Source: Clostridia bacterium (lineage in GTDB: Bacteria > Bacillota > Clostridia > Christensenellales > CAG-917). Taken from it: a stretch of 64,000 bases of DNA. The notes beneath the pieces were generated by a model, which saw nothing but the letters and a program-made list of their open reading frames with translations, was not told where the DNA came from and made no database searches. Shown here piece after piece: positions 1 through 64,000 of this stretch. Both the position numbers and the translations under genes were made by a program. The stretch covers positions 32,751-96,750 of the forward strand of contig JAFZMH010000007.1 in assembly GCA_017553325.1 (NCBI GenBank), in the 5' to 3' direction. Positions within the stretch are counted from its first letter, which is position 1. Every line of letters starts with the position of its first letter.

Positions 1-680
1 GGTGCGGACGTAGTTGCAAAGAGCGTAAACGGGTTGTCTCCCAAATAGTCCGCGCAAGCGGTGTCCTCAACGTCGATTACACCTTTTAACAAACGGTTGA
101 AAGTGGCTCCCACGACCTTTTTCGGCTCACCCAATATCCAAACGAGAAGGTCGAGCGTGTGTATCGCTTGATTCATGAGCACTCCACCGCCCTCGGTCAA
201 CCATCTCCCTCGCCAATCTGCTGACTCGTAGTAGGCTCTGTCGCGGTGCCAACGTACGCTTCCGAATGCATATTCGACCTTTTTGTCCTTCAAATAATCT
301 TTTGCGAAAATGCTGGAATTGTTGTATCGGTTTTGAAAGCATACGCCTAGTTTTGCCTTCGACTTTTCTTCCGCTGCCAGGATCTCGTCCATCTCGTCGA
401 GGCTTATGCACAAAGGCTTTTCGCAAAGCACGTTGATATTGCGTTCGAGCGCATAAATTACCATCTTTGCGTGCAGATAATGAGGCGTGCACACGTGGAC
501 GACGTCGATTTCCTCGTTGTCGAGCATATTTTTGTAATCGAAATACTTTTTTATTCCCTCGTATTCTCTTACCTTTTCAAAATCGGTATCGCAAAGCGCG
601 ACGATTTCCTCGCCCTGTGCTTTCAGCACTTCGTAGTGCACTTTGCCTATAACTCCAAGCCCGATAATTGCCGATTTCAT
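1..680 (-). CDS. Gfo/Idh/MocA family NAD(P)-dependent oxidoreductase (C-terminus runs off the window start)
   Basis: Open at the window edge, so absent from the ORF track. Translating the minus strand from ATG 680..678 gives MKSAIIGLGVIGKVHYEVLKAQGEEIVALCDTDFEKV...HYLHAKMVIYALERNINVLCEKPLCISLDEMDEI...GVCFQNRYN. It has the N-terminal GxGxxG Rossmann motif and the family EKP motif. Track ORF 127..492(-) is an off-frame shadow. Confidence 0.8.
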   Translation of the reverse strand, partial: MKSAIIGLGVIGKVHYEVLKAQGEEIVALCDTDFEKVREYEGIKKYFDYKNMLDNEEIDVVHVCTPHYLHAKMVIYALERNINVLCEKPLCISLDEMDEILAAEEKSKAKLGVCFQNRYNNSSIFAKDYLKDKKVEYAFGSVRWHRDRAYYESADWRGRWLTEGGGVLMNQAIHTLDLLVWILGEPKKVVGATFNRLLKGVIDVEDTACADYLGDNPFTLFATTSA

Positions 681-783
681 ACTATAAAGATAACACTTTG
701 CCAAAATGCTGTCAATTTGAAAAACTATTTTATTGCAAGCGGTTGACAAAGTTTCGGTTGATAGTTAGAATATAGGCATAATT

Positions 784-940
784 GGATAGAGGTTGTGACA
801 TTTATGACAAACCGAACGGTACAGACAACCGTCGGCGGGAAAGGAAATGTCACCGAAGTATAGCCTGACAGTCTGTTGGACGGCTATGCTGGGTCGGCGC
901 AAAATATGCGTCGGACTGTCACGCAAGTGGAGAGCTATCG
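784..940 (+). promoter_or_regulatory. Lysine riboswitch (L-box) aptamer
   Basis: P1 arms are GGATAG (784-789) and CTATC (935-939). AGAGGTTGTGACATT...AATGTCACCGAAG mirrors the conserved GGAGGCGC...GCGCCGAAG block. There is an ATAGCC/GGCTAT helix followed by GCTGG. The 3' block ACTGTCAC-GCAA-GTGGAGAGC matches the conserved ACUGUCA...UGGAGAGC. A terminator and an amino-acid ABC importer follow. Confidence 0.65.
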
Positions 941-952
941 AATATTGTTTTA

Positions 953-989
953 CCGCAATATGGCTTTCGCTTGTTGCGGATTTTTTTTC
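953..989 (+). terminator. Riboswitch expression-platform terminator
   Basis: Stem ccgcaa (953-958) / ttgcgg (974-979) followed by a T8 run (981-988), 50 nt upstream of the ABC start codon. ATATTG (942-947) can alternatively pair with CAATAT (957-962) as an antiterminator. Confidence 0.65.
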
Positions 990-1040
990 GCAACGGGCTA
1001 TGGTACTCCCTCCGATTAAATAAATCGCAAGGAGCAAACA

Positions 1041-1916
1041 ATGAAAAAGACAATCATCAAGGTCGTCACCATCGTCCTTACCGTCGCGATTTTTGCGACA
1101 CTCGTCTCGGTTTTTACGGGATGTAATTCCACCAAAAAGGACAGCAACAAACTCTACGTCGGACTTGAATGTGCCTACGCGCCTTTCAACTATACCTTAA
1201 CCGAGCAAATTCCCGGTTCGGTGCCGATTTACAACAGCAACTACAAACAACAATCCTCAAGTTATGCCTATGGCTACGACGTGCAGATTGCAAAGAAGAT
1301 TGCGGAAAGCCTCGGCAAAGAACTAGTCATCGTCAAACTCGAATGGGACGCACTCATTCCCGCCGTCAAAGCGGGAACTATCGACCTCATCATCGCGGGT
1401 ATGAGCCCGACAAGCGAAAGAAAGAAATCAATCGACTTTTCGGACGTCTACTATGAGAGCCAACTCGTCGTTGTCGTGAGAAACGACGGCGCGTTTAAGA
1501 ACGCAACTTCTCTCGACGAACTCAGGGGCGCAAAGATAGTCGCACAAAACGGAACTTTCCACAACGACGCACTTCAAGCACAGGCAAGCGCACATGGTAT
1601 AATCGCTCAACAGCCTATGGACGATTTTCCCGATATGATAAACGCATTGAACACGCGCGCGGTTGACGGCTACGTCGCAGAGGAACCCGGAGCAATTGAA
1701 AATTGCGCATCCAACCCAAATTTCACCTATATTCACCTCGTCAACAACACGACGGGTTTTGAAGCGACGGATGACGACGTTGCAATCGCGGTAGGTCTCA
1801 AAAAAGGAAGCGACCTTCTCTCCTCCGTCAACGCCGCGCTCGCAAATATTTCACAGGAAGAACGCGCAAGTATGATGCAAAACGCAATAACTCAATCAGC
1901 AGGCGCGGAAGAATAA
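1041..1916 (+). CDS. Polar amino-acid ABC transporter substrate-binding lipoprotein (family 3)
   Basis: 291 aa. Signal peptide with lipobox VFTGC. SBP_bac_3-like motifs (DLIIAGMSPTSERKKSIDFSDVYY). RBS AAGGAG 8 nt upstream. First gene after the lysine riboswitch. Confidence 0.85.
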   Translation: MKKTIIKVVTIVLTVAIFATLVSVFTGCNSTKKDSNKLYVGLECAYAPFNYTLTEQIPGSVPIYNSNYKQQSSSYAYGYDVQIAKKIAESLGKELVIVKLEWDALIPAVKAGTIDLIIAGMSPTSERKKSIDFSDVYYESQLVVVVRNDGAFKNATSLDELRGAKIVAQNGTFHNDALQAQASAHGIIAQQPMDDFPDMINALNTRAVDGYVAEEPGAIENCASNPNFTYIHLVNNTTGFEATDDDVAIAVGLKKGSDLLSSVNAALANISQEERASMMQNAITQSAGAEE

Positions 1917-1922
1917 CGAATT

Positions 1923-2693
1923 ATGTTTGAAACTATAGGAATAATAATCAAAGATTATTACAAATGGATTTTGGAAGGCGTGGGCTACACTATGCTCGTC
2001 GCGCTTGTCGGCACGCTTGTCGGGCTTGGAATCGGTATTTTGATCGGAATATTCCGCACTATGCCGACGCCGAAAAACAAGTTTTTGAAGGTGCTGAAAA
2101 AGATTGCGGACGTGATACTGTCAGCCTACGTCGAAGTCTTCCGTTGCACGCCTATGATGGTGCAAGCGATGGTCATCTTTTGGGGGTTCGCGTTCTTAAA
2201 CGACGGACAGACGCTCAACGTTACCGTGAGCGCACTCATCATCGTTTCCATCAACACGGGCGCATACATGGCGGAAATCGTGCGCGGGGGCATCATATCA
2301 ATAGACCAAGGTCAATTTGAAGCGGCGCACGCAATCGGTATGTCGCACTCTAAGACGATGTTCTACGTCGTCATACCTCAGGCTCTGCGCAACATACTCC
2401 CCTCGGTGAGCAACGAATTTGTCATCAACATAAAAGATACGTCCGTGCTCAACGTCATCGGGTTTGCGGAACTCTTCTTCCAAGCCAAAACAATCGTCAA
2501 AATCAACTACGAGACGTTTGCGACGTATTTGCTAGTAGCGGCAATATACTTTGTCCTCACCTATTCGATAACCCTCCTCCTCCGCCTCGTAGAGCGTAAA
2601 ATGGACGGAAAAAAGAATTATAAAGTGCTTGGCTCGCAGAATATGGACGCCGAAAGCTATGCAATCGAGATGGGAGGAAACAAAAATGACTGA
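1923..2693 (+). CDS. Amino-acid ABC transporter permease (His/Glu/Gln/Arg/opine family)
   Basis: 256 aa multi-TM protein. EAA-type loop [32 protein letters not shown]. Confidence 0.85.
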
Positions 2694-3423
2694 AAATTCA
2701 AATTGCGAAATCATTCGCGTCGAACATCTCAGCAAGTCGTTTGGCGAACATCAAGTGCTGAAAGACGTGGACTTTGTCGTGAACAAAGGCGACGTCATCT
2801 GCATTATCGGCAGTTCGGGCAGCGGCAAAAGCACTCTGCTTCGTTGCATAAACCTGTTTGAAACGCCGTCGGGCGGAAAAATACTCTACCACGGTCAGGA
2901 CGTCGCGCACACGAAAAACCCCGACCTCTATCGCAGAAACGTCGGAATGGTGTTTCAATCTTTCAACCTTTTCAACAACTACAACGTGCTTTCAAACTGC
3001 ACGCTTGGTCTCAAAAAAGTCTTGAAAATGAAAAAGGCGGAAGCGAACGAGCGCGCCCTTCACTACCTCAAAATCGTCGGCATGGACGCATATCAAAAGG
3101 CAAAACCGAAACAACTCTCCGGCGGTCAAAAACAGCGCGTGGCAATCGCGCGCGCACTATCCATGCAACCCGAGGTCATACTCTTTGACGAACCGACTTC
3201 CGCTCTCGACCCCGAAATGGTGGGCGAAGTCCTCTCCGTCATGCAGGACCTCGCAAAATCGGGACTCACGATGATTGTCGTCACTCACGAGATGAGTTTT
3301 GCAAAGAACGTCGCAAACCGCGTCGTATTTATGGACGACGGCGTCATCCTTGAAGAAGGCACTCCAAAGCAAATCTTTGAAAGCCCAAAAGAATCCCGAA
3401 CCCGCGAGTTTTTGGGACTTTGA
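2686..3423 (+). CDS. Amino-acid ABC transporter ATP-binding protein
   Basis: Walker [10 protein letters not shown], signature [15 protein letters not shown], Walker [13 protein letters not shown] trimmed the start to ATG 2686 (RBS GGGAGG at 2672-2677), which overlaps the permease stop (ATGACTGA). Confidence 0.9.
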
Positions 3424-3429
3424 TAGTTT

Positions 3430-3461
3430 AAAACCGCGAGGAAATATCCTCGCGGTTTTTA
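3430..3461. terminator. Bidirectional rho-independent terminator
   Basis: ccgcgagga-aata-tcctcgcgg (9-bp stem), A-run before and T5 after. Lies between convergent genes ending at 3423(+) and 3486(-). Confidence 0.8.
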
Positions 3462-3485
3462 TGTTTTGCTTGATATAGTTATTTA

Positions 3486-5417
3486 CTAATACACCAACAA
3501 ACTATCTGCTTCGTCAGCAAAAACCATCAAACAATCGTTCAAGTCGTAAACGCTGCCGAATGTACCACTGCCAAACACAAACACACCGGCATCGCTATCT
3601 GCCAAGCCTTCTACTTGATAAATCAGTTCCATATAATTTAATGATTGAATTATTTCGACTTGCATTCCGACCGCCGTTCCGCATACCGAACCAGCAGGTG
3701 TAACCAAAGAGGAGCTCGGAGCTTGAATAATACGAATCACGAGAGGCATCAAATAGTAATCCTCATCCTGAACATAAATCATTTCGCAGACTTCGGAAGC
3801 ATTTATGTACCCCAAATCCTTTGAAGTCGGGTTTTTGACTTTCTTATATCGAACGCCACCCGCAGTTTTGTCATACAACGTGCCGTCTGCATTGTAGATC
3901 CAGCCGTCTGCATCAAGAAGCTCATTTGCTTTTGCTATATCCAAATTCATTGAAGTGCTTGTGGCTTCTCCCGCCCAATAGCCGTTCAATCTGAAAGAAT
4001 AATTTGCGGGATTCGGCACATTGTAATAGTCTTGGATATCTTGCCAATTCAACGCCTTGCTCAGTGCTTGACGGACGGCTCTTGAGGCAAGAGGACCTAT
4101 CGCTTTGATTTGCAACATACAATTATTCGGTCTGCAGTCCACCGCTATCGGTGACTCCTGCGAAGAAAATTCTCCTACGTCATAACCGAAATGCACAAAA
4201 GCTTGCGACTGTTGAGGATAAACCTCTGATTCGATATGAATGTTTTTCACCGCTTCATCATTAGAATTTGCAGTAAGGTCGATGCCACCTTTTCCGTTAT
4301 CGTTGCGCCCTTTGGTTATTCTATATGCGCCCGAAGTGGCAAAAGAAATATCTTTGTTGTTTTCGTCAATAATACTTCGCAAAACAAACCGTTCGTTTTC
4401 ATCTTTGACATAAGCGGAATTCGGCAAAGCCAACCCTTGCTCCGTCGCAACAAGTTCGTTATCCCCCAAGAAAATCACATTGGGATACGGATATAAATCA
4501 AGAAGCTCCTCCGCCCAATAATAATTTGCGTATTTCTCGTCGTACGTGAAAACCATGGTATATTCGTCCGTCATCTTCACTCCCTTGAACGCAGTTTGCG
4601 TCGTCGCGGTTGAAAACGTTCCGTAACCGTCGAGTTTTTCCGCAAGAGCCTCATACTCGGCGTTTGAATAAATCGGGGACGCGAGCACCAACAATTTTCC
4701 GAGATAGTTTTGTGCTTTTATGGGAGTTCCGTCCGAAAATGTCAAATCGTTGCGGATAGTCACCGTCACTTGACGTTTGCCTTCCGCATTGATTATGCTC
4801 TCGTGCGAAGCGACAACGTCGTTATTGAAAGAGATCTTGCCTTGACTGTCGTTCACGAGAAGTCCTTGTCCTTTGATAAGCGCACGCCAATCCAAATACG
4901 TCGAACTGCTTGTCCAATACGGATCGCGAGCAGTCATCATCAAATTGAGCGCATCACCGCTTGTAGGAACCCAAAAACGCGCTTGTTCAAAACCCATATA
5001 TCTTGTTATCGGATGGTCCTCTACACCTTCAACATTGCTATATGCGAGATAGTAATAATGCGGCGCCATAACAACACCTTGCATATAATCCATGCGCCTG
5101 TTGTACCACTCATACCACTTTTTGAAGACTTCATCCTCGGTCAGTCCGCCTGAGGCTTGCGAATTGAACACCATAGCGTTGGCAAGGAAGTTCAAACCAA
5201 GATCGTATCTCTCGTTGTTCACAATAAGATACGCAAGGCCGTTGTCATCCTCGTTTACATCCGTCCAGGAGACGCTTGCTCCGCCGTTGTATTCGTCTAT
5301 AACTTTCGGTTCAACTCTTTGTTGCTGCTCGTCAGGCTTTTTGTTGCATGCGAAGAGCGCGAGCGCAAACACGCACGTTAATGCGATTATCGGCAACAAT
5401 TTAAGCAATTTTTTCAT
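3486..5417 (-). CDS. Orphan extracellular solute-binding lipoprotein, family 5 (peptide/nickel-type SBP fold)
   Basis: Start trimmed to ATG 5417 (RBS GGAGG 9 nt upstream). MKKLLKLLPIIALTCVFALALFAC lipobox. Family-5-like blocks LTFSDGTPIKAQNY, AVRQALSKALNWQ, ANELLDADGWIYNADGTLY. No cognate permease or ATPase genes adjacent. Confidence 0.7.
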   Translation of the reverse strand: MKKLLKLLPIIALTCVFALALFACNKKPDEQQQRVEPKVIDEYNGGASVSWTDVNEDDNGLAYLIVNNERYDLGLNFLANAMVFNSQASGGLTEDEVFKKWYEWYNRRMDYMQGVVMAPHYYYLAYSNVEGVEDHPITRYMGFEQARFWVPTSGDALNLMMTARDPYWTSSSTYLDWRALIKGQGLLVNDSQGKISFNNDVVASHESIINAEGKRQVTVTIRNDLTFSDGTPIKAQNYLGKLLVLASPIYSNAEYEALAEKLDGYGTFSTATTQTAFKGVKMTDEYTMVFTYDEKYANYYWAEELLDLYPYPNVIFLGDNELVATEQGLALPNSAYVKDENERFVLRSIIDENNKDISFATSGAYRITKGRNDNGKGGIDLTANSNDEAVKNIHIESEVYPQQSQAFVHFGYDVGEFSSQESPIAVDCRPNNCMLQIKAIGPLASRAVRQALSKALNWQDIQDYYNVPNPANYSFRLNGYWAGEATSTSMNLDIAKANELLDADGWIYNADGTLYDKTAGGVRYKKVKNPTSKDLGYINASEVCEMIYVQDEDYYLMPLVIRIIQAPSSSLVTPAGSVCGTAVGMQVEIIQSLNYMELIYQVEGLADSDAGVFVFGSGTFGSVYDLNDCLMVFADEADSLLVY

Positions 5418-6393
5418 TTTCTGTTTCCTCCTGTTTATTAGGGTATAGCGGATGTTTTGTTTCATATCCGCACTTTGAACAATGATACTTCATCTCGTAA
5501 TAAACAAAATCGTGTGGTTCTTCAAAATATGATCCACATACATTGCACGTTCCAATGTGTGTAATTGGATTGATTGTGTATGTATTAGCATAATGCTGAC
5601 CATATATCGTTTGACTGCATACGCTACACGTATGCCAATGATACGTATTGCTGGATGAGTATGCTCCAAAAGTATGATTGTTTGTTATAAGACTTCTTCC
5701 GCAATAATAACAACCATATGTATGCGTATAGTCATTATATGAAATCAAGCACGTTGAAGTATGATTTGAATTGTGCCTATAAACACAAACGAAATCTCCT
5801 GGATAACTCAGCAGTTTATCTCCAATAGCAGGGGTATAAAAAGGATGATGTACTAAGTCTGATTCAACTATTTGTCCTTTTCCCCATTTGGATTTTATTC
5901 GAACAGACGTTGTTGTGCTACCTGTCTGAACAACCATTGCCGAATGCTTGATTTCATTGTCAAATATATATGTTGTGTCACTATATTTATATAAAATAAT
6001 ATCTCCAACTTGCAAATTACTTGCGATAGTATCAGTTAGGTATTCATCACTGTAAATGATGCTATAACAAGTATTTGACGGATTCCCCACATATGGGGTA
6101 GGATCGTTGATATTGAACTGAGTCTCAGCTATATACGCATATAAATCGCCTTGATAGTACCACGCAAAAGTATGGCAATTGAACGTATCGGTAGCAATAT
6201 CAACCAAAAGTGTTGCACCCGTATAGTTGCTTATATTATAGCTATATCCATCGGTCCCAGTGCCGTATTCGATTTCTATTTGAATTCCAGCAGGAGTATA
6301 AATATAATAACTGGAAGATGATGTTACAGCCATCTGTGACCCATATAGAATTGTTGCAGGTATTATAAGACTAAGTAACAGTTTTTGAATCAT
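5401..6393 (-). CDS. Secreted protein: putative papain-fold Cys/His amidase-like N-domain plus four H-C-x2-C-H zinc-knuckle-like repeats
   Basis: 330 aa with an N-terminal hydrophobic signal. Candidate Cys (FNCHTFAW) and His (IKHSAMVV) dyad. C-terminus has HTYGCYYCGRSLITNNH, HTCSVCSQTIYGQH, HIGTCNVCGSYFEEPH, HCSKCGYETKH. Very AT-rich coding sequence and no strong SD. The stop overlaps the downstream SBP start by 17 nt. Confidence 0.6.
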   Translation of the reverse strand: MIQKLLLSLIIPATILYGSQMAVTSSSSYYIYTPAGIQIEIEYGTGTDGYSYNISNYTGATLLVDIATDTFNCHTFAWYYQGDLYAYIAETQFNINDPTPYVGNPSNTCYSIIYSDEYLTDTIASNLQVGDIILYKYSDTTYIFDNEIKHSAMVVQTGSTTTSVRIKSKWGKGQIVESDLVHHPFYTPAIGDKLLSYPGDFVCVYRHNSNHTSTCLISYNDYTHTYGCYYCGRSLITNNHTFGAYSSSNTYHWHTCSVCSQTIYGQHYANTYTINPITHIGTCNVCGSYFEEPHDFVYYEMKYHCSKCGYETKHPLYPNKQEETENEKIA

Positions 6394-6591
6394 AGTTTCA
6401 CATCACAAATGCTATTTTGATTTTTCAGTAAATTATCTTTACTCCCTAATCCATATAATAGTTGCATTTTATATGGAAAAAAGTGACAACTATTTGGAAT
6501 TTTTTGCTTTACAACAATAATTATGCGGTAAAAACCACAAATAGTCAATCACTTTATTCGGGTAAAGTAGTCGTTAAATTGATTTTATAGA

Positions 6592-8097
6592 TTATTTTCC
6601 TCTAAACATAAACCCTTCCTTTTGATAGACCTTGAGTTGAAGGTTGAGTTGCTCGATGAACTCTTTGTTTGAGGAGGTGCGAACAAGCATATTGAGAATA
6701 TTCTCGGTGGCGTCTGCGTTGTCCGTGTTGGAAAGGAGTTTGCGGATGCCCCACATACCCTCGAGTTCGCTTGCGGAGAGCAAGAGTTCTTCCTTTCTCG
6801 TGCCGCTCTTGGCAAGATCGATTGCCGGGAATATGCGTTTTTCGCTCAGACGTCTGTCTAGGTGAATTTCCATATTCCCCGTGCCCTTGAATTCCTCGAA
6901 TATAACGTCGTCCATACGACTGCCGGTATCTATGAGCGCGGTTGCTATTATCGTGAGCGAACCACCGCCCTCGATATTTCTCGCAGAACCGAAGAAGCGT
7001 TTAGGGCTGTGAAGCGCGCCGGGGTCTATACCGCCCGACAACGTTCTGCCCGTCGGCGGAATCGTCAGGTTGTAGGCGCGCGCAAGTCTTGTCAAGCTGT
7101 CGAGCAAGATGACGACGTCTTTGCCGTTTTCGACGAGACGCTTGGCTCTTTCAAGCAACATTTCAGCCGTCTTGGTGTGATGCTCGGGGAGTTCGTCAAA
7201 GGTGGAATATATCACTTCGCCCTTTATCGAGCGTTGCATATCCGTCACTTCCTCGGGACGCTCGTCGATAAGCAGAACTTTGAGTTCGATTTCCGGATAG
7301 TTTTTGGATATTGCGTTTGCAATCATTTTGAGAAGCGTCGTCTTGCCTGCCTTCGGCGGAGAGACGATGATGCCTCTTTGTCCCTTGCCTATCGGAGATA
7401 CGAGGTCGATACAGCGCGTGGCGTACTCTCTCGGGTTGCTTGCGAGTTCGAGGCGTATACGTTCGTCGGGGTAAATCGGCACGAGGTCGTCAAAGTTGGG
7501 ACGCTTGCCGACTTTCGCCACGTCAACGCCGTTTATCGTGAGCACGCTGACGACTGCGGACGGTCTTCCCTCTTGCAATATTTTGCAGGACGCTTTGACG
7601 TAGTCTCCGCGACGCAAATCGTATTGCTTGATTTTTGCGGAAGCGACGTAGGCGTCCATCTCGTTGAATTCGCCGTTTTTTACTCTCAAAAAGCCGTAGC
7701 CGTCCGGATGCATTTCAAGATATCCTTCTCTAACCTGTTCGACGTCCGAGCCCGCAGGCGATTCCGAAACCTTCTTCAATGCGGGAAAATTCTCCTTGTC
7801 CTCGAAATCGGTCTTTACGTTGTCGACGCGATGAAACTTGATTTGAGGACGGTTGTCCTCGTTTTTAGACCTGTTGCCGACTTTACTTGCGGGTTCCGTT
7901 GCCACAAGTTCCTTTTTCGGTCTTCCGCGACGCGGAGCGACGGGCGGGTCCATCTTGCCGTTGCTGATCTTGTAAATCAATTCGATAAGTTCCGCTTTGT
8001 TCATTTTGGTTGGAGCGGGAACGCCGACTTCCTTGCCTATTGCGCGAATTTCAAAGATACTCTTTGAATTCAGTTCGTCCATAGAATAACTTGCCAT
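6592..8097 (-). CDS. rho: Transcription termination factor Rho (with N-terminal insertion domain)
   Basis: 501 aa. Rho N-terminal helix bundle ([21 protein letters not shown]), CSD-like [11 protein letters not shown], Walker [11 protein letters not shown], RecA-type core. About 85 extra residues lie between the helix bundle and the CSD. RBS AGGAG. Confidence 0.95.
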
Positions 8098-8248
8098 AAA
8101 TATCTCCTATAAACAGTATTTTTCATTAAGTTTGATTATCCGCTGAAAACGCGGAATAAATTGTGAATTATCTTTTGCAAATCGAACGCGAGGTTCTCAG
8201 CAGAACGTATAAACCGTCCGCGCGGCTTGCGCCACGCAGACGCATAAA

Positions 8249-8902
8249 TCATTTCGAAAGTTTTTCAAGTACCAAGACTTTCGTCTCCTCACCGTTGAAA
8301 TCGGCGCGGTCAAATTCGACTGTCGGGGACTCTGCGTAGACGACGTTTTCGTCGTCGAACAGGCTCAAAAACTCACCGACTTTGTCAATGTCAAATTCGC
8401 AGTCTCTCGTCTTGTAGTGCATCGGGATAACGACGTCAGGCATAATGCGGTCAACGTATTCCTTTGCTTGCTTTGCGTCAATGGTAAAGTTGCCGCCGAC
8501 GGGAATGAGTAGGATGTTCACGGGCATAATGCTCTCGACGATCATACCGTTGCACTCCTCGCCGATGTCGCCCATGTGGCAGACGTCGACGCCGTCCATA
8601 CGATATTTGAACACGAGCACTTCCCCTCTCGACGCGCCTTTTTTGTCATCGTGATAGGCGCGCGACGCAAGCATATGCACGCCGCCGATTTCATACGCGC
8701 CAACGCGGTTCAAAACCGTCGGATCACCCGAAACCTTTTGAATGTAGGAGTGGTCCTTGTGCGCGTGCGACACGGTGACTACGTCCGCTTCCACGTCCGG
8801 CATTTCATAGCCGACGTAGGAGTGATACGGGTCTGTGACTATTCTCGTCCCCGTGCTCTCTTCAAGCAGAAACGAGGAATGTCCAAGCCAAGTAATTTTC
8901 AC
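8249..8902 (-). CDS. MBL-fold metal-dependent hydrolase (UPF0173-like)
   Basis: 217 aa. MKITWLGHSSFLLE start, HAHKDH metal motif. GTG start with RBS AGGAGG 7 nt upstream. Confidence 0.8.
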   Translation of the reverse strand: MKITWLGHSSFLLEESTGTRIVTDPYHSYVGYEMPDVEADVVTVSHAHKDHSYIQKVSGDPTVLNRVGAYEIGGVHMLASRAYHDDKKGASRGEVLVFKYRMDGVDVCHMGDIGEECNGMIVESIMPVNILLIPVGGNFTIDAKQAKEYVDRIMPDVVIPMHYKTRDCEFDIDKVGEFLSLFDDENVVYAESPTVEFDRADFNGEETKVLVLEKLSK

Positions 8903-8947
8903 TTTGTTTCCTCCTTGTCAAAATGACAATTTCAAAAATCTAACCGA

Positions 8948-10096
8948 TTATTTTTTCAGATTTTCAACGAGTTCCCTTATCTTTTGCGACGGGTCGAGAA
9001 GATTTGAAAGCGACTCGTTGAAGTTTGCCGCCGCGATGATGTAAGAGATGTATTTTGAAAGATCCGCTTCAACAAACCAATCGCACTCTTTAAGCTCGGG
9101 AATACGATAGGTCAAATTCGTTGAAAGTACGGCGTCAAACACGCCCTCTTTGTAGGCTTGATTGAATTTGTCAACGCCTTCGGTAAACAGTGCGAACGTC
9201 GCCGCAAGGAAAACTCTTTGAGCACCCTTCTCCTTGATTTCTCTTGCGAGTTTCAAGATTGAGTCGCCAGTTGCAATCATATCGTCCGCGACGAAAACGT
9301 CCATGCCCATAACGGGACTGCCGATATATTCGTGCGCGACAATCGGGTTTCTGCCGTTCACAATCGTGGAGTAATCGCGACGCTTATAGAACATACCGAG
9401 GTCGAGCCCCAAAACCGACGCGTAGAAAACGTTTCTCGCCATTGCGCCTTCGTCAGGTGAAATAACCATAAGGTTATTTTTGTCAAGGCTGATGTCCGGG
9501 AATTTTCTCACGAGCGATTTGAGAATCTGATAGTGCGCGAAATAGTTGTCGAAGCCCATGAGCGGGACTGCGTTTTGCACTCTTGGGTCGTGCGCGTCGA
9601 AGGTGACGATGTCGCTGACGCCCATCGCTTGAAGCTCTTGAAGCATCATTGCGCAATCGAGAGATTCTCTCGCGTTTCTTCTGTGCTGACGTCCGCCGTA
9701 AAGCATCGGCATAATGACCGTGATGCGATAAGGCTTGCCCGTGCAGGAGCAGATAATTCTCTTGAGGTTTGCAAAATGCTCGTCGGGTGTGAGCGGAATT
9801 TGCTCGCCCATAAGAGTATACTTCACTCCGTGGTTGCCAGGATCGCACACGATGTAGAGGTCCTTGCCCCTCACCGTCTCGTAGATAATGCCCTTCGCGT
9901 CGCCGTTTGTAAATCTCGGGCAGGCGGCGTTCAAAATAAACGTGTCTTTTTGAAGTCTCTTGCCAAGATGCGATTCTTTGTAGAGCGTGATGAGACGTTT
10001 GTCAATAAGTTGTGTAAGTTCTTCCGCTCCCGGGGTAGCGATGAGCGCTATCGGAGCACTTTGAATTTCGCCGAAAACCGAAAAATCAGGTGTCAT
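8948..10096 (-). CDS. prs: Ribose-phosphate pyrophosphokinase family protein (long form)
   Basis: 382 aa. VTFDAHDPRVQN, ISPDEGAMARN, PRPP-binding loop VFVADDMIATGDS. Confidence 0.8.
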   Translation of the reverse strand: MTPDFSVFGEIQSAPIALIATPGAEELTQLIDKRLITLYKESHLGKRLQKDTFILNAACPRFTNGDAKGIIYETVRGKDLYIVCDPGNHGVKYTLMGEQIPLTPDEHFANLKRIICSCTGKPYRITVIMPMLYGGRQHRRNARESLDCAMMLQELQAMGVSDIVTFDAHDPRVQNAVPLMGFDNYFAHYQILKSLVRKFPDISLDKNNLMVISPDEGAMARNVFYASVLGLDLGMFYKRRDYSTIVNGRNPIVAHEYIGSPVMGMDVFVADDMIATGDSILKLAREIKEKGAQRVFLAATFALFTEGVDKFNQAYKEGVFDAVLSTNLTYRIPELKECDWFVEADLSKYISYIIAAANFNESLSNLLDPSQKIRELVENLKK

Positions 10097-10225
10097 TTGT
10101 AGCCTCCCAAATGGTATGTTTTTATTTTAGCAAACATTTTTCAAAAAAACAATCATATTGTTGACAATAAATAAAATATTTATAACGCGCCGCGCGAAAA
10201 ATGGTGAAAACTCTCCTTCAACGAC

Positions 10226-11365
10226 TTATTTGAGTTGCATCACGTCGACCAAAACCGAGTTCATGATCGCAAAGCCTTCGTCCGTCAAACGCACTTTGTC
10301 ACCCTCAATCAAAAAATATCTTTGATATTTTTCAAGCGCGGAGATCGGCAGGAGTTTTTTCTCTATACCGTATGCCGTTCTGAGCCCGAGCATAATTCTT
10401 TCATCCACAATCGCATCATCGTCGAGTTTTTCAACGTTTTCACGCGGAATATCGAAATAATCTTCCGCACCGTTTACGTTTTCAACGTATTTTTCAATCG
10501 AATTTGCGGAAGAATAGCGCACTTCGGCATCGTACGGAGTTTGACCTGACATCTTCAAAAACGTAGACGCGCCCGCGCCGAAACCGAGATACTCCTCTCT
10601 CGTCCAATAGCCGAGATTGTGGCGAGAAATCTTGCCGTCTCTTGCGAAATTGGACACTTCGTACCGAGAAAACCCGTTTTCTCGCAAGGTTTTGACCGCT
10701 GCGTCCATGAGGTCCGCGACTTCGTCGTCGGCAGGAAGAGTGATCTTGCCCTCTTCGACAAGTAAGTCGAGCGGAGTCCCCTCCTCCAAAATAAGCTGAT
10801 AGACGGAGAGATGGTCGACGGCTTCGGCAATTTTTTCGACTTCCTCGCAAACGCGCGCTTTCGTATCATACGGCAAGCCTATCATAAGGTCGCAGGAAAT
10901 ATTGTCGAAATATTTTTTTGCGAGCGCGACAGCATTTTGTGCGGTTTTTGCGTCGTGAATTCTGCCTATCGCTTTCAAATTGTCGTCGAAAAGACTTTGA
11001 ACGCCAATGCTCAACCTGTTTATGCCTGCGCGCTTATAAATCGCAAGTTTCTCTTCCGTCAAACTCTCGGGGTTCGCCTCAATGGTTATCTCCGCGTCGT
11101 CATCAACCGTAAAACTGTTTTTTACGTTTTCAATCAAGGCTTCAATGCAGTTTGCGGGGAGCAAACTCGGAGTCCCGCCCCCGATAAAAACCGACGTGAT
11201 TTTTTTGTTTTTTTCAAGCTTTAAAAACGAGTCGGAAGCAAGTGCAATTTCACGATTTAGTGCGGTTAGATAGCCGAAAATCAACCCGTCGGCGTTTACA
11301 TACGAGTTGAAATCGCAGTATAGACATTTCCTTTTGCAAAATGGAATATGAACGTAAATTTCCAT
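10226..11365 (-). CDS. hemW: Radical SAM heme chaperone HemW (HemN-like)
   Basis: 379 aa. IPFCKRKCLYCDF radical-SAM CxxxCxxC motif. Sits immediately downstream of lepA, as is usual in Firmicutes. Confidence 0.85.
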   Translation of the reverse strand: MEIYVHIPFCKRKCLYCDFNSYVNADGLIFGYLTALNREIALASDSFLKLEKNKKITSVFIGGGTPSLLPANCIEALIENVKNSFTVDDDAEITIEANPESLTEEKLAIYKRAGINRLSIGVQSLFDDNLKAIGRIHDAKTAQNAVALAKKYFDNISCDLMIGLPYDTKARVCEEVEKIAEAVDHLSVYQLILEEGTPLDLLVEEGKITLPADDEVADLMDAAVKTLRENGFSRYEVSNFARDGKISRHNLGYWTREEYLGFGAGASTFLKMSGQTPYDAEVRYSSANSIEKYVENVNGAEDYFDIPRENVEKLDDDAIVDERIMLGLRTAYGIEKKLLPISALEKYQRYFLIEGDKVRLTDEGFAIMNSVLVDVMQLK

Positions 11366-11369
11366 AAAA

Positions 11370-13196
11370 TCAGTTGTTCGTCGGGTCGACTTTGAGAATG
11401 GAGATAAACGCCTCGCTCGGCACCTCTACGTTGCCGACTTTGCGCATACGTTTCTTGCCCTCTTTCTGCTTTTCGAGGAGTTTCTTTTTTCGAGTAATGT
11501 CGCCGCCGTAGCACTTTGCGAGCACGTCCTTTCTAAGCGCTTTTACCGTCTCTCTTGCGATAATCTTGCCGCCCACGGTTGCCTGAATCGGTATTTCGAA
11601 GAGTTGACGCGGAATTGCGTCTTTGAGTTTTTCCGCAATACCTCTGCCCCTCGCGTAGGCGTTGTCCTTGTGCACGATGATCGAGAGCGCGTCGCACATA
11701 TCGCCGTTTATCATCATATCGAGGCGCACGAGGTCGCTCTTTTCAAAACCGTCCATCTCGTAGTCGAGAGAGGCATAGCCTCTCGTTCTCGATTTAAGAC
11801 TGTCGAAAAAGTCGTAAATTATCTCGTTCAAGGGCATTCTGTAGGTGATTTGAACGCGAGTCGGGTCGATATAGGACATATCGACGAATATTCCGCGTTT
11901 GCCTTGACAGAGCTCCATAATCGCGCCGACGTATTCCGGCGGAGTGAAAATGAGCGCTTTGACGATAGGCTCTTCTATACTCGAAATCTCGCTCGGGTTC
12001 GGGAGCGCAGTCGGGTTGTCGATTTCTATCTTCTCCCCGTTCGTCTTTGTCACGATATACGAGACGCTGGGCGCGGTGGTGATAAGGTCGAGGTCGAACT
12101 CTCTCTCAAGTCGCTCCTCGATAATCTCCATGTGCAGGAGCCCCAAAAAGCCGCAACGGAAACCAAAGCCGAGCGCGGTTGAAACCTCCGGCTCAAAACT
12201 CAGCGAGGCGTCGTTGAGTTGGAGTTTTAAAAGCGCTTCTTTGAGGTCTTCGTATCTTGCTCCGTCCGCGGGGAAAACGCCGGTATACACCATAGGAGTT
12301 GCCTTTTTGTAGCCGGGGAGCGCCTCTTTTGCGGGGTTTAAAGCAAGAGTTATCGTGTCGCCGACCGCCGTATCGCTCACGTTCTTTATGCTGGCGGCGA
12401 TATATCCGACTTCGCCTGCCGTAAGCTCCTTCCCCGCGCGCATATTCGGCGAGAAATAACCGACTTCGACGACCTCAAAAGTCTTGCCCGTGGACATCAT
12501 TTTGATTTGGTCGCCCGCTTTTACTCTACCGTCGACAAGGCGTACCATTGAGATTGCGCCTCTGTAATTGTCGTAAAAACTGTCGAAAATGAGGGCTTTC
12601 AGCGGCGCGTCCTCGTCTCCCGACGGCGCTGGAAGTTTGTCTATGATTTGACCGAGCAAATCGTCGATTCCTATGCCTTCCTTTGCGGAAACGAGAGGAC
12701 AACCTTCGGTGTCAAGTCCTATTATGTCCTCAATCTCGAGTTTGACAGCGTCAACGTCCGCAGAAGCAAGGTCTATCTTGTTTATGACGGGAAGTATTTC
12801 CAAGTTGTTTTCAAGCGCGAGATAGACGTTTGAGAGGGTTTGAGCCTCCACGCCCTGCGTCGCGTCTACTACGAGCAGCGCGCCCTCGCAAGCGGCAAGA
12901 GAACGCGAGACTTCGTACGTAAAATCGACGTGCCCCGGCGTATCTATAAGATTGAGCACGTATTCTTCTCCCTTATACTTGTAGTATAATCTGCAAGTTT
13001 GGAGTTTTATCGTGATGCCGCGCTCCTTTTCTATATCCATATTGTCGAGCAACTGTTCGCTCATATCGCGCTCGGAAACGGTCCCCGTCTTTTCGATGAG
13101 TCTGTCCGCAAGCGTCGATTTGCCGTGGTCAATGTGCGCGATTATGGAAAAATTTCTTATATGCTTCTTGCTCACTGTCTTCCTTTCCGTCCCCAT
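11370..13196 (-). CDS. lepA: Translation elongation factor 4 (LepA)
   Basis: [22 protein letters not shown]1 motif, [13 protein letters not shown], LepA C-terminal domain. The track ORF begins at a TTG (13217); I prefer ATG 13196 (MGTERK...), but the start is uncertain. Confidence 0.9.
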
Positions 13197-13304
13197 TATT
13201 AAAATAATAATGGACAAACGTAAAATATTTTTTGAAAACTATTGACAACATTATACAAAGAATTTAAAATTTTATCAACAATATTAATGATAAAGGGTGA
13301 AAAA

Positions 13305-14168
13305 ATGGATTATCAATGGTTGTTTGACCGTCCCATCGCGCATCGCGGACTTCACAATGAAGAACTTCCCGAAAACAGTATTCCGGCGTTTCAAAACGCT
13401 ATCGACCACGATTTCAATATTGAAATCGACGTCCACCTCACAAAAGACGGACGTCTCGTCGTATTTCACGACGACAATTTGAAACGTATCTGCGGAGTTG
13501 ACAAACTCGTCAAAAACTGCACCTTGGAGGAACTTAAAACCTATCGTTTGAAGGATACGGAAAACCAAATCCCGACCTTTGACGAGTTCCTCGACCTCGT
13601 CAACGACCAAGTGGGTATTCTCTGCGAAATCAAGGGTATCAACCCCTTTAAACACGATATTGCAAGGGCGACAATCGAGCGTCTTAAAACCTACGACGGA
13701 AGAATCGCGCTTCAAGCCTTCAATTTCGGCGACGTCGCCTATGCTAGAAAGCGCACGGAACTCCCCGTCGGCGAACTTTGCACTTGGGTCGCTCTCGACC
13801 TTCACACCTATCGTTGGCTCCCCTGCAACTTTATGGGCAAACTTTGGGTGAACAAATACACGAAGCCCGATTTCATCTCCTACGACGTAAGAGGCACGCT
13901 GACCGATTATACGACTTCGAAAGGCAAGCACAGAACGCACAGAGCCAACGACTATATCGTCAAATGGTCAAAGCGTTTGCCCGTCATCTTTTGGACTGTG
14001 GACAGCGACGAAAACGTCGAACAGGCAAAGCGCTACGCCAGCAACATCATCTTTGAAAAAATCGGCGCGGAAAAGGCGAACGAGGCTTTCAAAGACTTGC
14101 AGCCTTTCACTTGCGAAGAGTCCGCTCTGCCCAAAAACTTCGAGCGAAAAGAACTTAAACCGTTGTGA
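13305..14168 (+). CDS. Glycerophosphodiester phosphodiesterase family protein
   Basis: Start trimmed to ATG 13305 (RBS AAAGGGTGA). IAHRGLHNEELPENSIPAF and IEIDVHLTKDGRLVVFHD GDPD motifs. Confidence 0.8.
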   Translation: MDYQWLFDRPIAHRGLHNEELPENSIPAFQNAIDHDFNIEIDVHLTKDGRLVVFHDDNLKRICGVDKLVKNCTLEELKTYRLKDTENQIPTFDEFLDLVNDQVGILCEIKGINPFKHDIARATIERLKTYDGRIALQAFNFGDVAYARKRTELPVGELCTWVALDLHTYRWLPCNFMGKLWVNKYTKPDFISYDVRGTLTDYTTSKGKHRTHRANDYIVKWSKRLPVIFWTVDSDENVEQAKRYASNIIFEKIGAEKANEAFKDLQPFTCEESALPKNFERKELKPL

Positions 14169-14186
14169 TTTATCCTACATATTTCA

Positions 14187-14216
14187 AAATCCGTCTTATG
14201 ACGGATTTTTCTTTTT
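14187..14216 (+). terminator. Rho-independent terminator of the GDPD gene
   Basis: aaatccgtc-ttat-gacggattt followed by a T-rich tail. Confidence 0.8.
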
Positions 14217-14228
14217 GCCTTTTTTCGT

Positions 14229-14257
14229 TTGCAAAAACAAGGTTTAAATGCTACAAT
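14229..14257 (+). promoter_or_regulatory. Sigma-A-type promoter (TTGCAA-17-TACAAT, TGn-extended -10)
   Basis: TTGCAA 14229-14234, TGCTACAAT 14249-14257. The predicted start site is about 14264, only ~2 nt before ATG 14266. Confidence 0.6.
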
Positions 14258-14265
14258 ATGGCGGT

Positions 14266-14964
14266 ATGAAATCAAGCGCAAACAAAACTCGCAAATTCAG
14301 CCACGAACGCACGAGAAATCTCGTGATTTTTGCCGTTCTCACCGCAATCATAATTCTTATGGCGTTCACTCCCGTCGGCTATCTGCGCGTCGGAGTCATC
14401 GAAATAACCTTTTTGATGATACCAGTGATAATCGGCGCGGCGGTACTCGGTCCTCTCGGCGGGTTGGGACTCGGATTCGTGTTTGGGCTCACGAGTTTCT
14501 TGCAATGCTTCGGCATTTCGGCAGGCGGAACGATGATGTTCAATATGGCTCCCCTGCTCACCACTCTCACCTGCCTGCTCCCGAGAATACTTTTCGGTCT
14601 CGTCTCCGCGTATCTATACAAGTTCTTCAAAAAACTCATCAAAGTCCCCGTCCTCCCCGAAGCGCTCACTATGATACTTTCCGCAGTCCTGCATACGATT
14701 ATGTTCGTACTACTCTTTTACGTCTGCTTCAAAAACGAGGAGTTTTTGCAGCAATACGGCGACACCTTTTTTGCAATCGTTTGGGCGATGGTGGGCATAA
14801 ACGCAATCGTCGAATGGGCGGTCTGCGGAGTGTTCGGAACGGCAATACTCAAAACGCTAGACTATTTCATATCGCAATACGACAAAAAAAGAGCGACCTC
14901 TCAGGTCGATGAAGAAACTCCCGACGGGGAACAAGTCCCTCCGCCCGAGGCCCCAAGTGATTAA
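14266..14964 (+). CDS. Small polytopic membrane protein, ECF-transporter S-component-like (tentative)
   Basis: About 232 aa with 5-6 TM segments. Gly-rich TM2 IPVIIGAAVLGPLGGLGLGFVFGLTSF. Acidic/proline C-tail. ATG 14248 would lie inside the predicted promoter, so ATG 14266 is preferred. Confidence 0.6.
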   Translation: MKSSANKTRKFSHERTRNLVIFAVLTAIIILMAFTPVGYLRVGVIEITFLMIPVIIGAAVLGPLGGLGLGFVFGLTSFLQCFGISAGGTMMFNMAPLLTTLTCLLPRILFGLVSAYLYKFFKKLIKVPVLPEALTMILSAVLHTIMFVLLFYVCFKNEEFLQQYGDTFFAIVWAMVGINAIVEWAVCGVFGTAILKTLDYFISQYDKKRATSQVDEETPDGEQVPPPEAPSD

Positions 14965-14973
14965 GCGTAAAAT

Positions 14974-15002
14974 AAAACCGCACTCGTCGAGTGCGGTTTT
15001 TC
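14974..15002. terminator. Bidirectional rho-independent terminator
   Basis: aaaaccgcactc-gtc-gagtgcggtttt between convergent genes (14964 + / 15017 -). Confidence 0.85.
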
Positions 15003-15016
15003 ATATCGTTTCGATA

Positions 15017-16660
15017 CTATTTTGTTTTTTTCGGTTTTCTCTTGAGCATATTTTTCAAGTTGTCTTTGAAACTTCCCTCTATCGCCTTTATATCAACAAT
15101 TTTTCCGTTTGTGGTAATCGAATAAACGACGTAGACGAAGTAGCCCGTAAGCAACACCGCAATTACGCTGAAAGTGATGAGAAATGCGTCTTTCTCCGCA
15201 AAATTCACGATATTCATGTTCGCATCGTTCGCAAACGCGTCTCCGATGTAAAGGAGTTGCGCGATATTGAGGAAGCCGATAAGCGAATACGCTCCCACCA
15301 CGAAGAACACTCTCTTCTCGCCGCTGACCATTGCGTAGACGAGCGCGAATACGATTGCTAAGAACAGATAAGTCCAATCCGTCTTGAGCGTAAACACGGC
15401 GACAACCGCCAACACGCAGGACACCAAAAGCAATATTTCTTGCCTGTTGCGGTTTTTGAAATACATCGTTGCGCCAAAGATTTCAAGCACGAGTATAAAT
15501 GCCAAATTCAGGTATTTTACGCTCTCGTTCGAGAGAGATTTCAAATTCATTCCGACCATTGCGTACAGGTTGAAGGAATCCGTCACGAAAATTTCGTTCG
15601 TCATAATCTTGCCCGCCATATACTTGAACCCGAAGAACGGGTCGCCCGCTGCCACTTGATTGATTGCAACTGGAAGCGAAAGCAGATAAATGACTACCGC
15701 AAAACCCAAAAGGCCAAAGACGATTTTCGCTCTGTTTGCCGTGAATTTCTTCATGCTCTCGTTGTCGCGGTAATACATATAACCCATATACGTGAGCGCA
15801 ATCGGCATCAAGAGCATCGCCCTGACGTCCAATACCGTGGCGAGCGCAAGCAACAAATAGGTTGTCAAATATTTCTTTTCGACGAGCATTACGACTGCGC
15901 CGAGCATGAGCGCGACGAGTACGCTCTCGAACAAATAGTGAATTCCGCCGAAATACATCGCAATCGGAAGCACGGCGTAGAGCCCTGCAAACAAGGTGGA
16001 AATTCTGTTGCCGACATACTTTTTGCCGTAGAAATAGACGAGAGATACGGTTGCCATATCCGCAAACACGTTGACGAATCTCAAAAGTATAGAGGCAGAT
16101 TTCTCATCAAGTCCCGTCGCGCCGATAATGTTCAAAATGTAGAGTGTGCCGGGAGCAATGTATACCGTGTTCGAATAGTACGCGACGAAATCGGTTATGC
16201 CCTGCTCTTTGAGGACGGACGCTACGTGAAGTATCGAACTCGTGCTGCCCCCTACTCCGTAAGTGGTGAGTATGAGAACGAGTCTTACGAGCACCGTGAC
16301 GAGCAAAAGCCCCGCAAGCACTACGAAGGTATTGCCGAAAAACGAGCCGGAGGAAACGTTCTTCTTGCCGCTCTTTGCGCTTGACGCCTTCTTTTTTGAT
16401 ACGAGCGGTTCCGCTTTATCGTTGGAGGGCGTATTGTCAAAGTTGACGAACACGTTGTTTCTCGCATACATCGTCGCCAGTTTGTAGTAGACAAAACAGA
16501 ATGCAAACACCGTGAATATCGCAAGAATAATCTCAAACGTAAGTCCGCTTGCCGCCGCGGTCAAATCCTGCTCGTTTGTCTTGTCACACGCAACGAAAGC
16601 AAAAAATGCTAGTACGACGACTAGCATTGTTGCGCAGATTAAAAGTAATCTTTTTTTCAT
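15017..16660 (-). CDS. Large polytopic membrane protein, possibly a GT-C-type glycosyltransferase (function tentative)
   Basis: 547 aa with more than 10 predicted TM helices, a lipobox-like FVAC near the N-terminus and a lysine-rich C-tail. The functional guess rests on overall topology only. Confidence 0.55.
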   Translation of the reverse strand: MKKRLLLICATMLVVVLAFFAFVACDKTNEQDLTAAASGLTFEIILAIFTVFAFCFVYYKLATMYARNNVFVNFDNTPSNDKAEPLVSKKKASSAKSGKKNVSSGSFFGNTFVVLAGLLLVTVLVRLVLILTTYGVGGSTSSILHVASVLKEQGITDFVAYYSNTVYIAPGTLYILNIIGATGLDEKSASILLRFVNVFADMATVSLVYFYGKKYVGNRISTLFAGLYAVLPIAMYFGGIHYLFESVLVALMLGAVVMLVEKKYLTTYLLLALATVLDVRAMLLMPIALTYMGYMYYRDNESMKKFTANRAKIVFGLLGFAVVIYLLSLPVAINQVAAGDPFFGFKYMAGKIMTNEIFVTDSFNLYAMVGMNLKSLSNESVKYLNLAFILVLEIFGATMYFKNRNRQEILLLVSCVLAVVAVFTLKTDWTYLFLAIVFALVYAMVSGEKRVFFVVGAYSLIGFLNIAQLLYIGDAFANDANMNIVNFAEKDAFLITFSVIAVLLTGYFVYVVYSITTNGKIVDIKAIEGSFKDNLKNMLKRKPKKTK

Positions 16661-16665
16661 AGTTT

Positions 16666-17007
16666 TCAGTTGGTTTCTTTGAGCTTTGCAGCTTTACCGG
16701 TTCTGTTCTTGAGATAGTAAAGTTTTGCTCTGCGCACTTTGCCGTGACGAACGACTTGGATGCTGTCGATCTTCGGCGAGTGAATCGGGAAAGTTCTTTC
16801 GACGCCTACGCCGAACGTCACTCTGCGGACGACGATTGTTTCTCTGATACCGCCGTTCTTCTTTGCGATGATGACGCCTTCGTAAGTTTGAATACGCTCT
16901 CTCGTGCCTTCGATAACCTTGACGTTAACTTTGACTTGGTCACCGATTTTGAGTTCCGGAAGGTCTTGCTTCATACCTTCTTGTTCCAATGTGTCGATAA
17001 TGTTCAT
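16666..17007 (-). CDS. rplS: 50S ribosomal protein L19
   Basis: 113 aa. [32 protein letters not shown]...[29 protein letters not shown]. Confidence 0.97.
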
Positions 17008-17086
17008 ACTGACTTCCTCCTATATTAACGAAATGTTCGTACACAAGTTTCTCTTGCCAGCGGAACACCCGAGTCATGCGTGAGTT

Positions 17087-17115
17087 ATAATATCATATAT
17101 TTTTTTTATTTTCAA
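17087..17115 (-). promoter_or_regulatory. rplS promoter (TTGAAA-17-TATTAT) with ~70-nt leader
   Basis: On the minus strand, TTGAAA is at 17115-17110 and TATTAT at 17092-17087. The leader 17080-17008 could hold an L19-type autoregulatory structure, but I could not verify it. Confidence 0.55.
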
Positions 17116-17199
17116 CCAAAATAACATAATTTTTGGCCGAATTTTCGATTTTTCAAGGTTTATTTTGCAAAATTGACGAAAACCTGAAGATTTTGCTCG

Positions 17200-17667
17200 T
17201 CAACGCTGTCTTGGATATTTTGCGTCGTTTGACGAAAAGGCGTTTTCAATATGATTGATTTTGCCGTCCTCAACGGTTATTACGTCAAACCTTATGGGAG
17301 TATTCTGCTCTCCGTATTTGACGATATAACTCTTTGCAGCGATCAAATATCTTCCCTTTTTGTAGTCGTCGACAGCCTCTTCCGGCGCGCCGTGCTCCTC
17401 GTTTTCGCGGGTTTTGACCTCGACGAAGACAAGCGTTCTTTCACCTTGTTTTTTGACTTCATTCTTGCAAAAAAACGCTTTGATTTTGTCAAAAAAACTG
17501 CGTTTTTGAGGTATTAGATTGCCGAATTTGTCAAAATACGCCTCGGCGACTATATCAACCTCGCAACTTGTGAGTTTCAAGTTGCGCGCAAGAACGGTAT
17601 AGCCTTTTTCTTGCAGATATTCGCAAGCAAGTTGCTCGCCTATGTCTCCCCTTGCCTTGGTGTTCAT
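17200..17667 (-). CDS. yraN: YraN family (UPF0102) endonuclease-like protein
   Basis: True start is ATG 17667, overlapping the rnhB stop (ATGA). GDIGEQLACEYLQEKGYTVLARNLK...EVDIVA...LVFVEVKTR. The 105 upstream codons of the track ORF are an out-of-frame overlap with rnhB. Confidence 0.8.
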   Translation of the reverse strand: MNTKARGDIGEQLACEYLQEKGYTVLARNLKLTSCEVDIVAEAYFDKFGNLIPQKRSFFDKIKAFFCKNEVKKQGERTLVFVEVKTRENEEHGAPEEAVDDYKKGRYLIAAKSYIVKYGEQNTPIRFDVITVEDGKINHIENAFSSNDAKYPRQR

Positions 17668-18278
17668 CTTGTGCCCAGTATGCCGCCGATAAAAGATTTT
17701 CTGTGAATCGGCGTCGGTCCGATTTCTTTCAGAGCCGCGATATGCTTTGCAGTGCCGTATCCCATATTGTGCTCGAAATCGTATTCGGGATAGACTTTTG
17801 CCATCTCCGTCATATATCTGTCTCTCGTCACTTTTGCGACTATGGACGCCGCGCCTATCGAATAGCTGATTGCGTCTCCGTGAATAATGCCCATCGTGGG
17901 ATAAGGAATGTCGAGTTTGAGAGCGTCGACAAGTACGACGTCCGGTTTGACCGTGAGTGACATAATCGCGTCTCTCATACACGCTTTAGTCGCGTTCAAG
18001 ATGTTCATCTCGTCAATCTGCACGGGCGTATACGAAACGGTTGATACGGCGATTGCCTTTGCGAGAATTTCGTCGTAGAGTTTTTCCCTCTTGCCTTTCG
18101 ACACTTTTTTGGAGTCGTTGACGCCGACGATTAGATCGTCGAGGCTCATAATTACCGCCGTACAAGTGACGGGACCCGCAAGCGGGCCTCTGCCCACCTC
18201 GTCTATTCCGCAGATGAGTTTGTAGCCCTTTGCAAGGAGTTCGTTTTCGTATTTCATCAGTTCTTCGGGACGAACCAT
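17664..18278 (-). CDS. rnhB: Ribonuclease HII
   Basis: 204 aa. GIDEVGRGPLAGPV catalytic motif, DSKK. Confidence 0.92.
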   Translation of the reverse strand: MVRPEELMKYENELLAKGYKLICGIDEVGRGPLAGPVTCTAVIMSLDDLIVGVNDSKKVSKGKREKLYDEILAKAIAVSTVSYTPVQIDEMNILNATKACMRDAIMSLTVKPDVVLVDALKLDIPYPTMGIIHGDAISYSIGAASIVAKVTRDRYMTEMAKVYPEYDFEHNMGYGTAKHIAALKEIGPTPIHRKSFIGGILGTR

Positions 18279-18321
18279 ATTTTCACCTTTGTACAGTTTT
18301 TATAACTCAGTTATAAACAAG

Positions 18322-19161
18322 TCATTCGGCGGGTTTTTCAAGCATTATTTTGCCGAGTTTGCCCTTCCTGAATTCGTCGATAATCATCTTCGCCGTGCGC
18401 GTATAATCAATTTGATTTCCCTTCATCTTAAACCCACGCGAAAGTGCTATTGCGTCGAAGATTTCCAAGGTATTTTCCGACAATTCTTCAAGCCCATAGC
18501 GGTCTTTGAGATTGTTCGGATACTTCACTTTTATTTCGTCGAGAAAATCGTAGCAAAGGTCGCCCTCGTCCAAAATGTCGTCCCTTATCGAGCCGATATA
18601 TGCGAGGTGATGAGCGACTGTTTGGTCTTCAAACTTGCCCCAAAGCGTGCCCGGCGTGTCCAAAAAGTCCACGTTGTCGACGGAGAGCCACTGCTTTCCG
18701 CGAGTGACGCCCGGTCTGTCCCCCGTCACGGCTTTCGCCTTCTTTATCATAGAGTTTATGATTGTGGACTTTCCGCTGTTCGGGACGCCGACGACCATAG
18801 CGCGGACGGAGACGTTCGCCCCCTTCTTCGCGTATTTTTGGATCTTGTCGGCGACGACCTCTTTGAGCCCCGCGACGATTTGAGAGCAATCCCCCGACGT
18901 GCCTATCGCCTTTACGAAAGGTTTTCCCTCATCTTTAAAGCGTTTGCACCATTTGTCGAGGTCGTTTTTATCGACTAAGTCGCATTTGTTGAACACGTAC
19001 AGAACTTTTTTGCCTGCAAGCAGTTTGTCAAATAGCGGGTTATTGCATGAAAAAACCGCTCTCGCGTCTATGACGTATATGAGAGCGTCCACCAAGCGGA
19101 GATTGTCTTCCATCATCCGTATGGCTTTCGTCATATGTCCGGGAAACCATTGTATGTTCAT
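18322..19161 (-). CDS. rbgA: Ribosome biogenesis GTPase A (YlqF/RbgA)
   Basis: 279 aa. MNIQWFPGHMTKA, circularly permuted GTPase (NKCDL before GVPNSGKST, DTPG). Confidence 0.92.
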   Translation of the reverse strand: MNIQWFPGHMTKAIRMMEDNLRLVDALIYVIDARAVFSCNNPLFDKLLAGKKVLYVFNKCDLVDKNDLDKWCKRFKDEGKPFVKAIGTSGDCSQIVAGLKEVVADKIQKYAKKGANVSVRAMVVGVPNSGKSTIINSMIKKAKAVTGDRPGVTRGKQWLSVDNVDFLDTPGTLWGKFEDQTVAHHLAYIGSIRDDILDEGDLCYDFLDEIKVKYPNNLKDRYGLEELSENTLEIFDAIALSRGFKMKGNQIDYTRTAKMIIDEFRKGKLGKIMLEKPAE

Positions 19162-19183
19162 AAACCCGCCTTAAAAAATAAAA

Positions 19184-19903
19184 TTATTTTTTACGTTTCT
19201 TTTTCTTTTTGGGCAAAAATTCGCATACGTCCGCTTCGGCAAGCAAATCGGGGCGATTTTTCATCGTGATTTCAAGAGATTTTTCAAGTCTCCACGCCTC
19301 GATATCCTTATGATTGCCGTCCAGCAAAACTCTCGGTACGCTCACGCCTTTGAAAACCTCGGGGCGCGTGTATTGCGGATATTCGAGAAGTCCGTTTGCA
19401 AAACTCTCTTCCTCTGTCGAAGCGTTTGAGCCGAGCACTCCGTCAATGTATCGCGCAACGGCGTTTATCGTGACAAGCGCAGGCAGTTCTCCGCCCGTCA
19501 ACACGTAGTCGCCAATCGACAATTCCTCGTCGAAATATAGGTCCAAAACTCTTTGGTCGACGCCTTCGTAGTCTCCGCAAAGAATTAAAATTCTTTGTTC
19601 ATTTGCAAGACTCTCGACTCTTTGTTGATTGAGCCTTGCGCCTCTCGGAGACATATACACTCGCCACGCCTCGTGATTTTTATCAACCGCCTCAATGGCG
19701 CGCGCTATCGGCTCGGGCGTCATGAGCATTCCCGCTCCGCCTCCGTAGGGAGCGTCGTCCGTCTTTTTGTGCTTGTCGAGCGTGAAATCTCTTATATTCG
19801 TCACGCGCACGTCAAAAACACCGCCTTCGATCGCTTTGCCGACGAGGCTTTGCTTGAGCACGTCAAAATATTCGGGAAATACGGTTAGAATATCGAATTT
19901 CAT
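19184..19903 (-). CDS. trmD: tRNA (guanine37-N1)-methyltransferase
   Basis: 239 aa. DDAPYGGGAGMLM and LCGDYEGVDQRV motifs. Confidence 0.95.
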   Translation of the reverse strand: MKFDILTVFPEYFDVLKQSLVGKAIEGGVFDVRVTNIRDFTLDKHKKTDDAPYGGGAGMLMTPEPIARAIEAVDKNHEAWRVYMSPRGARLNQQRVESLANEQRILILCGDYEGVDQRVLDLYFDEELSIGDYVLTGGELPALVTINAVARYIDGVLGSNASTEEESFANGLLEYPQYTRPEVFKGVSVPRVLLDGNHKDIEAWRLEKSLEITMKNRPDLLAEADVCEFLPKKKKKRKK

Positions 19904-19916
19904 GAGAGTTTCAGCC

Positions 19917-20420
19917 TTAATTGTACACTGCGACGCGGTTGAACACCATATCGTCGAGCACCATTTCGCCCTTTTCGAGGTCTACGGATTTGATGAGTTT
20001 TTTAAGCGCGGGGAAAGAACAACTTCCCTCCGCCGTCTTGACGACGTAAACGTCCGCCGAGCCGTACTGCAATACGTCAACGAGTTCGCCTATACGTTCG
20101 CCCGCTACGAGCACGTCAAGCCCCAAAAGGTCTGCGATATAGTAGTTGCCGTCCGCAAGTTTTGGCAAATCGTGACGGGATACCGAAATCATCTTTCCGC
20201 GCAAAAGTTCGGCGGAGTCCATATCGTCCACACCTTTTAAAGCGAGTATGCCAAAGGCTCCGTCGAGCGTGAGTTTGGAAATTTCATACTCGACTCCGTC
20301 GAGTCTTAGTTTTTTGAGAGTCGAAAATCGCGCGGGATTGCTGGAGAACGTCTCGATTTTGACGTCCCCCTTGATTCCGTGCGGTTTCAACACTTTGCCA
20401 ATCGTAAGTTCAGTTTTCAT
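19917..20420 (-). CDS. rimM: 16S rRNA processing protein RimM
   Basis: Start trimmed to ATG 20420 (MKTELTIGKVLKPHGIKGDVKI). 11-nt overlap with the KH gene stop. Confidence 0.88.
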   Translation of the reverse strand: MKTELTIGKVLKPHGIKGDVKIETFSSNPARFSTLKKLRLDGVEYEISKLTLDGAFGILALKGVDDMDSAELLRGKMISVSRHDLPKLADGNYYIADLLGLDVLVAGERIGELVDVLQYGSADVYVVKTAEGSCSFPALKKLIKSVDLEKGEMVLDDMVFNRVAVYN

Positions 20421-20649
20421 CCTTCTCTTCGATAACGACGTTGTATCGTACGCTGCTCTTCGCGCTTGCGGACTTGACGAGAGTGCGGATAGCCTTTGCA
20501 ATTCTGCCCTGCTTTCCAATCACTTTGCCGATATCCTTCTTCGCGATAGTGACGACGATGTCTTCCGTCATATCACCGTCTCTCATCTCAACGGTATAAT
20601 CTCCGTCGGGGACAAGTGCGGAAACGAGATATTCAACAAGTTCAATCAT
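20410..20649 (-). CDS. ylqC: KH-domain RNA-binding protein (YlqC/UPF0109)
   Basis: 79 aa. KKDIGKVIGKQGRIAKAIRTLV KH GXXG motif. Conserved position between rpsP and rimM. Confidence 0.88.
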   Translation of the reverse strand: MIELVEYLVSALVPDGDYTVEMRDGDMTEDIVVTIAKKDIGKVIGKQGRIAKAIRTLVKSASAKSSVRYNVVIEEKDEN

Positions 20650-20661
20650 AATCTTCTCCGA

Positions 20662-20910
20662 TTACTTTCTTTCGATGATACCTTGTTGTTTCAAAAGACC
20701 ACTGACCGTTGCGGTTGGTTGAGCGCCCTTTGCAAGCCATTCTTTTGCCTTGTCGGCGTCGATAACGATTTGCTTCGGGTCGGAAACGGGGTTATAAAAA
20801 CCGATTTGGTCGATATATTCGCCGTCTCTTGCTTTTCTCGAATCGATTGCGACGATGCGGTAGAAGGGTTGTTTCTTTGCGCCCATTCTGGTGAGTCTGA
20901 GTTTTACCAT
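20662..20910 (-). CDS. rpsP: 30S ribosomal protein S16
   Basis: Start trimmed to ATG 20910 (RBS GGAGG). [30 protein letters not shown]. Confidence 0.96.
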
Positions 20911-21089
20911 TGTGTGTTCCTCCAATGTTTGTATATTTTTGTTTTTCGTTTATCTTTGGTGCAATTTGATTTGCACGCTTTATTATCGTTTTGTCAAAAC
21001 TATTACAATTTTTGCCGTTTTTTGAAATACTTTCGTGCGATATTGACGCTTACGGTAGGTTCAAACGGTAAGAATTTAGGGTTTTGCGA

Positions 21090-22427
21090 TTAGAACGGGA
21101 AACCGCCATTCATATTGCGAAGAGCCTTCATTCCGCCCTTTTGCATCCTCGCCATCATATCTTTTGTGAGTTCGAATTGCTTCAAAAGTTGGTTTACTTC
21201 CTGAATCGTCGTTCCGCTTCCCTTTGCGATTCTCTTCTTTTGAGAGGACTTGATGACGTCGGGGTTTCTGCGCTCTTTCATCGTCATTGACTGAATGATT
21301 GCCTTCGTGTGCTTGATTTGATTCTCGTCGACTTTTGCGTCTTTCAGTTGACTCCTGTTGAGCCCCGGAATCATCGACATCATATCTTGCAGATTGCCCA
21401 TCTTCTTCATGCTCTCAAGCTGTTTGAGATAATCGTCCAATGTGAAAGAATTCTCTTTAAGCTTTTTTTGGAGCGCAAGCGCCTCCTCTTGAGAGATTGC
21501 GTCCTGCGCCTTTTCGATGAGAGTGAGCACGTCGCCCATACCGAGTATTCTCGACGCCATACGTTCGGGATGGAAAGGCTCTAGGTCTTCCATCTTCTCC
21601 CCCGTTCCGTTGAACTTGATGGGTTTGCCCGTCACCGCCTTAATTGAAAGCGCCGCGCCGCCGCGAGTGTCGCCGTCGAGTTTGGTCATAATAACGCCCG
21701 TGATGTCGAGAGTCTTGTTGAACGTATCTGCAACCGTCACCGCGTCTTGTCCCGTCATAGAATCGACTACAAGCAGAATTTCAGTCGGGTTGACGGCTTT
21801 TTTGACGTTTACGAGTTCGTTCATCAACGCTTCGTCGATATGCAAACGCCCGGCAGTGTCGATTATCACGGTGTCGTAGCCGTTTTTGAGTGCGAATTCG
21901 ATTGAACTCTTTGCAATCTTGACGGGGTCGATTTGTCCCATTTCAAAGACTTCCGTTCCCGCCTTCTTGCCGACCACTTTGAGTTGTTGAATTGCCGCCG
22001 GTCTATATACGTCGCAAGCGGCGAGCAAAACTTTCTTGCCCTGCTTTTTGAGATATGCGACGAGTTTTCCGCACATCGTCGTCTTGCCTGCGCCCTGCAA
22101 ACCGCACATCATATAGACCGTGGGTTGTCTGTCGCTGACGGCGAGTTTTTGATGAGTTGAGCCCATCAATGCGCAGAGTTCGTCGTTTACGATTTTTACA
22201 ATCTGTTGTGCGGGCGTCAAGGACTTCAAAATATCCTCTCCGAGCGCCTTTTCGCTGACTTTTGCGGTGAAATCTTTGACGACTTGATAGTTGACGTCCG
22301 CCTCTAAAAGAGCGACGCGAATTTCACGCATAGCCTGCTTTATTTCAAGTTCCGTAAGTTTGCCTCTGTTGCGGAGTTTTGAAAATATATGATTCATTCT
22401 GTCTGACAAACTTTCAAATAATGCCAT
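21090..22427 (-). CDS. ffh: Signal recognition particle protein Ffh
   Basis: 445 aa. N, G (GLQGAGKTT, DTAGR, TKLDG) and Met-rich M domains. Confidence 0.97.
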   Translation of the reverse strand: MALFESLSDRMNHIFSKLRNRGKLTELEIKQAMREIRVALLEADVNYQVVKDFTAKVSEKALGEDILKSLTPAQQIVKIVNDELCALMGSTHQKLAVSDRQPTVYMMCGLQGAGKTTMCGKLVAYLKKQGKKVLLAACDVYRPAAIQQLKVVGKKAGTEVFEMGQIDPVKIAKSSIEFALKNGYDTVIIDTAGRLHIDEALMNELVNVKKAVNPTEILLVVDSMTGQDAVTVADTFNKTLDITGVIMTKLDGDTRGGAALSIKAVTGKPIKFNGTGEKMEDLEPFHPERMASRILGMGDVLTLIEKAQDAISQEEALALQKKLKENSFTLDDYLKQLESMKKMGNLQDMMSMIPGLNRSQLKDAKVDENQIKHTKAIIQSMTMKERRNPDVIKSSQKKRIAKGSGTTIQEVNQLLKQFELTKDMMARMQKGGMKALRNMNGGFPF

Positions 22428-22428
22428 A

Positions 22429-22776
22429 TCAGTCCTCCAAAACGCGCTTTATTTGCGCTATTGCCTCCAAAACCTCTTGGCTCTGCCCTTCCGTTTCCAA
22501 AGACTTCAGCGCCTGCAAAATGCTTGCGTCCTTTGCGATGAGCCCGAGTTTTGCATCGTACTCGCGAAGTGATTTCTCCCCCTTTGCCAAACTGTCCGCA
22601 ACCGCCTGACGGGACACGTCGTAAATCTCGGCTATCTCGGCAAGAGACAGGTCCTCGTCATAGTGCATTTTGAGCATATCGTTCTGCTTCTTCGTGAGAA
22701 GCGCGCCGTAATAGCTCCTGAGAGTGGCAATTTCAAAGAATTTCACTTTATACCTCAAAAAATAAGTGGCAAGCAT
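22429..22776 (-). CDS. ylxM: YlxM family (UPF0122) putative DNA-binding protein
   Basis: 115 aa. YYGALLTKKQNDMLKMHYDEDLSLAEIAEIYDVSRQAV sigma-r4-like HTH. Conserved position upstream of ffh. RBS AAGGTGG. Confidence 0.88.
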   Translation of the reverse strand: MLATYFLRYKVKFFEIATLRSYYGALLTKKQNDMLKMHYDEDLSLAEIAEIYDVSRQAVADSLAKGEKSLREYDAKLGLIAKDASILQALKSLETEGQSQEVLEAIAQIKRVLED

Positions 22777-22785
22777 TTTTGCTTA
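22770..22785. repeat. 16-nt direct repeat caagcatttttgctta, copy 1 (overlaps the ylxM start codon)
   Basis: Identical to 22818-22833. Contains the inverted arms AAGCA/TGCTT. Confidence 0.9.
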
Positions 22786-22792
22786 CCACCTT

Positions 22793-22820
22793 ATTATACA
22801 TATTAAAACTTTGCTGTCAA
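22793..22820 (-). promoter_or_regulatory. Promoter-like element (TTGACA-16-TATAAT) upstream of ylxM-ffh
   Basis: On the minus strand, TTGACA is at 22820-22815 (inside repeat copy 2) and TATAAT at 22798-22793. The predicted start is about 22786, which would remove the ylxM SD. Confidence 0.55.
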
Positions 22821-22833
22821 GCATTTTTGCTTA
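22818..22833. repeat. 16-nt direct repeat caagcatttttgctta, copy 2 (overlaps the -35)
   Basis: Identical to 22770-22785, offset 48 bp. Confidence 0.9.
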
Positions 22834-22912
22834 ACATTCACAATATTTATTAAATATTTAAGATATTTTAAAATTCAACTCTACCGGATTAAACTTAATT
22901 AATTATTTGGGT

Positions 22913-22973
22913 GCGATTGTTTGTATGAGTTTCGAGGCAGAATGCTCTAACAAAGAAAACCGCCAAACAGCGC
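22913..22973 (+). repeat. AYGAG-core structured intergenic element, copy A (short form)
   Basis: Closing helix tgtttg (22918-23) / caaaca (22964-69), extended by gcg/cgc. Core ATGAG-TTTC-GAGGCAG-[gca gaa tgc hairpin]-CTCTAACAAA-GAAA-ACCGC. Ends 3 nt before the ftsY stop codon (22976-78). Confidence 0.75.
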
Positions 22974-22975
22974 GC

Positions 22976-23869
22976 TCAAAGCAATGCGTTAATGAAATCC
23001 GTCGCGTCAAACGGAATTAAATCATCAATTTTCTCGCCAACACCTACGTATACGACGGGAAGCCCAATCTCGTCGCTGATTGCAAGCACGACGCCGCCCT
23101 TTGCGGTTCCGTCGAGTTTTGTGAGGATAATGCCGTCCGTTTCAATGTCTTCCGAGAAGATTTGCGCCTGCGACACCGCGTTTTGTCCCGTCGTGGCGTC
23201 GAGCACGAGATACTTCCTGAAATCTGCCTCGGGCAATTCTCTGTCCACGACGCGACAAATCTTTTGAAGTTCCGCCATAAGGTTCTTCTTGTTGTGAAGT
23301 CTGCCTGCGGTGTCCACCAAAATCACGTCGTTTCCTCTCGCCTTTGCGCTGGATATTGCGTCGAATACGACAGCCGCGGGGTCCGCGCCCTCGTTGTGGC
23401 GTATAACTCTGACGCCCGCTCGCTCGCCCCAAACTTCAAGCTGTTCGCTTGCAGCCGCTCTAAACGTGTCCGCGGCAGCCACGACGACGCTCTTGCCCTG
23501 CTCTTTGAACATGTGTGCAAGTTTGCCGACAGCCGTAGTCTTGCCCACGCCGTTGACGCCGGACAGGAGTATAACGAGCGGATATTCGTATTCCGGCACG
23601 TCGTAGTCGATGTCCTCAATCATGATTTTGCGGAGCAATTCTTTTGCGTCTTCCGGCTTTTTTATCTTCTCCTTGAAGGCTCTGTCTTTGAGTTCCTCGA
23701 TGAGGTTTTCAGTCGCCGTAAGCCCGACGTCCGCCGTCAAAAGTGCTTCCTCTAAACTCTCGTAAAACTCGTCGTCAAGTTCGCGAGCGGAAAATGCAAA
23801 GAACAACTTTTTTGAAAAAGCGTCCTTCGTCTTTTTTATACCTTCTGCAATTTTTTTGAAAAAACCCAT
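22976..23869 (-). CDS. ftsY: Signal recognition particle receptor FtsY
   Basis: 297 aa. GVNGVGKTT, DTAGR, TKLDG SRP-GTPase motifs. Confidence 0.96.
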   Translation of the reverse strand: MGFFKKIAEGIKKTKDAFSKKLFFAFSARELDDEFYESLEEALLTADVGLTATENLIEELKDRAFKEKIKKPEDAKELLRKIMIEDIDYDVPEYEYPLVILLSGVNGVGKTTAVGKLAHMFKEQGKSVVVAAADTFRAAASEQLEVWGERAGVRVIRHNEGADPAAVVFDAISSAKARGNDVILVDTAGRLHNKKNLMAELQKICRVVDRELPEADFRKYLVLDATTGQNAVSQAQIFSEDIETDGIILTKLDGTAKGGVVLAISDEIGLPVVYVGVGEKIDDLIPFDATDFINALL

Positions 23870-23875
23870 CTTGTC

Positions 23876-26800
23876 CTACTTTTGATTTGAATACTTTTCA
23901 GCCTCTTCGAATTCGATTGAGACTATCTTGGTGACGCCTTTTTCCTCCATCGTGACACCGAAAATCGTGTCCGCGTGACGCATTGTCGGCTTTCTGTGCG
24001 TGATGACGATAAACTGCGTGAAATCGCTGAATTTCTTCAAGAACTCCGCGAACAAATTGACGTTCGCATCGTCGAGCGCTGCTTCGATTTCGTCGAGCAC
24101 GCAGAAAGGCATCGGCTTGAGTTTCAATATTGCGAACAATATTGAAATTGCCGTAAGGGCCTGCTCGCCACCGCTCAAAAGGCTGATGTTTTGAAGTTTC
24201 TTTCCGGGCGGTTGAGCAAATATTTCTATGCCCGCTTCAAGCACGTCGTCCGTCTCCTTCATATCGAGACGAAGCTCGCCCTTGCCACCGCCGAATAGTT
24301 GCTCGAACACCGCCTTGAAGTTTTCGTTGATTTGCTCGAACGCAACGCTGAACTTCTCCTGCATCTCGCCCGTGAGTTCCTTGATGACGGTGACTATGTC
24401 GTCGTACGCTTTTTGGATGTCGTCTCTATAACTTGTCTGTTCTTCGAGACGCGCCTCGGTTTCTTTCAAGGTTTCAAGCGCGAGCGGGTTGACGTCTCCC
24501 AAGCGGTTTATGGACTTTTTGAGTTCGGTAATCACGGTTTGCGCGCCGTGCGCCTTGAACTCTTCATCCTTGAACTCGAGCGCGCTCGCATACGTCAAGT
24601 CGTATTCCTCGAGGATATAATTCTGCTGGTTGCGAATTTCAATATCAACGTTTTCGAGCATCGCTTCGTCGCGAATTTTCTTCTCGTTGATTGCGTTGCG
24701 CTCGTTGAACACTTCCGTCTTTTGCCTGTCGAGAGCGACGATTTCGTCGGAGATGTTGCGTTTTCTCTCGTTGAGAGCCGCAATCTCGTCTTCGAGTCGC
24801 TTTATCTTTGCTATATCTTCGGGTGAGAAACTCGTCTTTTCAGGCGCGGATGAAATCATTTCAAGGCTGTTTTCCGCCTTCTTGACCTCCGCGATAAGGT
24901 CGAGTTTGTCCTCTTCAAGGCTCTCCTTTTCTTTGGAAATACGGAAGGTCTCCGCATCGCAGTTGTCAAGCGCAGATTTTTGCTCGGCAAGTTTCAGTTT
25001 TATCTCCATAACCTTGGCGGACATAACTTCTCTCTCGCTCTTTTGCTCGGAGTTTTTGTCCTTTAAGGAGAGTAAATCGTTGTAAATCTCTCGCTTGGAC
25101 GCGACCTCGGCTTCGAGTTTTTCAATCGAGCCTATCTTGCTTGCAAGCTCCTCGATTTGCGCTTTGACCTTTTCAAATTCGATGGTATCGTTTTTGATTT
25201 CGAGTTGAAGTGCCTCGCTGACGTCGAGCGCCTGCTTTGATTTGTCCTCGTTCAAACCGCTCTCTATGCGCAATTCGCCGAGTTGCCCCGAGATCTCTTC
25301 GATACGCGTCGCATATTCCTCTATCTCACGCTCGCGTTCGCTTCTCTGCTCGCCTAGTTTTTCGATATTGTGTCTAATCTTGTCAAGATTGAGTTGAGCG
25401 TTTTCGATATTCTTTTCTTGCGCGAGAAGACCTCTCGTTTGATTGCGTCTCGAACCGCCCGTGATTTCGCCGTTTCTCGCAAAAATATCGCCGTCCAACG
25501 TGACGATCTTGAAGGCTTGATTATATTTTTTGAATAGTCTCGTCGCGTTGTCGATGTTGTTTACGACGACTGTCGTGCCGAGCAACGTCTCGATAAATCT
25601 AGAAAAACGCTTGTCCGAGGACACGAGGTCGCTTGCAAGCCCGAAGCAACCCGGTTCTTTCAAGACTTCTCTCTCCTCGCCGACGAGGGTGTGCGGACGG
25701 CAAGCCGTCAAAGGTCTGAACGTCACGCGCCCGTAGTTCTTTTGTTTCAAGTAATTGATGAGGTCGCCCGCCTCTCTCTCGCTCTCGACGAGGACGTTTT
25801 GCATCGCTCCGCCAAGCGCGTATTCGATTGCCGCCTCGTATTCGCTCGGGACGCTCAAAACCTCCGCGAGCACTCCCATAATCTTACTCTTGACAACAGG
25901 ATCGTGTTTTGCGTCCTGCATGAGCCTTTGGACGGCTTCCTGATAGCCTTGATAGTCCTCTTTGGACTGCTTGTAAAGTTTGAGTTGCCCCTCTGCGATT
26001 GCAAGCTTTTGAGTGAGCGATTGAATATCTTCGCCGAGTGCCTTGACAGCCTCTTGAGCCTCGAGTTTTTCGGACAAGGACTCGTTGTACTCCTCGGTCA
26101 GACCGCGCATGGTTTCCTTTATGCTCTTGACCTTTCCGCCGTATATAGATAGATCCGTGAGCGCTTCCGAAAGTCTCGATTTCTTTTGCTCCAACAAACT
26201 TGAAAGGGTCTTGGCGCGCTCGTCGTAGATTGCCTTCTCTGTCGAATAGCCCGTGAGATTGGTTTTTAGAGCGGACAAATCTTCGACGGCTTTGATATAG
26301 CTGGCGTTGCTCTTTTCAAGCGAGGTCTCTTGCCCCTCGATGGACTGCAAAAGATAAGCGTATTTGCTTTGCAACTCTTCGTGTTCTTTGGATATTTTTA
26401 TGTACTCCGCAAGATAGCTTTCCTTCTTCGCCTGCGTCTCGTCTATGAGTTTGGACTTTACGACGAGTTGCTCGTCCACGGAAGCAAGTTCCGCGTTCAA
26501 CCTCGCAATCTCGGACTGCAAGTTGTTGATTTTCTCCTTGACGAGATTTGCGGTGCCCGCGACGCGCTCTGCGTCGACCTTCAAGGACAAGAGTTCCGCA
26601 TTGTCCTCGTCGTATACACGGTCAATAGAACTGCTCTCTACGATACAATGGTCATAGCGCTCGCAAATCTCTCTGTATTGCATATCCTTGACCTTCAAGT
26701 CCTTGTCGGCAATCGCAATACGATTGTTGATGTTTTGCTTGGTCGTTTGAACGTTGTCGTATTTGTAGATATAGTAGTTGACTTCGTTGTACTTCAAGTC

Positions 26801-27469
26801 CTCTTTGAGCTCGAAATACTTCTTTGCTGTCTCTGCCTGCTTGCGGAGCGGGTTTATTTGACGCTCGATTTCCGCGATAACGTCGTTTGCCGTCTGCAAG
26901 TTCATTGCCGTCTTTTCAAGCTTATTTTCCGCCTCGTTGCGCTGCGCGCGGAACTTGGATATGCCTGCCGCTTCCTCAAAGATATGACGTCTGTCGTCGG
27001 GTTTTGCGGACATAATCTCAGCGACTCTGCCCTGACCGATGATAGAATAGCCCTCTTTGCCGATGCCGGTGTCTCTGAAGAGCGCGACGATATCCTTCAT
27101 TCTGCAGCGAGTTTTGTTGATATAGTACTCGCTGAGTCCCGAACGGTCAAGCCTTCTCGTGATTACGACTTCGTCGTACGGAAGCGAGGGGAAAATGTGC
27201 TGTCCTTCGTTGTTGAAAGTGAGCGACACTTCGCAGTAAGACACGCTCTTACGTTTTTCGGTACCAGCAAAGATAACGTCTTGCATATTCTTTCCGCGGA
27301 GTTGCTTTGCACTCTGCTCGCCAAGCGTCCATCTTATCGCGTCCGCAACGTTTGATTTTCCGCAACCGTTCGGTCCTATAATCGCGGTGACGCCTTCTTG
27401 GAAAGGAATTTCGACCCTATCCGCAAAAGATTTGAAACCGCGAAGTTCGATTTTGACGAAATTTAACAA
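23876..27469 (-). CDS. smc: Chromosome segregation protein SMC
   Basis: 1197 aa. N-terminal GPNGCGKSN Walker A, long coiled coils, hinge, C-terminal LSGGEQALTAISILFA signature and CVLDEIEAALD. TTG start with RBS AAGGAAGG 8 nt upstream. Confidence 0.96.
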   Translation of the reverse strand: MLNFVKIELRGFKSFADRVEIPFQEGVTAIIGPNGCGKSNVADAIRWTLGEQSAKQLRGKNMQDVIFAGTEKRKSVSYCEVSLTFNNEGQHIFPSLPYDEVVITRRLDRSGLSEYYINKTRCRMKDIVALFRDTGIGKEGYSIIGQGRVAEIMSAKPDDRRHIFEEAAGISKFRAQRNEAENKLEKTAMNLQTANDVIAEIERQINPLRKQAETAKKYFELKEDLKYNEVNYYIYKYDNVQTTKQNINNRIAIADKDLKVKDMQYREICERYDHCIVESSSIDRVYDEDNAELLSLKVDAERVAGTANLVKEKINNLQSEIARLNAELASVDEQLVVKSKLIDETQAKKESYLAEYIKISKEHEELQSKYAYLLQSIEGQETSLEKSNASYIKAVEDLSALKTNLTGYSTEKAIYDERAKTLSSLLEQKKSRLSEALTDLSIYGGKVKSIKETMRGLTEEYNESLSEKLEAQEAVKALGEDIQSLTQKLAIAEGQLKLYKQSKEDYQGYQEAVQRLMQDAKHDPVVKSKIMGVLAEVLSVPSEYEAAIEYALGGAMQNVLVESEREAGDLINYLKQKNYGRVTFRPLTACRPHTLVGEEREVLKEPGCFGLASDLVSSDKRFSRFIETLLGTTVVVNNIDNATRLFKKYNQAFKIVTLDGDIFARNGEITGGSRRNQTRGLLAQEKNIENAQLNLDKIRHNIEKLGEQRSEREREIEEYATRIEEISGQLGELRIESGLNEDKSKQALDVSEALQLEIKNDTIEFEKVKAQIEELASKIGSIEKLEAEVASKREIYNDLLSLKDKNSEQKSEREVMSAKVMEIKLKLAEQKSALDNCDAETFRISKEKESLEEDKLDLIAEVKKAENSLEMISSAPEKTSFSPEDIAKIKRLEDEIAALNERKRNISDEIVALDRQKTEVFNERNAINEKKIRDEAMLENVDIEIRNQQNYILEEYDLTYASALEFKDEEFKAHGAQTVITELKKSINRLGDVNPLALETLKETEARLEEQTSYRDDIQKAYDDIVTVIKELTGEMQEKFSVAFEQINENFKAVFEQLFGGGKGELRLDMKETDDVLEAGIEIFAQPPGKKLQNISLLSGGEQALTAISILFAILKLKPMPFCVLDEIEAALDDANVNLFAEFLKKFSDFTQFIVITHRKPTMRHADTIFGVTMEEKGVTKIVSIEFEEAEKYSNQK

Positions 27470-27539
27470 AATCTTTACCTTCCTTATTTAATAAGGAAAT
27501 ATTAACACACAAACCGTACTATTTCAAGTGTTTTACATT

Positions 27540-27574
27540 TGTTTCACAAATGTTTCACAGATTTTTGTGAAACA
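27540..27574. promoter_or_regulatory. Triple 9-mer TGTTTCACA motif (two direct, one inverted) upstream of smc
   Basis: tgtttcaca at 27540-48 and 27551-59 (11-bp phase), inverted tgtgaaaca at 27566-74. Lies just upstream of a TTGAAA-16-TTAATA promoter candidate (minus strand, 27527-27500). Confidence 0.4.
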
Positions 27575-27601
27575 TGACAAAAGTTTGTCAACGCTACGAG
27601 T

Positions 27602-27645
27602 TAAAAAAACGAAATAAAAGTCGTGGCGGTTTGCCCCGCCACGAC
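27602..27645 (-). terminator. Rho-independent terminator after the DUF3021-like gene
   Basis: 10-bp GC-rich stem gtcgtggcgg/ccgccacgac. On the minus strand it is followed by ttttatttcgttttttt. Confidence 0.85.
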
Positions 27646-27713
27646 GATTTAACACGGTTAGAATGCCGATTTTTTATTTGTGAACTAATTGGCCTAAATT
27701 TTGACGATTGCTT

Positions 27714-28151
27714 TCAGCCTTGCAAGTTTTTGTTGAGTTTCTTTGCCGCTGCTGTCACCGAGAGATAAATTATTCCCCAAATAAGCGCGTACCCTGCGAC
27801 GAAAGCGCCTGTGAAAATCAAGATTAATTGCCAACGAAGCGGTATCCAGTTGTTTATGAGATAGGCGCAAACGTATGTCGCGTAAAGACAGAGTAATTGC
27901 AGTCCCGCAGATTTTATCGGCGACCAACTTTCAATCTGATGAAATACCGACGTTCCCGCCTGTGCAAACGCTATGAGATAGCCTGAAAATACTGCCAGCA
28001 GTATTTGCCACCCCGCAAGATTCAAATCGGTCTTGATTCCGACAAAAGCCAACACGATGCCGACCACTATGCACCCCAAACCGCCGAAAACGAGTCCGCG
28101 ATGTAAAAATTCTTTGAGATATGGGTTGATACGTCTTTTTTCTGTTTTCAT
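27714..28151 (-). CDS. Small 4-TM membrane protein (DUF3021-like), putative partner/inhibitor of the LytTR regulator
   Basis: 145 aa with four hydrophobic segments. The start ATG overlaps the LytTR gene stop (ATGA at 28148-28151). Confidence 0.7.
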   Translation of the reverse strand: MKTEKRRINPYLKEFLHRGLVFGGLGCIVVGIVLAFVGIKTDLNLAGWQILLAVFSGYLIAFAQAGTSVFHQIESWSPIKSAGLQLLCLYATYVCAYLINNWIPLRWQLILIFTGAFVAGYALIWGIIYLSVTAAAKKLNKNLQG

Positions 28152-28582
28152 TTTAGTTTCATCCTTTCCATAACGATCTTTGTCTGACGACGGGAAACGT
28201 AGTCCCTATCGCCGTTTTTGAGTTCAACGATGAGTGAGCCGTCCCATGATGCAACAAACTTTTTGATATACGCCACAGCAACGAGCGATGACTGATTTAT
28301 TTTGCAAAAGGCGTCGCCGACAAGCTCTTCAAGCTGATAAATACGATATTTTATCGTATATTTGGCGTTTTCAAGAGATGCGAACACTTTTCCGCCCTCC
28401 ACGAAAAACCTCTGAACCTCGCTGACGTCAATCGGAATCGTCTCGTCATCCTTTATACCTACGAGCGACAACTCCGAATTGTTTACAAGCGTTTCGATTT
28501 GCTCAACAAGCGGAGTACGTGCGTGAGCATACACGTCAACCCGCTCAATTTCGTTTGTATTGATATTTACGTTGCACTTCAT
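28148..28582 (-). CDS. Stand-alone LytTR-family DNA-binding protein (no receiver domain)
   Basis: 144 aa. LytTR-type C-terminal half (FFVEGGKVFASLENAKYTIKYRIYQLEELVGDAFCKINQSSLVAVAYI...YVSRRQ). RBS AGGAGG. Confidence 0.75.
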   Translation of the reverse strand: MKCNVNINTNEIERVDVYAHARTPLVEQIETLVNNSELSLVGIKDDETIPIDVSEVQRFFVEGGKVFASLENAKYTIKYRIYQLEELVGDAFCKINQSSLVAVAYIKKFVASWDGSLIVELKNGDRDYVSRRQTKIVMERMKLK

Positions 28583-28600
28583 CTTTTGCCTCCTGTGAGC

Positions 28601-28628
28601 AATATAGCACTTTCAACAAAAATTGCAA
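28601..28628 (-). promoter_or_regulatory. Promoter of the LytTR operon (TTGCAA-16-TATATT, TGn-extended)
   Basis: On the minus strand, TTGCAA is at 28628-28623 and TGCTATATT ends at 28601. Confidence 0.55.
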
Positions 28629-28637
28629 TAAGTTTTT

Positions 28638-28668
28638 CGTATTCGGTTGATTTTTAACGCTATTCGGT
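28638..28668 (-). promoter_or_regulatory. Putative LytTR operator: direct repeats TATTCGGT spaced 21 bp
   Basis: cgTATTCGGT at 28638-47 and cgcTATTCGGT at 28658-68 (ACCGAATA on the gene strand). The proximal repeat ends ~10 nt upstream of the -35. The geometry equals the classic 9-bp repeat / 12-13-bp spacer of LytTR sites. Confidence 0.5.
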
Positions 28669-28731
28669 ATTTTGTTTATTGATAATAATTATCTTGACAA
28701 ATTTTGACGATGTGATAAACTCTATTTGTTC

Positions 28732-28805
28732 GCGAGCGTAGTTTAGTGGCAAAATAAAAGCTTCCCAAGCTTTGGTTGTGGGTTCGATTCCCATCGCTCG
28801 CTCCA
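28732..28805 (+). tRNA. tRNA-Gly (anticodon CCC)
   Basis: Cloverleaf by hand: acceptor GCGAGCG/CGCTCGC, D arm GTTT-AGTGGCA-AAAT, anticodon stem AAAGC/GCTTT with loop TTCCCAA, T arm GTGGG-TTCGATT-CCCAT, encoded CCA. Confidence 0.9.
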
Positions 28806-28809
28806 AAAT

Positions 28810-28833
28810 GCGCACATCTTTGTGCGCTTTTTT
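28810..28833 (+). terminator. tRNA-Gly terminator
   Basis: gcgcaca-tctt-tgtgcgc followed by T6. Confidence 0.85.
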
Positions 28834-29038
28834 AGTTGGCACAAATAGTATTGTTAAATAGTTGAATTTCAGTTAAAACTTACCAAATATCACACGTATC
28901 GTGCTATATGACGCGATTTTTGTGCAAAAAAGAGAATATAATATACTTATCGTGTTTTAATAAATTGATACACGATTTGTGTTTTCAAAACATAACGCAC
29001 TGAAAAGCGGTCAAAAAACAATTTGCAAAAATAACTGT

Positions 29039-29066
29039 TTGCAAAAACCGTATATTGTGCTATAAT
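29039..29066 (+). promoter_or_regulatory. Promoter of the ABC-2 exporter operon (TTGCAA-16-TATAAT, TGn-extended)
   Basis: TTGCAA at 29039-44, TGCTATAAT at 29058-66. The direct repeat TTTGCAAAAA (29022-31 and 29038-47) overlaps the -35. The leader holds the perfect palindrome ttgcaacc/ggttgcaa (29082-29099). Confidence 0.6.
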
Positions 29067-29114
29067 ATGCGAGAAAGATTTTTGCAACCAAGGTTGCAAC
29101 TCACAGGAGAAACA

Positions 29115-30041
29115 ATGAATATAATCGAAACTTCGCACCTTTCCAAGAGATACGGAAGCAAAGTGGTGCTCGACGACGTAAACTTTTGCCTGAAAGAAGG
29201 CGAAATATACGGACTTGTCGGAAGAAACGGCGCAGGCAAAACTACGCTAATTCGCGAGATTTTGGGACTTGCGGCTCCAACCTCCGGCACAATTTCCATC
29301 AACGGAGCGATGAGTCAGGACGCTCTTGCCTATGAGAGAAAGAAAATCGGCTCTCTCATAGATTTTCCCGCTCTAATCAGCCACATGAGCGCATACGAAA
29401 ATATGAAAGCCGCGGCATTGCAGTTTGGATGCTACGACGATCAGGAGATTCGCGAGATTTTGCACAAGGTAGGACTCAACGCAGACGACCCGCTCAAAGT
29501 CAAAAACTTTTCGCTCGGTATGAAACAGCGTCTTGCAATCGGCATAACGCTTCTCGGCAACCCGAGCGTTCTTATATTGGACGAACCCGTCAACGGACTT
29601 GACCCGACAGGCATTTTTGAGGTGCGAGAACTCGTGCAACGCTTGAACCGCGAGGACAGAGTGACGATTCTTATCTCCTCTCACCTGCTCGGCGAACTTT
29701 CGCGCGTGGCAACCTGCTACGGAGTTATGGAAGGCGGAAAACTCGTCAAAGAAATGAGAGGTTCCGACCTTGAAGAACTCTGTCGTCCGTACATCAAGGT
29801 CGTCATCGAGGACATGAAAGTCGGGCTCCGCGTGGTCGTTGACAACTATCACGCTCACGACTTTGAGATTATGCCCTACAACACGCTCGCAATCTACGAC
29901 TTGTCACGCCCGATTCCCGACGTCGTCAAGATGTTTGCGGACGCAAACGTCAAAATCAACAGCATAACCGAGTGCCAAGGCGACTTGGAGTCTACGTTTA
30001 TATCACTTATGGGAGGTTTGCACGGAAATGAAAACAAATGA
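29115..30041 (+). CDS. ABC transporter ATP-binding protein (ABC-2 / exporter type)
   Basis: Start trimmed to ATG 29115 (RBS AGGAGA). Walker A GRNGAGKTT, signature FSLGMKQRLAIGITL, Walker B LILDEPVNGLD. Confidence 0.88.
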   Translation: MNIIETSHLSKRYGSKVVLDDVNFCLKEGEIYGLVGRNGAGKTTLIREILGLAAPTSGTISINGAMSQDALAYERKKIGSLIDFPALISHMSAYENMKAAALQFGCYDDQEIREILHKVGLNADDPLKVKNFSLGMKQRLAIGITLLGNPSVLILDEPVNGLDPTGIFEVRELVQRLNREDRVTILISSHLLGELSRVATCYGVMEGGKLVKEMRGSDLEELCRPYIKVVIEDMKVGLRVVVDNYHAHDFEIMPYNTLAIYDLSRPIPDVVKMFADANVKINSITECQGDLESTFISLMGGLHGNENK

Positions 30042-30840
30042 TTTAAATTCTTCAAACTCTTTCGCAAACACCCTAAAAGCCGACTTCTACAAACTCGGTA
30101 AAATGAAGAGCGTCTATATTGCCGCGGCGATTATGTTTGGACTTATACTCATAACGTTCGTCTCGGTCGTGGCTTTGGCGCATCTATCGGATGCGGACTC
30201 TCAATCCGACATTCTTTCGCTTTTTGGAAGCAGCATACTGTTCGGATTTGTCAAGAGCGCGAATATCGAACTTCTTGTGACGATTATCATCGGCATTTTC
30301 GTAGGCAAAGAGTTCTCAAACGGTACGGTCAGACTTTCAGTCGCAAGAGGCGCAGACCGGTTGCAGATTTATTTTTCCAAACTCATCTCGATCATCGTCT
30401 TGATTTTCGGTTATATGGTCGGCTCGTTGCTCGTCTGCGGAATTTTGACCGCAATAATCGGCTATAGTGAACCGTTTACGTCACTTATATTTGCAAGACT
30501 TATGCGCACGTTCGGTCTATCGTTTGTTGCTCTTATCGCGTCCGCAAGTATCTATATGATGATTGCATTCCTCACGCGCTCATCCGGTGCGGCGCTCGGA
30601 GCGTCAATCGGAATTTATATTCTCATCGAAATCGTCGTGAGCATCATAGTTCTCATCTTGGAGAGCAAAGGTTTAAACGACACTGTGATATATTTCCCGC
30701 TTCAACAACTCTCGCTCTGCGTTTCCGACCAAGAAATGGAGGTCGCAACAGCGATGAAACTGTTGTTTATGCCAATCGGCTATATGGCAGTTTCAACCCT
30801 TGTCGGCTTACTCACGTTCTTGAAACGCGATATAAAATGA
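30028..30840 (+). CDS. ABC-2 family transporter permease
   Basis: 270 aa with 6 TM segments. 14-nt overlap with the ATPase gene. Confidence 0.75.
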   Translation: MKTNDLNSSNSFANTLKADFYKLGKMKSVYIAAAIMFGLILITFVSVVALAHLSDADSQSDILSLFGSSILFGFVKSANIELLVTIIIGIFVGKEFSNGTVRLSVARGADRLQIYFSKLISIIVLIFGYMVGSLLVCGILTAIIGYSEPFTSLIFARLMRTFGLSFVALIASASIYMMIAFLTRSSGAALGASIGIYILIEIVVSIIVLILESKGLNDTVIYFPLQQLSLCVSDQEMEVATAMKLLFMPIGYMAVSTLVGLLTFLKRDIK

Positions 30841-30871
30841 TTTTGCTAAAGCAAAATCAAGTTAATTTTCA

Positions 30872-30897
30872 AAAGGTTCGGGACACCGAACCTTTTT
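30872..30897 (+). terminator. Rho-independent terminator of the ABC operon
   Basis: aggttcgg-gaca-ccgaacct followed by T5. Confidence 0.8.
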
Positions 30898-30941
30898 CAG
30901 CTAATTCTCGAAGACCGAATCTCCTCAGTTGAGGAGAAAAT

Positions 30942-30970
30942 AAAAGCACCGCTTTGCGGTGCTGTTTTTT
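30942..30970. terminator. Bidirectional terminator
   Basis: agcaccgc-ttt-gcggtgct, T6 on the + strand and T-rich on the - strand. Downstream of the minus-strand kinase gene. Confidence 0.8.
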
Positions 30971-30979
30971 GAAATCAAA

Positions 30980-31807
30980 TCAATATTCTTTGACGTTTGG
31001 AATGACTTTCTCTATGAGCAAACCGTAGCGCAAATCGGCTTTTTCTTTTAAAGAAACTTCAATGCAATCCTCCGTAAAAGCAACAGCGGATTTCATTGCG
31101 TTTTCCGCTGACGCGCGTTGCATAAGTTTGCCGATGAACGCGGAAGAAAAGACGTCGCCTGCGCCGTGGATGTTTTGGTCGAAATGTCTGTCGTAGGCAA
31201 ACGAAATACGGCCTGCCTTGCTGAGAAGCCCCGCGCCCTGCTGACTGCGATTGATAACTCCCGAAAGAAGCACGGATTTGTAGCCTTTCGATTTCAAAAT
31301 ATTGAGTATCATACGCGCGTTTTGCTCGTTTGGCTCGAGGTCAAGGTTGAGTTCGGCAAGCATTTTACCTTCGGTAAAGTTGGGCATAACAATATCCGCA
31401 TACTTTTTGCAGAGGTCGATGATGCGCTCTTTGTAGGCTTCGTCGAAAATCGCGTAGAGTTTGCCACTCTCCGCCATTGCGGGGTCGAACGCGATGAGCG
31501 TGCCTTCCTTCTTTTCCTGCTTTAGAATTTGCTCGGTGGCGTCTATGATTGCCTGTGACCCCAAGAAACCGACGTAGACGCAATCAAACTTAATACCGAG
31601 TTTTTTCCAATGTTTGTATGCGGGCAACATATTGTCGCAAAGGTCGATAAAAGTATAGCCTTTTATGCCGGCGGTTTGCGTTGACAAAAGCGCAGTTGGA
31701 AGTCCAACCGGATATGAGCCAAACGCTGACAAAATCGGGATGCCCGCCGTGAGCGAGCAATTGCCGATTGATGAATAATCTTCAATAACCAAAACACGTT
31801 TTTCCAT
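30980..31807 (-). CDS. Pyridoxal/pyridoxamine kinase family protein (ribokinase-like fold)
   Basis: Start trimmed to ATG 31807 (MEKRVLVIEDYSSIGNCSL). C-terminal GAGDVFSSAF anion-hole motif. Confidence 0.75.
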   Translation of the reverse strand: MEKRVLVIEDYSSIGNCSLTAGIPILSAFGSYPVGLPTALLSTQTAGIKGYTFIDLCDNMLPAYKHWKKLGIKFDCVYVGFLGSQAIIDATEQILKQEKKEGTLIAFDPAMAESGKLYAIFDEAYKERIIDLCKKYADIVMPNFTEGKMLAELNLDLEPNEQNARMILNILKSKGYKSVLLSGVINRSQQGAGLLSKAGRISFAYDRHFDQNIHGAGDVFSSAFIGKLMQRASAENAMKSAVAFTEDCIEVSLKEKADLRYGLLIEKVIPNVKEY

Positions 31808-31907
31808 ACCCAAATTATAACGCCAAATACCCAATATAGCAACAAACAAATTGACAATTTTGTATCAAGTTTTCTTTGAATAATGCGATACAAGTCAAAA
31901 ATATTCC

Positions 31908-31936
31908 TTGCCAAAACAAAATTTTAATGCTATACT
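31908..31936 (+). promoter_or_regulatory. SRP RNA promoter (TTGCCA-17-TATACT, TGn-extended)
   Basis: TTGCCA at 31908-13, TGCTATACT at 31928-36. Confidence 0.7.
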
Positions 31937-31942
31937 AACTCC

Positions 31943-32208
31943 GCTGTGCTAGACGGGGAGCTTGCGGTGCCCTGTAAACTACAATCCGCAATAGTAGTGT
32001 CGAACGCCAATCGAGGCTTTTGTTATGGTTGGTTGCGCATAGCAAGGAGTGATGATAGCAAGGTCCCGTGCAATGTCATACTGCGAACCGTGTCAGAGCT
32101 TGACCGCAGCAGCACTAAACAGGCGTTGGCGTGTGCCACGGGGAAACTTTGAAGGAGCCGCCTACTATGTTTCCACTTCGGTTTCAAACGTCGGAGTTGG
32201 TGCACAGT
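31943..32208 (+). ncRNA. ffs: Signal recognition particle RNA, large Bacillus-type (scRNA with Alu domain)
   Basis: The 5' GTGCTAGACGGGGAGCTTGCGGTGCCCTGTAAACTACAATCCGC matches the B. subtilis scRNA Alu-domain start (GUGCUAGACGGGGAGGUAGCGGUGCCCUGUACCUGCAAUCCGC). The S-domain block is GAACCGTGTCAGAGCTTGACCGCAGCAGCAC, then GTGCCACGGGG. The 3' GGTGCACAG pairs with the 5' CTGTGC. Confidence 0.85.
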
Positions 32209-32212
32209 ATTG

Positions 32213-32250
32213 CAAAGCGTATCGGCAAAATGCTGATACGCTTTGTAATT
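32213..32250 (+). terminator. SRP RNA terminator hairpin
   Basis: aaagcgtatc (32214-23) / gatacgcttt (32235-44), then gtaatt. The U-tail is weak. Confidence 0.55.
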
Positions 32251-32267
32251 ATTCTACGTCAAATATG

Positions 32268-32288
32268 GCTGAAAGCGAAGTGGGAACA
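32268..32288 (-). repeat. Inverted fragment of the SRP RNA 3' region
   Basis: The reverse complement tgttcccacttcgctttcagc resembles tgtttccacttcggtttcaaac (32168-32189), about 17 of 21 positions. Confidence 0.5.
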
Positions 32289-32382
32289 AAACCACGCTGC
32301 TGCGGACGCGAACCATTGTTCGCCCCGTTTTTTATATTAAACGAGCGATATCCTATGCGGAATATTTTGAAATAGTGGCGTA

Positions 32383-32424
32383 GTTTCCCACTTCGGTTTC
32401 AAATGTCAGAGTTGGTGCACAGTA
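32383..32424 (+). repeat. Direct partial copy (42 nt) of the SRP RNA 3' end
   Basis: gtttcccacttcggtttcaaatgtcagagttggtgcacagta versus the gene copy gtttccacttcggtttcaaacgtcggagttggtgcacagta. There are 3 differences including 1 indel. Confidence 0.85.
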
Positions 32425-32427
32425 AAA

Positions 32428-32465
32428 CAAATCACACTGGGTTTACTCGGTGTGATTTGCTTTTT
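32428..32465 (+). terminator. Hairpin plus T-run after SRP 3' copy 2
   Basis: caaatcacac / gtgtgatttg (10 bp), loop tgggtttactcg, then cttttt. Confidence 0.65.
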
Positions 32466-32544
32466 ATCGAGCAAAAAGCCTGTTGTGCTGCAAGGGTGCG
32501 GATTTTATCCGCTCCGCCAAATATTAAACAAAGTTTCGCAGTGA

Positions 32545-32628
32545 CCACGGGGAAACTTTGAAGGAGCCACCTACTATGTTCCCGCTTCGGTTTCAAACGT
32601 CAGAGTTGGTGCACAGTATTGCAAAGCG
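32545..32628 (+). repeat. Direct partial copy (84 nt) of the SRP RNA 3' end
   Basis: 4 mismatches to 32136-32219. Includes the last 73 nt of the RNA plus the first nucleotides of the terminator (attgcaaagcg). Confidence 0.9.
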
Positions 32629-32660
32629 CATTGGGTTTTTCTCGATGCGTTTTGTAATTT
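32623..32660 (+). terminator. Hairpin after SRP 3' copy 3
   Basis: aaagcgcat / atgcgtttt (one G-T pair). The loop tgggtttttctcg is nearly identical to the loop of the 32428-32465 hairpin. Confidence 0.55.
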
Positions 32661-32688
32661 AAAAGCACCGCATAAGCGGTGCTTTTTT
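32661..32688. terminator. Bidirectional terminator
   Basis: aaaagcaccgc-ataa-gcggtgctttttt. Downstream of the minus-strand EF-G paralogue and closes the ffs region. Confidence 0.85.
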
Positions 32689-32708
32689 GTTGTATTTGTT
32701 GGTAGTTA

Positions 32709-34772
32709 TTATTTCTTCGCAGCTTCTTCTTCGCGCTTCTTGGCGTCTTCGATTATCTTCGCGTTTGCGGAGCCCGGGACTTCCTCGTAGCGGATGAGGT
32801 GCATTTCAAATTTGCCTCTGCCTTGCGTCATTGAGCGGAGATCCGTTGCATAGCGGAACATTTCTGCTTGCGGGACTTCTGCTGTGATGACTTGCTTGCC
32901 ACCGAGAGAGTCTGTGCCGAGGATTCTGCCTCTGCGCTTGTTCATATCGCCGAGGATGTCGCCGAGATAGTCATCAGGGACTGTGATCTTGGCTTCCATG
33001 ATCGGTTCAAGGAAGCAAGGACCTGCTGCTGCAACACCGTCTGCATATGAGAGTTTTGCTGCTGTGACGAATGCGATTTCTTTTGAGTCAACCGGGTGAT
33101 ATTTGCCATCATAAAGCGTAGCTTTAAGGTTGACCATCGGATAGCCTGCGAGCACGCCGTGTTTGATTGCTTCTCTCAAGCCCTTTTCAACTGCCGGAAT
33201 AAATTGACGTGGAACTGCACCGCCGACGACTTCGTCGACAAATTCAAACACGCCGTCTTCCGCGCCCGGCTCGTATTTGATGAACACGTCGCCGTATTGA
33301 CCTGCGCCACCTGATTGCTTTTTGTGCTTGCCTTCTGCGGATGCAGTCTTTCTGATCGTCTCGCGGTATGCAACTCTCGGTTCTTGCCAAGTGATGTCGA
33401 TGCCGAGTTTTGCCTTTACGCGCTTGCACATAATGTCGAGTTGTGCTTCGCCGAGACCGCTGATGAGAACGTCGCCTGTTTCGATGTTCTTTTCAACCTT
33501 GAAGGTCGCGTCTTCTTCCTGCATCTTGATAAGACCTTGGATGGCTTTTTCTTCGTCTTTCAAAGCCTTGACCGCATAGGAGATGACCGGCGCCGGGAAC
33601 TCAATCGTGTCGTAGACAACTTTGTTGTCTGCCGCCGCGAGCGTATCGTTGGTGTTCGTATAGGTAAGTTTTGCAAGAGCGCCGATGTCGCCTGCTTCCA
33701 AAGAGTCGACCGCCTCTTGTTTCTTGCCCTTCAAAACGTAGATTGTGCCAACCTTTTCAGGTTTTTCAACCGTGTTGTTGTTGACGGAATCACCGGAAGT
33801 AAGTTTGCCTGTGACAACCTTGAAGATGAGGAGTTTTCCAACGTACGGGTCAACGACTGATTTGATGACCTGTGCGCTGAACGGTTTGGTTGCGTCAACC
33901 GCGACTTCGACGTGTGCGCCGTTCAAGGTTGCGCCAATCTTGTGCGCGCGCTCGGGATGAGGCATAAGGTCGACGAGTTTGTCAAGAAGTCTCTTGACGC
34001 CCTTGGACGTTTGTGCGTTGCCTGCAACGAGCGGGATGAAGATTTCGTCTGCGATTGCGGCGTGCAAACCTTTTTGAATTTCTTCTTCGGTGAACGCTTC
34101 GCCGTCAAAGAACTTCATCATGAGGTCTTCGTCCGTTTCGGCGACCATTTCCATGATCTTGCCGTTGTATTCTTCAAGTTTGCCTTGGAGATTTGCGGGA
34201 GTTGCAACCTCTTTGCCTTGAAGATCAAAAGCCTTGTTTGCAAGAACGTCAACGACGCCCGTCATCTTTCCGCCTTCCATAATCGGAAGTTCGATAGGAA
34301 CGACGCTCTTGAATTTTGCCATAATAGCATCAACCGTGCCGAAGAAATCGGAGTTTTCTTTGTCAACTGCGTTGACGAAGATGAGCGCCGCAGTCTTCTT
34401 TTCTTTGCACATATCAAGAGCTTTCTCGGTGCCGACTGTGAGTGAACCGCTTGCGGCCGTCACGACGACTGCGCTGTCTGCCGCGTGAAGCGCGGCAACC
34501 ATTTCGCCTTCGAAATCGAAGAAACCGGGAACGTCCAAGATGTTTATCTTGCAATCACGGTACAAGGCATAGCCGAGCGACATCGAAATCGATATTTTGC
34601 GCTTGATTTCTTCGTCGTCATAGTCCATCGTGGATGTGCCGTCGTCAACTTTGCCGAAACGGTCAATGCATTTCGTTTCGAACATCATTGCTTCGGCAAG
34701 CGTCGTTTTGCCTTCGCCGGAGTGACCGATGAGAGCAACGTTGCGAATAAAGTCTGTTTTGAAATTTTTCAT
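32709..34772 (-). CDS. Elongation factor G paralogue (EF-G2-like translational GTPase)
   Basis: 687 aa. G1 GHSGEGKTTL rather than the canonical AHIDAGKTT, DVPGFFDF, NAVDK, EF-G domains II-V. Not in an rpsL-rpsG-fusA-tuf context. Confidence 0.85.
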   Translation of the reverse strand: MKNFKTDFIRNVALIGHSGEGKTTLAEAMMFETKCIDRFGKVDDGTSTMDYDDEEIKRKISISMSLGYALYRDCKINILDVPGFFDFEGEMVAALHAADSAVVVTAASGSLTVGTEKALDMCKEKKTAALIFVNAVDKENSDFFGTVDAIMAKFKSVVPIELPIMEGGKMTGVVDVLANKAFDLQGKEVATPANLQGKLEEYNGKIMEMVAETDEDLMMKFFDGEAFTEEEIQKGLHAAIADEIFIPLVAGNAQTSKGVKRLLDKLVDLMPHPERAHKIGATLNGAHVEVAVDATKPFSAQVIKSVVDPYVGKLLIFKVVTGKLTSGDSVNNNTVEKPEKVGTIYVLKGKKQEAVDSLEAGDIGALAKLTYTNTNDTLAAADNKVVYDTIEFPAPVISYAVKALKDEEKAIQGLIKMQEEDATFKVEKNIETGDVLISGLGEAQLDIMCKRVKAKLGIDITWQEPRVAYRETIRKTASAEGKHKKQSGGAGQYGDVFIKYEPGAEDGVFEFVDEVVGGAVPRQFIPAVEKGLREAIKHGVLAGYPMVNLKATLYDGKYHPVDSKEIAFVTAAKLSYADGVAAAGPCFLEPIMEAKITVPDDYLGDILGDMNKRRGRILGTDSLGGKQVITAEVPQAEMFRYATDLRSMTQGRGKFEMHLIRYEEVPGSANAKIIEDAKKREEEAAKK

Positions 34773-35015
34773 AACTACCTCTTGGGTTTATTTACTAACT
34801 TTTAATATTGTACAGTAATTTAATATAAATTTCAATCAAAATACAGCAAAAATTGGGTTTATTTTTGCACCCGACGCAAAAACCCGCTATCTAAACGCAA
34901 AAAATGTCGTTAGAATATCTAAATATTTTTATCAGCATACAACCTTCTCATTTCCGTTTTCAAGCGTTTTCGGGTGCGTTTTCAACTTGGAGTGGCAAAT
35001 TGCATATCTTGTTTT

Positions 35016-35729
35016 ATGACAAAAATAGGCGTATACGACAGCGGAGTCGGCGGACTCACCACCCTAAGAATTCTCGAACGCAAATTCCCTTTTTGCGATT
35101 TTTACTACCTTGCGGACAACAAAAATATGCCTTTCGGCTCAAAGGACGAAGCAGAACTCAAAGAAATAGTTTCAAAAGCGGTAAAAAAGCTAAAAGCGCA
35201 CAGCGAAATCCAAGTCCTCGCCTGCAATACCGCTTCAAACTTCTGCGAGCAAAAAGACGTGATAAAACTCTCTCCACCCACGACGGACGACGGAAAAACT
35301 CTCATTATGGCGACGCCTCAAACGCAAAGACGGTTGAAAGAGTCTGGAGCGTATGGAGAATCGCGATATTCTTTTGCCAATACTTGCGAACTTGCTTCGC
35401 TCGTCGAGGTGTACGTCTCTGTTGGCGCAAGAAAGAATTGTCTCAACATGAAAGAACTCACCCCCTATCTTGCAAGTAAACTCTTTGAGTTTAAAGGCGT
35501 GCAAAAGATAGTGCTCGGCTGTTCGCACTATCTCTACCTAAAAAACGAAATTTCGCGTATCCTCGGCGCGGTTGAATACCTGGACGGAAACGGCTCTGTC
35601 GTCTCCGCTCTTGAAAAATGCGTTGAAAAGAGCGAAAACTCCGGCAAGGTCGAATTTGACTTTACGGCGGACGACGAGAGCGCAAAGTATCAAAAAATCT
35701 ACGCTCTCTTGAAAACTACGCGCGAGTGA
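35016..35729 (+). CDS. murI: Glutamate racemase
   Basis: Start trimmed to ATG 35016. IGVYDSGVGGLTTL, catalytic LACNTAS and GCSHY motifs. Confidence 0.88.
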   Translation: MTKIGVYDSGVGGLTTLRILERKFPFCDFYYLADNKNMPFGSKDEAELKEIVSKAVKKLKAHSEIQVLACNTASNFCEQKDVIKLSPPTTDDGKTLIMATPQTQRRLKESGAYGESRYSFANTCELASLVEVYVSVGARKNCLNMKELTPYLASKLFEFKGVQKIVLGCSHYLYLKNEISRILGAVEYLDGNGSVVSALEKCVEKSENSGKVEFDFTADDESAKYQKIYALLKTTRE

Positions 35730-36585
35730 GAGAGAGGTTCAAGGCGTTTGAGAGTAAGACGGACGCGTTTTCCGCATAGACATCGACGTCCTTGGGCGCG
35801 ACTACGAGGTTGGACATATTTCTGTCGGCAAGCATACTCCTGAACGCATATTCGTCGAGAGGCGCGTCTACCAATTTGAAAAAGTCCTTGAAAAGTCCGT
35901 ACGTCAGCGTATTGAGCGAAAGTAACATCGGCACGCCGATTGAAAGTACGGGAACGCCGAGCACGGAGGAGTCTATTCTCTCCTTGTCCCCGCCCACTCC
36001 GCTCCCCGGCGTTATGCCCGCGGTTGAAAGTTGAAAAGACACTCCCACCCTCTTTGGGACGCTCGTCGCAAGGCTGTCTATAAGCACGGCAAAACAAGGT
36101 TCGATTTCCTTGACCACACCCTTTATAAACCTCGACGTCTGTATGCCAGTTTTGCCCAAAACGCTGGTTGATATGGCGCATACGGGAGGTTTATTTGCGG
36201 GTTTTTGCAATTTGTCGCTCGTCACTTCAAGTTTGTCGAACACCTTTTTGCCAAGGGAATCCGCGGCGATATTGCCGTTTCCGAGACACGCAACGAGCAC
36301 GGGATGCGTTCGGCTTTTCGCACCAATAAATCGCTTTATCGTCTGCGCAAGATAGGTCTCGATTGCCTTCGCGGGGCGAGAGCTCAAATATATCGACCTC
36401 TCGCAATCAAAAGTCGTATAGTCTCCAACCGCCCTACAAAGCCTGTCCGAAAGCTCCTTCGTCGTGATTTTGAGACTCCGCTTTACTATGCCGAATTCCA
36501 GTTCTTGCGACTTGCAATACTCGTTGAGCCCTAAATTTTCGGCGGTCTCCACCGCCATATCCGTGATGAAATCTTGAAATAACAC
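35716..36585 (-). CDS. gpr: Germination protease GPR (spore endopeptidase, A25 family)
   Basis: 289 aa. TDMAVE, GNGNIAADSLG, GITPGSGVGGDKE motifs. GTG start. Divergent from rpsT as in other spore formers. Confidence 0.8.
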   Translation of the reverse strand: MLFQDFITDMAVETAENLGLNEYCKSQELEFGIVKRSLKITTKELSDRLCRAVGDYTTFDCERSIYLSSRPAKAIETYLAQTIKRFIGAKSRTHPVLVACLGNGNIAADSLGKKVFDKLEVTSDKLQKPANKPPVCAISTSVLGKTGIQTSRFIKGVVKEIEPCFAVLIDSLATSVPKRVGVSFQLSTAGITPGSGVGGDKERIDSSVLGVPVLSIGVPMLLSLNTLTYGLFKDFFKLVDAPLDEYAFRSMLADRNMSNLVVAPKDVDVYAENASVLLSNALNLSLTRA

Positions 36586-36626
36586 AAGATTATTATTGCA
36601 AAACTGAAAAAATCAATGCAAAACGG

Positions 36627-36655
36627 TTGCAAGTTTTTTCTCTTTATGTTAATAT
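36627..36655 (+). promoter_or_regulatory. rpsT promoter (TTGCAA-17-TAATAT, TGn-extended)
   Basis: TTGCAA at 36627-32, TGTTAATAT at 36647-55. Confidence 0.6.
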
Positions 36656-36695
36656 GTCAAAGATATTTAGAGTACGAAGGTACAAGGAGTAAAAT

Positions 36696-36968
36696 ATGCC
36701 AAATATTAAGTCAGCAAAAAAGAGAGTTCTTACGTCTCAAAAGAAAAACGAAATCAACACAGCAAAAAAGAGCCGTGTTAAAACCGCTATAAAGAAATAC
36801 AACGCAGCGCTCGAAGCAGGCGACCTCGCTCTCGCAGAAGAACTTCTTCCGGAGACCGTCTCCATCATCGACAGAGCTATGTCCGACGGCATCTACAAAA
36901 AGAACACCGCCGCAAGAAAGAAAGCAACTCTCTGCCGCGCGCTCGATCAAGCAAAAGCAAACAAGTAA
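36696..36968 (+). CDS. rpsT: 30S ribosomal protein S20
   Basis: 90 aa. MPNIKSAKKRVLTSQKKNEINTAKKSRVKTAIKK. Confidence 0.96.
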   Translation: MPNIKSAKKRVLTSQKKNEINTAKKSRVKTAIKKYNAALEAGDLALAEELLPETVSIIDRAMSDGIYKKNTAARKKATLCRALDQAKANK

Positions 36969-36984
36969 TCAGTTTTTCAGTCAA

Positions 36985-37015
36985 AAAAGACTGTTCGTTT
37001 GAACAGTCTTTTTTT
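36985..37015. terminator. Bidirectional terminator (rpsT / S8 peptidase)
   Basis: aagactgttc-gttt-gaacagtctt with an A-run before and T-run after. Confidence 0.85.
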
Positions 37016-37046
37016 CGTTGCAAAATTTTGTTAAAACCCGTTATTC

Positions 37047-38906
37047 TCAGTCGTCGGACTTGATTTTCCCCGCCCTTCTTTGCAGGAAATAGCACCCGAA
37101 ACATATTGCGAATACCAAGATAATTCCACCCGCTATACCGATTGCGATATACGTATAAAGTTTGCCGTTGTCGGGCGCGGGTTCTTCAATTTGGACGAAA
37201 AAGACGTTGTCTATAAGCTCTCCGTTGACCTTGACGGTCACAACGTATTCGCCGTACTCTTCGGGGGTAAACTCGAAGACGTACTGCCCCGCTCCGCCCT
37301 TCTTGTACTCGCCGTTGACGTACCAAGCCACGGCGACGTTGTCCTTGCAATTCAGATAGTCCGAAATGTTGAAAACGTAGGTCTGCCCGACCTCGAATTC
37401 CGTCTCATCGCATTCTATCTCCGTCGTCTCTTTGGACGGAGTGACGAAATCTACGGTCACGGTCTTGGTCGCGCTCAAATTGTAATAGGCGGACGTGTAT
37501 CTTGCGACGATATCGTATTCGCCGACCTCGTCGCCCGGGGTAAACTCAGCGGACCGCCCTCTGCCTATTTCAATTTCCTCTTCGCCATTGTCGAGATACC
37601 ATACTATATCGTTTGAAAGCTCGTCGTTTTCACTGCTAGTCGGAAGCAGCGACGCAAAAAATTTCACCTTTTTGACGTCGCCTTTGGTCTGTTCGAGCGC
37701 GGAATTATCGCAGTCGATATATATCGAATAAAGCCCGTCGTCGGAGGCAAAGACGTTCATATCGAAAACTTTGAGCAAAACTTTGTTGTAGACGAGCGTC
37801 GAACTGTATGAAAACTTTATGATATTTGCAATTTCGCGCGGGTCCTTTGCGTTGTTTTCGCCCGTAGCCGCGGCGATTGCTCTGTATTTCAGCGTCGCGA
37901 GCGCAGCCCCAAAAGAAACGATAGGCGTCGCCATACTCGTACCGGTCAACGACTTATAGCCGTCGTTCGTCGCTCCGTCCGCGGACATAATACTCGCGCC
38001 GGGGGCCGCCAAATCGTATACCTTGCCATAGTTCGAGGTCGACCAAAGCGCGTATTTGTCGCCAACGTGCGAGAGGTTCATAACGCCTATGACGTTGGCG
38101 TTTGCGGCGGGATAATAGTAGTCGACTTTGCCACCGAAAACATTTGTCGTACTCATCTTGCCGTTGTTTCCTGCGGCGGCGACAAGCACGGCGGAATCCG
38201 CAAGTTCGCTCGTGATTATTCTGTCGTATTCAAGGTCGTTTGCGGCTCTGCTTGTCAATGACATGTTGATTACGTCCGCGCCGTTTTCTTTTGCGAATTC
38301 AAGCGCGTTTGCAAGAGTCGTAGGTGAAAAAGACGAGCCGCTATCCTTTGGATACGCCGCCTTTATAGGCAAAATTTTGATGTATTTTTCAAGGTTTAAT
38401 TCGTGTATAAGTATTGCGATTGTGCCGGCTACGTGGGTGCCGTGCATATCGGGCGCGTCGTCCAGAACGTCGTCTGATGCATATTGCTTTGCGGTGACGG
38501 TGTTTTTGCATATCAAATTGCCTTCCGAATCTCGATAAAGCACGTCGTACTCACCTGCGCCCTCGCTCTCGACAGTAGCGCCGTTTTCATCGTATTTGCC
38601 CGTGAAGATCTGATGATTGAAATTGATGCCGGAGTCAATGACCGCCACGACGACGGGGTTTCTTTCGAGCGCGGAAAAGTTGTAGACTCTTTCGTCCTCA
38701 AACCAGCTGTTTACAGTAGTTTTGAGAGTTGCAATATCCAAAAAATTCTCGCCGAAATACCAGTCTTTGTCCTCGTCTACAACGTCGAAAACGTATTCGT
38801 CCGGCGAAACTGCATAAGTCGAATTTACAAAAACTCCGCAAAAAACAAAAAGGACGCACGACGCTATCGAAAAAAGTATCGTCGCTGTCCTTATTGCCAG
38901 TTTCAT
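37047..38906 (-). CDS. Membrane-anchored S8 (subtilisin-like) serine peptidase with C-terminal Ig/PKD-like domains
   Basis: 619 aa. Signal peptide, catalytic triad VAVIDSGIN / HGTHVAGTIA / GTSMATPIVS, C-terminal TM anchor YIAIGIAGGIILVFAICFGCYF. Confidence 0.85.
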   Translation of the reverse strand: MKLAIRTATILFSIASCVLFVFCGVFVNSTYAVSPDEYVFDVVDEDKDWYFGENFLDIATLKTTVNSWFEDERVYNFSALERNPVVVAVIDSGINFNHQIFTGKYDENGATVESEGAGEYDVLYRDSEGNLICKNTVTAKQYASDDVLDDAPDMHGTHVAGTIAILIHELNLEKYIKILPIKAAYPKDSGSSFSPTTLANALEFAKENGADVINMSLTSRAANDLEYDRIITSELADSAVLVAAAGNNGKMSTTNVFGGKVDYYYPAANANVIGVMNLSHVGDKYALWSTSNYGKVYDLAAPGASIMSADGATNDGYKSLTGTSMATPIVSFGAALATLKYRAIAAATGENNAKDPREIANIIKFSYSSTLVYNKVLLKVFDMNVFASDDGLYSIYIDCDNSALEQTKGDVKKVKFFASLLPTSSENDELSNDIVWYLDNGEEEIEIGRGRSAEFTPGDEVGEYDIVARYTSAYYNLSATKTVTVDFVTPSKETTEIECDETEFEVGQTYVFNISDYLNCKDNVAVAWYVNGEYKKGGAGQYVFEFTPEEYGEYVVTVKVNGELIDNVFFVQIEEPAPDNGKLYTYIAIGIAGGIILVFAICFGCYFLQRRAGKIKSDD

Positions 38907-38916
38907 AGTTCACCCC

Positions 38917-38937
38917 AAAACCGTGCTAGCGGTTTTT
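38917..38937 (-). terminator. Hairpin terminator between the WG-repeat gene and the peptidase gene
   Basis: aaaaccg-tgctag-cggtttt. T4 follows on the minus strand. Confidence 0.5.
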
Positions 38938-38943
38938 ATTCTA

Positions 38944-39798
38944 TCAAATCCAAACGAGACTGCCGTCGGGTTTTATCGTCGCCCATTTGCCGTCCTTCTT
39001 GACCTTTGCCTCTCCGCCTTCGAATGCGGTTGCGGCGTCGAATTCGGGGGCAATCACCATCTCGTTGTTCTTGTTGATATAGCCGCACTTCTCGCCGACG
39101 CAAACCATTGCCAAGCCTTCCGAAAAACTCATAGCCGTGTCGTACATGAGCGGAATGACCAAATTGTTGTCCTTGTCGATATATCCGCACTTCTCGTCGA
39201 CCTCAACGGAAGCAAGCCCCTCTTTGAAAGCAAAGATTTCGTCGTACATAGTGGGAATAACGATGGAAAAACCGTTGGAGTATCCCCACTTGCCACCTTT
39301 CAAGACCTTGCGCCACTCCTCGATGGGAAGAGGCCCCGTAAGTTTTTCCGGCTTTTCGGGCTTTTGAGGTTTCGCAGGTTGTTTCGATGCCGTATCGTCT
39401 CTGCCGTCCCTGTCGGCAAGCCCGAATTTTGCGCGTTTGTCCTTCTTTTGTTCCTGATTATTCTCGCTCTTTTGCGGTTGCTTTTGAGCGGTTGAAACAC
39501 TTTCGTCTCCGCCTCTTAAATACATTCCCTTCTGCTTCAAGGCGTTTTTGATTTCAAGGAGAATCTTCTTGTTGAGCCCTTGAATCTTGTACATTTCCTT
39601 CTCGTCACGCTTGACGACGTCCGCCGCTATCTTGACGCGGTTTTTGAGGAGAAGTTCAACGGTAGTGGAAGACAACCCGAGGTTTTCCACGGGCGTCGTG
39701 AGTTGCTTTTCACTGAATTTTGCCACCTGCGCCTGTTCCGCTTCGACGTTTTTTTGCGCGGGTTTGCGTTTTTTATAATAAAACTTTTTGTTTGCCAT
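38944..39798 (-). CDS. RpoA-CTD-like helix-hairpin-helix domain fused to WG (KWG) beta-repeats
   Basis: 284 aa. N-terminal LGLSSTTVELLLKNRVKIAADVV...IQGLNKKILLEIKNAL, a low-complexity linker, then three repeats of the type KCGYIDKDNNLVIPLMYD..FSEGLA. Confidence 0.65.
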   Translation of the reverse strand: MANKKFYYKKRKPAQKNVEAEQAQVAKFSEKQLTTPVENLGLSSTTVELLLKNRVKIAADVVKRDEKEMYKIQGLNKKILLEIKNALKQKGMYLRGGDESVSTAQKQPQKSENNQEQKKDKRAKFGLADRDGRDDTASKQPAKPQKPEKPEKLTGPLPIEEWRKVLKGGKWGYSNGFSIVIPTMYDEIFAFKEGLASVEVDEKCGYIDKDNNLVIPLMYDTAMSFSEGLAMVCVGEKCGYINKNNEMVIAPEFDAATAFEGGEAKVKKDGKWATIKPDGSLVWI

Positions 39799-39922
39799 AT
39801 TCTTTTCCTTTTAAAAATATTAACATAAAATACGAAATATTTCAAGTGATAAACTTATAATTATCATTATAATAAACTTTATTGTTGTTGACTAAACCAC
39901 CTTCAGAGTTTATACTTAATTT

Positions 39923-42310
39923 ATGACACACAAATTCTCAAACGACAAATTTTTGATATTTTCTGTGATAGTCGTCGCGGTGTTGACGCTTTTTGCGGCG
40001 GTGTTTATTTTTGCGCCGATTTCAAGCGGAACGGCTTTTGCGGACGGCGAAGTCGACGTCGTGTTCCCGACGAGCGGCTATATGCAATCGGAAGCGCCGA
40101 CTCTGATTTCCGCAAACGAGAACTATCTTCTCATCTACGACTCGGCACAAAACAGACTGTACGTCAGGTCGAACACGAATCTCGGCAATTACGACTACGT
40201 TTTGAACCTCGCGAGCGCGGACAAACTTTTTGCGGTTGGAAACAAGGCGTTTTTCGTCGCGGACGATGCCTATTACTCCCTCGATTTAACAAGCAAAACC
40301 TCCGCTCTCCAACAGGTTGCGCTCGCCACGCCGGATGAAATCTCGTATTTCACCTCGGACGGGACTTATCTCTACGCGGTGTCGAGCTGGGGCTATATCA
40401 CGATATACGACGATAGTTTCGCTCCCGCGCTCAACCACAATAACACGAGAAACGCAAATCTGCTCGGTGAACTTGCGCTCGTCGGCGAAGCCGATACCCT
40501 CTATATCTTCGGAACGAGCTACGGGTTTGCGAGATACACGATTTTGAACCTAACCTCAGGCGATGCGGAACAACTGGCAAGTCCTTTGTCGGGCGTTCAG
40601 GCGGCGTCTTTGGGAAGCGACGTTATATACGCCTTGTCGAGCGGAGAAATCATCTGCGTCGACAAGTCCACTGGGACTATGCTCCTGTCAAGCGGTATCG
40701 AACCCACCGCGTTTTCCGCCTATGGCGACAAACTCTTTACGATTGAAGGAAACAGTGTGCGCGTGTATACGCTGTCGAACGATTTGACAAGTATAGAACT
40801 CGTTGACTCACTCTCTATGACGGGCAACGACGCAACGCATTTCAATAGCCCCGTCGACATCGAAAAACTCCCCTCAAAATTTGCCGTTGCGGACGCAAAC
40901 AACAACCGCATAGCCTATTTCGACGGCACCGGGAACGAACTTTCATCCTTCCAACTCGACTCGACGCCAAAGCGTTTGACTCGCGACGGAAGCGTGCTTT
41001 ACATTCTCACGGACAATCAAATTCTCGAACTAGACAGTTTGTACGTCAAGACGCGCTACGACGCAGAAGGCGTGATCGATATACTCTATCTCGACAAACT
41101 CTACGCTTTGAAAGCGGACGGCGTGTACGTGCTGATAGGCGGCGAATTCTCCAAGTTCTACGACGTGCAGAACGCGGTCTCACTCGCTTGCGCCGAGGAA
41201 GGTAAAAACCTGTTCGTCGGCACGGCGACTGAAATAGTCGTACTCGACAAGCAAGGAACCAAACTCCCGACTGCCCTCACCGGCGACTTTGCGGGACTCA
41301 AAGATATTGCCGTCGACTATGCGGGCAATATCGTCGTTGCATACGCGGACAAGGTCGACCTATATACGAACAACATAAGTTCCTTGGCTCTCGCGTCCTC
41401 CACGCCACTTGCGGGCGAATACAGAGCGACCTTGACGGGTTGCGTGCTCGCGGGCGACAGAGTGTGTTTTACAACGCAAGAGTCCTACGTCGGCTCCTTG
41501 CAATTAAACGTATTTACAAAGGCAACGTACGCCGCTCCTCAAATTGCGGACGACGTTTACTCCCTCGCCTACTCGTATATGCGCCCCTCGAGCGAAAACG
41601 CATACGTTCTTCCGAGCACGCTGAGAGCGGAGAGCATTTCGCTCGCTCCTCAGGACGTGGTCATCGTCTTGCAATACGAAGCCGCGCCACAGGGGCTTAA
41701 ACTCGCCTTCGACGGCACTTCCCTAACGTTTATTCACGAAAATGACTTTGAAGTGGTTGAAACCGAGGCTTTAACAGGCGAATACGTCGCAAAAGAAGAA
41801 ACAGTGCTATACAAAATGCCGAACGTTGAAAGCGCAAATAACGTGACGCTCGCAAGCGACGAGCACGTCGTTTTCAAGCGCACGACCGCAGGTTTTGACG
41901 GCGGTATTTGGGTTGTCGTCGAATATGAAAACGCAGAGTATTTTGCAAAACGAGCCGACTTTGAAGAATACGTCGCTCCCGCCCCCGAACGCAAAGCGGA
42001 ATACGGCAGAGCAAAGGGAACGCGCGTCGGCGGAATTGTCAACGTCTATGCTTCGGCAGACGCGGAAAGCGAAATAATCCTTGAAATCGCGGACGGCGCA
42101 AAAGTTGAAATTCTTGAAACCCTCGACGGCTTCTACAAAGTAAAAGTTGACGAAACCGTCGGCTATATGAGAAGCGAGGACGTGCAACTCAAGGGACTCA
42201 CTACCGTGCAAATCATCTCAATCGTGCTTGCGGTTTTGGTGTTGCTTGCAGGCTCGACGGTCTTTGCCGCAATATACCTCACAAAAAAGAAAGAAGCCAC
42301 AAAAGAATAA
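39923..42310 (+). CDS. Large surface protein: N-terminal signal/anchor, beta-propeller-like repeats, SH3b-like domain, C-terminal TM anchor
   Basis: 795 aa. Repeated YxxxxG/LY(A/V) blade-like segments. SH3b-like GGIVNVYASADAESEIILEIADGAKVEILETLDGFYKVKVDETVGYMRSEDV. C-terminal TM IISIVLAVLVLLAGSTVFAAIYL. Function unknown. Confidence 0.6.
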   Translation: MTHKFSNDKFLIFSVIVVAVLTLFAAVFIFAPISSGTAFADGEVDVVFPTSGYMQSEAPTLISANENYLLIYDSAQNRLYVRSNTNLGNYDYVLNLASADKLFAVGNKAFFVADDAYYSLDLTSKTSALQQVALATPDEISYFTSDGTYLYAVSSWGYITIYDDSFAPALNHNNTRNANLLGELALVGEADTLYIFGTSYGFARYTILNLTSGDAEQLASPLSGVQAASLGSDVIYALSSGEIICVDKSTGTMLLSSGIEPTAFSAYGDKLFTIEGNSVRVYTLSNDLTSIELVDSLSMTGNDATHFNSPVDIEKLPSKFAVADANNNRIAYFDGTGNELSSFQLDSTPKRLTRDGSVLYILTDNQILELDSLYVKTRYDAEGVIDILYLDKLYALKADGVYVLIGGEFSKFYDVQNAVSLACAEEGKNLFVGTATEIVVLDKQGTKLPTALTGDFAGLKDIAVDYAGNIVVAYADKVDLYTNNISSLALASSTPLAGEYRATLTGCVLAGDRVCFTTQESYVGSLQLNVFTKATYAAPQIADDVYSLAYSYMRPSSENAYVLPSTLRAESISLAPQDVVIVLQYEAAPQGLKLAFDGTSLTFIHENDFEVVETEALTGEYVAKEETVLYKMPNVESANNVTLASDEHVVFKRTTAGFDGGIWVVVEYENAEYFAKRADFEEYVAPAPERKAEYGRAKGTRVGGIVNVYASADAESEIILEIADGAKVEILETLDGFYKVKVDETVGYMRSEDVQLKGLTTVQIISIVLAVLVLLAGSTVFAAIYLTKKKEATKE

Positions 42311-42342
42311 ATATGATTTGGTTTTCTTATCTCATCAAATTT

Positions 42343-42369
42343 AAAGGACTTCTTCAAGAAGTCCTTTTT
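42343..42369 (+). terminator. Rho-independent terminator (usable from both strands)
   Basis: aaaggacttct-tca-agaagtccttt followed by T5. Confidence 0.85.
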
Positions 42370-42440
42370 GCTAAATGAATTATACTATTTAACAACAAAT
42401 GAGCGCGATATTTGGATGAAGAGCGCAAATAATAATGTTT

Positions 42441-42563
42441 AAAACCGCTCGGGAGTGATGAGATGCTAGGAAGGACGCTTTGTTTGAAAAGAGCGTACTT
42501 TTGCGTACGTGATTGCACTAAAAAAGCGACCTAACAACGCAGGTCGCTCTCTCGTGCGGTTTT
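42441..42563 (+). repeat. AYGAG-core structured intergenic element, copy E (long form)
   Basis: Closing helix aaaaccgc-t-cgggag (42441-55) / ctctcg-t-gcggtttt (42549-63). Core ATGAG-ATGC-TAGGAAG. Outer helix ggacgcttt/aaagcgacc. Apical hairpin gcgtac-ttttgc-gtacgt. 3' core CTAACAAC-GCAG-GTCGC. The 3' arm overlaps the stop codon (42562-64) of the reductase gene. Confidence 0.8.
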
Positions 42564-44670
42564 ATTTAATCTTGTGGATGGCAACGTCATACGCCGCTCT
42601 AGTAGCATCCGCAATACGCCCTATCTTGCTTGCGTCGCCCACGACGAAGAGTCTTTCAAACTTGCCATCAAACTCTTTTGCGAGATTGTTGACGGGACGT
42701 GCGCCAAGCGACAGCACCACTGCGTCGAAATCATAGTGCTCGGGTGCGCCTGTGGACACCGGCTTTCTGTTCTTGTCAAGTTTGACGGGTTCAAGCACTA
42801 CGCCTGTCTCATCAATCGAGTTGAGTTTGTGAGAAAGAATATATTCCGTCCCCTTCGCGTTGAGTTTGGGGAGAACGTCGTCGAGGTGCTGGAACCAAGT
42901 GCCGGGGGCGACTCTGTCCGCCATTTCGACGATTGTCACCTTGTTGCCGTATTCGACGAGCATTTCGGCGGTTTCAAGTCCCGTCATACCCGAGCCGATA
43001 AGAGCGACGTTTTTGTTTTCGAGATACTTTTCACCGCTCAAAATCTGCGTCGTCGTGTAGACGTTTTCGCGGTTGACGCCCTCGATTGAACGCGGACGCA
43101 CTGCGCACGCGCCGGTTGCAATGATGACTGCGTACGGGTTGAGCGCTTGTACGGTTTCAAGGTCCGCCTTTACGCCGAGACGAATTTCCGCGCCGACTTT
43201 TTCCGCATTGGTCTTCATATCGACGAAGCACCAGCCGAGTTTCTCCTTCTTTGGCGGTTTGTTGGCGAGTTGAATTTGTCCGCCGACTTCCTTTGCCTGT
43301 TCGAGAACGATAGGTTTGAACCCGCGTCTACCAAGCATTTCCGCCGCCGTGAGACCCGCAACGCCTGCGCCTACGACGACGACAGTTCTGCCCTCGCCGT
43401 CCTTGACGAGATTGTCAAATTCTCTTTCGCGCCCGACAGTCGGGTTGACGGAGCAATAGCCGTGGTCGCCGTGATAGGCGTTGTCCTGCATGGATTGTAT
43501 GCAGTAGAGACAGCAGATGCAACGCTTGATTTCGTCCTCTCTGCCCTCTTGCGCCTTTTCCGCCCAGTGCGGGTCAGCGATGTGCGGACGCCCGAGCGAC
43601 ACGAAGTCTTGTACGCCCTCTTCAAGTTGTTTTTCCGCTTGTTCGGGAGTTCTTATGAGGTTAGCGGCTATGACCGGAATGTTCACTTCCTTCTTGACCG
43701 CCGCCGCGAGATACTTTCTCCAGCCGCATTCAAAACTCGTTGGCTCTAGCCAATAGTTGAACGTGTCGTAGCTTGCGGACGAGACGTCAATTGCGTCCAC
43801 GCCCATATCGGCGATTGCCTTCGCATATTTGACGCCCTCTTCCATCGTGTAGCCTTTGCCGAGTTTGCCTATCTTCTCGTAGAATTCGTCAATGGTGAGA
43901 CGGACGACGATTGGATAATCTCCGCATTCCTTTCTTATGCCCTCGATGATTTCGCGCACGAACCGCAAGCGGTTTTCAAAACTTCCGCCGTATTCGTCAT
44001 TTCTGTGGTTTGTATTCGGGCTCAAAAATTGTTGGATGAGGTAGCCGTGCGTGCCGTGGAGTTCAACGCCGTCCACGCCTGCTTTTTTGCAGCGCACCGC
44101 ACCGTCTATATACTGTTGAATGAGTTGTTTGACTTCCTTGTGAGAGAGCGCTCTGACCGCGGTGTTCGCATAATATGCGGGTTCGCAAGCGGAGGCGGAG
44201 ACAGCCTTCTTGGAAATGTGATGCTTCTCAAGGAATGGCGCGAGTTTCGGAGCCATACTGAACAGCATCTTCGGGAACTTCTTGCAAATTCTCGTGCACG
44301 CGATGCAGAGAGGCACGGTGCCGATTGCAAGACCGACGTTTTGACGGCCCGGGTGATGCAGTTGCACGAAGAGTTTTGCGCCGTGTCTGTGAATACGATT
44401 TGCAAATTCCGTTAGTCCCGGTATTTGATAATCGTGGCTCACGCCGAGTTGCGCAAACGCCGCCGCGCCCGTCTTGTCGTTGATACGGGTAATCTCGGTC
44501 ATGATGAGTCCCGTTCCGCCCTTCGCGCGCTCCTCATAGTAGTCCATGAGTTGCTCGGTTGTGCATCCGTCGAATTGTCCGAAGCCCATGAGCATCGGGG
44601 ACATAACTATACGGTTTTTGATCTCGCAGTTGCCTATTTTCATAGGACTGAACAACATTTTGTATTCCAT
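42562..44670 (-). CDS. OYE-type FMN domain fused to FAD/NAD(P) oxidoreductase (2-enoate reductase / 2,4-dienoyl-CoA reductase family)
   Basis: Start trimmed to ATG 44670 (MEYKMLFSPMKIGN). LHHPGRQ, Fe-S motif CICCLYC...C, Rossmann VVVVGAGVAGLTAAE and ALIGSGMTGLE. Confidence 0.8.
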   Translation of the reverse strand: MEYKMLFSPMKIGNCEIKNRIVMSPMLMGFGQFDGCTTEQLMDYYEERAKGGTGLIMTEITRINDKTGAAAFAQLGVSHDYQIPGLTEFANRIHRHGAKLFVQLHHPGRQNVGLAIGTVPLCIACTRICKKFPKMLFSMAPKLAPFLEKHHISKKAVSASACEPAYYANTAVRALSHKEVKQLIQQYIDGAVRCKKAGVDGVELHGTHGYLIQQFLSPNTNHRNDEYGGSFENRLRFVREIIEGIRKECGDYPIVVRLTIDEFYEKIGKLGKGYTMEEGVKYAKAIADMGVDAIDVSSASYDTFNYWLEPTSFECGWRKYLAAAVKKEVNIPVIAANLIRTPEQAEKQLEEGVQDFVSLGRPHIADPHWAEKAQEGREDEIKRCICCLYCIQSMQDNAYHGDHGYCSVNPTVGREREFDNLVKDGEGRTVVVVGAGVAGLTAAEMLGRRGFKPIVLEQAKEVGGQIQLANKPPKKEKLGWCFVDMKTNAEKVGAEIRLGVKADLETVQALNPYAVIIATGACAVRPRSIEGVNRENVYTTTQILSGEKYLENKNVALIGSGMTGLETAEMLVEYGNKVTIVEMADRVAPGTWFQHLDDVLPKLNAKGTEYILSHKLNSIDETGVVLEPVKLDKNRKPVSTGAPEHYDFDAVVLSLGARPVNNLAKEFDGKFERLFVVGDASKIGRIADATRAAYDVAIHKIK

Positions 44671-44756
44671 AATTCTCCCCAAATTATTTTTTTAATACGT
44701 AAATATTTTAGCACTTTGAAATAGATATTTCAAGAGGGGTATAGCATTTTTTGTAA

Positions 44757-44780
44757 GAAAAAAAGGCACTTATGTGCCTT
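44757..44780 (-). terminator. Rho-independent terminator downstream of folD and element D
   Basis: On the minus strand: aaggcac-ataa-gtgcctt followed by T7. Confidence 0.8.
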
Positions 44781-44803
44781 CTATGGTTGCATTTTGTTAA
44801 AAT

Positions 44804-44918
44804 CGTTTGATTTGGACGAGATGAGAGAAAGCGTGCTTTTTGCGAAAGCTAAGTGTACAAAGGCGTACGCGGTGCTTGAGAACAAAGTGCGCTGACAAAG
44901 CAGTCGCTAAATCAAGCG
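44804..44918 (+). repeat. AYGAG-core structured intergenic element, copy D (long form)
   Basis: 12-bp closing helix cgtttgatttgg (44804-15) / ctaaatcaagcg (44907-18, two G-T pairs). Core ACGAG-ATGA-GAGAAAG. Outer helix agcgtgcttt/aaagtgcgct. Apical hairpin gtgtac-aaaggc-gtacgc. 3' core CTGACAAA-GCAG-TCGC. The 3' arm is the folD stop codon plus its last three codons. Confidence 0.8.
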
Positions 44919-45764
44919 ATTTTGGATTTTATAAGCCTTAACCGTGTTTTGAAGGAGCATAGTCACCGTCATAGGACCTACGCCACCCGGGACGGGGGTT
45001 ATATAACTGCACTTTGGCGCGACGTTTTCAAAATCAACGTCTCCGCAGAGTTTGCCGTTTTCGTCTCTGTCCATGCCGACGTCCACGACGACTGCGCCCT
45101 CTTTGACCATATCGGCTTTGAGGAATTTCGCCTTGCCGATTGCCACGCAAACTATGTCAGCCTGACGGGTGATTTCGCCGAGGTTTTTCGTGCGACTGTG
45201 GCAAATCGTCACCGTTGCGTTTTTGTCGAGAAGAAGTTGAGCAAGAGGTTTGCCGACGAGGTTGGAGCGTCCCACCACGACAGCGTTTTTGCCTTCAAGT
45301 TCGATATTGTAGTGCTCAAGTATGCGCATAATGCCAAACGGCGTGCAAGCGATTAGGCACTCGCGTCCCGTCCAAAGTCTGCCCTTTTGCACGTAGTGGC
45401 AACCGTCGACGTCCTTTGCGGGGTCGATGAGGTCGAGAAGCGGGTTTTCGTCGAGATGCTTAGGGAGCGGAAGTTGCAAGATTATGCCGGAAACCTCAGG
45501 GTTCTCGTTTAAAGACTTTATCGTCTCAGCGACTTGCTCTGCCGTGCTGTCTCCCGGGAGCGTGCACATAAACGACTTGACGCCGACTTCTTCGCATCCT
45601 TTCATTTTGTTGCGCACGTACACGAGCGACGCGGGGTTGTCGCCGACGAGAATAACCGCAAGCCCTACGGGCTTGTCAAGGTTCATAGCCTTGATTTCAT
45701 CGACTTCTGCTTTGATATTTTGTCTCGTCACGCTTGCAACGAGTTTTCCGTCTAGAATTGTCAT
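44907..45764 (-). CDS. folD: Bifunctional methylenetetrahydrofolate dehydrogenase/cyclohydrolase
   Basis: 285 aa. ILVGDNPAS.VYV, GIILQLPLP, VVVGRSNLVGKP, PVPGGVGPMT motifs. Confidence 0.95.
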   Translation of the reverse strand: MTILDGKLVASVTRQNIKAEVDEIKAMNLDKPVGLAVILVGDNPASLVYVRNKMKGCEEVGVKSFMCTLPGDSTAEQVAETIKSLNENPEVSGIILQLPLPKHLDENPLLDLIDPAKDVDGCHYVQKGRLWTGRECLIACTPFGIMRILEHYNIELEGKNAVVVGRSNLVGKPLAQLLLDKNATVTICHSRTKNLGEITRQADIVCVAIGKAKFLKADMVKEGAVVVDVGMDRDENGKLCGDVDFENVAPKCSYITPVPGGVGPMTVTMLLQNTVKAYKIQNRLI

Positions 45765-45777
45765 GGGGTTCTCCTGA

Positions 45778-47280
45778 TTATTTAATAGTTGTTGTGTTCT
45801 TTTGAATTACGTCGTGAGCGCCGCCTTCAACAATAGATGTTGCGGAGACGACTGTCATCTTGGCGACTTTGTGGAGTTGCGGAATCGTGATTGCGCCGCA
45901 GTTGCACATTGTTGATTTGACCTTGTAAAGGCTCTTGTTGACGTTGTCTTTCAATGGTCCTGCGTACGGGACGTAGCTGTCCACGCCCTCCTCAAAACTG
46001 AGACCGCTCTTTCCTCCGAGGTCGTATCTCTGCCAGTTGCGCGCGCGGTTGGAACCTTCGCCCCAATACTCTTTGACGTAGTTGCCGTTGATGTTGAGTT
46101 TGTTCGTCGGAGACTCGTCGAAGCGCGCGAAATATCTGCCGAGCATCATAAAGTCGCTACCCATAGCGAGCGCGAGCGTCATGTGATAGTCCTGCACGAT
46201 GCCGCCGTCCGAGCATACGGGAACGTAGATACCCGTCTTTTCGTAATACTCGTCTCTCGCCTTTGCGACCTCCATAACCGCAGTCGCCTGACCTCTGCCT
46301 ATGCCCTTTTGTTCGCGGGTAATACAGATAGAGCCACCGCCGATACCTACCTTGACGAAATCTGCGCCACATTCTGCAAGGAACAGAAAACCTTCTCTGT
46401 CAACGACGTTTCCTGCGCCAACCTTGACTTTATCACCGTATTTTGCACGGATAAAGTCCAAAGTCTTCTTTTGCCAAATCGTATAGCCCTCGCTCGAGTC
46501 TATGCAGAGCACGTCCGCGCCAGCCTCGATGAGTGCGGGAACGCGCTTTTCATAGTCAAGTGTGTTTATGCCCGCGCCGACCATATATCTCTTTTGGTCG
46601 TCGAGGAGTTCGTTCGGGTTCTCCTTGTGAGCGTCGTAGTCCTTGCGGAAGATGATATAAAGAAGGTTGCCGTTGTCGTCGATAATCGGGAGTTGGTTGA
46701 GTTTATGGTCCCAAATGATGTCGTTTGCTTCGGCAAGCGTGGTATTCTTGTTGCCGACGACGAGTTTTTCAAACGGAGTCATAAAGTCTGCGACTTTTGT
46801 GTCCGGCGACATTCGACTGACGCGGTAATCGCGGCTTGTGACGATGCCGACGAGCTTGCCGTTGGACGTGCCGTCCAAAGTGACCGCAATAGTGTTGTGT
46901 CCCTTGGTTTCGACAAGGTACAAGACGTCGGCGAGAGTGTCCGTCGGTTTGACGTTGCTGTCGGACACGACGAAACCCGCTTTGTAGTTCTTTACCCTGC
47001 GCACCATAGCCGCCTCGTTTTCAATCGTCTGCGAGCCGTAGATAAATGAAATTCCGCCTTCTTTTGCCAGCGCGATTGCAAGCGTATCGTTGGAAACGGA
47101 CTGCATAATTGCGGACACGAGCGGAATGTTAAGCTCGATTGCCGGCTTCTCTCCCTTTTTAAACTTCGTAAGCGGAGTTTTGAGCGACACGTTTGCGGGA
47201 ATGCAGTTCTCGTCCGTATAGCCCGGAATGAGCAAATATTCGCTGAAAGTTCTCGATGGTTCTTCAAAATACTTTGCCAT
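45778..47280 (-). CDS. guaB: IMP dehydrogenase family protein (with CBS pair)
   Basis: Start trimmed to ATG 47280 ([22 protein letters not shown]). Catalytic loop [17 protein letters not shown] region, 500 aa. Confidence 0.8.
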
Positions 47281-47310
47281 AATACTCTCCAAAAAAGTTA
47301 AATTTTTTAT

Positions 47311-47339
47311 ATAATACCTATTTTGTCGCAGTTTGTCAA
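47311..47339 (-). promoter_or_regulatory. guaB-folD promoter (TTGACA-17-TATTAT)
   Basis: On the minus strand, TTGACA is at 47339-34 and TATTAT at 47316-11. Confidence 0.65.
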
Positions 47340-47384
47340 AAGAAAACGTGCAAATAATCGACATTTTTGAAATAAATTTCAAAT

Positions 47385-47414
47385 AAACAAAAACTCGACC
47401 AAATCGCCGAGTTT
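47385..47414 (-). terminator. Rho-independent terminator after rnc
   Basis: On the minus strand: aaactcg-gcgatttggt-cgagttt followed by ttgtttattt. Confidence 0.6.
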
Positions 47415-47437
47415 TCGGTTATATATTTCGTTCCTGT

Positions 47438-48118
47438 TCAGTTAATGTGTTCAAGCGCCATTTGTGCGGAGTGTTGTTCCGCTTCTTTTTTGGACTTGCC
47501 TTCGCCTTTCCCGGCATCTAAACCGTTTATTTTCACTTCCACCTCAAATATGGGTTCGTGCGGTTTGCCAGTCTTGGAAAGGAGCACGTACTCCACTTGC
47601 AGGTCGTGACGCGAAGCGTATTCGTTGAGTTCGGTCTTGAAGTCGCGATTGGCTTTGTGTTTGCTGTCCCCGTTGAAAAGCGGCGCGAGTTTTGCAAGAA
47701 CGAATTTCTCGCAAGGTTCGAGGCTGTTGCCGTCAAGGTATATCGCCCCTATGATACTCTCAAAGAGGTCGCTCTTGATTTTGCTTTGAGAACTTATACT
47801 CTCAAGATTTTCACCTTTGCCGACAATCAAAAACTTTGCAAGGTCGAGATGGTCGATTTCCTCCGCAAGCGGTTCTTTGGACACTATAGCGGCGCGATTC
47901 TTCGTAAGCGCGCCTTCGTGTGCGTTGGGGTTTATCTCCATCAAGCGTTTCGCAACGATAAAATTAAGCAGACTGTCCCCCAAAAACTCGAGAGATTGAT
48001 AGTTCTTCGTGGCGCAAGCGTCCGCGGAAGCGTGGGTAAAAGCGCGCATAATGAGCGCCTTGTCATTGAACTCGTAGCCAATTTTTTTTTCTATCGTTCT
48101 CAAATCGTTTTGTTTCAT
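47438..48118 (-). CDS. rnc: Ribonuclease III
   Basis: 226 aa. Signature NYQSLEFLGDSLL and C-terminal dsRBD (KTELNEYASRH...GEGKSKKEAEQHSAQMAL). Confidence 0.94.
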   Translation of the reverse strand: MKQNDLRTIEKKIGYEFNDKALIMRAFTHASADACATKNYQSLEFLGDSLLNFIVAKRLMEINPNAHEGALTKNRAAIVSKEPLAEEIDHLDLAKFLIVGKGENLESISSQSKIKSDLFESIIGAIYLDGNSLEPCEKFVLAKLAPLFNGDSKHKANRDFKTELNEYASRHDLQVEYVLLSKTGKPHEPIFEVEVKINGLDAGKGEGKSKKEAEQHSAQMALEHIN

Positions 48119-48141
48119 TTTATCTTGTTAGAATGCCTGTT

Positions 48142-49176
48142 TTATTCCTCTTGGGATTGAGCTTCTTTCTCGGCGCGAGCCGTTATTGCTTGCTTAATAC
48201 TTGCGGGTGTTTTGTGCTCGGCAAGTGATTTCGCCTGCAAAATGCTCGCGGCTATCGACTTGCGTTTGCTTGCCCCGTGCGACTTGACCACAACTTTGTT
48301 CACGCCGAGGAAACACGCTCCGCCGTGCGCGTTGTAGTCCATTCTCTTCATAACGCCTTTGAGCGTCGGTTTCAAAAGGAGACCGCCGAGCTTTGCTCTG
48401 AGTCCACCGCCGTATATGCCCTTTTTGAGTTCGCCGATAATCGTGGTTGCCGCGCCCTCCGCGCTCTTCAACGCGATATTTCCGTTGAAACCGTCTGAGA
48501 CGACAAGATCGTAGTCGCCGGAGAGTATATCTCTTGCCTCGCAGTTTCCCACGAAGTTGATACCCTCTTCCGCCTTCAAAAGCTCGAACGCTTCGTGACA
48601 GAGTTCGTTGCCCTTGTGGTCCTCTACGCCGTTTGAAAGGAGTGCGATTTTGGGTTCTTCAACGCCGAGCATCGCCTGCGCGTACGCCCTGCCCATGAGC
48701 GCAAAGTGCACGAGATTTATCGCCTTGCAGTCGACGTTTGCTCCGCAGTCGCAGAGCACTACCCCATTCCCTTTTGCCGTAGGCAAAATCGGAGCGAGCG
48801 CGGGACGAGATACTCCCTTGATGCGCCCTACCTTCATAAACGCCCCGACGAGCACGGCGCCCGTCGAACCTGCGGATACGAATCCTTCCGCGTCGTCGTT
48901 TTGCATGAGATAGTCGAACGCCTTGACGAGAGAACTCTCCTTTTTGGTCTTTATCGCCATCGTTGGGCTGTCGTCGTTTGAAATCGTATCTTTTGCGTCA
49001 ACGAGTTCAAGACGAGACTTATCGTAGGTTTCTTTCGCCAAAATCGGGTTGATTTTTTCGACGTCGCCGACGAGCACTACGTTTAATGCCTTATCGCTCG
49101 CGAGTGCGTCGATACTGCCGAGAACAATTTCATTTGGGGCGAGATCTCCGCCCATTGCGTCTACAACAATTTTCAT
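48142..49176 (-). CDS. plsX: Phosphate acyltransferase PlsX
   Basis: Start trimmed to ATG 49176 (MKIVVDAMGGDLAP). GSTGA and GNCEARD motifs. Confidence 0.92.
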   Translation of the reverse strand: MKIVVDAMGGDLAPNEIVLGSIDALASDKALNVVLVGDVEKINPILAKETYDKSRLELVDAKDTISNDDSPTMAIKTKKESSLVKAFDYLMQNDDAEGFVSAGSTGAVLVGAFMKVGRIKGVSRPALAPILPTAKGNGVVLCDCGANVDCKAINLVHFALMGRAYAQAMLGVEEPKIALLSNGVEDHKGNELCHEAFELLKAEEGINFVGNCEARDILSGDYDLVVSDGFNGNIALKSAEGAATTIIGELKKGIYGGGLRAKLGGLLLKPTLKGVMKRMDYNAHGGACFLGVNKVVVKSHGASKRKSIAASILQAKSLAEHKTPASIKQAITARAEKEAQSQEE

Positions 49177-49199
49177 AATTCGTTTCCCAAAAATGAATA

Positions 49200-49224
49200 T
49201 AAAAAAAGAGTGATGACTCACTCT
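49200..49224 (-). terminator. Strong rho-independent terminator between rpmF and plsX
   Basis: On the minus strand: agagtga-gtca-tcactct followed by T7. Confidence 0.75.
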
Positions 49225-49234
49225 CTTTTAAAGG

Positions 49235-49417
49235 TTAGTCATTGTTTTTTTGAACGACTTGTTCACCATCATAGTATCCGCACTTTGGGCAAACTTGGTG
49301 GCTCTTCTTGAGTTCGTGGCATTGCGGGCACTCGACGAGTCCCGGAGCCTTGACCTTCCAGTTTGCAAAACGGGAATTGGTCTTTGATTTTGAAACTTTA
49401 TTTTTTGGAACTGCCAT
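49235..49417 (-). CDS. rpmF: 50S ribosomal protein L32
   Basis: 60 aa. MAVPKNKVSKSKTNSR...CPQCHELKKSHQVCPKCGYY zinc ribbon. Confidence 0.95.
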   Translation of the reverse strand: MAVPKNKVSKSKTNSRFANWKVKAPGLVECPQCHELKKSHQVCPKCGYYDGEQVVQKNND

Positions 49418-49463
49418 CTATCTATCCTCCGAATTGTTTTCACTCTTATTTACAGCATTATTG

Positions 49464-49492
49464 ATTATATAGAATAAACAATAAGTTGTCAA
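49464..49492 (-). promoter_or_regulatory. rpmF promoter (TTGACA-17-TATAAT)
   Basis: On the minus strand, TTGACA is at 49492-87 and TATAAT at 49469-64. Both hexamers are consensus. Confidence 0.75.
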
Positions 49493-49570
49493 ACGCTTTT
49501 TGAATATTGATTTTTTTATTTTCCTTTCGGGAACGGTGCGTTTTTCCGCTCCCGAAAGAGGTTTATCGTC

Positions 49571-50767
49571 TTATTTTTTGAGCACGAGTTCTTTGGTCTC
49601 TCTTGCGATAGAAAGTTCCTCGTTTGTCGGGAGAATGAGCACTTTGACCTTGCTCGACGGTTTGGAGATAACTCTCGTGCCGTCTCCTCTGCCCTTGTTG
49701 GCTTCGAAGTCAAAGTCTACGCCCAAGTACTCCATATCGCGCATAACGAGTTCACGCATATAGTCGCTGTGCTCGCCGATACCGCCCGTAAAGACGATTG
49801 CGTCCACGCCGTTCAAGGTTGCCGCAAACGCGCCGATATACTTTTTGATGCGATACGCCGTGATGTCGACTGCGAGTTTTGCCTTTTCGTTGCCTTCCTT
49901 TATTGCGCTTTCAAGGTCGCGCATATCACTTGATAGTTCGCTCACGCCGAGCATACCGCACTTTTTGTTGAGGAATTGAACGACTTCGTCGGCGGGTATG
50001 CCGAGTTTCTTCCTCATAAAGTCGATTGCCGCCGGGTCGATGTCGCCGGAACGCGTTCCCATGACGAGTCCTTCAAGAGGCGTAAAGCCCATCGAAGTAT
50101 CTTGGCATTTGCCGTCCTTGACCGCGGAGATTGAAGAGCCGTTGCCAAGATGGCAGATGATGATCTTTGCATCCTTGCGTCCCAAAATCTTGATCGTCTC
50201 TTCGCTCACGAACTTGTGAGACGTGCCGTGAAAACCGTATTTGCGAATTTTGTATTTGTCGTACGCTTCGTACGGAATGCCGTACATATAAGCCTTCGGC
50301 GGCATCGTGCTGTGGAAAGTCGTGTCGAACACCGTGACCATAGGTACGCCCGGCATGACCTCTCTGCAACTCTTGATGCAGGCGATGTTGCCCGGCATAT
50401 GGAGCGGTCCTAGTTCCGCATTCTTTTCGCAGATACGGATGACTTCGTCATCAACCACAACGGAATGCTTGAAATCTTCTCCGCTGTGGAGGACTCTGTG
50501 CCCGACTGCGGCAATCTCTTTCGTGGACTTGATTGCACCGTATTTTTCGTCGACCATCGCTTTAAGCACGAGGTTGATGGCGTCGGTGTGGTCCTTCATG
50601 TCCTGCTTGATGTTGAGAGTTCTGCCGTCGGCGGTCTTTTGGGTGAGTTCGCTCCCCGGGAAGGTGATACGCTCGCAGAGACCTTTGAGCAATACGCTTT
50701 CCGTCTCCATGTCGATAAGTTGGTATTTGAGTGATGAACTGCCTGCGTTGATAACAAGTATTTTCAT
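49571..50767 (-). CDS. ackA: Acetate kinase
   Basis: 398 aa. MKILVINAGSSSLKYQL, GHRVLHSGE, FHGTSH motifs. Confidence 0.96.
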   Translation of the reverse strand: MKILVINAGSSSLKYQLIDMETESVLLKGLCERITFPGSELTQKTADGRTLNIKQDMKDHTDAINLVLKAMVDEKYGAIKSTKEIAAVGHRVLHSGEDFKHSVVVDDEVIRICEKNAELGPLHMPGNIACIKSCREVMPGVPMVTVFDTTFHSTMPPKAYMYGIPYEAYDKYKIRKYGFHGTSHKFVSEETIKILGRKDAKIIICHLGNGSSISAVKDGKCQDTSMGFTPLEGLVMGTRSGDIDPAAIDFMRKKLGIPADEVVQFLNKKCGMLGVSELSSDMRDLESAIKEGNEKAKLAVDITAYRIKKYIGAFAATLNGVDAIVFTGGIGEHSDYMRELVMRDMEYLGVDFDFEANKGRGDGTRVISKPSSKVKVLILPTNEELSIARETKELVLKK

Positions 50768-50801
50768 TTCTGTCTCCTAATGTTGTTTTCTAAAATCCTG
50801 A

Positions 50802-50907
50802 TTATTTGTATGAGTTGCAAGGAACCGTGCTTTTGACCGCAATGAGCGTACTAAGCCGTACGTGATTTGTGGGCAAAAGTGCGTTGACACAGCAAATCGC
50901 CAAATAA
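50802..50907 (+). repeat. AYGAG-core structured intergenic element, copy C (long form)
   Basis: Closing helix ttatttg (50802-08) / caaataa (50901-07). Core ATGAG-TTGC-AAGGAAC. Outer helix cgtgcttttg (50826-35) / caaaagtgcg (50874-83) with tandem G-T pairs. Apical hairpin gcgtac-taagcc-gtacgt. 3' core TTGACACA-GCAA-ATCGC. Lies between the pta stop (50917) and the ackA RBS. Confidence 0.8.
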
Positions 50908-50916
50908 AATAGCACG

Positions 50917-51915
50917 TTATTTAACTGACTGAAGTGCTGTTATGGCCGCTACAGCCGCTATATCTTCCGCAACACAACCACGGCTTAAATCGTTGACCGG
51001 AAGTGCAAGACCTTGCATAATCGGTCCGATTGCCATGCAGTTGCCAAAGCGTTGGGCAAGTTTGTAGCCGATGTTGCCTGCGTCGAGGTTCGGGAATACG
51101 AGGACGTTTGCTTGTCCTGCGACGGGGCTGTCGCCCGCTTTTTGCTTTGCTACGCTGTCAACCAAGGACGCGTCGAGTTGAAGTTCGCCGTCCACGCAGA
51201 TTTCCGGATGTTGTTCGCGTACCTTGTTGTAGGCGGAACGAACCTTCTCGACAGATTCGTGATTTGCGCTTCCCTTCGTGGAGAACGAGAGCATTGCAAT
51301 CTTCGGCTCCATCTCGCAGATCTTCTTCGCGGAGTCCGCCGCGGCAACGACTATGTCTTTGAGTTGGTCGTCCGTCGGGTACGGAATGACCGCGCAATCG
51401 GAGAAAATGTATGCCGGATACTTCTTGTATTTGAATTCCTCGGGAGGAACCATAACGAAGCAACTGGAAACCGAACTGATGCCGGGAGCCGCCTTTACGA
51501 CTTGGAATGCCGCACGGGAGACGTCTGCGGAACTGAATACCGCGCCGCCCACGACGCCGTCTACGTCACCGCGCTTCAAAGCGACGCACGCAAAGAACAT
51601 ATTGTTTTGGGTGACGAGTTGTCTCGCCTGCTCTTCCGTCATGCCCTTCGCTTTGCGAAGTTCAAACAAAGTGTTTGCATATTCGTCGACGTGTTTGCTC
51701 GTCTTCGGATCGTCAAAAGCAACGCCCGTCAAATCGACTTCCGGGAATTTTGCCTTGATTTCCTCTTCGTTGCCGATGAGAACGACTTTGCAGACGCCTT
51801 TCTTTGTGAGGATTTCCGCTGCCTTTGCGGCTCTTACGTCAAATCCTTCCGCGAGTGCGATGGTCTTGCCGAGTAAACTTGCTCTTTTCATAAGGTTTTC
51901 AACAAATTCTGTCAT
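50917..51915 (-). CDS. pta: Phosphate acetyltransferase
   Basis: Start trimmed to ATG 51915 (MTEFVENLMKRA). 332 aa PTA_PTB domain (ALAEGFDVRAAKAA, GGAVFSSADVSR, SFSTKGSA). Confidence 0.93.
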   Translation of the reverse strand: MTEFVENLMKRASLLGKTIALAEGFDVRAAKAAEILTKKGVCKVVLIGNEEEIKAKFPEVDLTGVAFDDPKTSKHVDEYANTLFELRKAKGMTEEQARQLVTQNNMFFACVALKRGDVDGVVGGAVFSSADVSRAAFQVVKAAPGISSVSSCFVMVPPEEFKYKKYPAYIFSDCAVIPYPTDDQLKDIVVAAADSAKKICEMEPKIAMLSFSTKGSANHESVEKVRSAYNKVREQHPEICVDGELQLDASLVDSVAKQKAGDSPVAGQANVLVFPNLDAGNIGYKLAQRFGNCMAIGPIMQGLALPVNDLSRGCVAEDIAAVAAITALQSVK

Positions 51916-51928
51916 AAACGCTCCAAAA

Positions 51929-51945
51929 TGCAAATATCATTTGCA
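51929..51945. promoter_or_regulatory. Perfect palindrome TGCAAAT-atc-ATTTGCA in the pta 5' leader
   Basis: 7-bp arms, 14 nt upstream of the pta ATG, downstream of a TTGCTT-17-TATAAT promoter candidate on the minus strand. Could be an operator or an RNA hairpin. Confidence 0.35.
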
Positions 51946-52088
51946 AATGTTTTATTTTTGTATATAATTATACTTAGTCGCAAAGGAAAAAGCAAGGGAA
52001 TTGAAGAATTTGTCAAAGCATTTAAAAAAATGCTTGGCAAAAATCTCGACAGCGATTTCGATATGCAGAAAACGACAGGACGCAAGAA

Positions 52089-53192
52089 ATGAGAATCACC
52101 GCGATAATTGCCGAATACAACCCGTTTCACAACGGACACTTGAAGCAGCTGAGAACTGCAAAGCGCGAGACGAATGCCGACGCGCTCGTCGTCGTTATGA
52201 GCGGAAGCTTTACCGAGCGCGGAGACCTCTGCATAGCGGACAAATTCACACGCGCAAATTGGGCAATACAGGCGGGAGCGGACTTGGTGCTCGAACTGCC
52301 GACGGTGTATTCTCTCTCCTCCGCGCAAAAATTTGCGGAAGGCGCGCTCAAAACCCTCTCTATGCTCGGCGAATACACCCTCTCATTCGGCACGGAAGCG
52401 GACGAGCTCGAAGGGCTCAGTATGGCGGCGGAGTTTATGCAGAGCGAATTGAACGACGTTTCAAACCTTCTGAAAGGCTTTTTGAGCGAAGGCTACTCGG
52501 TGGCGAAGTCCAGAACCCTCGCCCTTGACAAAGTGCGCCCCGACGTCTCGAATATGCTCAAATCTCCCAACAACATTCTTGCTGTCGAGTATATGAAAGC
52601 CGGCGCAAAGTATGACGATAAAGTGAGTTATCACCAAGTCCCGAGAAAGCCGGACGATATGAAAAAATATGCGTCGTCCACGGCGATTCGCGAGATGCTC
52701 GCAGAGGGAGAAAACGTCGAAAGATTCCTACCCGAGTTTGTAAAACTCGACGAACGCATAGACAACGCAAAATACAACACGATTTCCACCTACGCCCTAA
52801 GCGCAATGAGCGCGGAAGAACTTAAAGAGGTAGCCAATATCTCGGAAGGTATGGAAAACCGCATTGCAAAGAGCGATTTCGAGAGTATGAACGACGTGCT
52901 TTCGCTGACTTCAAAACGCTACACGCGCTCGACGATAAAACGTATCGCCGCAAGCGCCACCGTGGGACTTAAAAAGGAACTCGTAAACCTTGCAAACGAA
53001 GAAAAACCCTATTGCACGGTGCTTGCCGTTCGTCCTTCAAAACGCAAATCGTTGTTCCCGATTTTGGCAAGTGCAAACGGCTATTTCTTCTTCAAGGCAA
53101 GCGACTGCCCCGCGGACTCTCCCGTGCGTCCGCTCGTTGACCTAGACGAAAAGGCGGCAAAGATACAAAAACTCTGCAAATTTACAATCTAA
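52089..53192 (+). CDS. tmcAL: tRNA(Met) cytidine acetate ligase (YlbM/TmcAL family nucleotidyltransferase)
   Basis: 367 aa. MRITAIIAEYNPFHNGHLKQL HIGH-like motif and MSGSFTERGD. Confidence 0.75.
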   Translation: MRITAIIAEYNPFHNGHLKQLRTAKRETNADALVVVMSGSFTERGDLCIADKFTRANWAIQAGADLVLELPTVYSLSSAQKFAEGALKTLSMLGEYTLSFGTEADELEGLSMAAEFMQSELNDVSNLLKGFLSEGYSVAKSRTLALDKVRPDVSNMLKSPNNILAVEYMKAGAKYDDKVSYHQVPRKPDDMKKYASSTAIREMLAEGENVERFLPEFVKLDERIDNAKYNTISTYALSAMSAEELKEVANISEGMENRIAKSDFESMNDVLSLTSKRYTRSTIKRIAASATVGLKKELVNLANEEKPYCTVLAVRPSKRKSLFPILASANGYFFFKASDCPADSPVRPLVDLDEKAAKIQKLCKFTI

Positions 53193-53221
53193 CCGCTTTG
53201 ATTTTTGAAAAATCTTATTTG

Positions 53222-53248
53222 CAGACAGCACGATAAGCTGTCTTTTTT
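53222..53248 (+). terminator. Rho-independent terminator of tmcAL
   Basis: agacagc-acgataa-gctgtct followed by T6. Confidence 0.8.
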
Positions 53249-53281
53249 CATATTTATACGACCTAAATCATAACATTTTTC

Positions 53282-54316
53282 GTGAGCACAGCAAGAAGCC
53301 GAACAAGCAAAAACAAAACGACAAAAAGGCATTTAAAAGTTGAGGTTAAGACCTTGTTTTCTCCGCGCGTTCTCGCAATACTCGTACTGTCTTCGTTTGC
53401 GATTGCGATGATTGTCAACCCATCCTACTATTTGGACTCGGCAAGGCGCGGACTGAGCCTATACGCAACTACTGTACTGCCAAGTCTTTTCCCCTTCTAT
53501 TTCTGCTCCCTCCTGCTCACCAAAATCGGCGCGGCAAAGACGTTGTCTTTGATATTTGAAAAACCTATGAAAAAACTTTACAGCACGCCCAAAGAGTCTG
53601 CCTACGTTATGCTCCTCTCGATGATCTCGGGCTACCCGGTCGGCGCGTCTTGCGCAAAAGAGCTATATCTTGCGGGCGTACTGACAAAGAGCGACGTAAA
53701 AGCAATCTCCGCGTTTGCGTCCACCTCGGGACCGATTTTTATGCTCGGGACGCTCGGGACTGCGGTATTTCAAAACGCGCGGGTGGGTGTGATTATACTC
53801 GTTTCCCACTATTTGGCGGCGCTTATCAACGGACTTTTTTACAAAGTAAAACCATCCTCTAAGTCTTCATCCGCCGTCGCGGTTCAAGCGATAAAAGGTG
53901 CTGACGAAGCCCTCGGCGAAAGCGTCGCGCAATCTACCGTTGCAATGCTTACGCTCGGCGGTTATATCGTCCTTGCGGGAATTGTCGTTGACACCCTTTC
54001 GTTGATCGGCGTAGACTCCGCCCTTCAAAGAATGCTCGGCGAGAAGGCTCAACCGATTATCGCTCTCATTTTCGGGTTCATTGAGATGACGAGAGGTTCA
54101 ATCGAATGCGCAAAGTGTTCTTTTGTTCCTCTCGGCGTGGCGCTCGCCTCTGCAACTGTATCGTTCGGAGGGCTTTCCATACTCTTTCAACAATACGCAT
54201 TTCTCTCCCCTTGCGGTATGAAACTAAGAGAAATCTTCCTCCGTAAACTGACTCAATCCTTACTTTGTTTCTCGATTGCGTTTGCAATAAGTTTTCTTTT
54301 TTCATACTTTTTGTAA
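53282..54316 (+). CDS. YlbJ-like sporulation integral membrane protein (nucleoside-recognition/Gate domains)
   Basis: 344 aa polytopic protein. ARRGLSLYATTVLPSLFPFYF resembles the YlbJ N-terminus. GTG start at 53282 is uncertain. Confidence 0.6.
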   Translation: MSTARSRTSKNKTTKRHLKVEVKTLFSPRVLAILVLSSFAIAMIVNPSYYLDSARRGLSLYATTVLPSLFPFYFCSLLLTKIGAAKTLSLIFEKPMKKLYSTPKESAYVMLLSMISGYPVGASCAKELYLAGVLTKSDVKAISAFASTSGPIFMLGTLGTAVFQNARVGVIILVSHYLAALINGLFYKVKPSSKSSSAVAVQAIKGADEALGESVAQSTVAMLTLGGYIVLAGIVVDTLSLIGVDSALQRMLGEKAQPIIALIFGFIEMTRGSIECAKCSFVPLGVALASATVSFGGLSILFQQYAFLSPCGMKLREIFLRKLTQSLLCFSIAFAISFLFSYFL

Positions 54317-54417
54317 AAAATGGTGAAAAAGTTGGCATAAAACATTGACTTTGCCGTGCGCGTGCAAGTATGCTGATAGCAGAATAAGTTGATTTTCAAC
54401 AATTTTCGGAGGAAAAA

Positions 54418-54906
54418 ATGAATAAAAATTGGAGCAACACGGCACTTGTTGCTTATTCTGCTTTGCCAAAAATCGTAAAAGAACTCGATTTTTCTCTTTC
54501 GCGACTCGTAAATTCGAGTTTTAAGAGCGTTCACCTAAAAAACGGAGTCAGCACTCTGCAATTAATTGGTGAAATTATGGACGTGACGGAAGAAAAAAGA
54601 AAAATCGTAAATTTGCGCTATATCGTTTCAACCGCTCTCGACAGGATGTCGGACTTCTCAAAACAAATCCTCGTGAACAAAATTATGAAGAAAATGACCT
54701 TCAAAGAAATATCCCTCGAACTCGATATGCCGATAAGGACGGTGTTTAGAAGATTTGAAGCCGCACAGGAAGAATTTGCGCACAATTTGAAAATCGCGGG
54801 TTTTGGTGAAAACTGGCTTGAAAACGAATACGGCGAGGACAAATTTATCGCGCCTATTCGCGAAAGGTTCCTCGCCGAAAAATATTTGAGTTCTAAGAGC
54901 CTATAA
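54418..54906 (+). CDS. Small sigma-70 region-4-like HTH protein (no region 2)
   Basis: 162 aa. MTFKEISLELDMPIRTVFRRFEAAQEEF HTH. RBS GGAGG. Confidence 0.6.
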   Translation: MNKNWSNTALVAYSALPKIVKELDFSLSRLVNSSFKSVHLKNGVSTLQLIGEIMDVTEEKRKIVNLRYIVSTALDRMSDFSKQILVNKIMKKMTFKEISLELDMPIRTVFRRFEAAQEEFAHNLKIAGFGENWLENEYGEDKFIAPIRERFLAEKYLSSKSL

Positions 54907-55653
54907 TCAGTAGGCGTTCTTTATCGTGACCGACAAGAACGGAGTGTAGTCAAAGAGATTCCACACGGACTCCTCGGGCGGATATACGCGGAAAACAAGC
55001 TCCTGTCCGCCGACGGGGTGCGCAAATCTGAGTTCCGTTGCCCACAGACAAAGAGGTGCGGACGGATACTTTCCGCTGCCGTAGCGCTTGTCACCGACGA
55101 TTGGGTTGCCCATATTTTGCATTTGCACGCGAATTTGATGTCCTCTGCCCGTCACGAGGTTGACGGATACGAGCGCAAAGTCTCCCTTCCCCTCAACCGT
55201 CTTCGTCGCAAGGACCTTGTAGTCGAGTTCGGCATACTTTGCTCCCTCGCTGAGCGCGGGGACGACCTTCACCATGTTCGTGTCAGGGAATTTTTTAAGA
55301 TAACAAGTGAGTTTGTCCGCCTTGTATCTCGGCACTCCTTCTAAAATTGCGAAGTATTTTTTGTCAACGTCACCGTTTTTGATGGCTTCCGAAAGCCTTG
55401 ACGCCGCTTTGGACGTTTTGGCAAACACCATAACCCCGCCCGTCGGTCTGTCGAGACGATGTACGAGCCCGAGATATGCGTCGCCGGGTTTGTTGTACTT
55501 TTCAACGAGATATTGCTTCAAGAGCGTGAGCATATCAACGTCTCCGCTCTCGTCCGCTTGACAAGGCACGTCAACCGGCTTTACGACAACCAAAATGTGA
55601 TTGTCCTCAAAAACTATCTGCAAATCTTTGTAAGTGATGTCTTTGTTTCCCAT
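54907..55653 (-). CDS. RluA-family pseudouridine synthase
   Basis: 248 aa. GLVHRLDRPTGGVMVFAKT catalytic Asp motif and GRGHQIRVQM. Confidence 0.88.
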   Translation of the reverse strand: MGNKDITYKDLQIVFEDNHILVVVKPVDVPCQADESGDVDMLTLLKQYLVEKYNKPGDAYLGLVHRLDRPTGGVMVFAKTSKAASRLSEAIKNGDVDKKYFAILEGVPRYKADKLTCYLKKFPDTNMVKVVPALSEGAKYAELDYKVLATKTVEGKGDFALVSVNLVTGRGHQIRVQMQNMGNPIVGDKRYGSGKYPSAPLCLWATELRFAHPVGGQELVFRVYPPEESVWNLFDYTPFLSVTIKNAY

Positions 55654-55701
55654 TTTTTACCATTTTTTTATCTAATCTATTTTTATATTAAACCCACAAA
55701 A

Positions 55702-55773
55702 CTGCTTGATTGAGATGAGTTTCGAGGAAGGTGCGCACGCAAACCTGACAAGGAAAACCGCTCAATCAAACTG
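55702..55773 (+). repeat. AYGAG-core structured intergenic element, copy B (short form)
   Basis: 9-bp closing helix ttgattgag (55706-14) / ctcaatcaa (55761-69). Core ATGAG-TTTC-GAGGAAG-[aggt...acct hairpin]-CTGACAAG-GAAA-ACCGC. The 3' arm contains the methyltransferase stop codon (55766-68). Confidence 0.78.
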
Positions 55774-56629
55774 TTTTGAACGTAGCAAAGGCAGTGCAAC
55801 CCTGCGGAAGAATCAGTCCTTCTTCAGTCTGTAAACCGATTTCGTCCGCGTCAATAACCGCGTTATTCGGCAAGGCGAGTTTCAATATGTTTGCCATAAC
55901 CGTAGGTTGCAGTCCCGTCGTATAACTGTTGAGGCACACGAACAGCGGATTGTCGCCAAGAAGCGATGATACAAGATTCATAAGTTCGCTTATTCCCTCT
56001 TCGATCTTCCACTTTTCACCGTTTGGACCTCTGCCGAAGGAGGGCGGGTCGAGGATTATCGCGTCGTAGTGTTTGCCACGTCTGATTTCTCTTTGGCAGA
56101 ATTTGAAGCAGTCGTCGACGATATATCTCATCTCTCTGTCTTCAAGTCCCGACAACCTGACGTTTTCGCCCGCGCGCTCGACCATCGCCTTCGCGCTGTC
56201 AACGTGGCACACGCTCGCACCCGCTTTAAGGCAGGCGACGGACGCCGCGCCCGTATAGCCGAACAGGTTGAGGACGCTGATTTTACGCCCCGCGGTTTCA
56301 ATGAGTTTCATCATTCTGTCCCAGTTGACAGCCTGCTCGGGGAAAAGTCCCGTATGTTTGAACCCCATGAGTTTGAGGGAGAACGTAAGGTCGCGCCAGC
56401 CGAGTTTAAACTCCGTATTGATGGGTTTTTGCCATTTCCACGCGCCACCGCCGGAAGAGCTGCGTTCGTACACCGCCGAGATGTTTTTGTTGCTTCTCAG
56501 CGGAGTTTTTGCGTGCCAAATTACCTGCGGGTCGGGACGCAGTAAAACGAGATCTCCCCATCTCTCGAGTTTTTCGCCGTCGCCGGTTGCGATGACGGAG
56601 TATTCTTTCCAATCGGGTGCGATTTTCAT
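55766..56629 (-). CDS. Class I SAM-dependent (rRNA large-subunit RlmI/RlmK-like) methyltransferase
   Basis: 287 aa. LNLFGYTGAASVA SAM-binding motif and ILDPPSFGRG. Confidence 0.75.
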   Translation of the reverse strand: MKIAPDWKEYSVIATGDGEKLERWGDLVLLRPDPQVIWHAKTPLRSNKNISAVYERSSSGGGAWKWQKPINTEFKLGWRDLTFSLKLMGFKHTGLFPEQAVNWDRMMKLIETAGRKISVLNLFGYTGAASVACLKAGASVCHVDSAKAMVERAGENVRLSGLEDREMRYIVDDCFKFCQREIRRGKHYDAIILDPPSFGRGPNGEKWKIEEGISELMNLVSSLLGDNPLFVCLNSYTTGLQPTVMANILKLALPNNAVIDADEIGLQTEEGLILPQGCTAFATFKTV

Positions 56630-56630
56630 A

Positions 56631-59600
56631 TTACACTTTCTTCACGGAAATAATCGTGTTGTATCCGTTTATGTCGAGTTCCTTCGTGTAGCCGTCGAGC
56701 GTCGTCGTGATACCGTCCGCAAGTACGTCGCCCAAGAAGTTTGCGTTTTCGAGCACTTGCTTTGCAAGTCCTTCCGCTTTATAGCCGACGATAATGTGAT
56801 CGGTCACTTCAAAGCCCGCCTCTTTGCGGAGGTTTTGAATTTTGCTGACGAGTTCTCGCTCCACGCCCTCTTCGATGAGGTCGTCGTTGAGCGCGGTGTC
56901 GAGCACGACGGTAGTCTCGCCGTCGCTCTCGCTTGAGAAGCCTTCTTTGTTCTTGACGTTGATGAGAAGGTCGCTCTCTTCAAGTTCGACGTCCTTGCCT
57001 TCGATGAGAGTTTTGAATGGATGACCGCTGTTTATTGCTGCGATAATATCGTTTGCCTTCTCTTGAAGCACGCTTCTTATCTTGCCCAGGAGCGCGCCGT
57101 ATTTCGGACCGAGCGTTTTGAGTTGCGGTTTGAGTTCGTAGGTGACGAATTCGTTCTCACCCGACGAGATTTCAACGTCTTTGACGTTGAGTTCGTCCTT
57201 CACGACGTCGCGGAGTTCTTTCGAGAGTTCGCGTCTGCCGTTGTACATAAGTCTGCGAAGCGGTTGACGATTCTTGATATTCGCCTTGTTTCTCGCGGCG
57301 CGCCCGAGGACTACTACGTTCAAAACGTCTCTCATTCCGTCCTCCAAAAACTCGTCTATATACTTCTTGTCAGCCTTCGGAAAATCGCAGAGATGCACGC
57401 TTTCGGGGGCGTTTTTGTCAAAGTTTCTCACGAGGTTTTGATACATCGCTTCCGCAAGGAACGGAGTGTACGGAGCAAGCAGTTTGGAGAGCGTTACGAG
57501 CACGGTATAGAGCGTCGTATACGCCGCCGCTTTCGACCTGGTCATCGCGCTGCCCCAGAACCTGTCGCGGCTTCTTCTGACGTACCAGTTGGAGAGGTTG
57601 TCGACAAACTCCTGTATCGCCCTCGACGTCTCGGTGATTTTGTACTCTTTGAGCCCGTTGTCAACCGTGTTTATAAGGCTGTTGAGCGATGACAGTATCC
57701 ATCTGTCCATAACGTTCAACTGTTGCTTGTCAAGGTCGTATTTCGTCGGGTCGTATTTGTCGATTTCGGCATACAAAACGAAGAACGCGTAGGTGTTCCA
57801 AAGCGTACCCATAAACTTGCGTTGCGCCTCGCTGACGTTGTCCGCTGAAAAACGCGACGGGAGCCACGGAGCCGACGCGGTGTAGAAATACCATCTCGTT
57901 GCGTCCGCACCCTGCTTATCAAGCACCGTCCACGGGTCGACGACGTTGCCCTTGTGCTTGGACATCTTTATTCCGTCCTTGTCGTTGACGTGTCCAAGAA
58001 CTATACAGTTCTTGAAAGGCGCTTTGCCAAACAATACGGTGCTGACCGCAAGAAGCGTATAGAACCAACCGCGCGTCTGGTCGATAGCCTCGGAAATGAA
58101 GTTCGCGGGGAAAACCTCGTCGAAAATATCCTTGTTTTCAAACGGATAATGCCACTGCGCAAAAGGCATAGAACCGCTGTCGAACCAGCAGTCCAAAACC
58201 TCGGGCGTCCTCTCCATCTCTCCACCGCACTCGCACTGCCACTTGACCTCGTCGATGTATGGTCTGTGGAGTTCTATATCGCGGTCGAGATTGCCGAGTT
58301 TTCTGAGTTCCTCCTTAGAGCCGACGACGTGGAGTTTTCCACACTTTTGGCACACCCAAATAGGGAGCGGAGTGCCCCAATATCTCTCACGGGAGATGCC
58401 CCAGTCGATGACGTTTTCAAGGAAGTTGCCCATACGCCCCGTTTTGATGGTCTCAGGCATCCAGTTTACCGAGTTGTTTGAGGCAAGCAAATTCTCTTTG
58501 ACCGCAGTCATCTTGACAAACCAAGAACTGCGCGCGTAGTAAAGCAGAGGTGTGTCGCAACGCCAGCAGAAAGGATAACTGTGCGTAAACTTCATAGCCT
58601 TGAAAAGTTTGCCTTCCGCTTTCAATTTTTCGATAATATGCTTGTCTGCGTCCTTGCAGAACATCCCCGCAAAGTCCGTGACTGCGTCACGGAATCTGCC
58701 TCTGTCGTCCACCATTTGAACGAAAGGAAGTCCGTATTTCTTGCCGACCTTGCTGTCGTCCTCGCCGAACGCTGGCGCGATATGAACGATACCCGTGCCG
58801 TCCGTCAAAGTGACGTAGCCGTCGTTGGTGATATAATACGCTTTTTCCTTCGCGCCTGTTTCGTAAGTAAAAAGCGGTTCGTACTCTACGCGTTCGTAGG
58901 CACTGCCCTTTTTGACGCTGACCTTTTCGTAGCATCCTGCTTCAAAAAGCGTTTCGACAAGCGCGTCCGCGAGTATATAATATTCGCCGTTCACTTTGAC
59001 CTTTGCGTAATTCTCTTTGCCGTTCATACAGAGCGCGACGTTGGAAGGAAGCGTCCAAGGCGTCGTCGTCCAAGCGACGAAATAGGTGTTTTCCTCGCCT
59101 TTGACCTTGAATTTGACGAATACGGAAGTCTCCTCCACGTCCTTGTAGCCCTGCGCAACTTCGTGAGACGATAAAGCCGTCCCGCAACGCGGACAATAAG
59201 GCACGATCTTGTAGCCTTTGTAAATCAAACCCTTTTTGTGCATCTCGGAAAGCGCCCACCAAACTGACTCGATATAGTTGTCGTCATAGGTGATATACGG
59301 GTGCTCCATATCCGCCCAATAGCCAATGCGATCGGACATCTTGTGCCACTCGTCCGTGTATTTCCACACAGACTCCTTGCACTTTTTGATGAAAGGCTCA
59401 ATGCCGTATTTTTCTATCTCCTGCTTGCCGTCAATGCCGAGGAGTTTTTCCACTTCGAGTTCGACGGGCAGACCGTGAGTGTCCCACCCCGCTTTTCTCA
59501 AAACGTGATAACCTTTCATCGTCTTGTAGCGAGGAATGATGTCCTTCATAACACGGGTGAGAATATGCCCGATGTGAGGTTTGCCGTTTGCAGTCGGCGG

Positions 59601-59738
59601 TCCGTCGAAAAAGCTGAATTCCGGCTTGCCTACGTTCTTTTCGACGCTCTTTTCAAAGATACGATTCTCTTTCCAAAATTCGAGGACTTCCTTTTCTCTG
59701 TCCACGAAATTGAGAGTTGTGTCAACTGGTTTGTACAT
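56631..59738 (-). CDS. ileS: Isoleucine--tRNA ligase, type 2 (long, eukaryote-like form)
   Basis: 1035 aa. HIGH motif PTANGKPHIGH, KMSKS motif KMSKHKGN, CP1 editing domain. RBS AAGGAAG. Confidence 0.95.
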   Translation of the reverse strand: MYKPVDTTLNFVDREKEVLEFWKENRIFEKSVEKNVGKPEFSFFDGPPTANGKPHIGHILTRVMKDIIPRYKTMKGYHVLRKAGWDTHGLPVELEVEKLLGIDGKQEIEKYGIEPFIKKCKESVWKYTDEWHKMSDRIGYWADMEHPYITYDDNYIESVWWALSEMHKKGLIYKGYKIVPYCPRCGTALSSHEVAQGYKDVEETSVFVKFKVKGEENTYFVAWTTTPWTLPSNVALCMNGKENYAKVKVNGEYYILADALVETLFEAGCYEKVSVKKGSAYERVEYEPLFTYETGAKEKAYYITNDGYVTLTDGTGIVHIAPAFGEDDSKVGKKYGLPFVQMVDDRGRFRDAVTDFAGMFCKDADKHIIEKLKAEGKLFKAMKFTHSYPFCWRCDTPLLYYARSSWFVKMTAVKENLLASNNSVNWMPETIKTGRMGNFLENVIDWGISRERYWGTPLPIWVCQKCGKLHVVGSKEELRKLGNLDRDIELHRPYIDEVKWQCECGGEMERTPEVLDCWFDSGSMPFAQWHYPFENKDIFDEVFPANFISEAIDQTRGWFYTLLAVSTVLFGKAPFKNCIVLGHVNDKDGIKMSKHKGNVVDPWTVLDKQGADATRWYFYTASAPWLPSRFSADNVSEAQRKFMGTLWNTYAFFVLYAEIDKYDPTKYDLDKQQLNVMDRWILSSLNSLINTVDNGLKEYKITETSRAIQEFVDNLSNWYVRRSRDRFWGSAMTRSKAAAYTTLYTVLVTLSKLLAPYTPFLAEAMYQNLVRNFDKNAPESVHLCDFPKADKKYIDEFLEDGMRDVLNVVVLGRAARNKANIKNRQPLRRLMYNGRRELSKELRDVVKDELNVKDVEISSGENEFVTYELKPQLKTLGPKYGALLGKIRSVLQEKANDIIAAINSGHPFKTLIEGKDVELEESDLLINVKNKEGFSSESDGETTVVLDTALNDDLIEEGVERELVSKIQNLRKEAGFEVTDHIIVGYKAEGLAKQVLENANFLGDVLADGITTTLDGYTKELDINGYNTIISVKKV

Positions 59739-59840
59739 AAAAACTTCCTTTATACGCTCGTGCGACGTCGCGCACGAAATAAACTAAGTTTAAATTATAA
59801 AGCAAATTCAAAAAAAAGACAAGCAAATAACACAATATGA

Positions 59841-59869
59841 AAAAATAAACCGAAATTCGGTTTATTTTT
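59841..59869. terminator. Bidirectional AT-flanked terminator after the serpin gene
   Basis: aaaaataaaccgaa-a-ttcggtttattttt perfect palindrome. Confidence 0.7.
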
Positions 59870-59895
59870 GACTTATTTTACGATTGAAATAAAAC

Positions 59896-61215
59896 TCAGG
59901 GGTTGCCAACTATTCCCATAAACAACGGGAGTCCGTCAATGCCGTTGACGACGAATATAAACGGACGATTGACGACAAAATTCACCGTCTCTTCTATCGG
60001 CATAGCGGTGTTCTCAGCATAAACGATAGTATATGCTGCGGCTTCGCATCCCTCTTCGTCGGTCTTGACGCGCACGGCTTGCAAAACATCGCTGACGTAT
60101 GCGGGCGTATTCCCCGTGAGCCTTGTGAAATCCGCCTCGTCGGCGTCGAATGCCGAAGTCATACCGAGCGCCTTCAAACCTTTTTTCAAATCGGTTTTGC
60201 CGGAGACGTCAAACTTGGGCAAAGAAATATTTACGTTAAGGTATGAAACACCGACGTCGCTCCTGTCGCCGTACATCAAGTTTTGCGCGGTTGCGTCCGA
60301 CAATAATTCGTGAGGGGTGACGCCTTCGTCCGGCAAAATAATCGACATCGAACCGGCGTTTCTAAAGGACAAATCAACGGCGGAAAACTTGTCCGCATAG
60401 TAATATGCACCCCTGAAACCATTGTGCATAAAGTCTGCTTGTTTTTCACTGCCGTTTGCAAGATAAAACGGCTCTTTTCGTGTATCTAACTCGCTGAATT
60501 GCGCTTCCCACCTTGCGTTGAAATATATTGCGGAGACGAGCGCGAAGAGCGTTGAGCCTGAAAACTTTTCGTCATTGACGTAATCTTTCAAAAAGTTTTT
60601 CGTCATGGCGTTGAGCCACCCTCTGAGGGCTTCGTTGAACTTCTCTTCTCCCATTTTCCCTCTGAAGGTCGAAGCGTAATAATCGTTTGCGAGTAAGTCG
60701 CAAACGTTCTTGTCGAACCCACACGATTCGTTCAGCCAAAGCGAATTTGCCATAAGGCTCGTCACCGTCCCGTCGTCGACGTAGTTGGCGTTCCAAGCAG
60801 AATTGACCTTCTGCCTCAATGTCTCGACGTTTTCCGCGCCGAGCACGTTCAATATCTGCGTTCTCGTCTCGCCTTTTGCGGTCTCCGCAAGCATTGCAAG
60901 AGCAAAATACAGGCTTAATGGAGCGTAGAGTTCGTTTGCATCTTCCCCCGACAAAAACATACTTGCCGACGAGGAGAAAAACCTCTCCATACCGTCCTTG
61001 TACCCTGCGGGTTGGTCTATTTGTCTGTTTCTGTCATTCCGCCACTCGCTGTAGTTATTCTCACTGAATTTCGTCATTTGCGGGAAACTCGCCTGAGAGA
61101 CGGCGTAAGCGGTATACGTGTTATTTTTGTCCTTTTTTCCGCAACCGAAAAACGCAAGCGTAAGCACGCACGCCAACAAAACGATACAAACGATTTTTAC
61201 GGAAAGTTTTTTCAT
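59896..61215 (-). CDS. Serpin-family lipoprotein (predicted inhibitory)
   Basis: Start trimmed to ATG 61215 (RBS GAGGTGG). Lipobox LAFFGC. Hinge EEGCEAAAYT resembles the inhibitory-serpin EEGTEAAAAT. C-terminal VVNRPFIFVV...PLFMGIVGNP serpin signature. Confidence 0.8.
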   Translation of the reverse strand: MKKLSVKIVCIVLLACVLTLAFFGCGKKDKNNTYTAYAVSQASFPQMTKFSENNYSEWRNDRNRQIDQPAGYKDGMERFFSSSASMFLSGEDANELYAPLSLYFALAMLAETAKGETRTQILNVLGAENVETLRQKVNSAWNANYVDDGTVTSLMANSLWLNESCGFDKNVCDLLANDYYASTFRGKMGEEKFNEALRGWLNAMTKNFLKDYVNDEKFSGSTLFALVSAIYFNARWEAQFSELDTRKEPFYLANGSEKQADFMHNGFRGAYYYADKFSAVDLSFRNAGSMSIILPDEGVTPHELLSDATAQNLMYGDRSDVGVSYLNVNISLPKFDVSGKTDLKKGLKALGMTSAFDADEADFTRLTGNTPAYVSDVLQAVRVKTDEEGCEAAAYTIVYAENTAMPIEETVNFVVNRPFIFVVNGIDGLPLFMGIVGNP

Positions 61216-61330
61216 ATCCACCTCGTTTATGCAAAGCATAAAACTCTACAGTTTTCTTATAACACTCAATCGTTATTTTGTCAACAGTTAAAACATTCTT
61301 GTAGCACAGCAAAATCATTTGAAAAAACGT

Positions 61331-61358
61331 TTGACACAAATCTATTTTTGTGTATAAT
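61331..61358 (+). promoter_or_regulatory. rpsU promoter (TTGACA-16-TATAAT, TGn-extended)
   Basis: TTGACA at 61331-36, TGTGTATAAT ending at 61358. Confidence 0.7.
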
Positions 61359-61391
61359 GATAAAGTACGAAATTTCGAGGAGGTGAATTCA

Positions 61392-61571
61392 ATGTCAACA
61401 GTCAAAGTCGGTGAAAATGAAAGCTTGGACAACGCTATCCGTCGTTTCAAGAGAAAATGCGCCCGTGACGGTATCATCGGTGACCTCCGCAAGAAAGAGG
61501 CTTACGAAAAACCGTCCGTAAAACGCAAAAAGAAAGCGGAAGCAGCACGTAAGAGAATGTACAAATCATAA
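61392..61571 (+). CDS. rpsU: 30S ribosomal protein S21
   Basis: Start trimmed to ATG 61392 (RBS GAGGAGG). [28 protein letters not shown]. Confidence 0.95.
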
Positions 61572-61613
61572 TCTGAAACAAATTGCCATCCGTTTTGGAT
61601 GGCAAAAATTTAT

Positions 61614-61690
61614 GGAGGCATGGCTCAGTTGGTTAGAGCACACGGTTCACATCCGTGAGGTCGTTGGTTCGAGTCCAACTGTCTCCACCA
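61614..61690 (+). tRNA. tRNA-Val (anticodon CAC)
   Basis: Cloverleaf by hand: acceptor GGAGGCA/TGTCTCC, D arm GCTC...GAGC, anticodon stem CACGG/CCGTG with loop TTCACAT, T arm GTTGG-TTCGAGT-CCAAC, encoded CCA. Confidence 0.88.
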
Positions 61691-61698
61691 AATCTTAC

Positions 61699-61728
61699 GC
61701 ATCACCCGTTAACGAGTGATGCTTTTTT
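61699..61728 (+). terminator. tRNA-Val terminator
   Basis: gcatcac...gtgatgc stem followed by T6. Confidence 0.8.
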
Positions 61729-61781
61729 GTTTGCCACAGTTTTTGTTTACAAAATAACCGTCAAATAGTTATTTAAATTTA

Positions 61782-61811
61782 AAAGGCCCCGTGATATACG
61801 GAGCCTTTTTT
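61782..61811. terminator. Bidirectional terminator after the YjbR-like gene
   Basis: aaaaggc(c)ccg-tgatata-cgg(a)gcctttttt. Confidence 0.7.
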
Positions 61812-61826
61812 ATGTATCAAAAACTA

Positions 61827-62969
61827 TTACTTATTCAACAAAATGACGTCGTCTAGGAGTTTGTGCACTTCGTCGTCGCTGAAGGAGTCGTCAAGAAGCA
61901 CCATATGCCATGCTTCTTTTGCCTTTGGAAATGCGCTCTTGTTGACGTTTGCGTGATTCTCTTTGAGACCTTTTGCAAAATCTTCGTTTGCCTTAATGAG
62001 GAGCATCATAGAGCCGTCCGTCTCATAGACGTAGACAAAACATACGTTCTTGCCTTTTGCGTCCTTTACATAGTGAGTATCCGCAAGCGGAAGACCTGTC
62101 GAGGTGTAGTTTTCACGCGTGTTGATTTCGACCTCGTCACCGTATTTGCCGGAAAGATAATCGCAAATCGTTTTCTTGCTTTGAGCGTGAGCGCTCTTCA
62201 CCGTCTTTGCGAGCGCGAGACTCTCCTTCAATGAGAGACCGTCCGCCTTATCCTTTCCGCCCGCGTGCTTGAAGCAACGGTCAAGGATGTCTTGGACTTC
62301 TTCTTCGGTGTAGGTATCGTCAAGAGCGACGCTGTACCATTGATCCTTGGACTTCGGGAACGCGCTCTTGTGGACGTTGCCGTGTTTATGATTGAGTTCG
62401 TCGGCTAGTTTCTCATCGGAGTTGATGAGGAGCATAGACGTCTCTTCGAGTTCGTAGACGTAGACGAAGCATTTTTTCTTCTTGTCGTTCACCGCGTAGT
62501 GCGTATCTGCAAGCGGAAGTCCCGTGGACGTGAAGTTTTCACGACGATTGGTCTCCGCGTTGTCTTCGTGCTTCTCTTCTAGATAGTCCGCGCAGAATTT
62601 CTTGCCTATCGTTGATTTGTGTCCTGCGTTGTGTCTTGCAACCGCCATGCTCTGTTTCAAAGTGACGGGCTCCTCGACCTTGACGTCTTCGACGGTTTCG
62701 AGTTCCTCAACGGGTTCTTCCTCGTTTTCGAGTTCCTCTTCCTGCGCGCGCTCGTCCGCCTCTTCAACCGTCTCCTTGACGGGGGCTTTCTTGGGCTCTT
62801 CCTTGACGGGAGCCGGCGCCGGCTTCACTTCTTTGACGGGTTGCGGTTTTACAACAGGTTCATCGTCGTCGGCGATGCAAACGTAGTTTCTTGCGTCATC
62901 CGACACTACGACTTTTGCTCTTTTTGGTTTTTGTTCGCTTTGTTGATTTTTTTTGGAAAATAAAGCCAT
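61827..62969 (-). CDS. Protein with K/E/P-rich N-terminal region and two tandem YjbR/MmcQ-like domains
   Basis: 380 aa. Internal duplication of about 130 aa (NRRENFTSTGLPLADTHY...CFVYVYE...HGNVHKSAFPKSKDQWYSVALDD versus NTRENYTSTGLPLADTHY...CFVYVYE...HANVNKSAFPKAKEAWHMVLLDD). Confidence 0.6.
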   Translation of the reverse strand: MALFSKKNQQSEQKPKRAKVVVSDDARNYVCIADDDEPVVKPQPVKEVKPAPAPVKEEPKKAPVKETVEEADERAQEEELENEEEPVEELETVEDVKVEEPVTLKQSMAVARHNAGHKSTIGKKFCADYLEEKHEDNAETNRRENFTSTGLPLADTHYAVNDKKKKCFVYVYELEETSMLLINSDEKLADELNHKHGNVHKSAFPKSKDQWYSVALDDTYTEEEVQDILDRCFKHAGGKDKADGLSLKESLALAKTVKSAHAQSKKTICDYLSGKYGDEVEINTRENYTSTGLPLADTHYVKDAKGKNVCFVYVYETDGSMMLLIKANEDFAKGLKENHANVNKSAFPKAKEAWHMVLLDDSFSDDEVHKLLDDVILLNK

Positions 62970-63065
62970 AATTCCACCTTCCTTTGCAACTATATTAAAA
63001 CAAAATATGTTTTAAGTCAATAGTCGACAGACTATCTTTTCGTTTTTTTTCGACAAAAAATTCAC

Positions 63066-63413
63066 TCAACCCATCTTGTCGTCGAGATGCTTTCCGCCAA
63101 GCACGTGTATATGCAGATGTCCAACGGATTGGCAACCGTTTTCGCCCTTGTTTGACACGAGTCTGAAACCGTCTTGCAGTCCCAAATCGTCAACGAGCGT
63201 CGAAAGCTTTTTGATGCACTTGGCAAGCGTTGCGGCTTGCGCGTCCGTCATTTCGACGATGTTTGCGTAGTGGTCTTTCGGGATGAGCAAGAGATGCACG
63301 GGGGCTTGAGGGTTCAAGTCCTTGATTATGAGCATATCGTCGTCTTCGTACACTTTGTTCGAGGGAATTTCTCCCTTTGCTATCTTGCAAAAAATACAAT
63401 CGTCTCTAAGCAT
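63066..63413 (-). CDS. HIT-family (histidine triad) nucleotide-binding protein
   Basis: 115 aa. CIFCKI and HLHIHVLGG motifs. Confidence 0.92.
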   Translation of the reverse strand: MLRDDCIFCKIAKGEIPSNKVYEDDDMLIIKDLNPQAPVHLLLIPKDHYANIVEMTDAQAATLAKCIKKLSTLVDDLGLQDGFRLVSNKGENGCQSVGHLHIHVLGGKHLDDKMG

Positions 63414-63475
63414 AATTTCACCTTATATAGTATTGAATTGATTTTCCATAAACGCGTGATACGCTATACCGTATC

Positions 63476-64000
63476 TCATATCTGCTCCGACACGGAAGCG
63501 TCGCAAAGTCCGTCCTTGTATCTGCCCGTCGGCGCGACGGTAAAAACTTTGTTCCTTGCGCCGTGCTTCGAATAGACCTTGACGTAGGTTTGAGTGTGCC
63601 CCACCCAAATTCCGTCCTCCTGCGTCTCGAAAAGCACTCTCACGGGAAGACCTATCTGCTTGTTCAGGTAGTTGCCGATGAGTTCCTGCTTGACTTCGCC
63701 CATACGCTTTGCTCTGTCCTCGAGTATTTCGGGCGCGAGTGGTTTCATCCTTCCCGCAACAGTACCTTTTCTCGATGAATACGGAAAGACGTGAACGTCC
63801 GAAAACCCGACCTTCCTTGCAAATTTCATCGAGTTTTTAAACTCCTCTTCGCTTTCCGCAGGATAGCCGACGATTATGTCCGTCGTGATTGCGGCGTTGG
63901 GATAGTACTCGCGTATGAGTCTGACCGCCCTGTAATACTCCGCAGTCGTGTATCTGCGGTTCATCGCCTTCAAAACGCTGTCGTCTCCGCTCTGCAAGGA
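63476..64000 (-). CDS. mtaB: Radical-SAM methylthiotransferase, MtaB-like (C-terminal part; N-terminus beyond the window end)
   Basis: LQSGDDSVLKAMNRRYT, ITTDIIVGYPAESEEEF, FPYSSRKGT, then a TRAM-like C-terminal domain. Reading frame is open to position 64000. Confidence 0.8.
   Translation of the reverse strand, partial: SLQSGDDSVLKAMNRRYTTAEYYRAVRLIREYYPNAAITTDIIVGYPAESEEEFKNSMKFARKVGFSDVHVFPYSSRKGTVAGRMKPLAPEILEDRAKRMGEVKQELIGNYLNKQIGLPVRVLFETQEDGIWVGHTQTYVKVYSKHGARNKVFTVAPTGRYKDGLCDASVSEQI

Follow-up and report, generated by a model that had tools for sequence, protein, structure and literature searches.

Copy D at the folD stop codon represents a so far undescribed family of foldback repeats (~120 bases) in uncultured Clostridia of the gut

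The folD 3' end and the fold of copy D

The window, that is the whole 64-kb stretch of DNA that was analyzed, carries on its minus strand the gene folD, the 3' terminus of which reads CAA AAT CGC TTG ATT TAG (Table 1). The last 19 nt of this gene are located inside the closing helix (P1) of an element, copy D, whose folded strand is antisense to folD. An earlier note on this DNA had placed the element between the folD stop codon and the true terminator of the gene. This was borne out, and the canonical intrinsic terminator was found beyond the element on the minus strand, with a stem from 44782 to 44761 followed by a T run. Because this terminator and the next promoter-like site are both located further downstream, copy D is part of the folD 3' UTR. 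In metagenome locus L159 the orthologous element likewise has this terminator behind it. On the plus strand no promoter-like site was detected ahead of copy D. A role of copy D as a riboswitch or other cis-regulatory leader was rejected, as the copies lie antisense and 3' to their genes and the gene set is incoherent.

Table 1. Positions of the folD 3' region, the parts of copy D and the other copies of the element in the window.
Feature	Position	Strand	Basis or remark
Short copy S1 (without apical domain)	22909-22978	+	Foot contains ftsY TGA (22976-22978); ylxM downstream
Remnant of older TGAGCGC-type copy	42400-42435	+	Displaced distally by copy C
Copy C (long)	42442-42563	+	3' foot GCGGTTTTA contains the reductase-gene TAA (42562-42564)
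Promoter-like site of the next gene (Oxidored_FMN/Pyr_redox_2 reductase)	44705-44733	-	TTGAAA-17-TAAAAT with TG
Canonical intrinsic terminator of folD	44753-44782	-	AGAAGGCAC ATAA GTGCCTTTT and T run; beyond copy D
Copy D, whole	44797-44925	+	Covariance-model matches, fold and helix limits; folded strand antisense to folD
Copy D, closing helix P1, 5' arm	44797-44815	+	TTAAAATCGTTTGATTTGG; pairs with 44907-44925
Copy D, 5' conserved module	44816-44829	+	ACGAG ATGAGAGAA; alignments; family consensus GAUGAAGAAC.A.AG.AA
Copy D, variable hairpin spacer	44830-44893	+	MFE structure; covariation in its helices
Copy D, P2	44830-44839 with 44884-44893	+	MFE structure
Copy D, P3	44846-44849 with 44874-44877	+	MFE structure
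Copy D, apical hairpin GTGTAC/GTACGC	44853-44858 with 44865-44870	+	MFE structure
Copy D, 3' conserved module	44894-44906	+	TGACAAAGCAGTCG; imperfect inverted copy of the 5' module; family consensus UGACGCAGUUAUUCGC
Copy D, closing helix P1, 3' arm	44907-44925	+	Antisense of the folD TAG and codons CAA AAT CGC TTG ATT
folD (methylene-THF dehydrogenase/cyclohydrolase)	44907-45764	-	ORF; Pfam THF_DHG_CYH and THF_DHG_CYH_C
Copy E (long)	50794-50916	+	Between pta (stop 50917-50919) and ackA (start 50767)
Short copy S2 (without apical domain)	55699-55777	+	3' arm overlaps last 11 nt of SAM-methyltransferase ORF (stop 55766-55768)

Two covariance models matched copy D at 44800-44923, R1 with 115 bits and R2 with 77 bits (E 3e-19). 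The overall shape is a rod-like fold, in which P1 closes three further helices and the apical hairpin. On the plus strand the folding energy was -49.7 kcal/mol (z = -6.4), with none of 200 shuffled sequences being as good, and on the minus strand it was -28.1 kcal/mol (z = -2.4); when DNA parameters were used the values were -22.9 (plus) and -18.2 (minus) kcal/mol. P1 consists of 19 bp, 44797-44815 with 44907-44925, including four G.T pairs, and thus spans the stop codon and 5 1/3 codons of folD. The 12 pairs that had been named before, between cgtttgatttgg (44804-44815) and ctaaatcaagcg (44907-44918) with G.T pairs at 44806/44916 and 44814/44908, all form, but the full helix is longer than had been described. 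The folD ORF confirmed that the 3' arm is the reverse complement of the C-terminal codons and stop codon, and the 5' arm, read in sense, is approximately a copy of the folD tail AAAATCGCTTGATTTAG. Similarly, the apical hairpin and the ACGAG core (44816-44820) are as they had been stated. The changes relative to copies C and E that had been called compensatory, however, are one-sided wobble changes (G.U to G-C and C-G to U.G) with no double substitutions.

As a control for the complementarity between coding sequence and downstream DNA, the last 17 nt of the 51 long ORFs in the window were compared with the complement 30-220 nt downstream. In antisense folD matched at 17 of 17 positions and the other 50 ORFs at 13 of 17 at most. 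In the sense-strand control folD was again the best of the 51 (15/17). The conserved AUG AAG AAC could open a small ORF, but this was considered not to be coding, since its stops differ among copies C, D, E and the copy in L005 and the stems covary.

Copies in the window and the wider family

With a pattern search and the two covariance models, five copies, all on the plus strand, and one remnant were found in the window. The remnant contains an exact match to the 5' module of the main family at 42405-42421, for which the chance expectation is 0.05. Two of the copies are located inside operons, S1 in ftsY-ylxM and E in pta-ackA, where it ends 27 nt ahead of ackA. The host genes of the five copies (ftsY, a flavin reductase, folD, pta and a methyltransferase) are unrelated.

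A strict pattern scan of metagenomes gave 64 loci, six of which were discarded as chance matches. The remaining 58, all from the human gut, together with L005 contain 102 copies, 90 of them unique. L005 belongs to the uncultured Clostridiales MAG UMGS1366, the nearest-but-one relative by FolD, and carries copies within 10 kb of folD; it was the only one to do so among 80 species-representative genomes with FolD proteins 54-79% identical. Every copy is known from metagenome assemblies. Searches of viral contigs, phage records and plasmids gave no match to the element, and an origin from phages or plasmids represented in those records was therefore rejected. Rfam 15 gave no gathering-score match at the element in the window, none above chance around copy D at E up to 10; four loci that carry typical copies likewise had none at E up to 1. 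Hammerhead core, k-turn, C/D-box (AUGAG...CUGA) and ZTP/THF riboswitch assignments, the last prompted by the presence of folD, were discarded in view of these Rfam results, because the copies do not share the letters of these motifs and because of the position and antisense orientation of the element relative to its genes. Literature searches gave no description of the element, and we conclude that copy D is one member of a so far undescribed family of foldback repeats, ~120 bases long, in uncultured Clostridia of the gut.

In an alignment of 110 rows, pairs were formed in 93.6% of the cells and both-sided changes occurred at 34 of 41 pairs, with a covariation score of 0.563 in comparison to 0.16 for shuffled and 0.04-0.14 for slid controls. 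Together with the fold and the window-wide control, this covariation bears out that copy D is a real, repeated and structured element with a closing helix that uses folD codons. The family consensus runs in the order P1, GAUGAAGAAC.A.AG.AA, a variable P2-P3 region, AA.CC.AACGUAC-N6-GUACGUGAUUU, UGACGCAGUUAUUCGC and P1'. The conserved modules are ~25 nt each, and their blocks are imperfect inverted copies of one another (GCGATATTGAG-ATGAAGAAC versus GCGCTATTGAG-CGAATAAC), indicating an architecture in which a hairpin spacer is flanked by two modules in inverted orientation. Within P1 the inner 8-12 nt show fair conservation (..GATATTGAG / CTCAATAG..) and the outer 4-16 nt are specific to each site. 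In 86 of 88 copies a bulged A has a U.G pair as its neighbor; at this position copy D has C44817-G44906, being one of only two copies with C-G.

The strand asymmetry of the family was modest overall. The antisense strand was the more stable one in 65 of 84 copies, by a median of 4.1 kcal/mol, and the sense strand also folds strongly (mean -51.8 kcal/mol). In the deep alignment G.U pairs numbered 121 and A.C pairs 49, with the near-invariant U.G pair left out. Among copies at least 85% identical we counted 19 concerted double changes, 17 changes to A.C and 13 to G.U, and recent single changes are thus without strand bias, which weakens the wobble excess as proof of a plus-strand RNA.

Stop codons, coding sequence and polymorphism

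The contact with a stop codon is not special to copy D and proved to be the rule across the whole family: the copy nearest to the gene has its 3' end at the stop codon of an oppositely oriented ORF. Of 84 unique junctions, 58 have a convergent ORF whose stop is located at -23 to +3 of the covariance-model 3' end, and the remaining junctions mostly involve inner members of tandem arrays. No stop-codon adjacency of this kind was seen on the 5' side of the copies. The stop triplet reads TTA (36 cases) or TCA (16 cases) on the folded strand and usually forms the outermost pairs of P1, opposite TAA or TGA at the 5' end. In about 30% of the copies the ORF runs 11-23 nt into the arm, and the stop is then a TGA or TAG in the arm or the TAA in CGAATAA. 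Tandem arrays are common, their two or three copies being dissimilar and separated by 3-9 nt, and 15 of the 26 classifiable arrays are found between convergent genes. When the element was considered as an intrinsic bidirectional terminator, approximately half of the copies, including C and D, had feet rich in A on the 5' side and in T on the 3' side, and 27 of the 58 gene-abutting copies had fewer than four T in the 10-nt window at the P1 3' foot; copy D precedes a canonical terminator and copy E is inside an operon.

All copies of a locus have one orientation (42 copy-carrying loci longer than 5 kb, with the window and L005 included), and the folded strand had a negative GC skew in 31 of 41 loci. 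In L153 two copies lie 1.5 kb apart, the one on the minus strand adjoining a gene of the plus strand and the one on the plus strand adjoining a gene of the minus strand. As both orientations thus occur within 2 kb, orientation is gene-relative and not set by replication; an IS200-like, replication-set orientation was rejected on this ground, although the GC skew is compatible with it. One copy in the same locus (3125-3246) is an exception and lies in sense orientation.

In four pairs of contigs whose flanks share 90-100% identity (L092 vs L090, L093 vs L113, L087 vs L099 and L135 vs L148) single copies are found in one member but not in the other, and in L138 vs L121 two copies occur in swapped order. 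In the two cleanest polymorphic cases the extra copy is located between the stop codon and the resident copy. The copy in L118 is a recombinant, and internally deleted copies were also observed. In the polymorphic copies the two arms match each other. Two of the polymorphic insertions have a direct TTA (possibly 5-7 nt) on both sides and no duplication was seen around TGAGCGC-type copies, so a consistent target-site duplication was not found.

The stop codons of guaB, folD and the reductase gene are all occupied in the L149 lineage (94% FolD identity), whereas the ends of the same three genes are all empty in the L151 lineage (93% FolD identity). One gene end carries differing copy types in different lineages. 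In the window, copy C occupies the stop codon of the reductase gene, with the distal half of an older TGAGCGC-type copy just beyond it, and in L149 a TGAGCGC-type copy is intact at the reductase end. Empty sites read ...ATT AAA TAA and sites with TGAGCGC-type copies ...ATA AAA TGA-GCGC and ...ATA AGA TGA-GCGCG, showing that the host stop codon changes with the copy. A new promoter was seen between guaB and folD in one lineage, an example of a reshaped junction.

The match of the outer arm to coding sequence, as proposed earlier, holds. The FolD tails of the clade share K-x-Q-N-x-[L/I], and a Q-N-x-[L/I] tail is also found in relatives that lack the element, where the proteins end in QNGLK (L151), QNRI (L158) and AQNEIEV (L155); the 3' arm of copy D is therefore largely ancestral coding sequence. 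A stop-loss in folD, with an ancestral TAA changed to CAA and the ORF extended into the arm, was rejected because Q-N is conserved in FolD tails without the element. The helix of copy D arose either by recruitment of the R-L-I-stop codons or by fusion of the ORF to a canonical arm through a small in-frame deletion, and the former is favored because the TTG is shared with L151.

Orthologues of copy D are present in L156 and L159, in which FolD ends in QNHLI and QNRTV, respectively, and L153 retains a 21-nt remnant. The 5' arms of these orthologues all keep TTGATTTAG; the interior helices are strongly different and P1 is similar. The three changes in the arms of the window and L156 are transitions by which wobble pairs remain on the antisense strand. 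In L156 a CGC to CAC change in folD leaves a wobble. In L159, where drift of the coding arm is seen (RTV), decay has reduced the helix to 15/18, with the core kept. The folD genes of L005 and L101 have a different copy with a 28-bp helix, the outer 15 bp of which are an inverted copy of ATT AAA GCG TTT AAG, and these I K A F K codons are also present in L006, which is element-free. Three compensatory double changes separate these two species, and one of them, AAA/AAG, is synonymous. Tracking of folD by the 5' arm stands for L005 and L101 but is not reliable in the lineage of copy D, with its wobble in L156 and reduced helix in L159. Additionally, helices of 25-31 bp with inverted copies of 9-16 nt of coding sequence were found at other genes in L106, L127, L119 and L122.

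Known systems and candidate explanations

The closest known kind of element is the REPIN, which RAYT transposases mobilize in Pseudomonas and Enterobacteria and whose cognate single-copy RAYT gene is flanked by REPs; there is likeness also to hairpin MITEs and attC sites. REPINs have two inverted conserved modules and a hairpin spacer, show compensatory changes and form tandem clusters (PMC3116915). The present element has the two inverted end modules, hairpin spacer and compensatory changes by which REPINs are defined, and like them it is extragenic, non-autonomous, found in many copies per genome and arranged in tandem clusters. In contrast to REPINs, it does not have the GTAG/CGTC REP heads, its ends reading T-R-A... 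or AAAA... and varying with the site, and it is ~120 nt long, with conserved asymmetric internal loops and a site-specific outermost helix. It also differs in docking on stop codons in a gene-relative manner and in occurring in uncultured Clostridia. The small ORFs of the window have no transposase or recombinase domains, nor that of RAYT, the REPIN transposase, and a Y1-transposase probe gave no match in 1.86 Mb; a Y1 or other transposase nearby was thus rejected within this scope.

The attC sites of integrons resemble the element in being recognized by structure, in their length of 57-141 nt and variable terminal structure, in their position after or overlapping a stop codon, in being reorderable and in having the informative strand antisense to the preceding ORF; size, strand, stop overlap and recognition of structure over sequence are generally known properties of these sites. 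The element was not assigned to them, because it has no R''/R' core sites at its outer ends; it also differs in that no platform or integrase was seen, in that its copies are dispersed at housekeeping genes over the 64 kb and the 58 loci, and in that the mobile unit would be the hairpin alone. Rickettsia palindromic elements (RPEs) are palindromes of ~100-150 bp that reside in protein-coding sequence without destroying the gene. Their insertions are in frame within ORFs and are translated over the whole length, whereas the present element is read for at most 8 codons of its arm, with stops in the outer P1 foot (TAA/TGA), in the inner arm (TGA or TAG) or just beyond it in CGAATAA. IS200/IS605 elements and their miniature derivatives (PATEs) share with it a hairpin-dependent recognition, no need for terminal inverted repeats, no consistent target duplication, insertion 3' of a short one-strand sequence and a non-random orientation. 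The orientation of IS200/IS605 follows replication, however, while that of the element is set by the gene, with two orientations within 2 kb in L153, and the two ends of the element form a single long hairpin together instead of two subterminal ones; a derivative of such a single-strand transposon was rejected for the orientation, and TnpA was not found in the 1.86 Mb. Hairpin MITEs (ERIC, Correia/NEMIS, RUP, BOX and SPRITE) are imperfect palindromes of ~100-150 bp, which are co-transcribed and clustering and in some cases have terminator-like feet (PMC10969869). The element is similar in size, palindromic character, co-transcription, clustering, adjacent insertion and, for some copies, terminator-like feet. 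MITEs have conserved terminal inverted repeats, target-site duplications and uniform conservation, whereas the stems of the element vary with compensation, P1 is fairly conserved in its inner part and no duplication is consistent; the element inserts at stop codons, of which the 2024 MITE review makes no mention (PMC10969869).

We give about an even chance to the explanation that the family is a non-autonomous, structure-dependent mobile DNA repeat that homes to stop codons, with its helix spreading into coding DNA by palindrome correction. This reading is based on the single fold of dissimilar copies, the gain, loss and reordering at strain level, serial arrivals, remnants, the unrelated hosts and the retained terminator. 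The family is built like REPINs, with two inverted ~25-nt modules and a spacer that needs only to form a hairpin. New copies would integrate exactly at the stop codon of the host gene, in an orientation fixed relative to that gene such that the better-folding strand is antisense to it, and the incoming copy would bring a terminal T-R-A triplet that becomes the stop codon of the gene. Later arrivals at the same spot would push older copies outward, and the displaced copies would recombine, lose parts and decay. The element would move as folded single-stranded DNA, and we infer a trans-acting, structure-specific enzyme (HUH/RAYT-like or a recombinase) that moves it.

Intrastrand template switching in quasi-palindromes is an established mechanism that yields concerted double changes and outward helix growth. 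The two ends of a copy form a long inverted repeat, and such template switching during replication (quasi-palindrome correction) may keep the arms complementary and extend the helix outward. As selection would hold the gene side, the intergenic side would be overwritten with an inverted copy of the last codons, which would account for the folD helix as the terminal codons given above plus their inverted copy. Effects on the folD mRNA, such as a 3' hairpin or a decay barrier, would be secondary.

Several observations count against this mobile-repeat explanation, namely the absence of a consistent duplication, the negative transposase probe, an orientation unlike that of IS200/IS605 and the RNA-like conserved loops. 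The conserved internal-loop nucleotides, the near-invariant U.G pair and the modest gain in antisense stability would also fit a strand-specific RNA or a protein-binding role. Additionally, T-R-A triplets are, by our own estimate, far more common in intergenic DNA than at gene ends, so that sequence alone cannot explain the specificity for stop codons, and we know of no transposition mechanism that accounts for it. We regard it as unlikely that a folded hairpin with a stop triplet at its tip, which replaces host stop codons in a gene-oriented way, constitutes a new mode of target choice. Such a mode would need recognition of the end of a reading frame, by way of translation or transcription termination, or pairing of the distal end with the last codons as a built-in guide. 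Two of the three frames into the proximal arm are closed within ~8 codons, so that the ends of essential genes could be colonized harmlessly, and an element of this kind would continually rewrite stop codons and C-terminal residues.

The other readings fit the polymorphism and decay less well than a mobile repeat does. A use by the host in mRNA appears unlikely to us. The first 120 nt from the stop codon would then form a rod-like hairpin in the sense 3' UTR or between cistrons, which would block 3'-to-5' exonucleases, set operon processing sites or modulate translation termination, as E. coli REPs within ~15 nt of stop codons reportedly do. The element is indeed always located directly after an ORF in a transcribed region, before the true terminator in the case of copy D and inside the pta-ackA and ftsY-ylxM operons in others, its orientation is gene-relative, its sense strand folds strongly and its pairing has been kept over long periods. 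However, its presence at orthologous genes is patchy in lineages whose FolD proteins are 93-94% identical and varies from strain to strain, its host genes are unrelated, the wobble bias favors the opposite strand, and dissimilar tandem arrays of two or three copies with decaying remnants are unlike a tuned regulatory element.

An RNA from the opposite strand, either as sRNAs convergent with the host genes or as an insulator in which P1 and then a U run built from the stop codon (GCGGUUUUA) would terminate antisense transcription ahead of the ORF, seems very improbable. The better folding of the antisense strand, the near-invariant U.G pair and the G.U excess on that strand would suit it, as would the A- and T-rich feet of about half of the copies, C and D included, and the position of 15 of 26 classifiable arrays between convergent genes. 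Against it stand the missing plus-strand promoter-like site ahead of copy D and the gaps of 3-9 nt between array copies, which leave no room for promoters, so that an internal or upstream promoter, and with it an independent sRNA gene, was rejected. Nearly half of the gene-abutting copies (27/58) fall short of four T at the P1 3' foot, termination needs no conserved 120-nt rod, recent substitutions have no strand bias, and the evidence for mobility and decay applies here as well. The RNA role implied by the earlier note, be it antisense RNA or 3' UTR element, is unproven, and polymorphism, patchiness and the lack of strand bias point rather toward a mobile DNA repeat.

It is improbable, too, that the folded antisense strand is an attC-like substrate of a structure-specific recombinase, which would excise, reinsert and shuffle 120-nt units at gene ends in an integron-like way, with no cassettes or platform. 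Diverse sequence with conserved structure, a length of 70-125 nt with a variable terminal domain (short in S1 and S2), a meaningful strand that is antisense to the preceding ORF and overlaps its stop codon, an order shuffled between strains and the proximal entry of new copies are all in line with such a site. The folded strand is also on the leading-strand template side, going by the negative GC skew in 31 of 41 loci, as is also reported of chromosomal integrons (PMC5371416). On the other hand, the outer ends have no RYYYAAC/GTTRRRY cores, the only AAC/GTT pair being ~20 nt inside the helix, and the matched arms of polymorphic copies place the crossover outside P1. The hosts are dispersed housekeeping genes instead of cassettes, and no integrase was found.

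If the mobile-repeat explanation is true, elements of this kind mimic structured RNAs with excellent covariation, which calls for caution in RNA-discovery pipelines. A clade of uncultured human-gut Clostridia would carry a previously unreported foldback repeat that is defined by its structure, with perhaps hundreds of copies per genome as extrapolated from five copies in 64 kb. This repeat would home to the stop codons of housekeeping genes and replace them, while the last codons become an arm of its helix, and it would offer a natural system for the study of target choice by hairpin elements and of the spread of palindromes into coding DNA. Its insertions would reshape 3' UTRs, operon junctions and C-termini.

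Variation of the element between copies and strains

The junction helix of the element, which had appeared 'conserved', was found to covary too. In the subfamily found at L087 5676-5795 and L128 5217-5340, GUGUCAGAC ... UAUCACGC replaces GAUGAAGAAC ... GUUAUUCGC. The order of copies can also differ between related strains, as the same gene has the same two copies beside it at L138 9016-9267 and L121 3835-4084, with their order reversed. Beside copy C, the copy on the stop codon of the reductase gene in the window, we identified a remnant with an internal deletion that belongs to a second type of element, and the same gene end in L149 holds an intact copy of that second type.

In L006, a genome otherwise without the element near folD, a lone sequence at 13653-13678 (GAGCGTAC TTGAGC GTACGTGAA) matches the motif of the apical hairpin. 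In the element-free lineage of L151, a short tandem repeat run (aattagg / cattcct units; 6100-6290), followed by a terminator, is located 3' of the reductase gene.

Structured RNAs in the window

Two partial direct repeats of the 3' end of the large SRP RNA are located after this RNA. An ORF starting at position 1041 lies downstream of a lysine riboswitch.

Structured RNAs, related repeats and the element remnant in the window
Feature	Position	Strand	Description
Lysine riboswitch	779-945	+	76.6 bits
Large SRP RNA	31944-32207		Rfam match, 150.8 bits
Partial direct repeat of SRP RNA 3' end	32351-32440		61% identity over 90 nt to 32136-32225
Partial direct repeat of SRP RNA 3' end	32545-32634		93% identity over 90 nt to 32136-32225
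Second-type element remnant, internally deleted	42400-42435		type sequence TGAGCGCGATATTTGG ATGAAGAGC...

Possible effects of element copies on the expression of adjacent genes

The copy at L153 3125-3246 was the only one found in sense orientation. It is located approximately 24 nt past the end of a possible plus-strand ORF. Directly beyond the copy comes TTTTTTG, and after that a promoter-like site that would serve an OGG/HhH-GPD gene; the copy may act as a terminator at this position.

At the guaB-folD junction of L149 (2772-3000), the element and approximately 105 nt of AT-rich DNA stand in place of a 13-nt spacer. As TTGAAA-17-TATAAT is present in this AT-rich stretch, together with a new ribosome-binding site, folD of the L149 lineage seems to have acquired its own promoter after insertion of the element.

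Follow-up and report, generated by a model that had tools for sequence, protein, structure and literature searches.

A hairpin-forming repeat in the pta–ackA spacer of a Clostridia genome, plausibly a worn copy of a mobile family that mostly lies at stop codons

The window considered here is the whole 64-kb stretch of DNA analysed, which derives from a Clostridia metagenome-assembled genome (MAG). On its minus strand it carries two adjacent open reading frames whose translations resemble phosphotransacetylase (pta) and acetate kinase (ackA), and Pfam recognizes the same genes on contigs L001 and L002 as PTA_PTB and Acetate_kinase. Gene callers place the start of pta on identical contigs six codons inward from that of the open reading frame (Table 1). 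The pta stop codon (TAA, 50917–50919) and the ackA start (50767) are separated by 149 nt (50768–50916), and the original prediction that 106 of these belong to a repeated element, lying antisense to the two genes, holds. This element, copy C, is real: it matches the core pattern of a multi-copy family exactly (50810–50900), and its score with covariance model R1, described later in the text, corresponds to an E value of about 1e-19 to 1e-20. The core of copy C remains intact; the outer stem is degraded, the P1 closing stem having about 7–8 contiguous bp against a family median of 17. On balance, we regard copy C as a worn member of a ~130-nt hairpin-forming multi-copy repeat.

Table 1. Positions of copy C and its parts, of the genes on either side, and of the other copies in the window
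Feature	Position	Strand	Remarks
Copy C, limits of the original prediction	50802..50907	+	inner closing stem TTATTTG / CAAATAA; from fold
Copy C, full R1 match including degraded outer-stem region	50791..50920	+	76.5 bits
Copy C, P1 5′ arm	50802..50808	+	TTATTTG; pairs with 50901–50907
Copy C, 5′ core strand	50809..50825	+	T-ATGAG-TTGC-AAGGAA-C; from alignment and covariation
Copy C, P3 distal hairpin	50826..50883	+	from sequence and fold
Copy C, 3′ core strand	50884..50900	+	TTGACACA-GCAA-ATCGC; from alignment and covariation
Copy C, P1 3′ arm	50901..50907	+	CAAATAA; pta stop codon 9 nt beyond
pta	50917..51933	-	open reading frame; phosphotransacetylase-like translation
ackA	49571..50767	-	open reading frame; acetate kinase translation
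ackA ribosome-binding site	50774–50778	-	AGGAG; within the ~34 nt between ackA and copy C
Copy A	22904–22983	+	R1 42 bits; short P3; directly after ftsY stop
Copy B	42438–42567	+	best in window; R1 109 bits; 18-bp P1 with A/T-run flanks
Copy E	44796–44927	+	R1 73 bits; core mutated, ACGAG...GAGAAAG
Copy D	55695–55781	+	R1 56 bits; 43-nt deletion in P3

Read on the plus strand, the 5′ core of copy C consists of the near-invariant ATGAG, the 5′ strand of helix P2 and then AGGMA. P3 opens with the helix CGTGCTTTTG (50826–50835)/CAAAAGTGCG (50874–50883), and both sequence and fold bear out the tandem T28.G81/G29.T80 step that had been read in it. The same step had been ascribed to a copy labelled ‘D’; the GTGC/GTGC step is present, as GCGTGCTTTTTG ... 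CAAAGTGCGC, in the copy at 44796–44927 (copy E in Table 1), and the helix is absent from the short copy at 55695–55781. P3 of copy C then continues with CCGCAA/TTGTGG, a TGA/GAT internal loop whose bases by eye form tandem G.A pairs, and GCGTAC-TAAGCC-GTACGT, closed by a G.U pair.

The family was traced with a two-part pattern, ATGAGNTKCNAGGMA ... TRACANNGNARNYCGC, derived by hand comparison of weak repeats; the core pattern is ATGAG-NTKC-NAGGMA ... TRACANN-GNAR-NYCGC, set within the closing stem. Four matches to the two-part pattern lie in the window, all on the plus strand, where shuffled sequences lead one to expect none. A metagenome collection yielded 92 stretches with the pattern, most matches spanning 88–93 nt, as in copies B and C. 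A contiguous closing stem was missing, by our own test, in 10 of the 98 distinct pattern matches. Six of these 10 (L004, L009, L038, L040, L049 and L060) match by chance, in coding or unrelated DNA, and the other four (L045, L054, L061 and L089) are real copies in which the 3′ arm is degraded or replaced and which R1 later recovered. R1 was built from an alignment of 67 sequences with the structure given by RNAalifold, and it returned 119 hits in ~660 kb of fetched DNA.

In the window itself R1 finds five copies, again all on the plus strand, one of them missed by the pattern. The genes that precede them are ftsY, a flavin oxidoreductase gene, folD, pta and a methyltransferase gene. Copy B follows the stop codon of the flavin oxidoreductase gene (42562..44682), and the TGA of the methyltransferase open reading frame lies inside the P1 3′ arm of copy D. 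The folD open reading frame (44907..45764) extends into copy E, its TAG (44907–44909) standing at the start of the P1 3′ arm, and the last six or seven residues of FolD are therefore encoded by element DNA. Copies B and E both lie within ~20 kb between rnc and smc (about 27500–47400) that are missing in the relative L097 (13358–13660).

No match to the repeat family was found in Rfam 15 when the whole window was searched at the gathering threshold, and at E <= 10 copies C and D, nine short loci and one canonical copy gave only noise; the families covered by this comparison include T-box, hammerhead, twister, attC-like and Clostridiales-1. Viral contigs, plasmids, phages and E. coli genomes contained no match to the repeat, and a literature search turned up no relevant description of it. 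In species-representative genomes, searched with the short-gap version of the pattern, there was one chance match, in a coding region. A conserved open reading frame was rejected as an explanation of the core: many copies meet a TAG at codon 4 from the conserved ATG (ATGAGATGCTAG), and in copy C the reading frame closes at codon 9. Hammerhead ribozyme, K-turn or box C/D motif, group II intron domain V and attC were likewise set aside on a comparison by eye, which is to be read as giving leads. The core does not fit them: no more than two helices meet at the AUGAG loop, the non-bulged strand is longer by four bases and AAC/GTT sites are missing. Elsewhere in the window a lysine riboswitch (779–945) and two tRNA genes (28732–28802 and 61614–61687) reach Rfam gathering scores.

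Beyond the closing stem P1 an A is bulged out, and then come U.G, G-C and A-U pairs that vary little or not at all. Next outward stand a G opposite a purine (a G.R mismatch) and the 3-bp helix P2, UGC/GCA, which covaries to UUC/GAA. P2 leads to a purine-rich internal loop, NAGGMA over YURACANN, and then to P3, a variable distal hairpin of ~58 nt with further GA-rich internal loops. The terminal hairpin of P3 is conserved as NUAC-loop-GUAN, closed by a G.U pair in 26 of 30 sequences. Across the 67 sequences RNAalifold gives 29 pairs, 21 of which show compensatory changes; once the alignment is guided by the model, pairing is found in 90.7% of stem cells, versus 62% when shuffled and 33–42% when the partners are slid, and 26 of the 29 pairs have changed on both sides. 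Covariation is also seen between unpaired positions. M34 and R108 occur as A-G (n=61) or C-A (n=26) with one exception, and N30 is U with AC at positions 112–113 (n=25), G with AA (n=13) and A with CA, CC or AA. A family of ~130 nt with covariation of riboswitch grade, including loop changes that look isosteric, that appears mobile and has no match in Rfam 15 is of interest in its own right.

The two strands of the element are not equivalent. The plus strand, that which reads ATGAG, gives the more stable fold in 83 of 86 copies (mean 9.4 kcal/mol), and wobbles in the stems, with the invariant one excluded, number 123 G.U versus 64 A.C (p = 2e-5). Wobble pairs specific to the plus strand are invariant or nearly so, and on it the conserved loops are rich in purines, with facing GA dinucleotides that by eye form tandem G.A pairs. 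Fold stability, the excess of G.U and the purine-rich loops therefore identify the plus strand as the selected form, either as RNA or as folded single-stranded DNA. The plus strand of the copy C spacer folds at -40.4 kcal/mol (z = -2.55). Were this modest z-score of copy C taken by itself, a chance resemblance or an ordinary hairpin belonging to no family might suffice, but such a reading is refuted by the model score, by pattern matches where none are expected and by the covariation, and its probability is practically nil.

That all RNA-like features, the G.U pairs, the internal loops with GA as read by eye and the loop covariation, reside on the plus strand would be understandable if this strand were made as an independent small RNA, or formed the structured 5′ portion of an antisense transcript that converges with the 3′ end of the adjacent gene; RNA from copy C would then be antisense to the pta–ackA junction. 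The T-run that follows P1 on this strand in the Clostridia subfamily and the convergent arrangement with the neighbouring gene speak for the same view. We nevertheless consider it very unlikely. By eye the upstream flanks share no conserved promoter at a fixed distance, no promoter consensus precedes copy C, and copy C is only ~34 nt from the ackA start codon. A terminator after P1 is missing in many subfamilies, and some copies lie in the sense orientation inside rRNA, tRNA and mRNA operons.

The position of the element relative to genes follows a rule that is unusually exact. Long open reading frames were taken to stand for genes. Of 97 neighbours lying downstream of the structured strand, 76 are convergent genes by this measure, and 59 of these 76 have their stop codon between -21 and +6 nt from the 3′ end of the model. 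In a further 13 copies a gene on the same strand ends within ~25 nt of the 5′ end of the element, from -24 to +12 relative to the model start. An explanation of this placement at stop codons could bring to light either a novel mode of insertion-site selection or a 3′-end module of a new kind. Other contexts occur: one tRNA gene has a copy fused to its 5′ end and a second copy after it, and in L053 a 23S rRNA gene contains a single copy, placed at the tip of a helix that we take, by comparison with the E. coli sequence, to be helix 25. A short-P3 form stands in the sense orientation between an rnfE-like gene of the Rnf–Nqr family and nth on at least nine contigs of one lineage. The Nth protein of this lineage is ~84% identical to that of Methylobacillus, and the sequence points to Betaproteobacteria; in Methylobacillus itself and in one Methylophilaceae MAG no element was found next to nth. 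A marine lineage keeps an element after ahpC, and its best named AhpC relatives, at ~85% identity, are Gammaproteobacteria. As judged from the genes that flank it, then, the family is present in more than one phylum: in the Clostridia MAG and in lineages where those genes are similar to ones of Beta- and Gammaproteobacteria. The annotation of gut and rumen genomes would gain from recognizing these copies, which could be mistaken for small RNA genes or terminators.

Among close relatives the pta–ackA junction occurs both with and without the element. Where AckA is 97% identical to that of the window (L102 and L103), the spacer is 39 nt long; at 95% identity (L097) it is 58 nt, and at 86% (L099–L101, L100 being from a human gut metagenome) it is 17 nt. 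None of these spacers contains the element, whereas the 149-nt spacer of the window does, and contigs of other samples that encode an identical AckA have the identical junction. Aligned with the empty sites, the extra DNA of the window begins at the first base after the pta TAA. As the relatives lack the element here, copy C is a lineage-specific insertion, and by this comparison of junctions it arrived after the split from the relatives with 97% identical AckA.

Similar insertion polymorphism among close relatives is found at ftsY and rpmF. The site of copy A is empty in the 95% relative L097, and the insert begins right after the ftsY stop codon. At rpmF the element stands right after the stop codon in L099–L101; an ordinary terminator takes this place in the window, L097 and L102. 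Copy D and a full-length copy in L097 go back to one insertion: copy D has lost 43 nt of P3, and the two differ by a compensatory change from GTG/CAC to GAG/CTC in P1. The 86% relatives have a gene encoding a T5orf172/MUG113 domain right after ftsY, the spot taken by copy A in the window (L099, 19776–20486; L101, 19080–19790). Half-copies, tandem copies and rearranged copies exist as well, some with the 3′ half exchanged for a small UUCG hairpin. The P1 arms form terminal inverted repeats that are specific to each subfamily and conserved at their outer ends (for example AAAACCGC/GCGGTTTT and GGACTTAC/GTAAGTCC). No target-site duplication is seen outside P1 or at the pta, rpmF and ftsY sites, where diverged flanks could hide short ones. 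Insertion into pre-existing terminators was rejected, the empty ftsY and pta sites having no terminator and the outer part of P1 being conserved within subfamilies.

The best explanation of these observations, and the one towards which we lean, is that copy C is a partly decayed copy of a non-autonomous mobile repeat of ~130 nt. The plus strand of the window folds into a long irregular hairpin, the form under selection, and the repeat would spread within genomes through an enzyme acting in trans, most likely one that recognizes the folded strand. New copies would be inserted at the base that immediately follows a stop codon and would in most cases have their structured strand opposite the gene. 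Neither a transposase or recombinase near the copies nor a longer autonomous version with a transposase was found in the ~660 kb of fetched DNA, only nearby half-copies, and in an all-against-all comparison of flanking open reading frames the only recurring proteins were those of orthologous loci and generic ABC ATPases.

Several findings, besides the missing target-site duplication and the lack of an enzyme or autonomous version in this DNA, go against a mobile repeat of this kind. The unpaired core is conserved between the Clostridia MAG and the proteobacteria-like lineages, and its covariation outside Watson–Crick pairing looks more like that of a working RNA than of transposon ends. Some lineages appear to have a single conserved locus, after ahpC or between the rnfE-like gene and nth, and that orthologous copies keep their pairing by compensatory change argues for a benefit at the locus beyond selfish spread. 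It is conceivable, if rather doubtful, that the family is an undescribed class of structured nucleic acid, either RNA or folded single-stranded DNA, found in more than one phylum and homing, most often in antisense, to the nucleotide just past a stop codon by a mechanism without known precedent, while doubling as a module for the processing or termination of rRNA, tRNA and mRNA. If so, its targeting might be coupled to the 3′ ends of open reading frames or transcripts, or be guided by the fold.

Known repeats offer partial parallels to the mobile repeat that we favour. The ERIC or IRU sequences of enterobacteria and the Correia elements of Neisseria are imperfect palindromes of ~100–150 nt, present in many copies in transcribed intergenic DNA near gene ends. 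Their presence differs among close strains and their long RNA hairpins can affect mRNA processing or termination, but each is confined to one bacterial group and is bounded by TA duplications. Our family resembles them in size, copy number, placement at gene ends, presence or absence at given sites and the long hairpin. It differs from them in showing no duplication, in a core that is conserved, with loop covariation, from the Clostridia MAG to proteobacteria-like lineages, in sitting on the stop codon and in its orientation preference of 59:13. REP and REPIN sequences, mobilized by RAYT, are extragenic hairpins downstream of genes, present in hundreds of copies, with compensatory change and with a strand-specific recognition that depends on the fold. 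In contrast, the present repeat has no 20–40-nt unit headed by GTAG in inverted doublets, and its arms are asymmetric, as read by eye from the alignment. No RAYT was seen near its copies, and it is present in a Clostridia MAG. The EFAR repeats of Enterococcus and bcr1 of Bacillus cereus are stem-loop repeats of ~150–170 nt that lie within a few nucleotides of stop codons and are co-transcribed with the upstream gene, each limited to a species group. Our family differs from them in its wider range, and they are not known to share a core with it. The L053 copy, at the putative tip of helix 25, recalls the intervening sequences of 23S rRNA, of which helix 25 is the classical site in bacteria, but this is one case only and we know of no report of such intervening sequences as a genome-wide repeat after protein genes.

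The attC sites of integron cassettes are a parallel to a reading in which the element acts as folded single-stranded DNA, as attC, REP/REPIN and IS200 ends do, and in which replication, not transcription, sets its orientation. They are imperfect palindromes of 57–141 nt that begin at or within the stop codon of the preceding open reading frame, have conserved ends and a variable middle and fold on the strand opposite the open reading frame. The repeat shares with attC bottom strands a place at the ends of open reading frames with the folding strand opposite the gene, and one strand is strongly preferred though no promoter is evident. All five window copies lie on one strand, in a window whose plus strand has negative GC skew throughout, and 59 of 68 loci have negative skew on the strand of the element. 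However, where genes share the strand of the element the skew is mixed, seven negative and six positive, and in these short loci skew is inseparable from gene strand. By eye, most copies read GTCAGG in place of GTTRRRY and lack RYYYAAC, and no GTAG head of REP was seen. There is no integrase or cassette array, the neighbours being housekeeping genes in conserved order, and no candidate enzyme stands among them. A site acting as folded single-stranded DNA seems decidedly improbable to us.

Members of the gut and rumen Clostridia subfamily have an A-run on one side of P1 and a T-run on the other, so that the complete hairpin resembles a two-way terminator; full copies of this subfamily may serve as two-way terminators or 3′-end hairpins of the preceding gene. 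A compact G+C-rich hairpin with a U-run is found on the gene-sense strand in nine of the 119 copies, copy B included, beginning 17–22 nt into the model match (~18 nt in copy B, just beyond the oxidoreductase stop codon), and on the structured strand in none of the 119. Such a built-in terminator was rejected as the cause of the antisense orientation, since it occurs in these nine copies only. Many other subfamilies have no U-runs at all, and termination therefore cannot be the general reason for conservation of the family.

The same features bear on the possibility that the element is a cis-acting RNA module selected locus by locus, whether in 3′-end formation, in two-way termination or insulation, or as a site for a double-strand-specific RNase, and that copy C, as in the original prediction, may separate or tune pta and ackA, a role supported by nothing but its position. 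Besides the A/T-run flanks and the compact terminators, this would account for the strong covariation at stems and loop positions, for the pairing that copy D kept through compensatory change and for single loci conserved on many contigs in the marine and Methylophilaceae-like lineages. It would also suit the copy that takes the place of an ordinary terminator at rpmF, and the sense-strand copies in helix 25 of 23S rRNA and before a tRNA, where long stems are typically processing sites. We think it unlikely, however, given that in ~80% of copies the neighbouring mRNA is the complement of the conserved, wobble-bearing strand, that the subfamilies without U-runs are many, that copy C lacks the outer stem and any terminator features and that the closest relatives do without the element at pta–ackA.

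If copy C is instead a decaying mobile repeat, little need change for the acetate genes. A simple consensus scan of the spacer agrees with the original prediction in finding no sigma-70-like promoter and no terminator-like site on either strand. The 17–58 nt that separate pta and ackA in relatives fit an operon, so co-transcription of the complement of copy C in a pta–ackA mRNA is a reasonable inference. This mRNA would carry the complement as an imperfect intercistronic hairpin of ~100 nt, with the ackA ribosome-binding site free. The predicted fold of the mRNA strand leaves that site unpaired and, for the spacer, amounts to -28.6 kcal/mol (z = 0.07), no better than shuffled sequence. Copy C has no compact hairpin with a U-run on either strand, its flanks are not U-rich and, in our own reading of the sequence, the equivalent of the compact hairpin is reduced to 3 bp; it therefore probably reads through as a passenger hairpin. 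A terminating copy between pta and ackA would probably not be tolerated. The suggestion that the element could uncouple or tune the two genes is thus replaced by a more modest one, that copy C would be a tolerated, decaying passenger and no dedicated regulator, with a small effect on expression at most, the insert being recent, dispensable in sister lineages and devoid of terminator features.

Three minor observations were made along the way. Orphan 5′ halves of the element, comprising a stem arm and the ATGAG...AGG core, occur in L083 (~1710–1780, minus strand) and L088 (1200–1280), 100–180 nt upstream of complete copies with nearly the same stem arm. A recurrent module, CACACTTCGTGTGGTTT(T), which forms a UUCG-loop hairpin followed by a T-run, is found on rumen-type contigs, where it replaces the 3′ half of the element or separates tandem copies (L016, 5975–6030; L054, ~7110–7135; L059, ~2395–2415; L061, 8760–8820; L076, ~12065–12090). 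Finally, the large SRP RNA that Rfam places at 31944–32207 of the window is followed, within the region 31944–32669, by two more copies of a ~130-nt unit that overlaps the SRP RNA 3′ end. One is diverged (32315–32475), the other (32509–32669) is about 93% identical over the 90-nt repeat core, and each contains a CUUCGG hairpin and a terminator-like hairpin.

Follow-up and report, generated by a model that had tools for sequence, protein, structure and literature searches.

A short-form hairpin element overlapping a methyltransferase stop codon in a Clostridia bacterium, a member of a dispersed and possibly mobile family

The window analysed here, that is the whole 64-kb stretch of DNA, carries on its minus strand a SAM-methyltransferase gene followed by an RluA-type pseudouridine synthase gene, and most of the 112-nt gap between them is occupied by the feature that we call copy B. 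The initial annotation had described this gap, the perfect 9-bp helix formed by positions 55706-55714 and 55761-55769, and the placement of the methyltransferase TGA (tca in complement, 55766-55768, minus strand) within the 3' arm of that helix. All of these were confirmed, the methyltransferase ORF of 287 amino acids spanning 55766-56629 and the next minus-strand ORF starting at 55653. The features of the locus, with the evidence for each, are as follows.

54907-55653, minus strand: RluA-type pseudouridine synthase gene (PF00849), its start 43 nt beyond copy B
55697-55779, plus strand: copy B, whole element, short form (covariance model, 56 bits, E = 4.8e-12)
55697-55702, plus strand: outer part of the basal helix P1, 5' arm CAAAAC (sequence; MFE folds of both strands)
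55706-55714, plus strand: inner P1, 5' arm TTGATTGAG (sequence; shuffle test)
55715-55719, plus strand: conserved ATGAG (alignment of long forms, RNAalifold)
55720-55723, plus strand: P2, 5' arm TTTC, pairing with GAAA at 55753-55756 (covarying middle pairs)
55724-55727, plus strand: conserved GAGG of the internal loop (alignment, RNAalifold, covariation)
55728-55746, plus strand: P3 remnant, AAGGTGCGCACGCAAACCT (pairwise alignment to the long forms L015 and L101)
55747-55752, plus strand: conserved GACAAG, 3' side of the internal loop (motif comparison, alignment)
55753-55756, plus strand: P2, 3' arm GAAA (alignment)
55757-55761, plus strand: conserved ACCGC, in the family consensus RYCGC; C55761 also closes P1
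55761-55769, plus strand: inner P1, 3' arm CTCAATCAA (sequence; shuffle test)
55766-55768, minus strand: TGA stop of the SAM-methyltransferase gene 55766-56629 (PF10672) (ORF, Pfam)
55773-55778, plus strand: outer P1, 3' arm GTTTTG, partner of CAAAAC (sequence; folds)

Copy B had been considered the short form of a repeated element, and correctly so. A covariance model built solely from other family members matches it over the full range of 1-127, 9 nt standing in place of model positions ~38-90. It is structured on the plus strand, to which both flanking genes are antisense. The basal helix P1 (9 + 6 bp), the core, P2 and the loop are all retained. In the conserved ATGAG the A is bulged, the TGA faces the partner triplet CCG here and a TCG-type triplet in the family, and the final G forms with A55757 a covarying purine-purine pair. 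The GAGG segment provides, in the family, a G-C pair and tandem G.A/A.G pairs with the GACA of the 3' side. What copy B does not have is 45 apical nucleotides, comprising distal P3 and the GTAC hairpin P4; save for this gap it can be aligned over its whole length to AAGGTGCGCACGC-subtype long forms (L015, at pta-ackA, and L101). Since the gap is bordered by an 8-nt direct repeat, GCGCACGC, copy B is a slippage-type deletion derivative, and it is probably a decayed copy. The same apical module has been lost independently by copy C of the window and by L094, a member of the Patescibacteria type.

The arm-gap-arm pattern of copy B is expected 0.00 times in shuffled sequence. Its folding z-scores are modest (-2.1 for the plus strand, -1.75 for the minus strand), so that its significance derives from family membership rather than from hairpin energy, and with DNA parameters its two strands are near-equal (-13.0 vs -12.3 kcal/mol). 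The methyltransferase stop lies 4 nt from the core, atypical for a family in which 11-15 nt is usual, since the frame bypasses the outer position and continues for four codons inside the helix. The suggestion that copy B modulates termination or readthrough at this stop found no sign in its favour; TAA, TGA and TAG are all used by family members, and a conserved extension ORF is absent.

Two relatives of copy B were first found by sensitive self-comparison and motif searches. The covariance model finds five copies within the 64 kb, all on the plus strand, and in each of the five the 3' basal arm contains the stop codon of a minus-strand gene. The others are listed below, the identities of the neighbouring genes being taken from Pfam and annotation.

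22906-22981, plus strand: copy C, short form (43.3 bits, E = 8.5e-9); its 3' arm holds the TGA of ftsY (22976-23869, minus strand), stop offset 3
42440-42565, plus strand: long-form copy (74.5 bits); its 3' arm holds the TAA of an Oxidored_FMN/Pyr_redox gene (42562-44682, minus strand), stop offset 1
44798-44925, plus strand: long-form copy (67.6 bits); its 3' arm holds the TAG of folD (44907-45764, minus strand)
50792-50919, plus strand: copy A, long form (82.2 bits), between pta (50917-51933) and ackA (49571-50767), the pta TAA lying at its 3' end

The five are alike in their core motifs only, and blastn detects one weak relative. On the plus strand the plan is P1, (U)AUGAR, a 4-bp P2, RAGG, a variable hairpin, RACAMR, P2', RYCGC and P1', P2 being TTTC/GAAA in two of the first-found copies and TTGC/GCAA in the third.

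Beyond the window, the covariance model together with a metagenome scan yielded at least 78 distinct sequences in 86 non-redundant placements, directly establishing the multicopy status of the family. The model was constructed from 32 pattern matches and then found further, pattern-independent members. A looser pattern, in which the two middle P2 pairs were left free, gave at least 120 matches in metagenome contigs, a set biased towards the fixed letters of the pattern and containing the same locus from several metagenomes; such counts are non-independent, many loci being redundant samples of one locus. About half of the loose-pattern matches listed have all four P2 pairs and 7-8 of the eight P1 pairs, and these well-paired matches are nearly all long forms with a core of 88-93 nt. 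ORFs were called mechanically throughout. The hosts fall into two very distant groups, gut Clostridia and Patescibacteria (candidate-phyla-radiation). The S7 protein encoded next to several copies is 80-83% identical to Kaiserbacteria, Parcubacteria and Paceibacterota sequences, the host assignment of environmental loci resting on one protein. The window belongs to an uncultured member of the gut Clostridia. Its methyltransferase is 85% identical to that of 'Firmicutes bacterium CAG:475' and Christensenellales MAGs, and identical copies of the element occur on other contigs of the window's own species.

Searches of Rfam 15 gave no match overlapping an element, whether for the whole window at the gathering threshold, for the three first-found copies at E <= 10 or for nine loci with typical long forms at E <= 0.1. 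A strict short-form pattern matched the species-representative genomes just five times, by chance and inside coding regions; viral contigs contained one chance match and no real member, and phage and plasmid collections contained no match. By eye, none of the hammerhead, hairpin-ribozyme, twister, K-turn, sarcin-ricin or 11-nt-receptor consensus motifs appears to fit the core. A literature search returned no description of the family. A catalogue of candidate RNAs from gut microbiomes contains unnamed palindromic candidates, among which the present family may be included (PMC8040213).

The full-length member is a rod of ~127 nt. For the alignment of 32 sequences RNAalifold gives a single rod of 40 pairs, with compensatory double changes in 32 of them. 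The proportion of paired cells, 89.7%, may be compared to 62.3% after shuffling and to 36-39% when partners are slid by 1-3 columns, and the covariation score is 0.692 as against 0.188 for shuffled alignments: the structure is under selection. The basal helix P1 comprises 18-20 bp of free sequence, and complementarity stops sharply, 0-3 nt from the model ends. Above P1 comes a bulged A (column 19), unpaired in the RNAalifold consensus and invariant in the 32 pattern-selected long forms, for which the scan pattern required A, and then a 3-bp step of U.G, G-C and A-U, its U.G pair invariant in the 32 pattern-selected members and replaced by C-G in the window copy at 44798. The purine-purine pair is G.A in 21 and A.G in 11 of the 32 sequences, with no exception. 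Covariation is also seen at the two central pairs of P2, with 17 double changes for columns 25/107 and 16 for columns 26/106. Above P2 are the internal loop, with its G-C pair and tandem G.A/A.G pairs, the variable P3 and a further helix; the tip of the rod is a sequence-conserved apical (C)GUAC-loop-GUAC(G) hairpin. Evidence of conservation comes here from the free positions of the pattern, the apical hairpin and the purine-pair covariation, and not from the letters that the pattern fixed. A small ORF beginning at the conserved ATG was considered and rejected, as the ORFs differ in length and their third codon changes in step with its helix partner.

The two strands of the element are not equivalent. 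The plus strand, antisense to the gene, is the better folder with RNA parameters in 41 of 48 pattern matches and in 64 of the 78 distinct members (p = 4e-11; mean energy over the 78 members of -53.3 kcal/mol, against -45.1 kcal/mol for the sense strand), and with DNA parameters in 70 of the 78 (p = 1.5e-12). Over all aligned helices G.U pairs exceed A.C pairs by 46 to 24 (p = 0.012, the pattern-fixed pair being left out), an excess seen in the inner helices (25:7, p = 0.002); the outer ten P1 pairs are balanced (21:17). The loops of the plus strand are purine-rich with G.A pairs, where the mRNA strand would give C.U mismatches. On the plus strand of the element GC skew is below zero, both in the window and in 34 of the 43 locus-strand comparisons made for loci of 4 kb or more, and since a compositional skew should act in the opposite way, the strand bias looks selected. 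The copies at L056 and L124 are reversed relative both to the gene and to replication, as judged by GC skew.

When the element is read in the AUGAR...RYCGC orientation, an opposite-strand ORF nearly always lies to its right. In 61 of the 86 placements an ORF of this kind, either contig-cut or no shorter than 80 codons, ends within 60 nt. In 40 of these 61 the stop codon falls in the outermost 0-4 nt of the basal helix, that is 11-15 nt from the core, and in 53 it lies between -5 and +16; TAA is used in 31, TGA in 19 and TAG in 11. Stop-codon overlap is the most regular property of the family, not an accident of copy B. The upstream genes are housekeeping genes, namely rpsG, fusA, rpmF, secY, tig, lysS, tpiA, pfk, ppdK, gdh, obg, pta, folD and ftsY. 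A near-identical element, including the whole basal helix, is present behind two different genes (L064-type and L118) and gives both of them an in-frame GAC-TGA, while the ORF at L103 reads through P1 and stops in the core. Placements with no docked stop are mostly the distal partners of tandem pairs, and in all seven independent tandem pairs the gene-proximal copy scores higher. At the two reversed loci, L056 and L124, the end of the element that otherwise meets a stop borders a ribosome-binding site. A recoding signal, such as a bacterial SECIS or a readthrough stimulator, was rejected in view of the three stop types and of variation that shows helix covariation rather than codon constraint.

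Turnover between relatives can be observed directly. Where protein identity is 85-86%, the pta-ackA and methyltransferase-rluA gaps of the related species are empty, although in these species family copies follow fusA and rpmF; at 92% identity, another species holds a long form in its pta-ackA gap, while its methyltransferase-rluA gap contains no element. Three strains of one species, with an identical methyltransferase protein, carry different family members after fusA, in flanks that are ~99% identical, and their fusA stop is TAA, TAG or TGA. Closely related elements at different loci display compensatory changes even in the outermost P1 pairs. No target-site duplications, conserved termini or conserved flank were found around the elements, the termini being merely A-rich or T-rich. 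The rpsG copies of several Patescibacteria are homologous along their length and look orthologous; they differ by compensatory P2 changes, e.g. TGAC/GTCA vs TGGC/GCCA, and the coupled switch from G.A to A.G is also seen among them. Tandem arrays of family copies occur.

As regards transcription, canonical terminators of the gene strand lie just past several copies (L037, L047, L076, L121 and the window copy at 44798-44925, beyond which the terminator scan places one at 44782-44761 on the minus strand), indicating that the element is transcribed within the sense 3' UTR. The orthologous pta-ackA gap is 11-17 nt long, with no element, in two related species. With copy A sitting inside this operon, the element is unlikely to act as an efficient sense terminator. 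Ahead of the window copies no promoter was predicted on the plus strand, and at most 6 of 80 loci share a positioned -10/-35 box at any one upstream position. T-rich runs are present at both ends of the element, paired with A-rich runs.

The explanation that we favour, tentatively, is that copy B, internally deleted and probably decayed, belongs to a dispersed family of hairpin-forming elements of ~127 nt that may be selfish or mobile. With the same reserve we suggest that such a hairpin might exploit the better-folding strand in single-stranded form, being recognised at its core and acted on at the base of its helix. The element would spread or persist via this strand (the plus strand in the window, the 'bottom' strand of the gene), and a putative enzyme would be guided by the conserved core but act at the helix base, a fixed distance away. 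The intermediate could be single-stranded DNA, as for attC sites, REP/RAYT and IS200/IS605 ends, or alternatively an RNA copied back into DNA. Copies would survive at essential or highly expressed genes whose stop codon their basal helix overlaps, because there the frame is unbroken, the stop is supplied or regenerated and clean deletion is impossible.

We infer mobility, the single-stranded intermediate, the enzyme and this argument from survivorship from several observations: five same-orientation copies in 64 kb and at least 78 distinct members; a structure under selection with a marked strand asymmetry; gain and loss between relatives, down to the strain differences after fusA; the same element behind two genes, the sharp helix end and the better state of the proximal copy in tandem pairs; the lack of a positioned plus-strand promoter, and hence of any sign of an RNA gene; and the equivalence of copy B to a long form minus 45 nt between direct repeats. 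Against mobility, no transposase, recombinase or reverse transcriptase was linked to the family, and neither a target motif nor a clean pair of empty and filled sites at near-identical flanks was obtained. The orthologous-looking rpsG copies, with compensation in situ, fit a host function equally well or better. Furthermore, where gene and replication run in the same direction, the strand that folds serves as leading-strand template and is seldom single-stranded, and selection alone offers no obvious explanation for the sharp stop spacing or the near-absolute orientation bias.

The main rival is a cis-acting element of the sense mRNA, placed in the 3' UTR or between cistrons, which we regard as unlikely. 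Here, with the rod beginning at the stop codon, a terminating ribosome would open the outer helix and so have the core placed at its mRNA entry channel. Such an element could protect against exonucleases, provide an RNase III-type processing site, or tune termination or translational coupling. REP sequences close to stop codons have been reported to tune termination and translational coupling. The position of the element between the stop and canonical terminators, so that it is transcribed with the gene, argues for a role in the sense mRNA, as do the spacing of 11-15 nt between stop and core in most members, the housekeeping and often highly expressed nature of the upstream genes (rpsG, fusA, rpmF, secY, tig, pta, folD), the good preservation in tandem pairs of the stop-touching copy alone, and the compensatory change among orthologous copies after rpsG. 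However, in 64-70 of the 78 members folding is poorer on the sense strand, whose loops are pyrimidine-rich, with U.G becoming C.A and G.A becoming C.U. All three stops are used with no extension ORF, a strong structure would come at a cost within the pta-ackA operon, where copy A is located, and in copy B the stop is just 4 nt from the core.

Somewhat less probable again is that the plus-strand RNA is the functional form, either as a small antisense RNA gene or as a terminator or insulator of antisense transcription at the end of the coding region. The loops rich in purines, the G.U and tandem G.A pairs and the G.A/A.G covariation are what structured RNAs typically show, the plus strand ends, at the complement of the stop, in a T-rich tract (consensus ...GUUUUAU), and the reversed copies at L056 and L124 lie in a 5' UTR upstream of the ribosome-binding site, where a plus-strand RNA is expected. 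The promoter evidence is opposed to this, with positioned -10/-35 boxes in no more than 6 of 80 loci at any one position and no promoter called ahead of the window copies; at several loci the 5' end of the element is directly adjoined by a terminator, so that a promoter would have no space. In addition, the wobble pairs are concentrated in the inner helices, not at the base near the T tract, where 21 G.U pairs face 17 A.C.

Retroposition of a SINE-like RNA appears improbable. Here a U-tailed plus-strand RNA would be primed on A-rich sequence at or after stops, which would place its complement directly behind the gene. The RNA-like signature, the fixed antisense orientation and the TAAAAC...GTTTTA termini by TAA stops would all be explained in this way. 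Diversity-generating retroelements, and so reverse transcriptases, are reportedly abundant in candidate-phyla-radiation lineages, which would agree with a retroposed origin. Nevertheless, no master gene, reverse transcriptase link or target-site duplication accompanies the family, and copies of opposite orientation, which A-tracts on the other strand ought to capture, are rare. Finally, an ordinary intrinsic terminator of the methyltransferase gene, suggested by the position directly after the stop and by a short U-rich run following the outer arm in the sense direction, or a chance hairpin, is scarcely credible and is contradicted by family membership: the internal motifs are common to at least 78 other elements, the stem is AU-rich, other members lie inside operons or have separate canonical terminators beyond them, and the chance expectation is 0.

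To return to the family itself, its behaviour is most like that of REP/REPIN elements and integron attC sites. REP/REPIN elements are multicopy extragenic hairpins situated just after genes, are transcribed in 3' UTRs and produce no target-site duplication. They are acted on as single-stranded DNA by RAYT, a Y1 HUH protein, may be long-lived at orthologous sites and, when near a stop codon, can influence the upstream gene. The present elements resemble them in being multicopy extragenic hairpins just after genes, transcribed in 3' UTRs and free of target-site duplications. However, REPs are palindromes of 20-40 nt with a conserved GTAG-type head, near-identical within a genome and lineage-specific, whereas the present family is a ~127-nt rod in which helix sequence is free, the internal loops are conserved and the tip is a GTAC hairpin, is common to Clostridia and Patescibacteria, and has a strict orientation and stop register. 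No RAYT gene was found in the annotated parts of the 64 kb and its ~20-kb flanks.

The likeness to attC sites lies in a variable sequence with a conserved fold, an apical part of varying length, a position directly behind an ORF and often overlapping its stop, a folding bottom strand and bulged bases that mark the strand. The greater stability of the bottom strand in 70 of 78 members (DNA parameters) is as would be anticipated of attC sites. In mobile integrons the bottom strand is the more stable, and in chromosomal integrons the bottom strands lie on the leading-strand template (PMC5371416). In the present family, the attC boxes R'' (RYYYAAC) and R' (GTTRRRY) were found within 30 nt of the ends in none of 86 members. 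The conserved part is internal, 18-20 bp from the base, rather than at the base as in attC, and, unlike cassettes, the flanks are syntenic housekeeping genes whose order is kept with or without the element. No integron integrase was found in the annotated flanks. As the defining features of both REP/REPIN and attC were lacking, the family is best described as an interspersed structured hairpin repeat that falls outside any named family.

The ends of IS200/IS605 elements are recognised as strand-specific hairpins and cleaved at a set distance, with neither terminal-inverted-repeat recognition nor target-site duplication. The present elements resemble them, and their non-autonomous derivatives (PATEs), in having a strand-specific hairpin with no terminal-inverted-repeat recognition and no target-site duplication. 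IS200/IS605 elements and PATEs differ in possessing two small subterminal hairpins and a conserved target tetra- or pentanucleotide, whereas here there is a single hairpin and no flank motif, and the folding strand would be the leading-strand rather than the lagging-strand template. The bacterial MITE-like ERIC, BOX, RUP and Correia elements are intergenic repeats of ~100-170 bp that form long transcript hairpins, exist as indel-derived long and short variants and have orientation-dependent effects on neighbouring mRNAs. A long intergenic hairpin with long and short variants is likewise found here, but the conserved terminal inverted repeats, the TA or other target duplications and the species restriction of those elements are not seen in the present family, which shows helix covariation and crosses phyla. 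A MITE of the DDE type was rejected, there being no conserved terminal inverted repeats and no flanking direct repeats.

It is possible, although we would not press the point, that a new class of nucleic-acid element is involved, namely a strand-specific rod of ~127 nt that docks its basal helix on the stops of core genes and from which a putative core-reading enzyme would measure 18-20 bp. If so, it would represent a new mobility or recombination system, or else a host function tied to the end of translation. Three regularities are combined in no known repeat family: a stop in the basal helix at a fixed distance from the core, a near-absolute orientation and structure in the non-mRNA strand. 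Their explanation would point to a new single-strand-specific mobility enzyme, possibly of use as a tool, or to a gene-end process in small-genome bacteria, and a widespread structured element linking two very distant bacterial groups would have been missed by current catalogues. The covariance model allows members to be masked or annotated in gut and groundwater metagenomes. In such metagenomes the elements alter the position of stop codons and give rise to differences between strains immediately after essential genes.

Behind fusA, three strains of one species could be compared directly over the following regions:

L010:3570-4650, first strain
L011:3575-4650, second strain
L012:3822-4650, third strain

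The fusA stop codon itself varies among them (TAA, TAG and TGA), and directly after it the strains carry differing members of the hairpin family, together with extra inserts. The DNA flanking this variable region is near-identical in all three. In L010 and L011, likeness to the left basal arm of L012 ends at GAT|ATTTAG, where the recurrent A.G mismatch is located, around 8 bp from the core.

Elements also occur as head-to-tail tandem pairs, some of them without any spacer:

L019:275-531
L013:2585-2842
L012:3855-4159
L101:7005-7286
L133:1442-1718
L029:1547-1933
L136:295-534

In all seven pairs the copy touching the stop codon has the higher score under the covariance model of the family. Rare reversed copies are also present:

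L056:2172-2296
L056:4138-4264
L124:2921-3046

In these, the structured (better-folding) strand is that of the neighbouring genes, and the element does not end on a stop codon: a ribosome-binding site follows its 3' end at a distance of 0-6 nt. The GC skew of these loci is likewise reversed.

In a sister species (92% identity), the spacer between the methyltransferase and rluA genes, occupied in the window by short-form copy B, measures 280 nt (L015:984-1282), and the covariance model finds no element there. The spacer does hold a motif like (G)ATTCATTGAG, repeated about five times and similar to the 5' basal arm of copy B (TTGATTGAG).

Rfam additionally places three RNA features in the window at gathering score, all without relation to the hairpin element:

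779-945, lysine riboswitch
28732-28802, tRNA gene
61614-61687, tRNA gene

The vicinity of the SRP RNA gene contains the following:

31944-32207, plus strand, large SRP RNA gene
32209-32250, plain 19-bp hairpin immediately beyond it
32351-32440, extra copy of the SRP RNA 3' end, 61% identical
32545-32634, extra copy of the SRP RNA 3' end, 93% identical
32709..34772, minus strand, fusA

The covariance model picks up this hairpin weakly (11.5 bits, E = 1.2) and over the basal helix alone; most likely the hairpin is the terminator of the SRP RNA rather than a family member. As a separate observation, the final ~72 nt of the SRP RNA plus 18 nt of flank recur beyond the gene (within 31944-32634); these extra copies, for which Rfam makes no SRP call, are located between the SRP RNA and the fusA stop.
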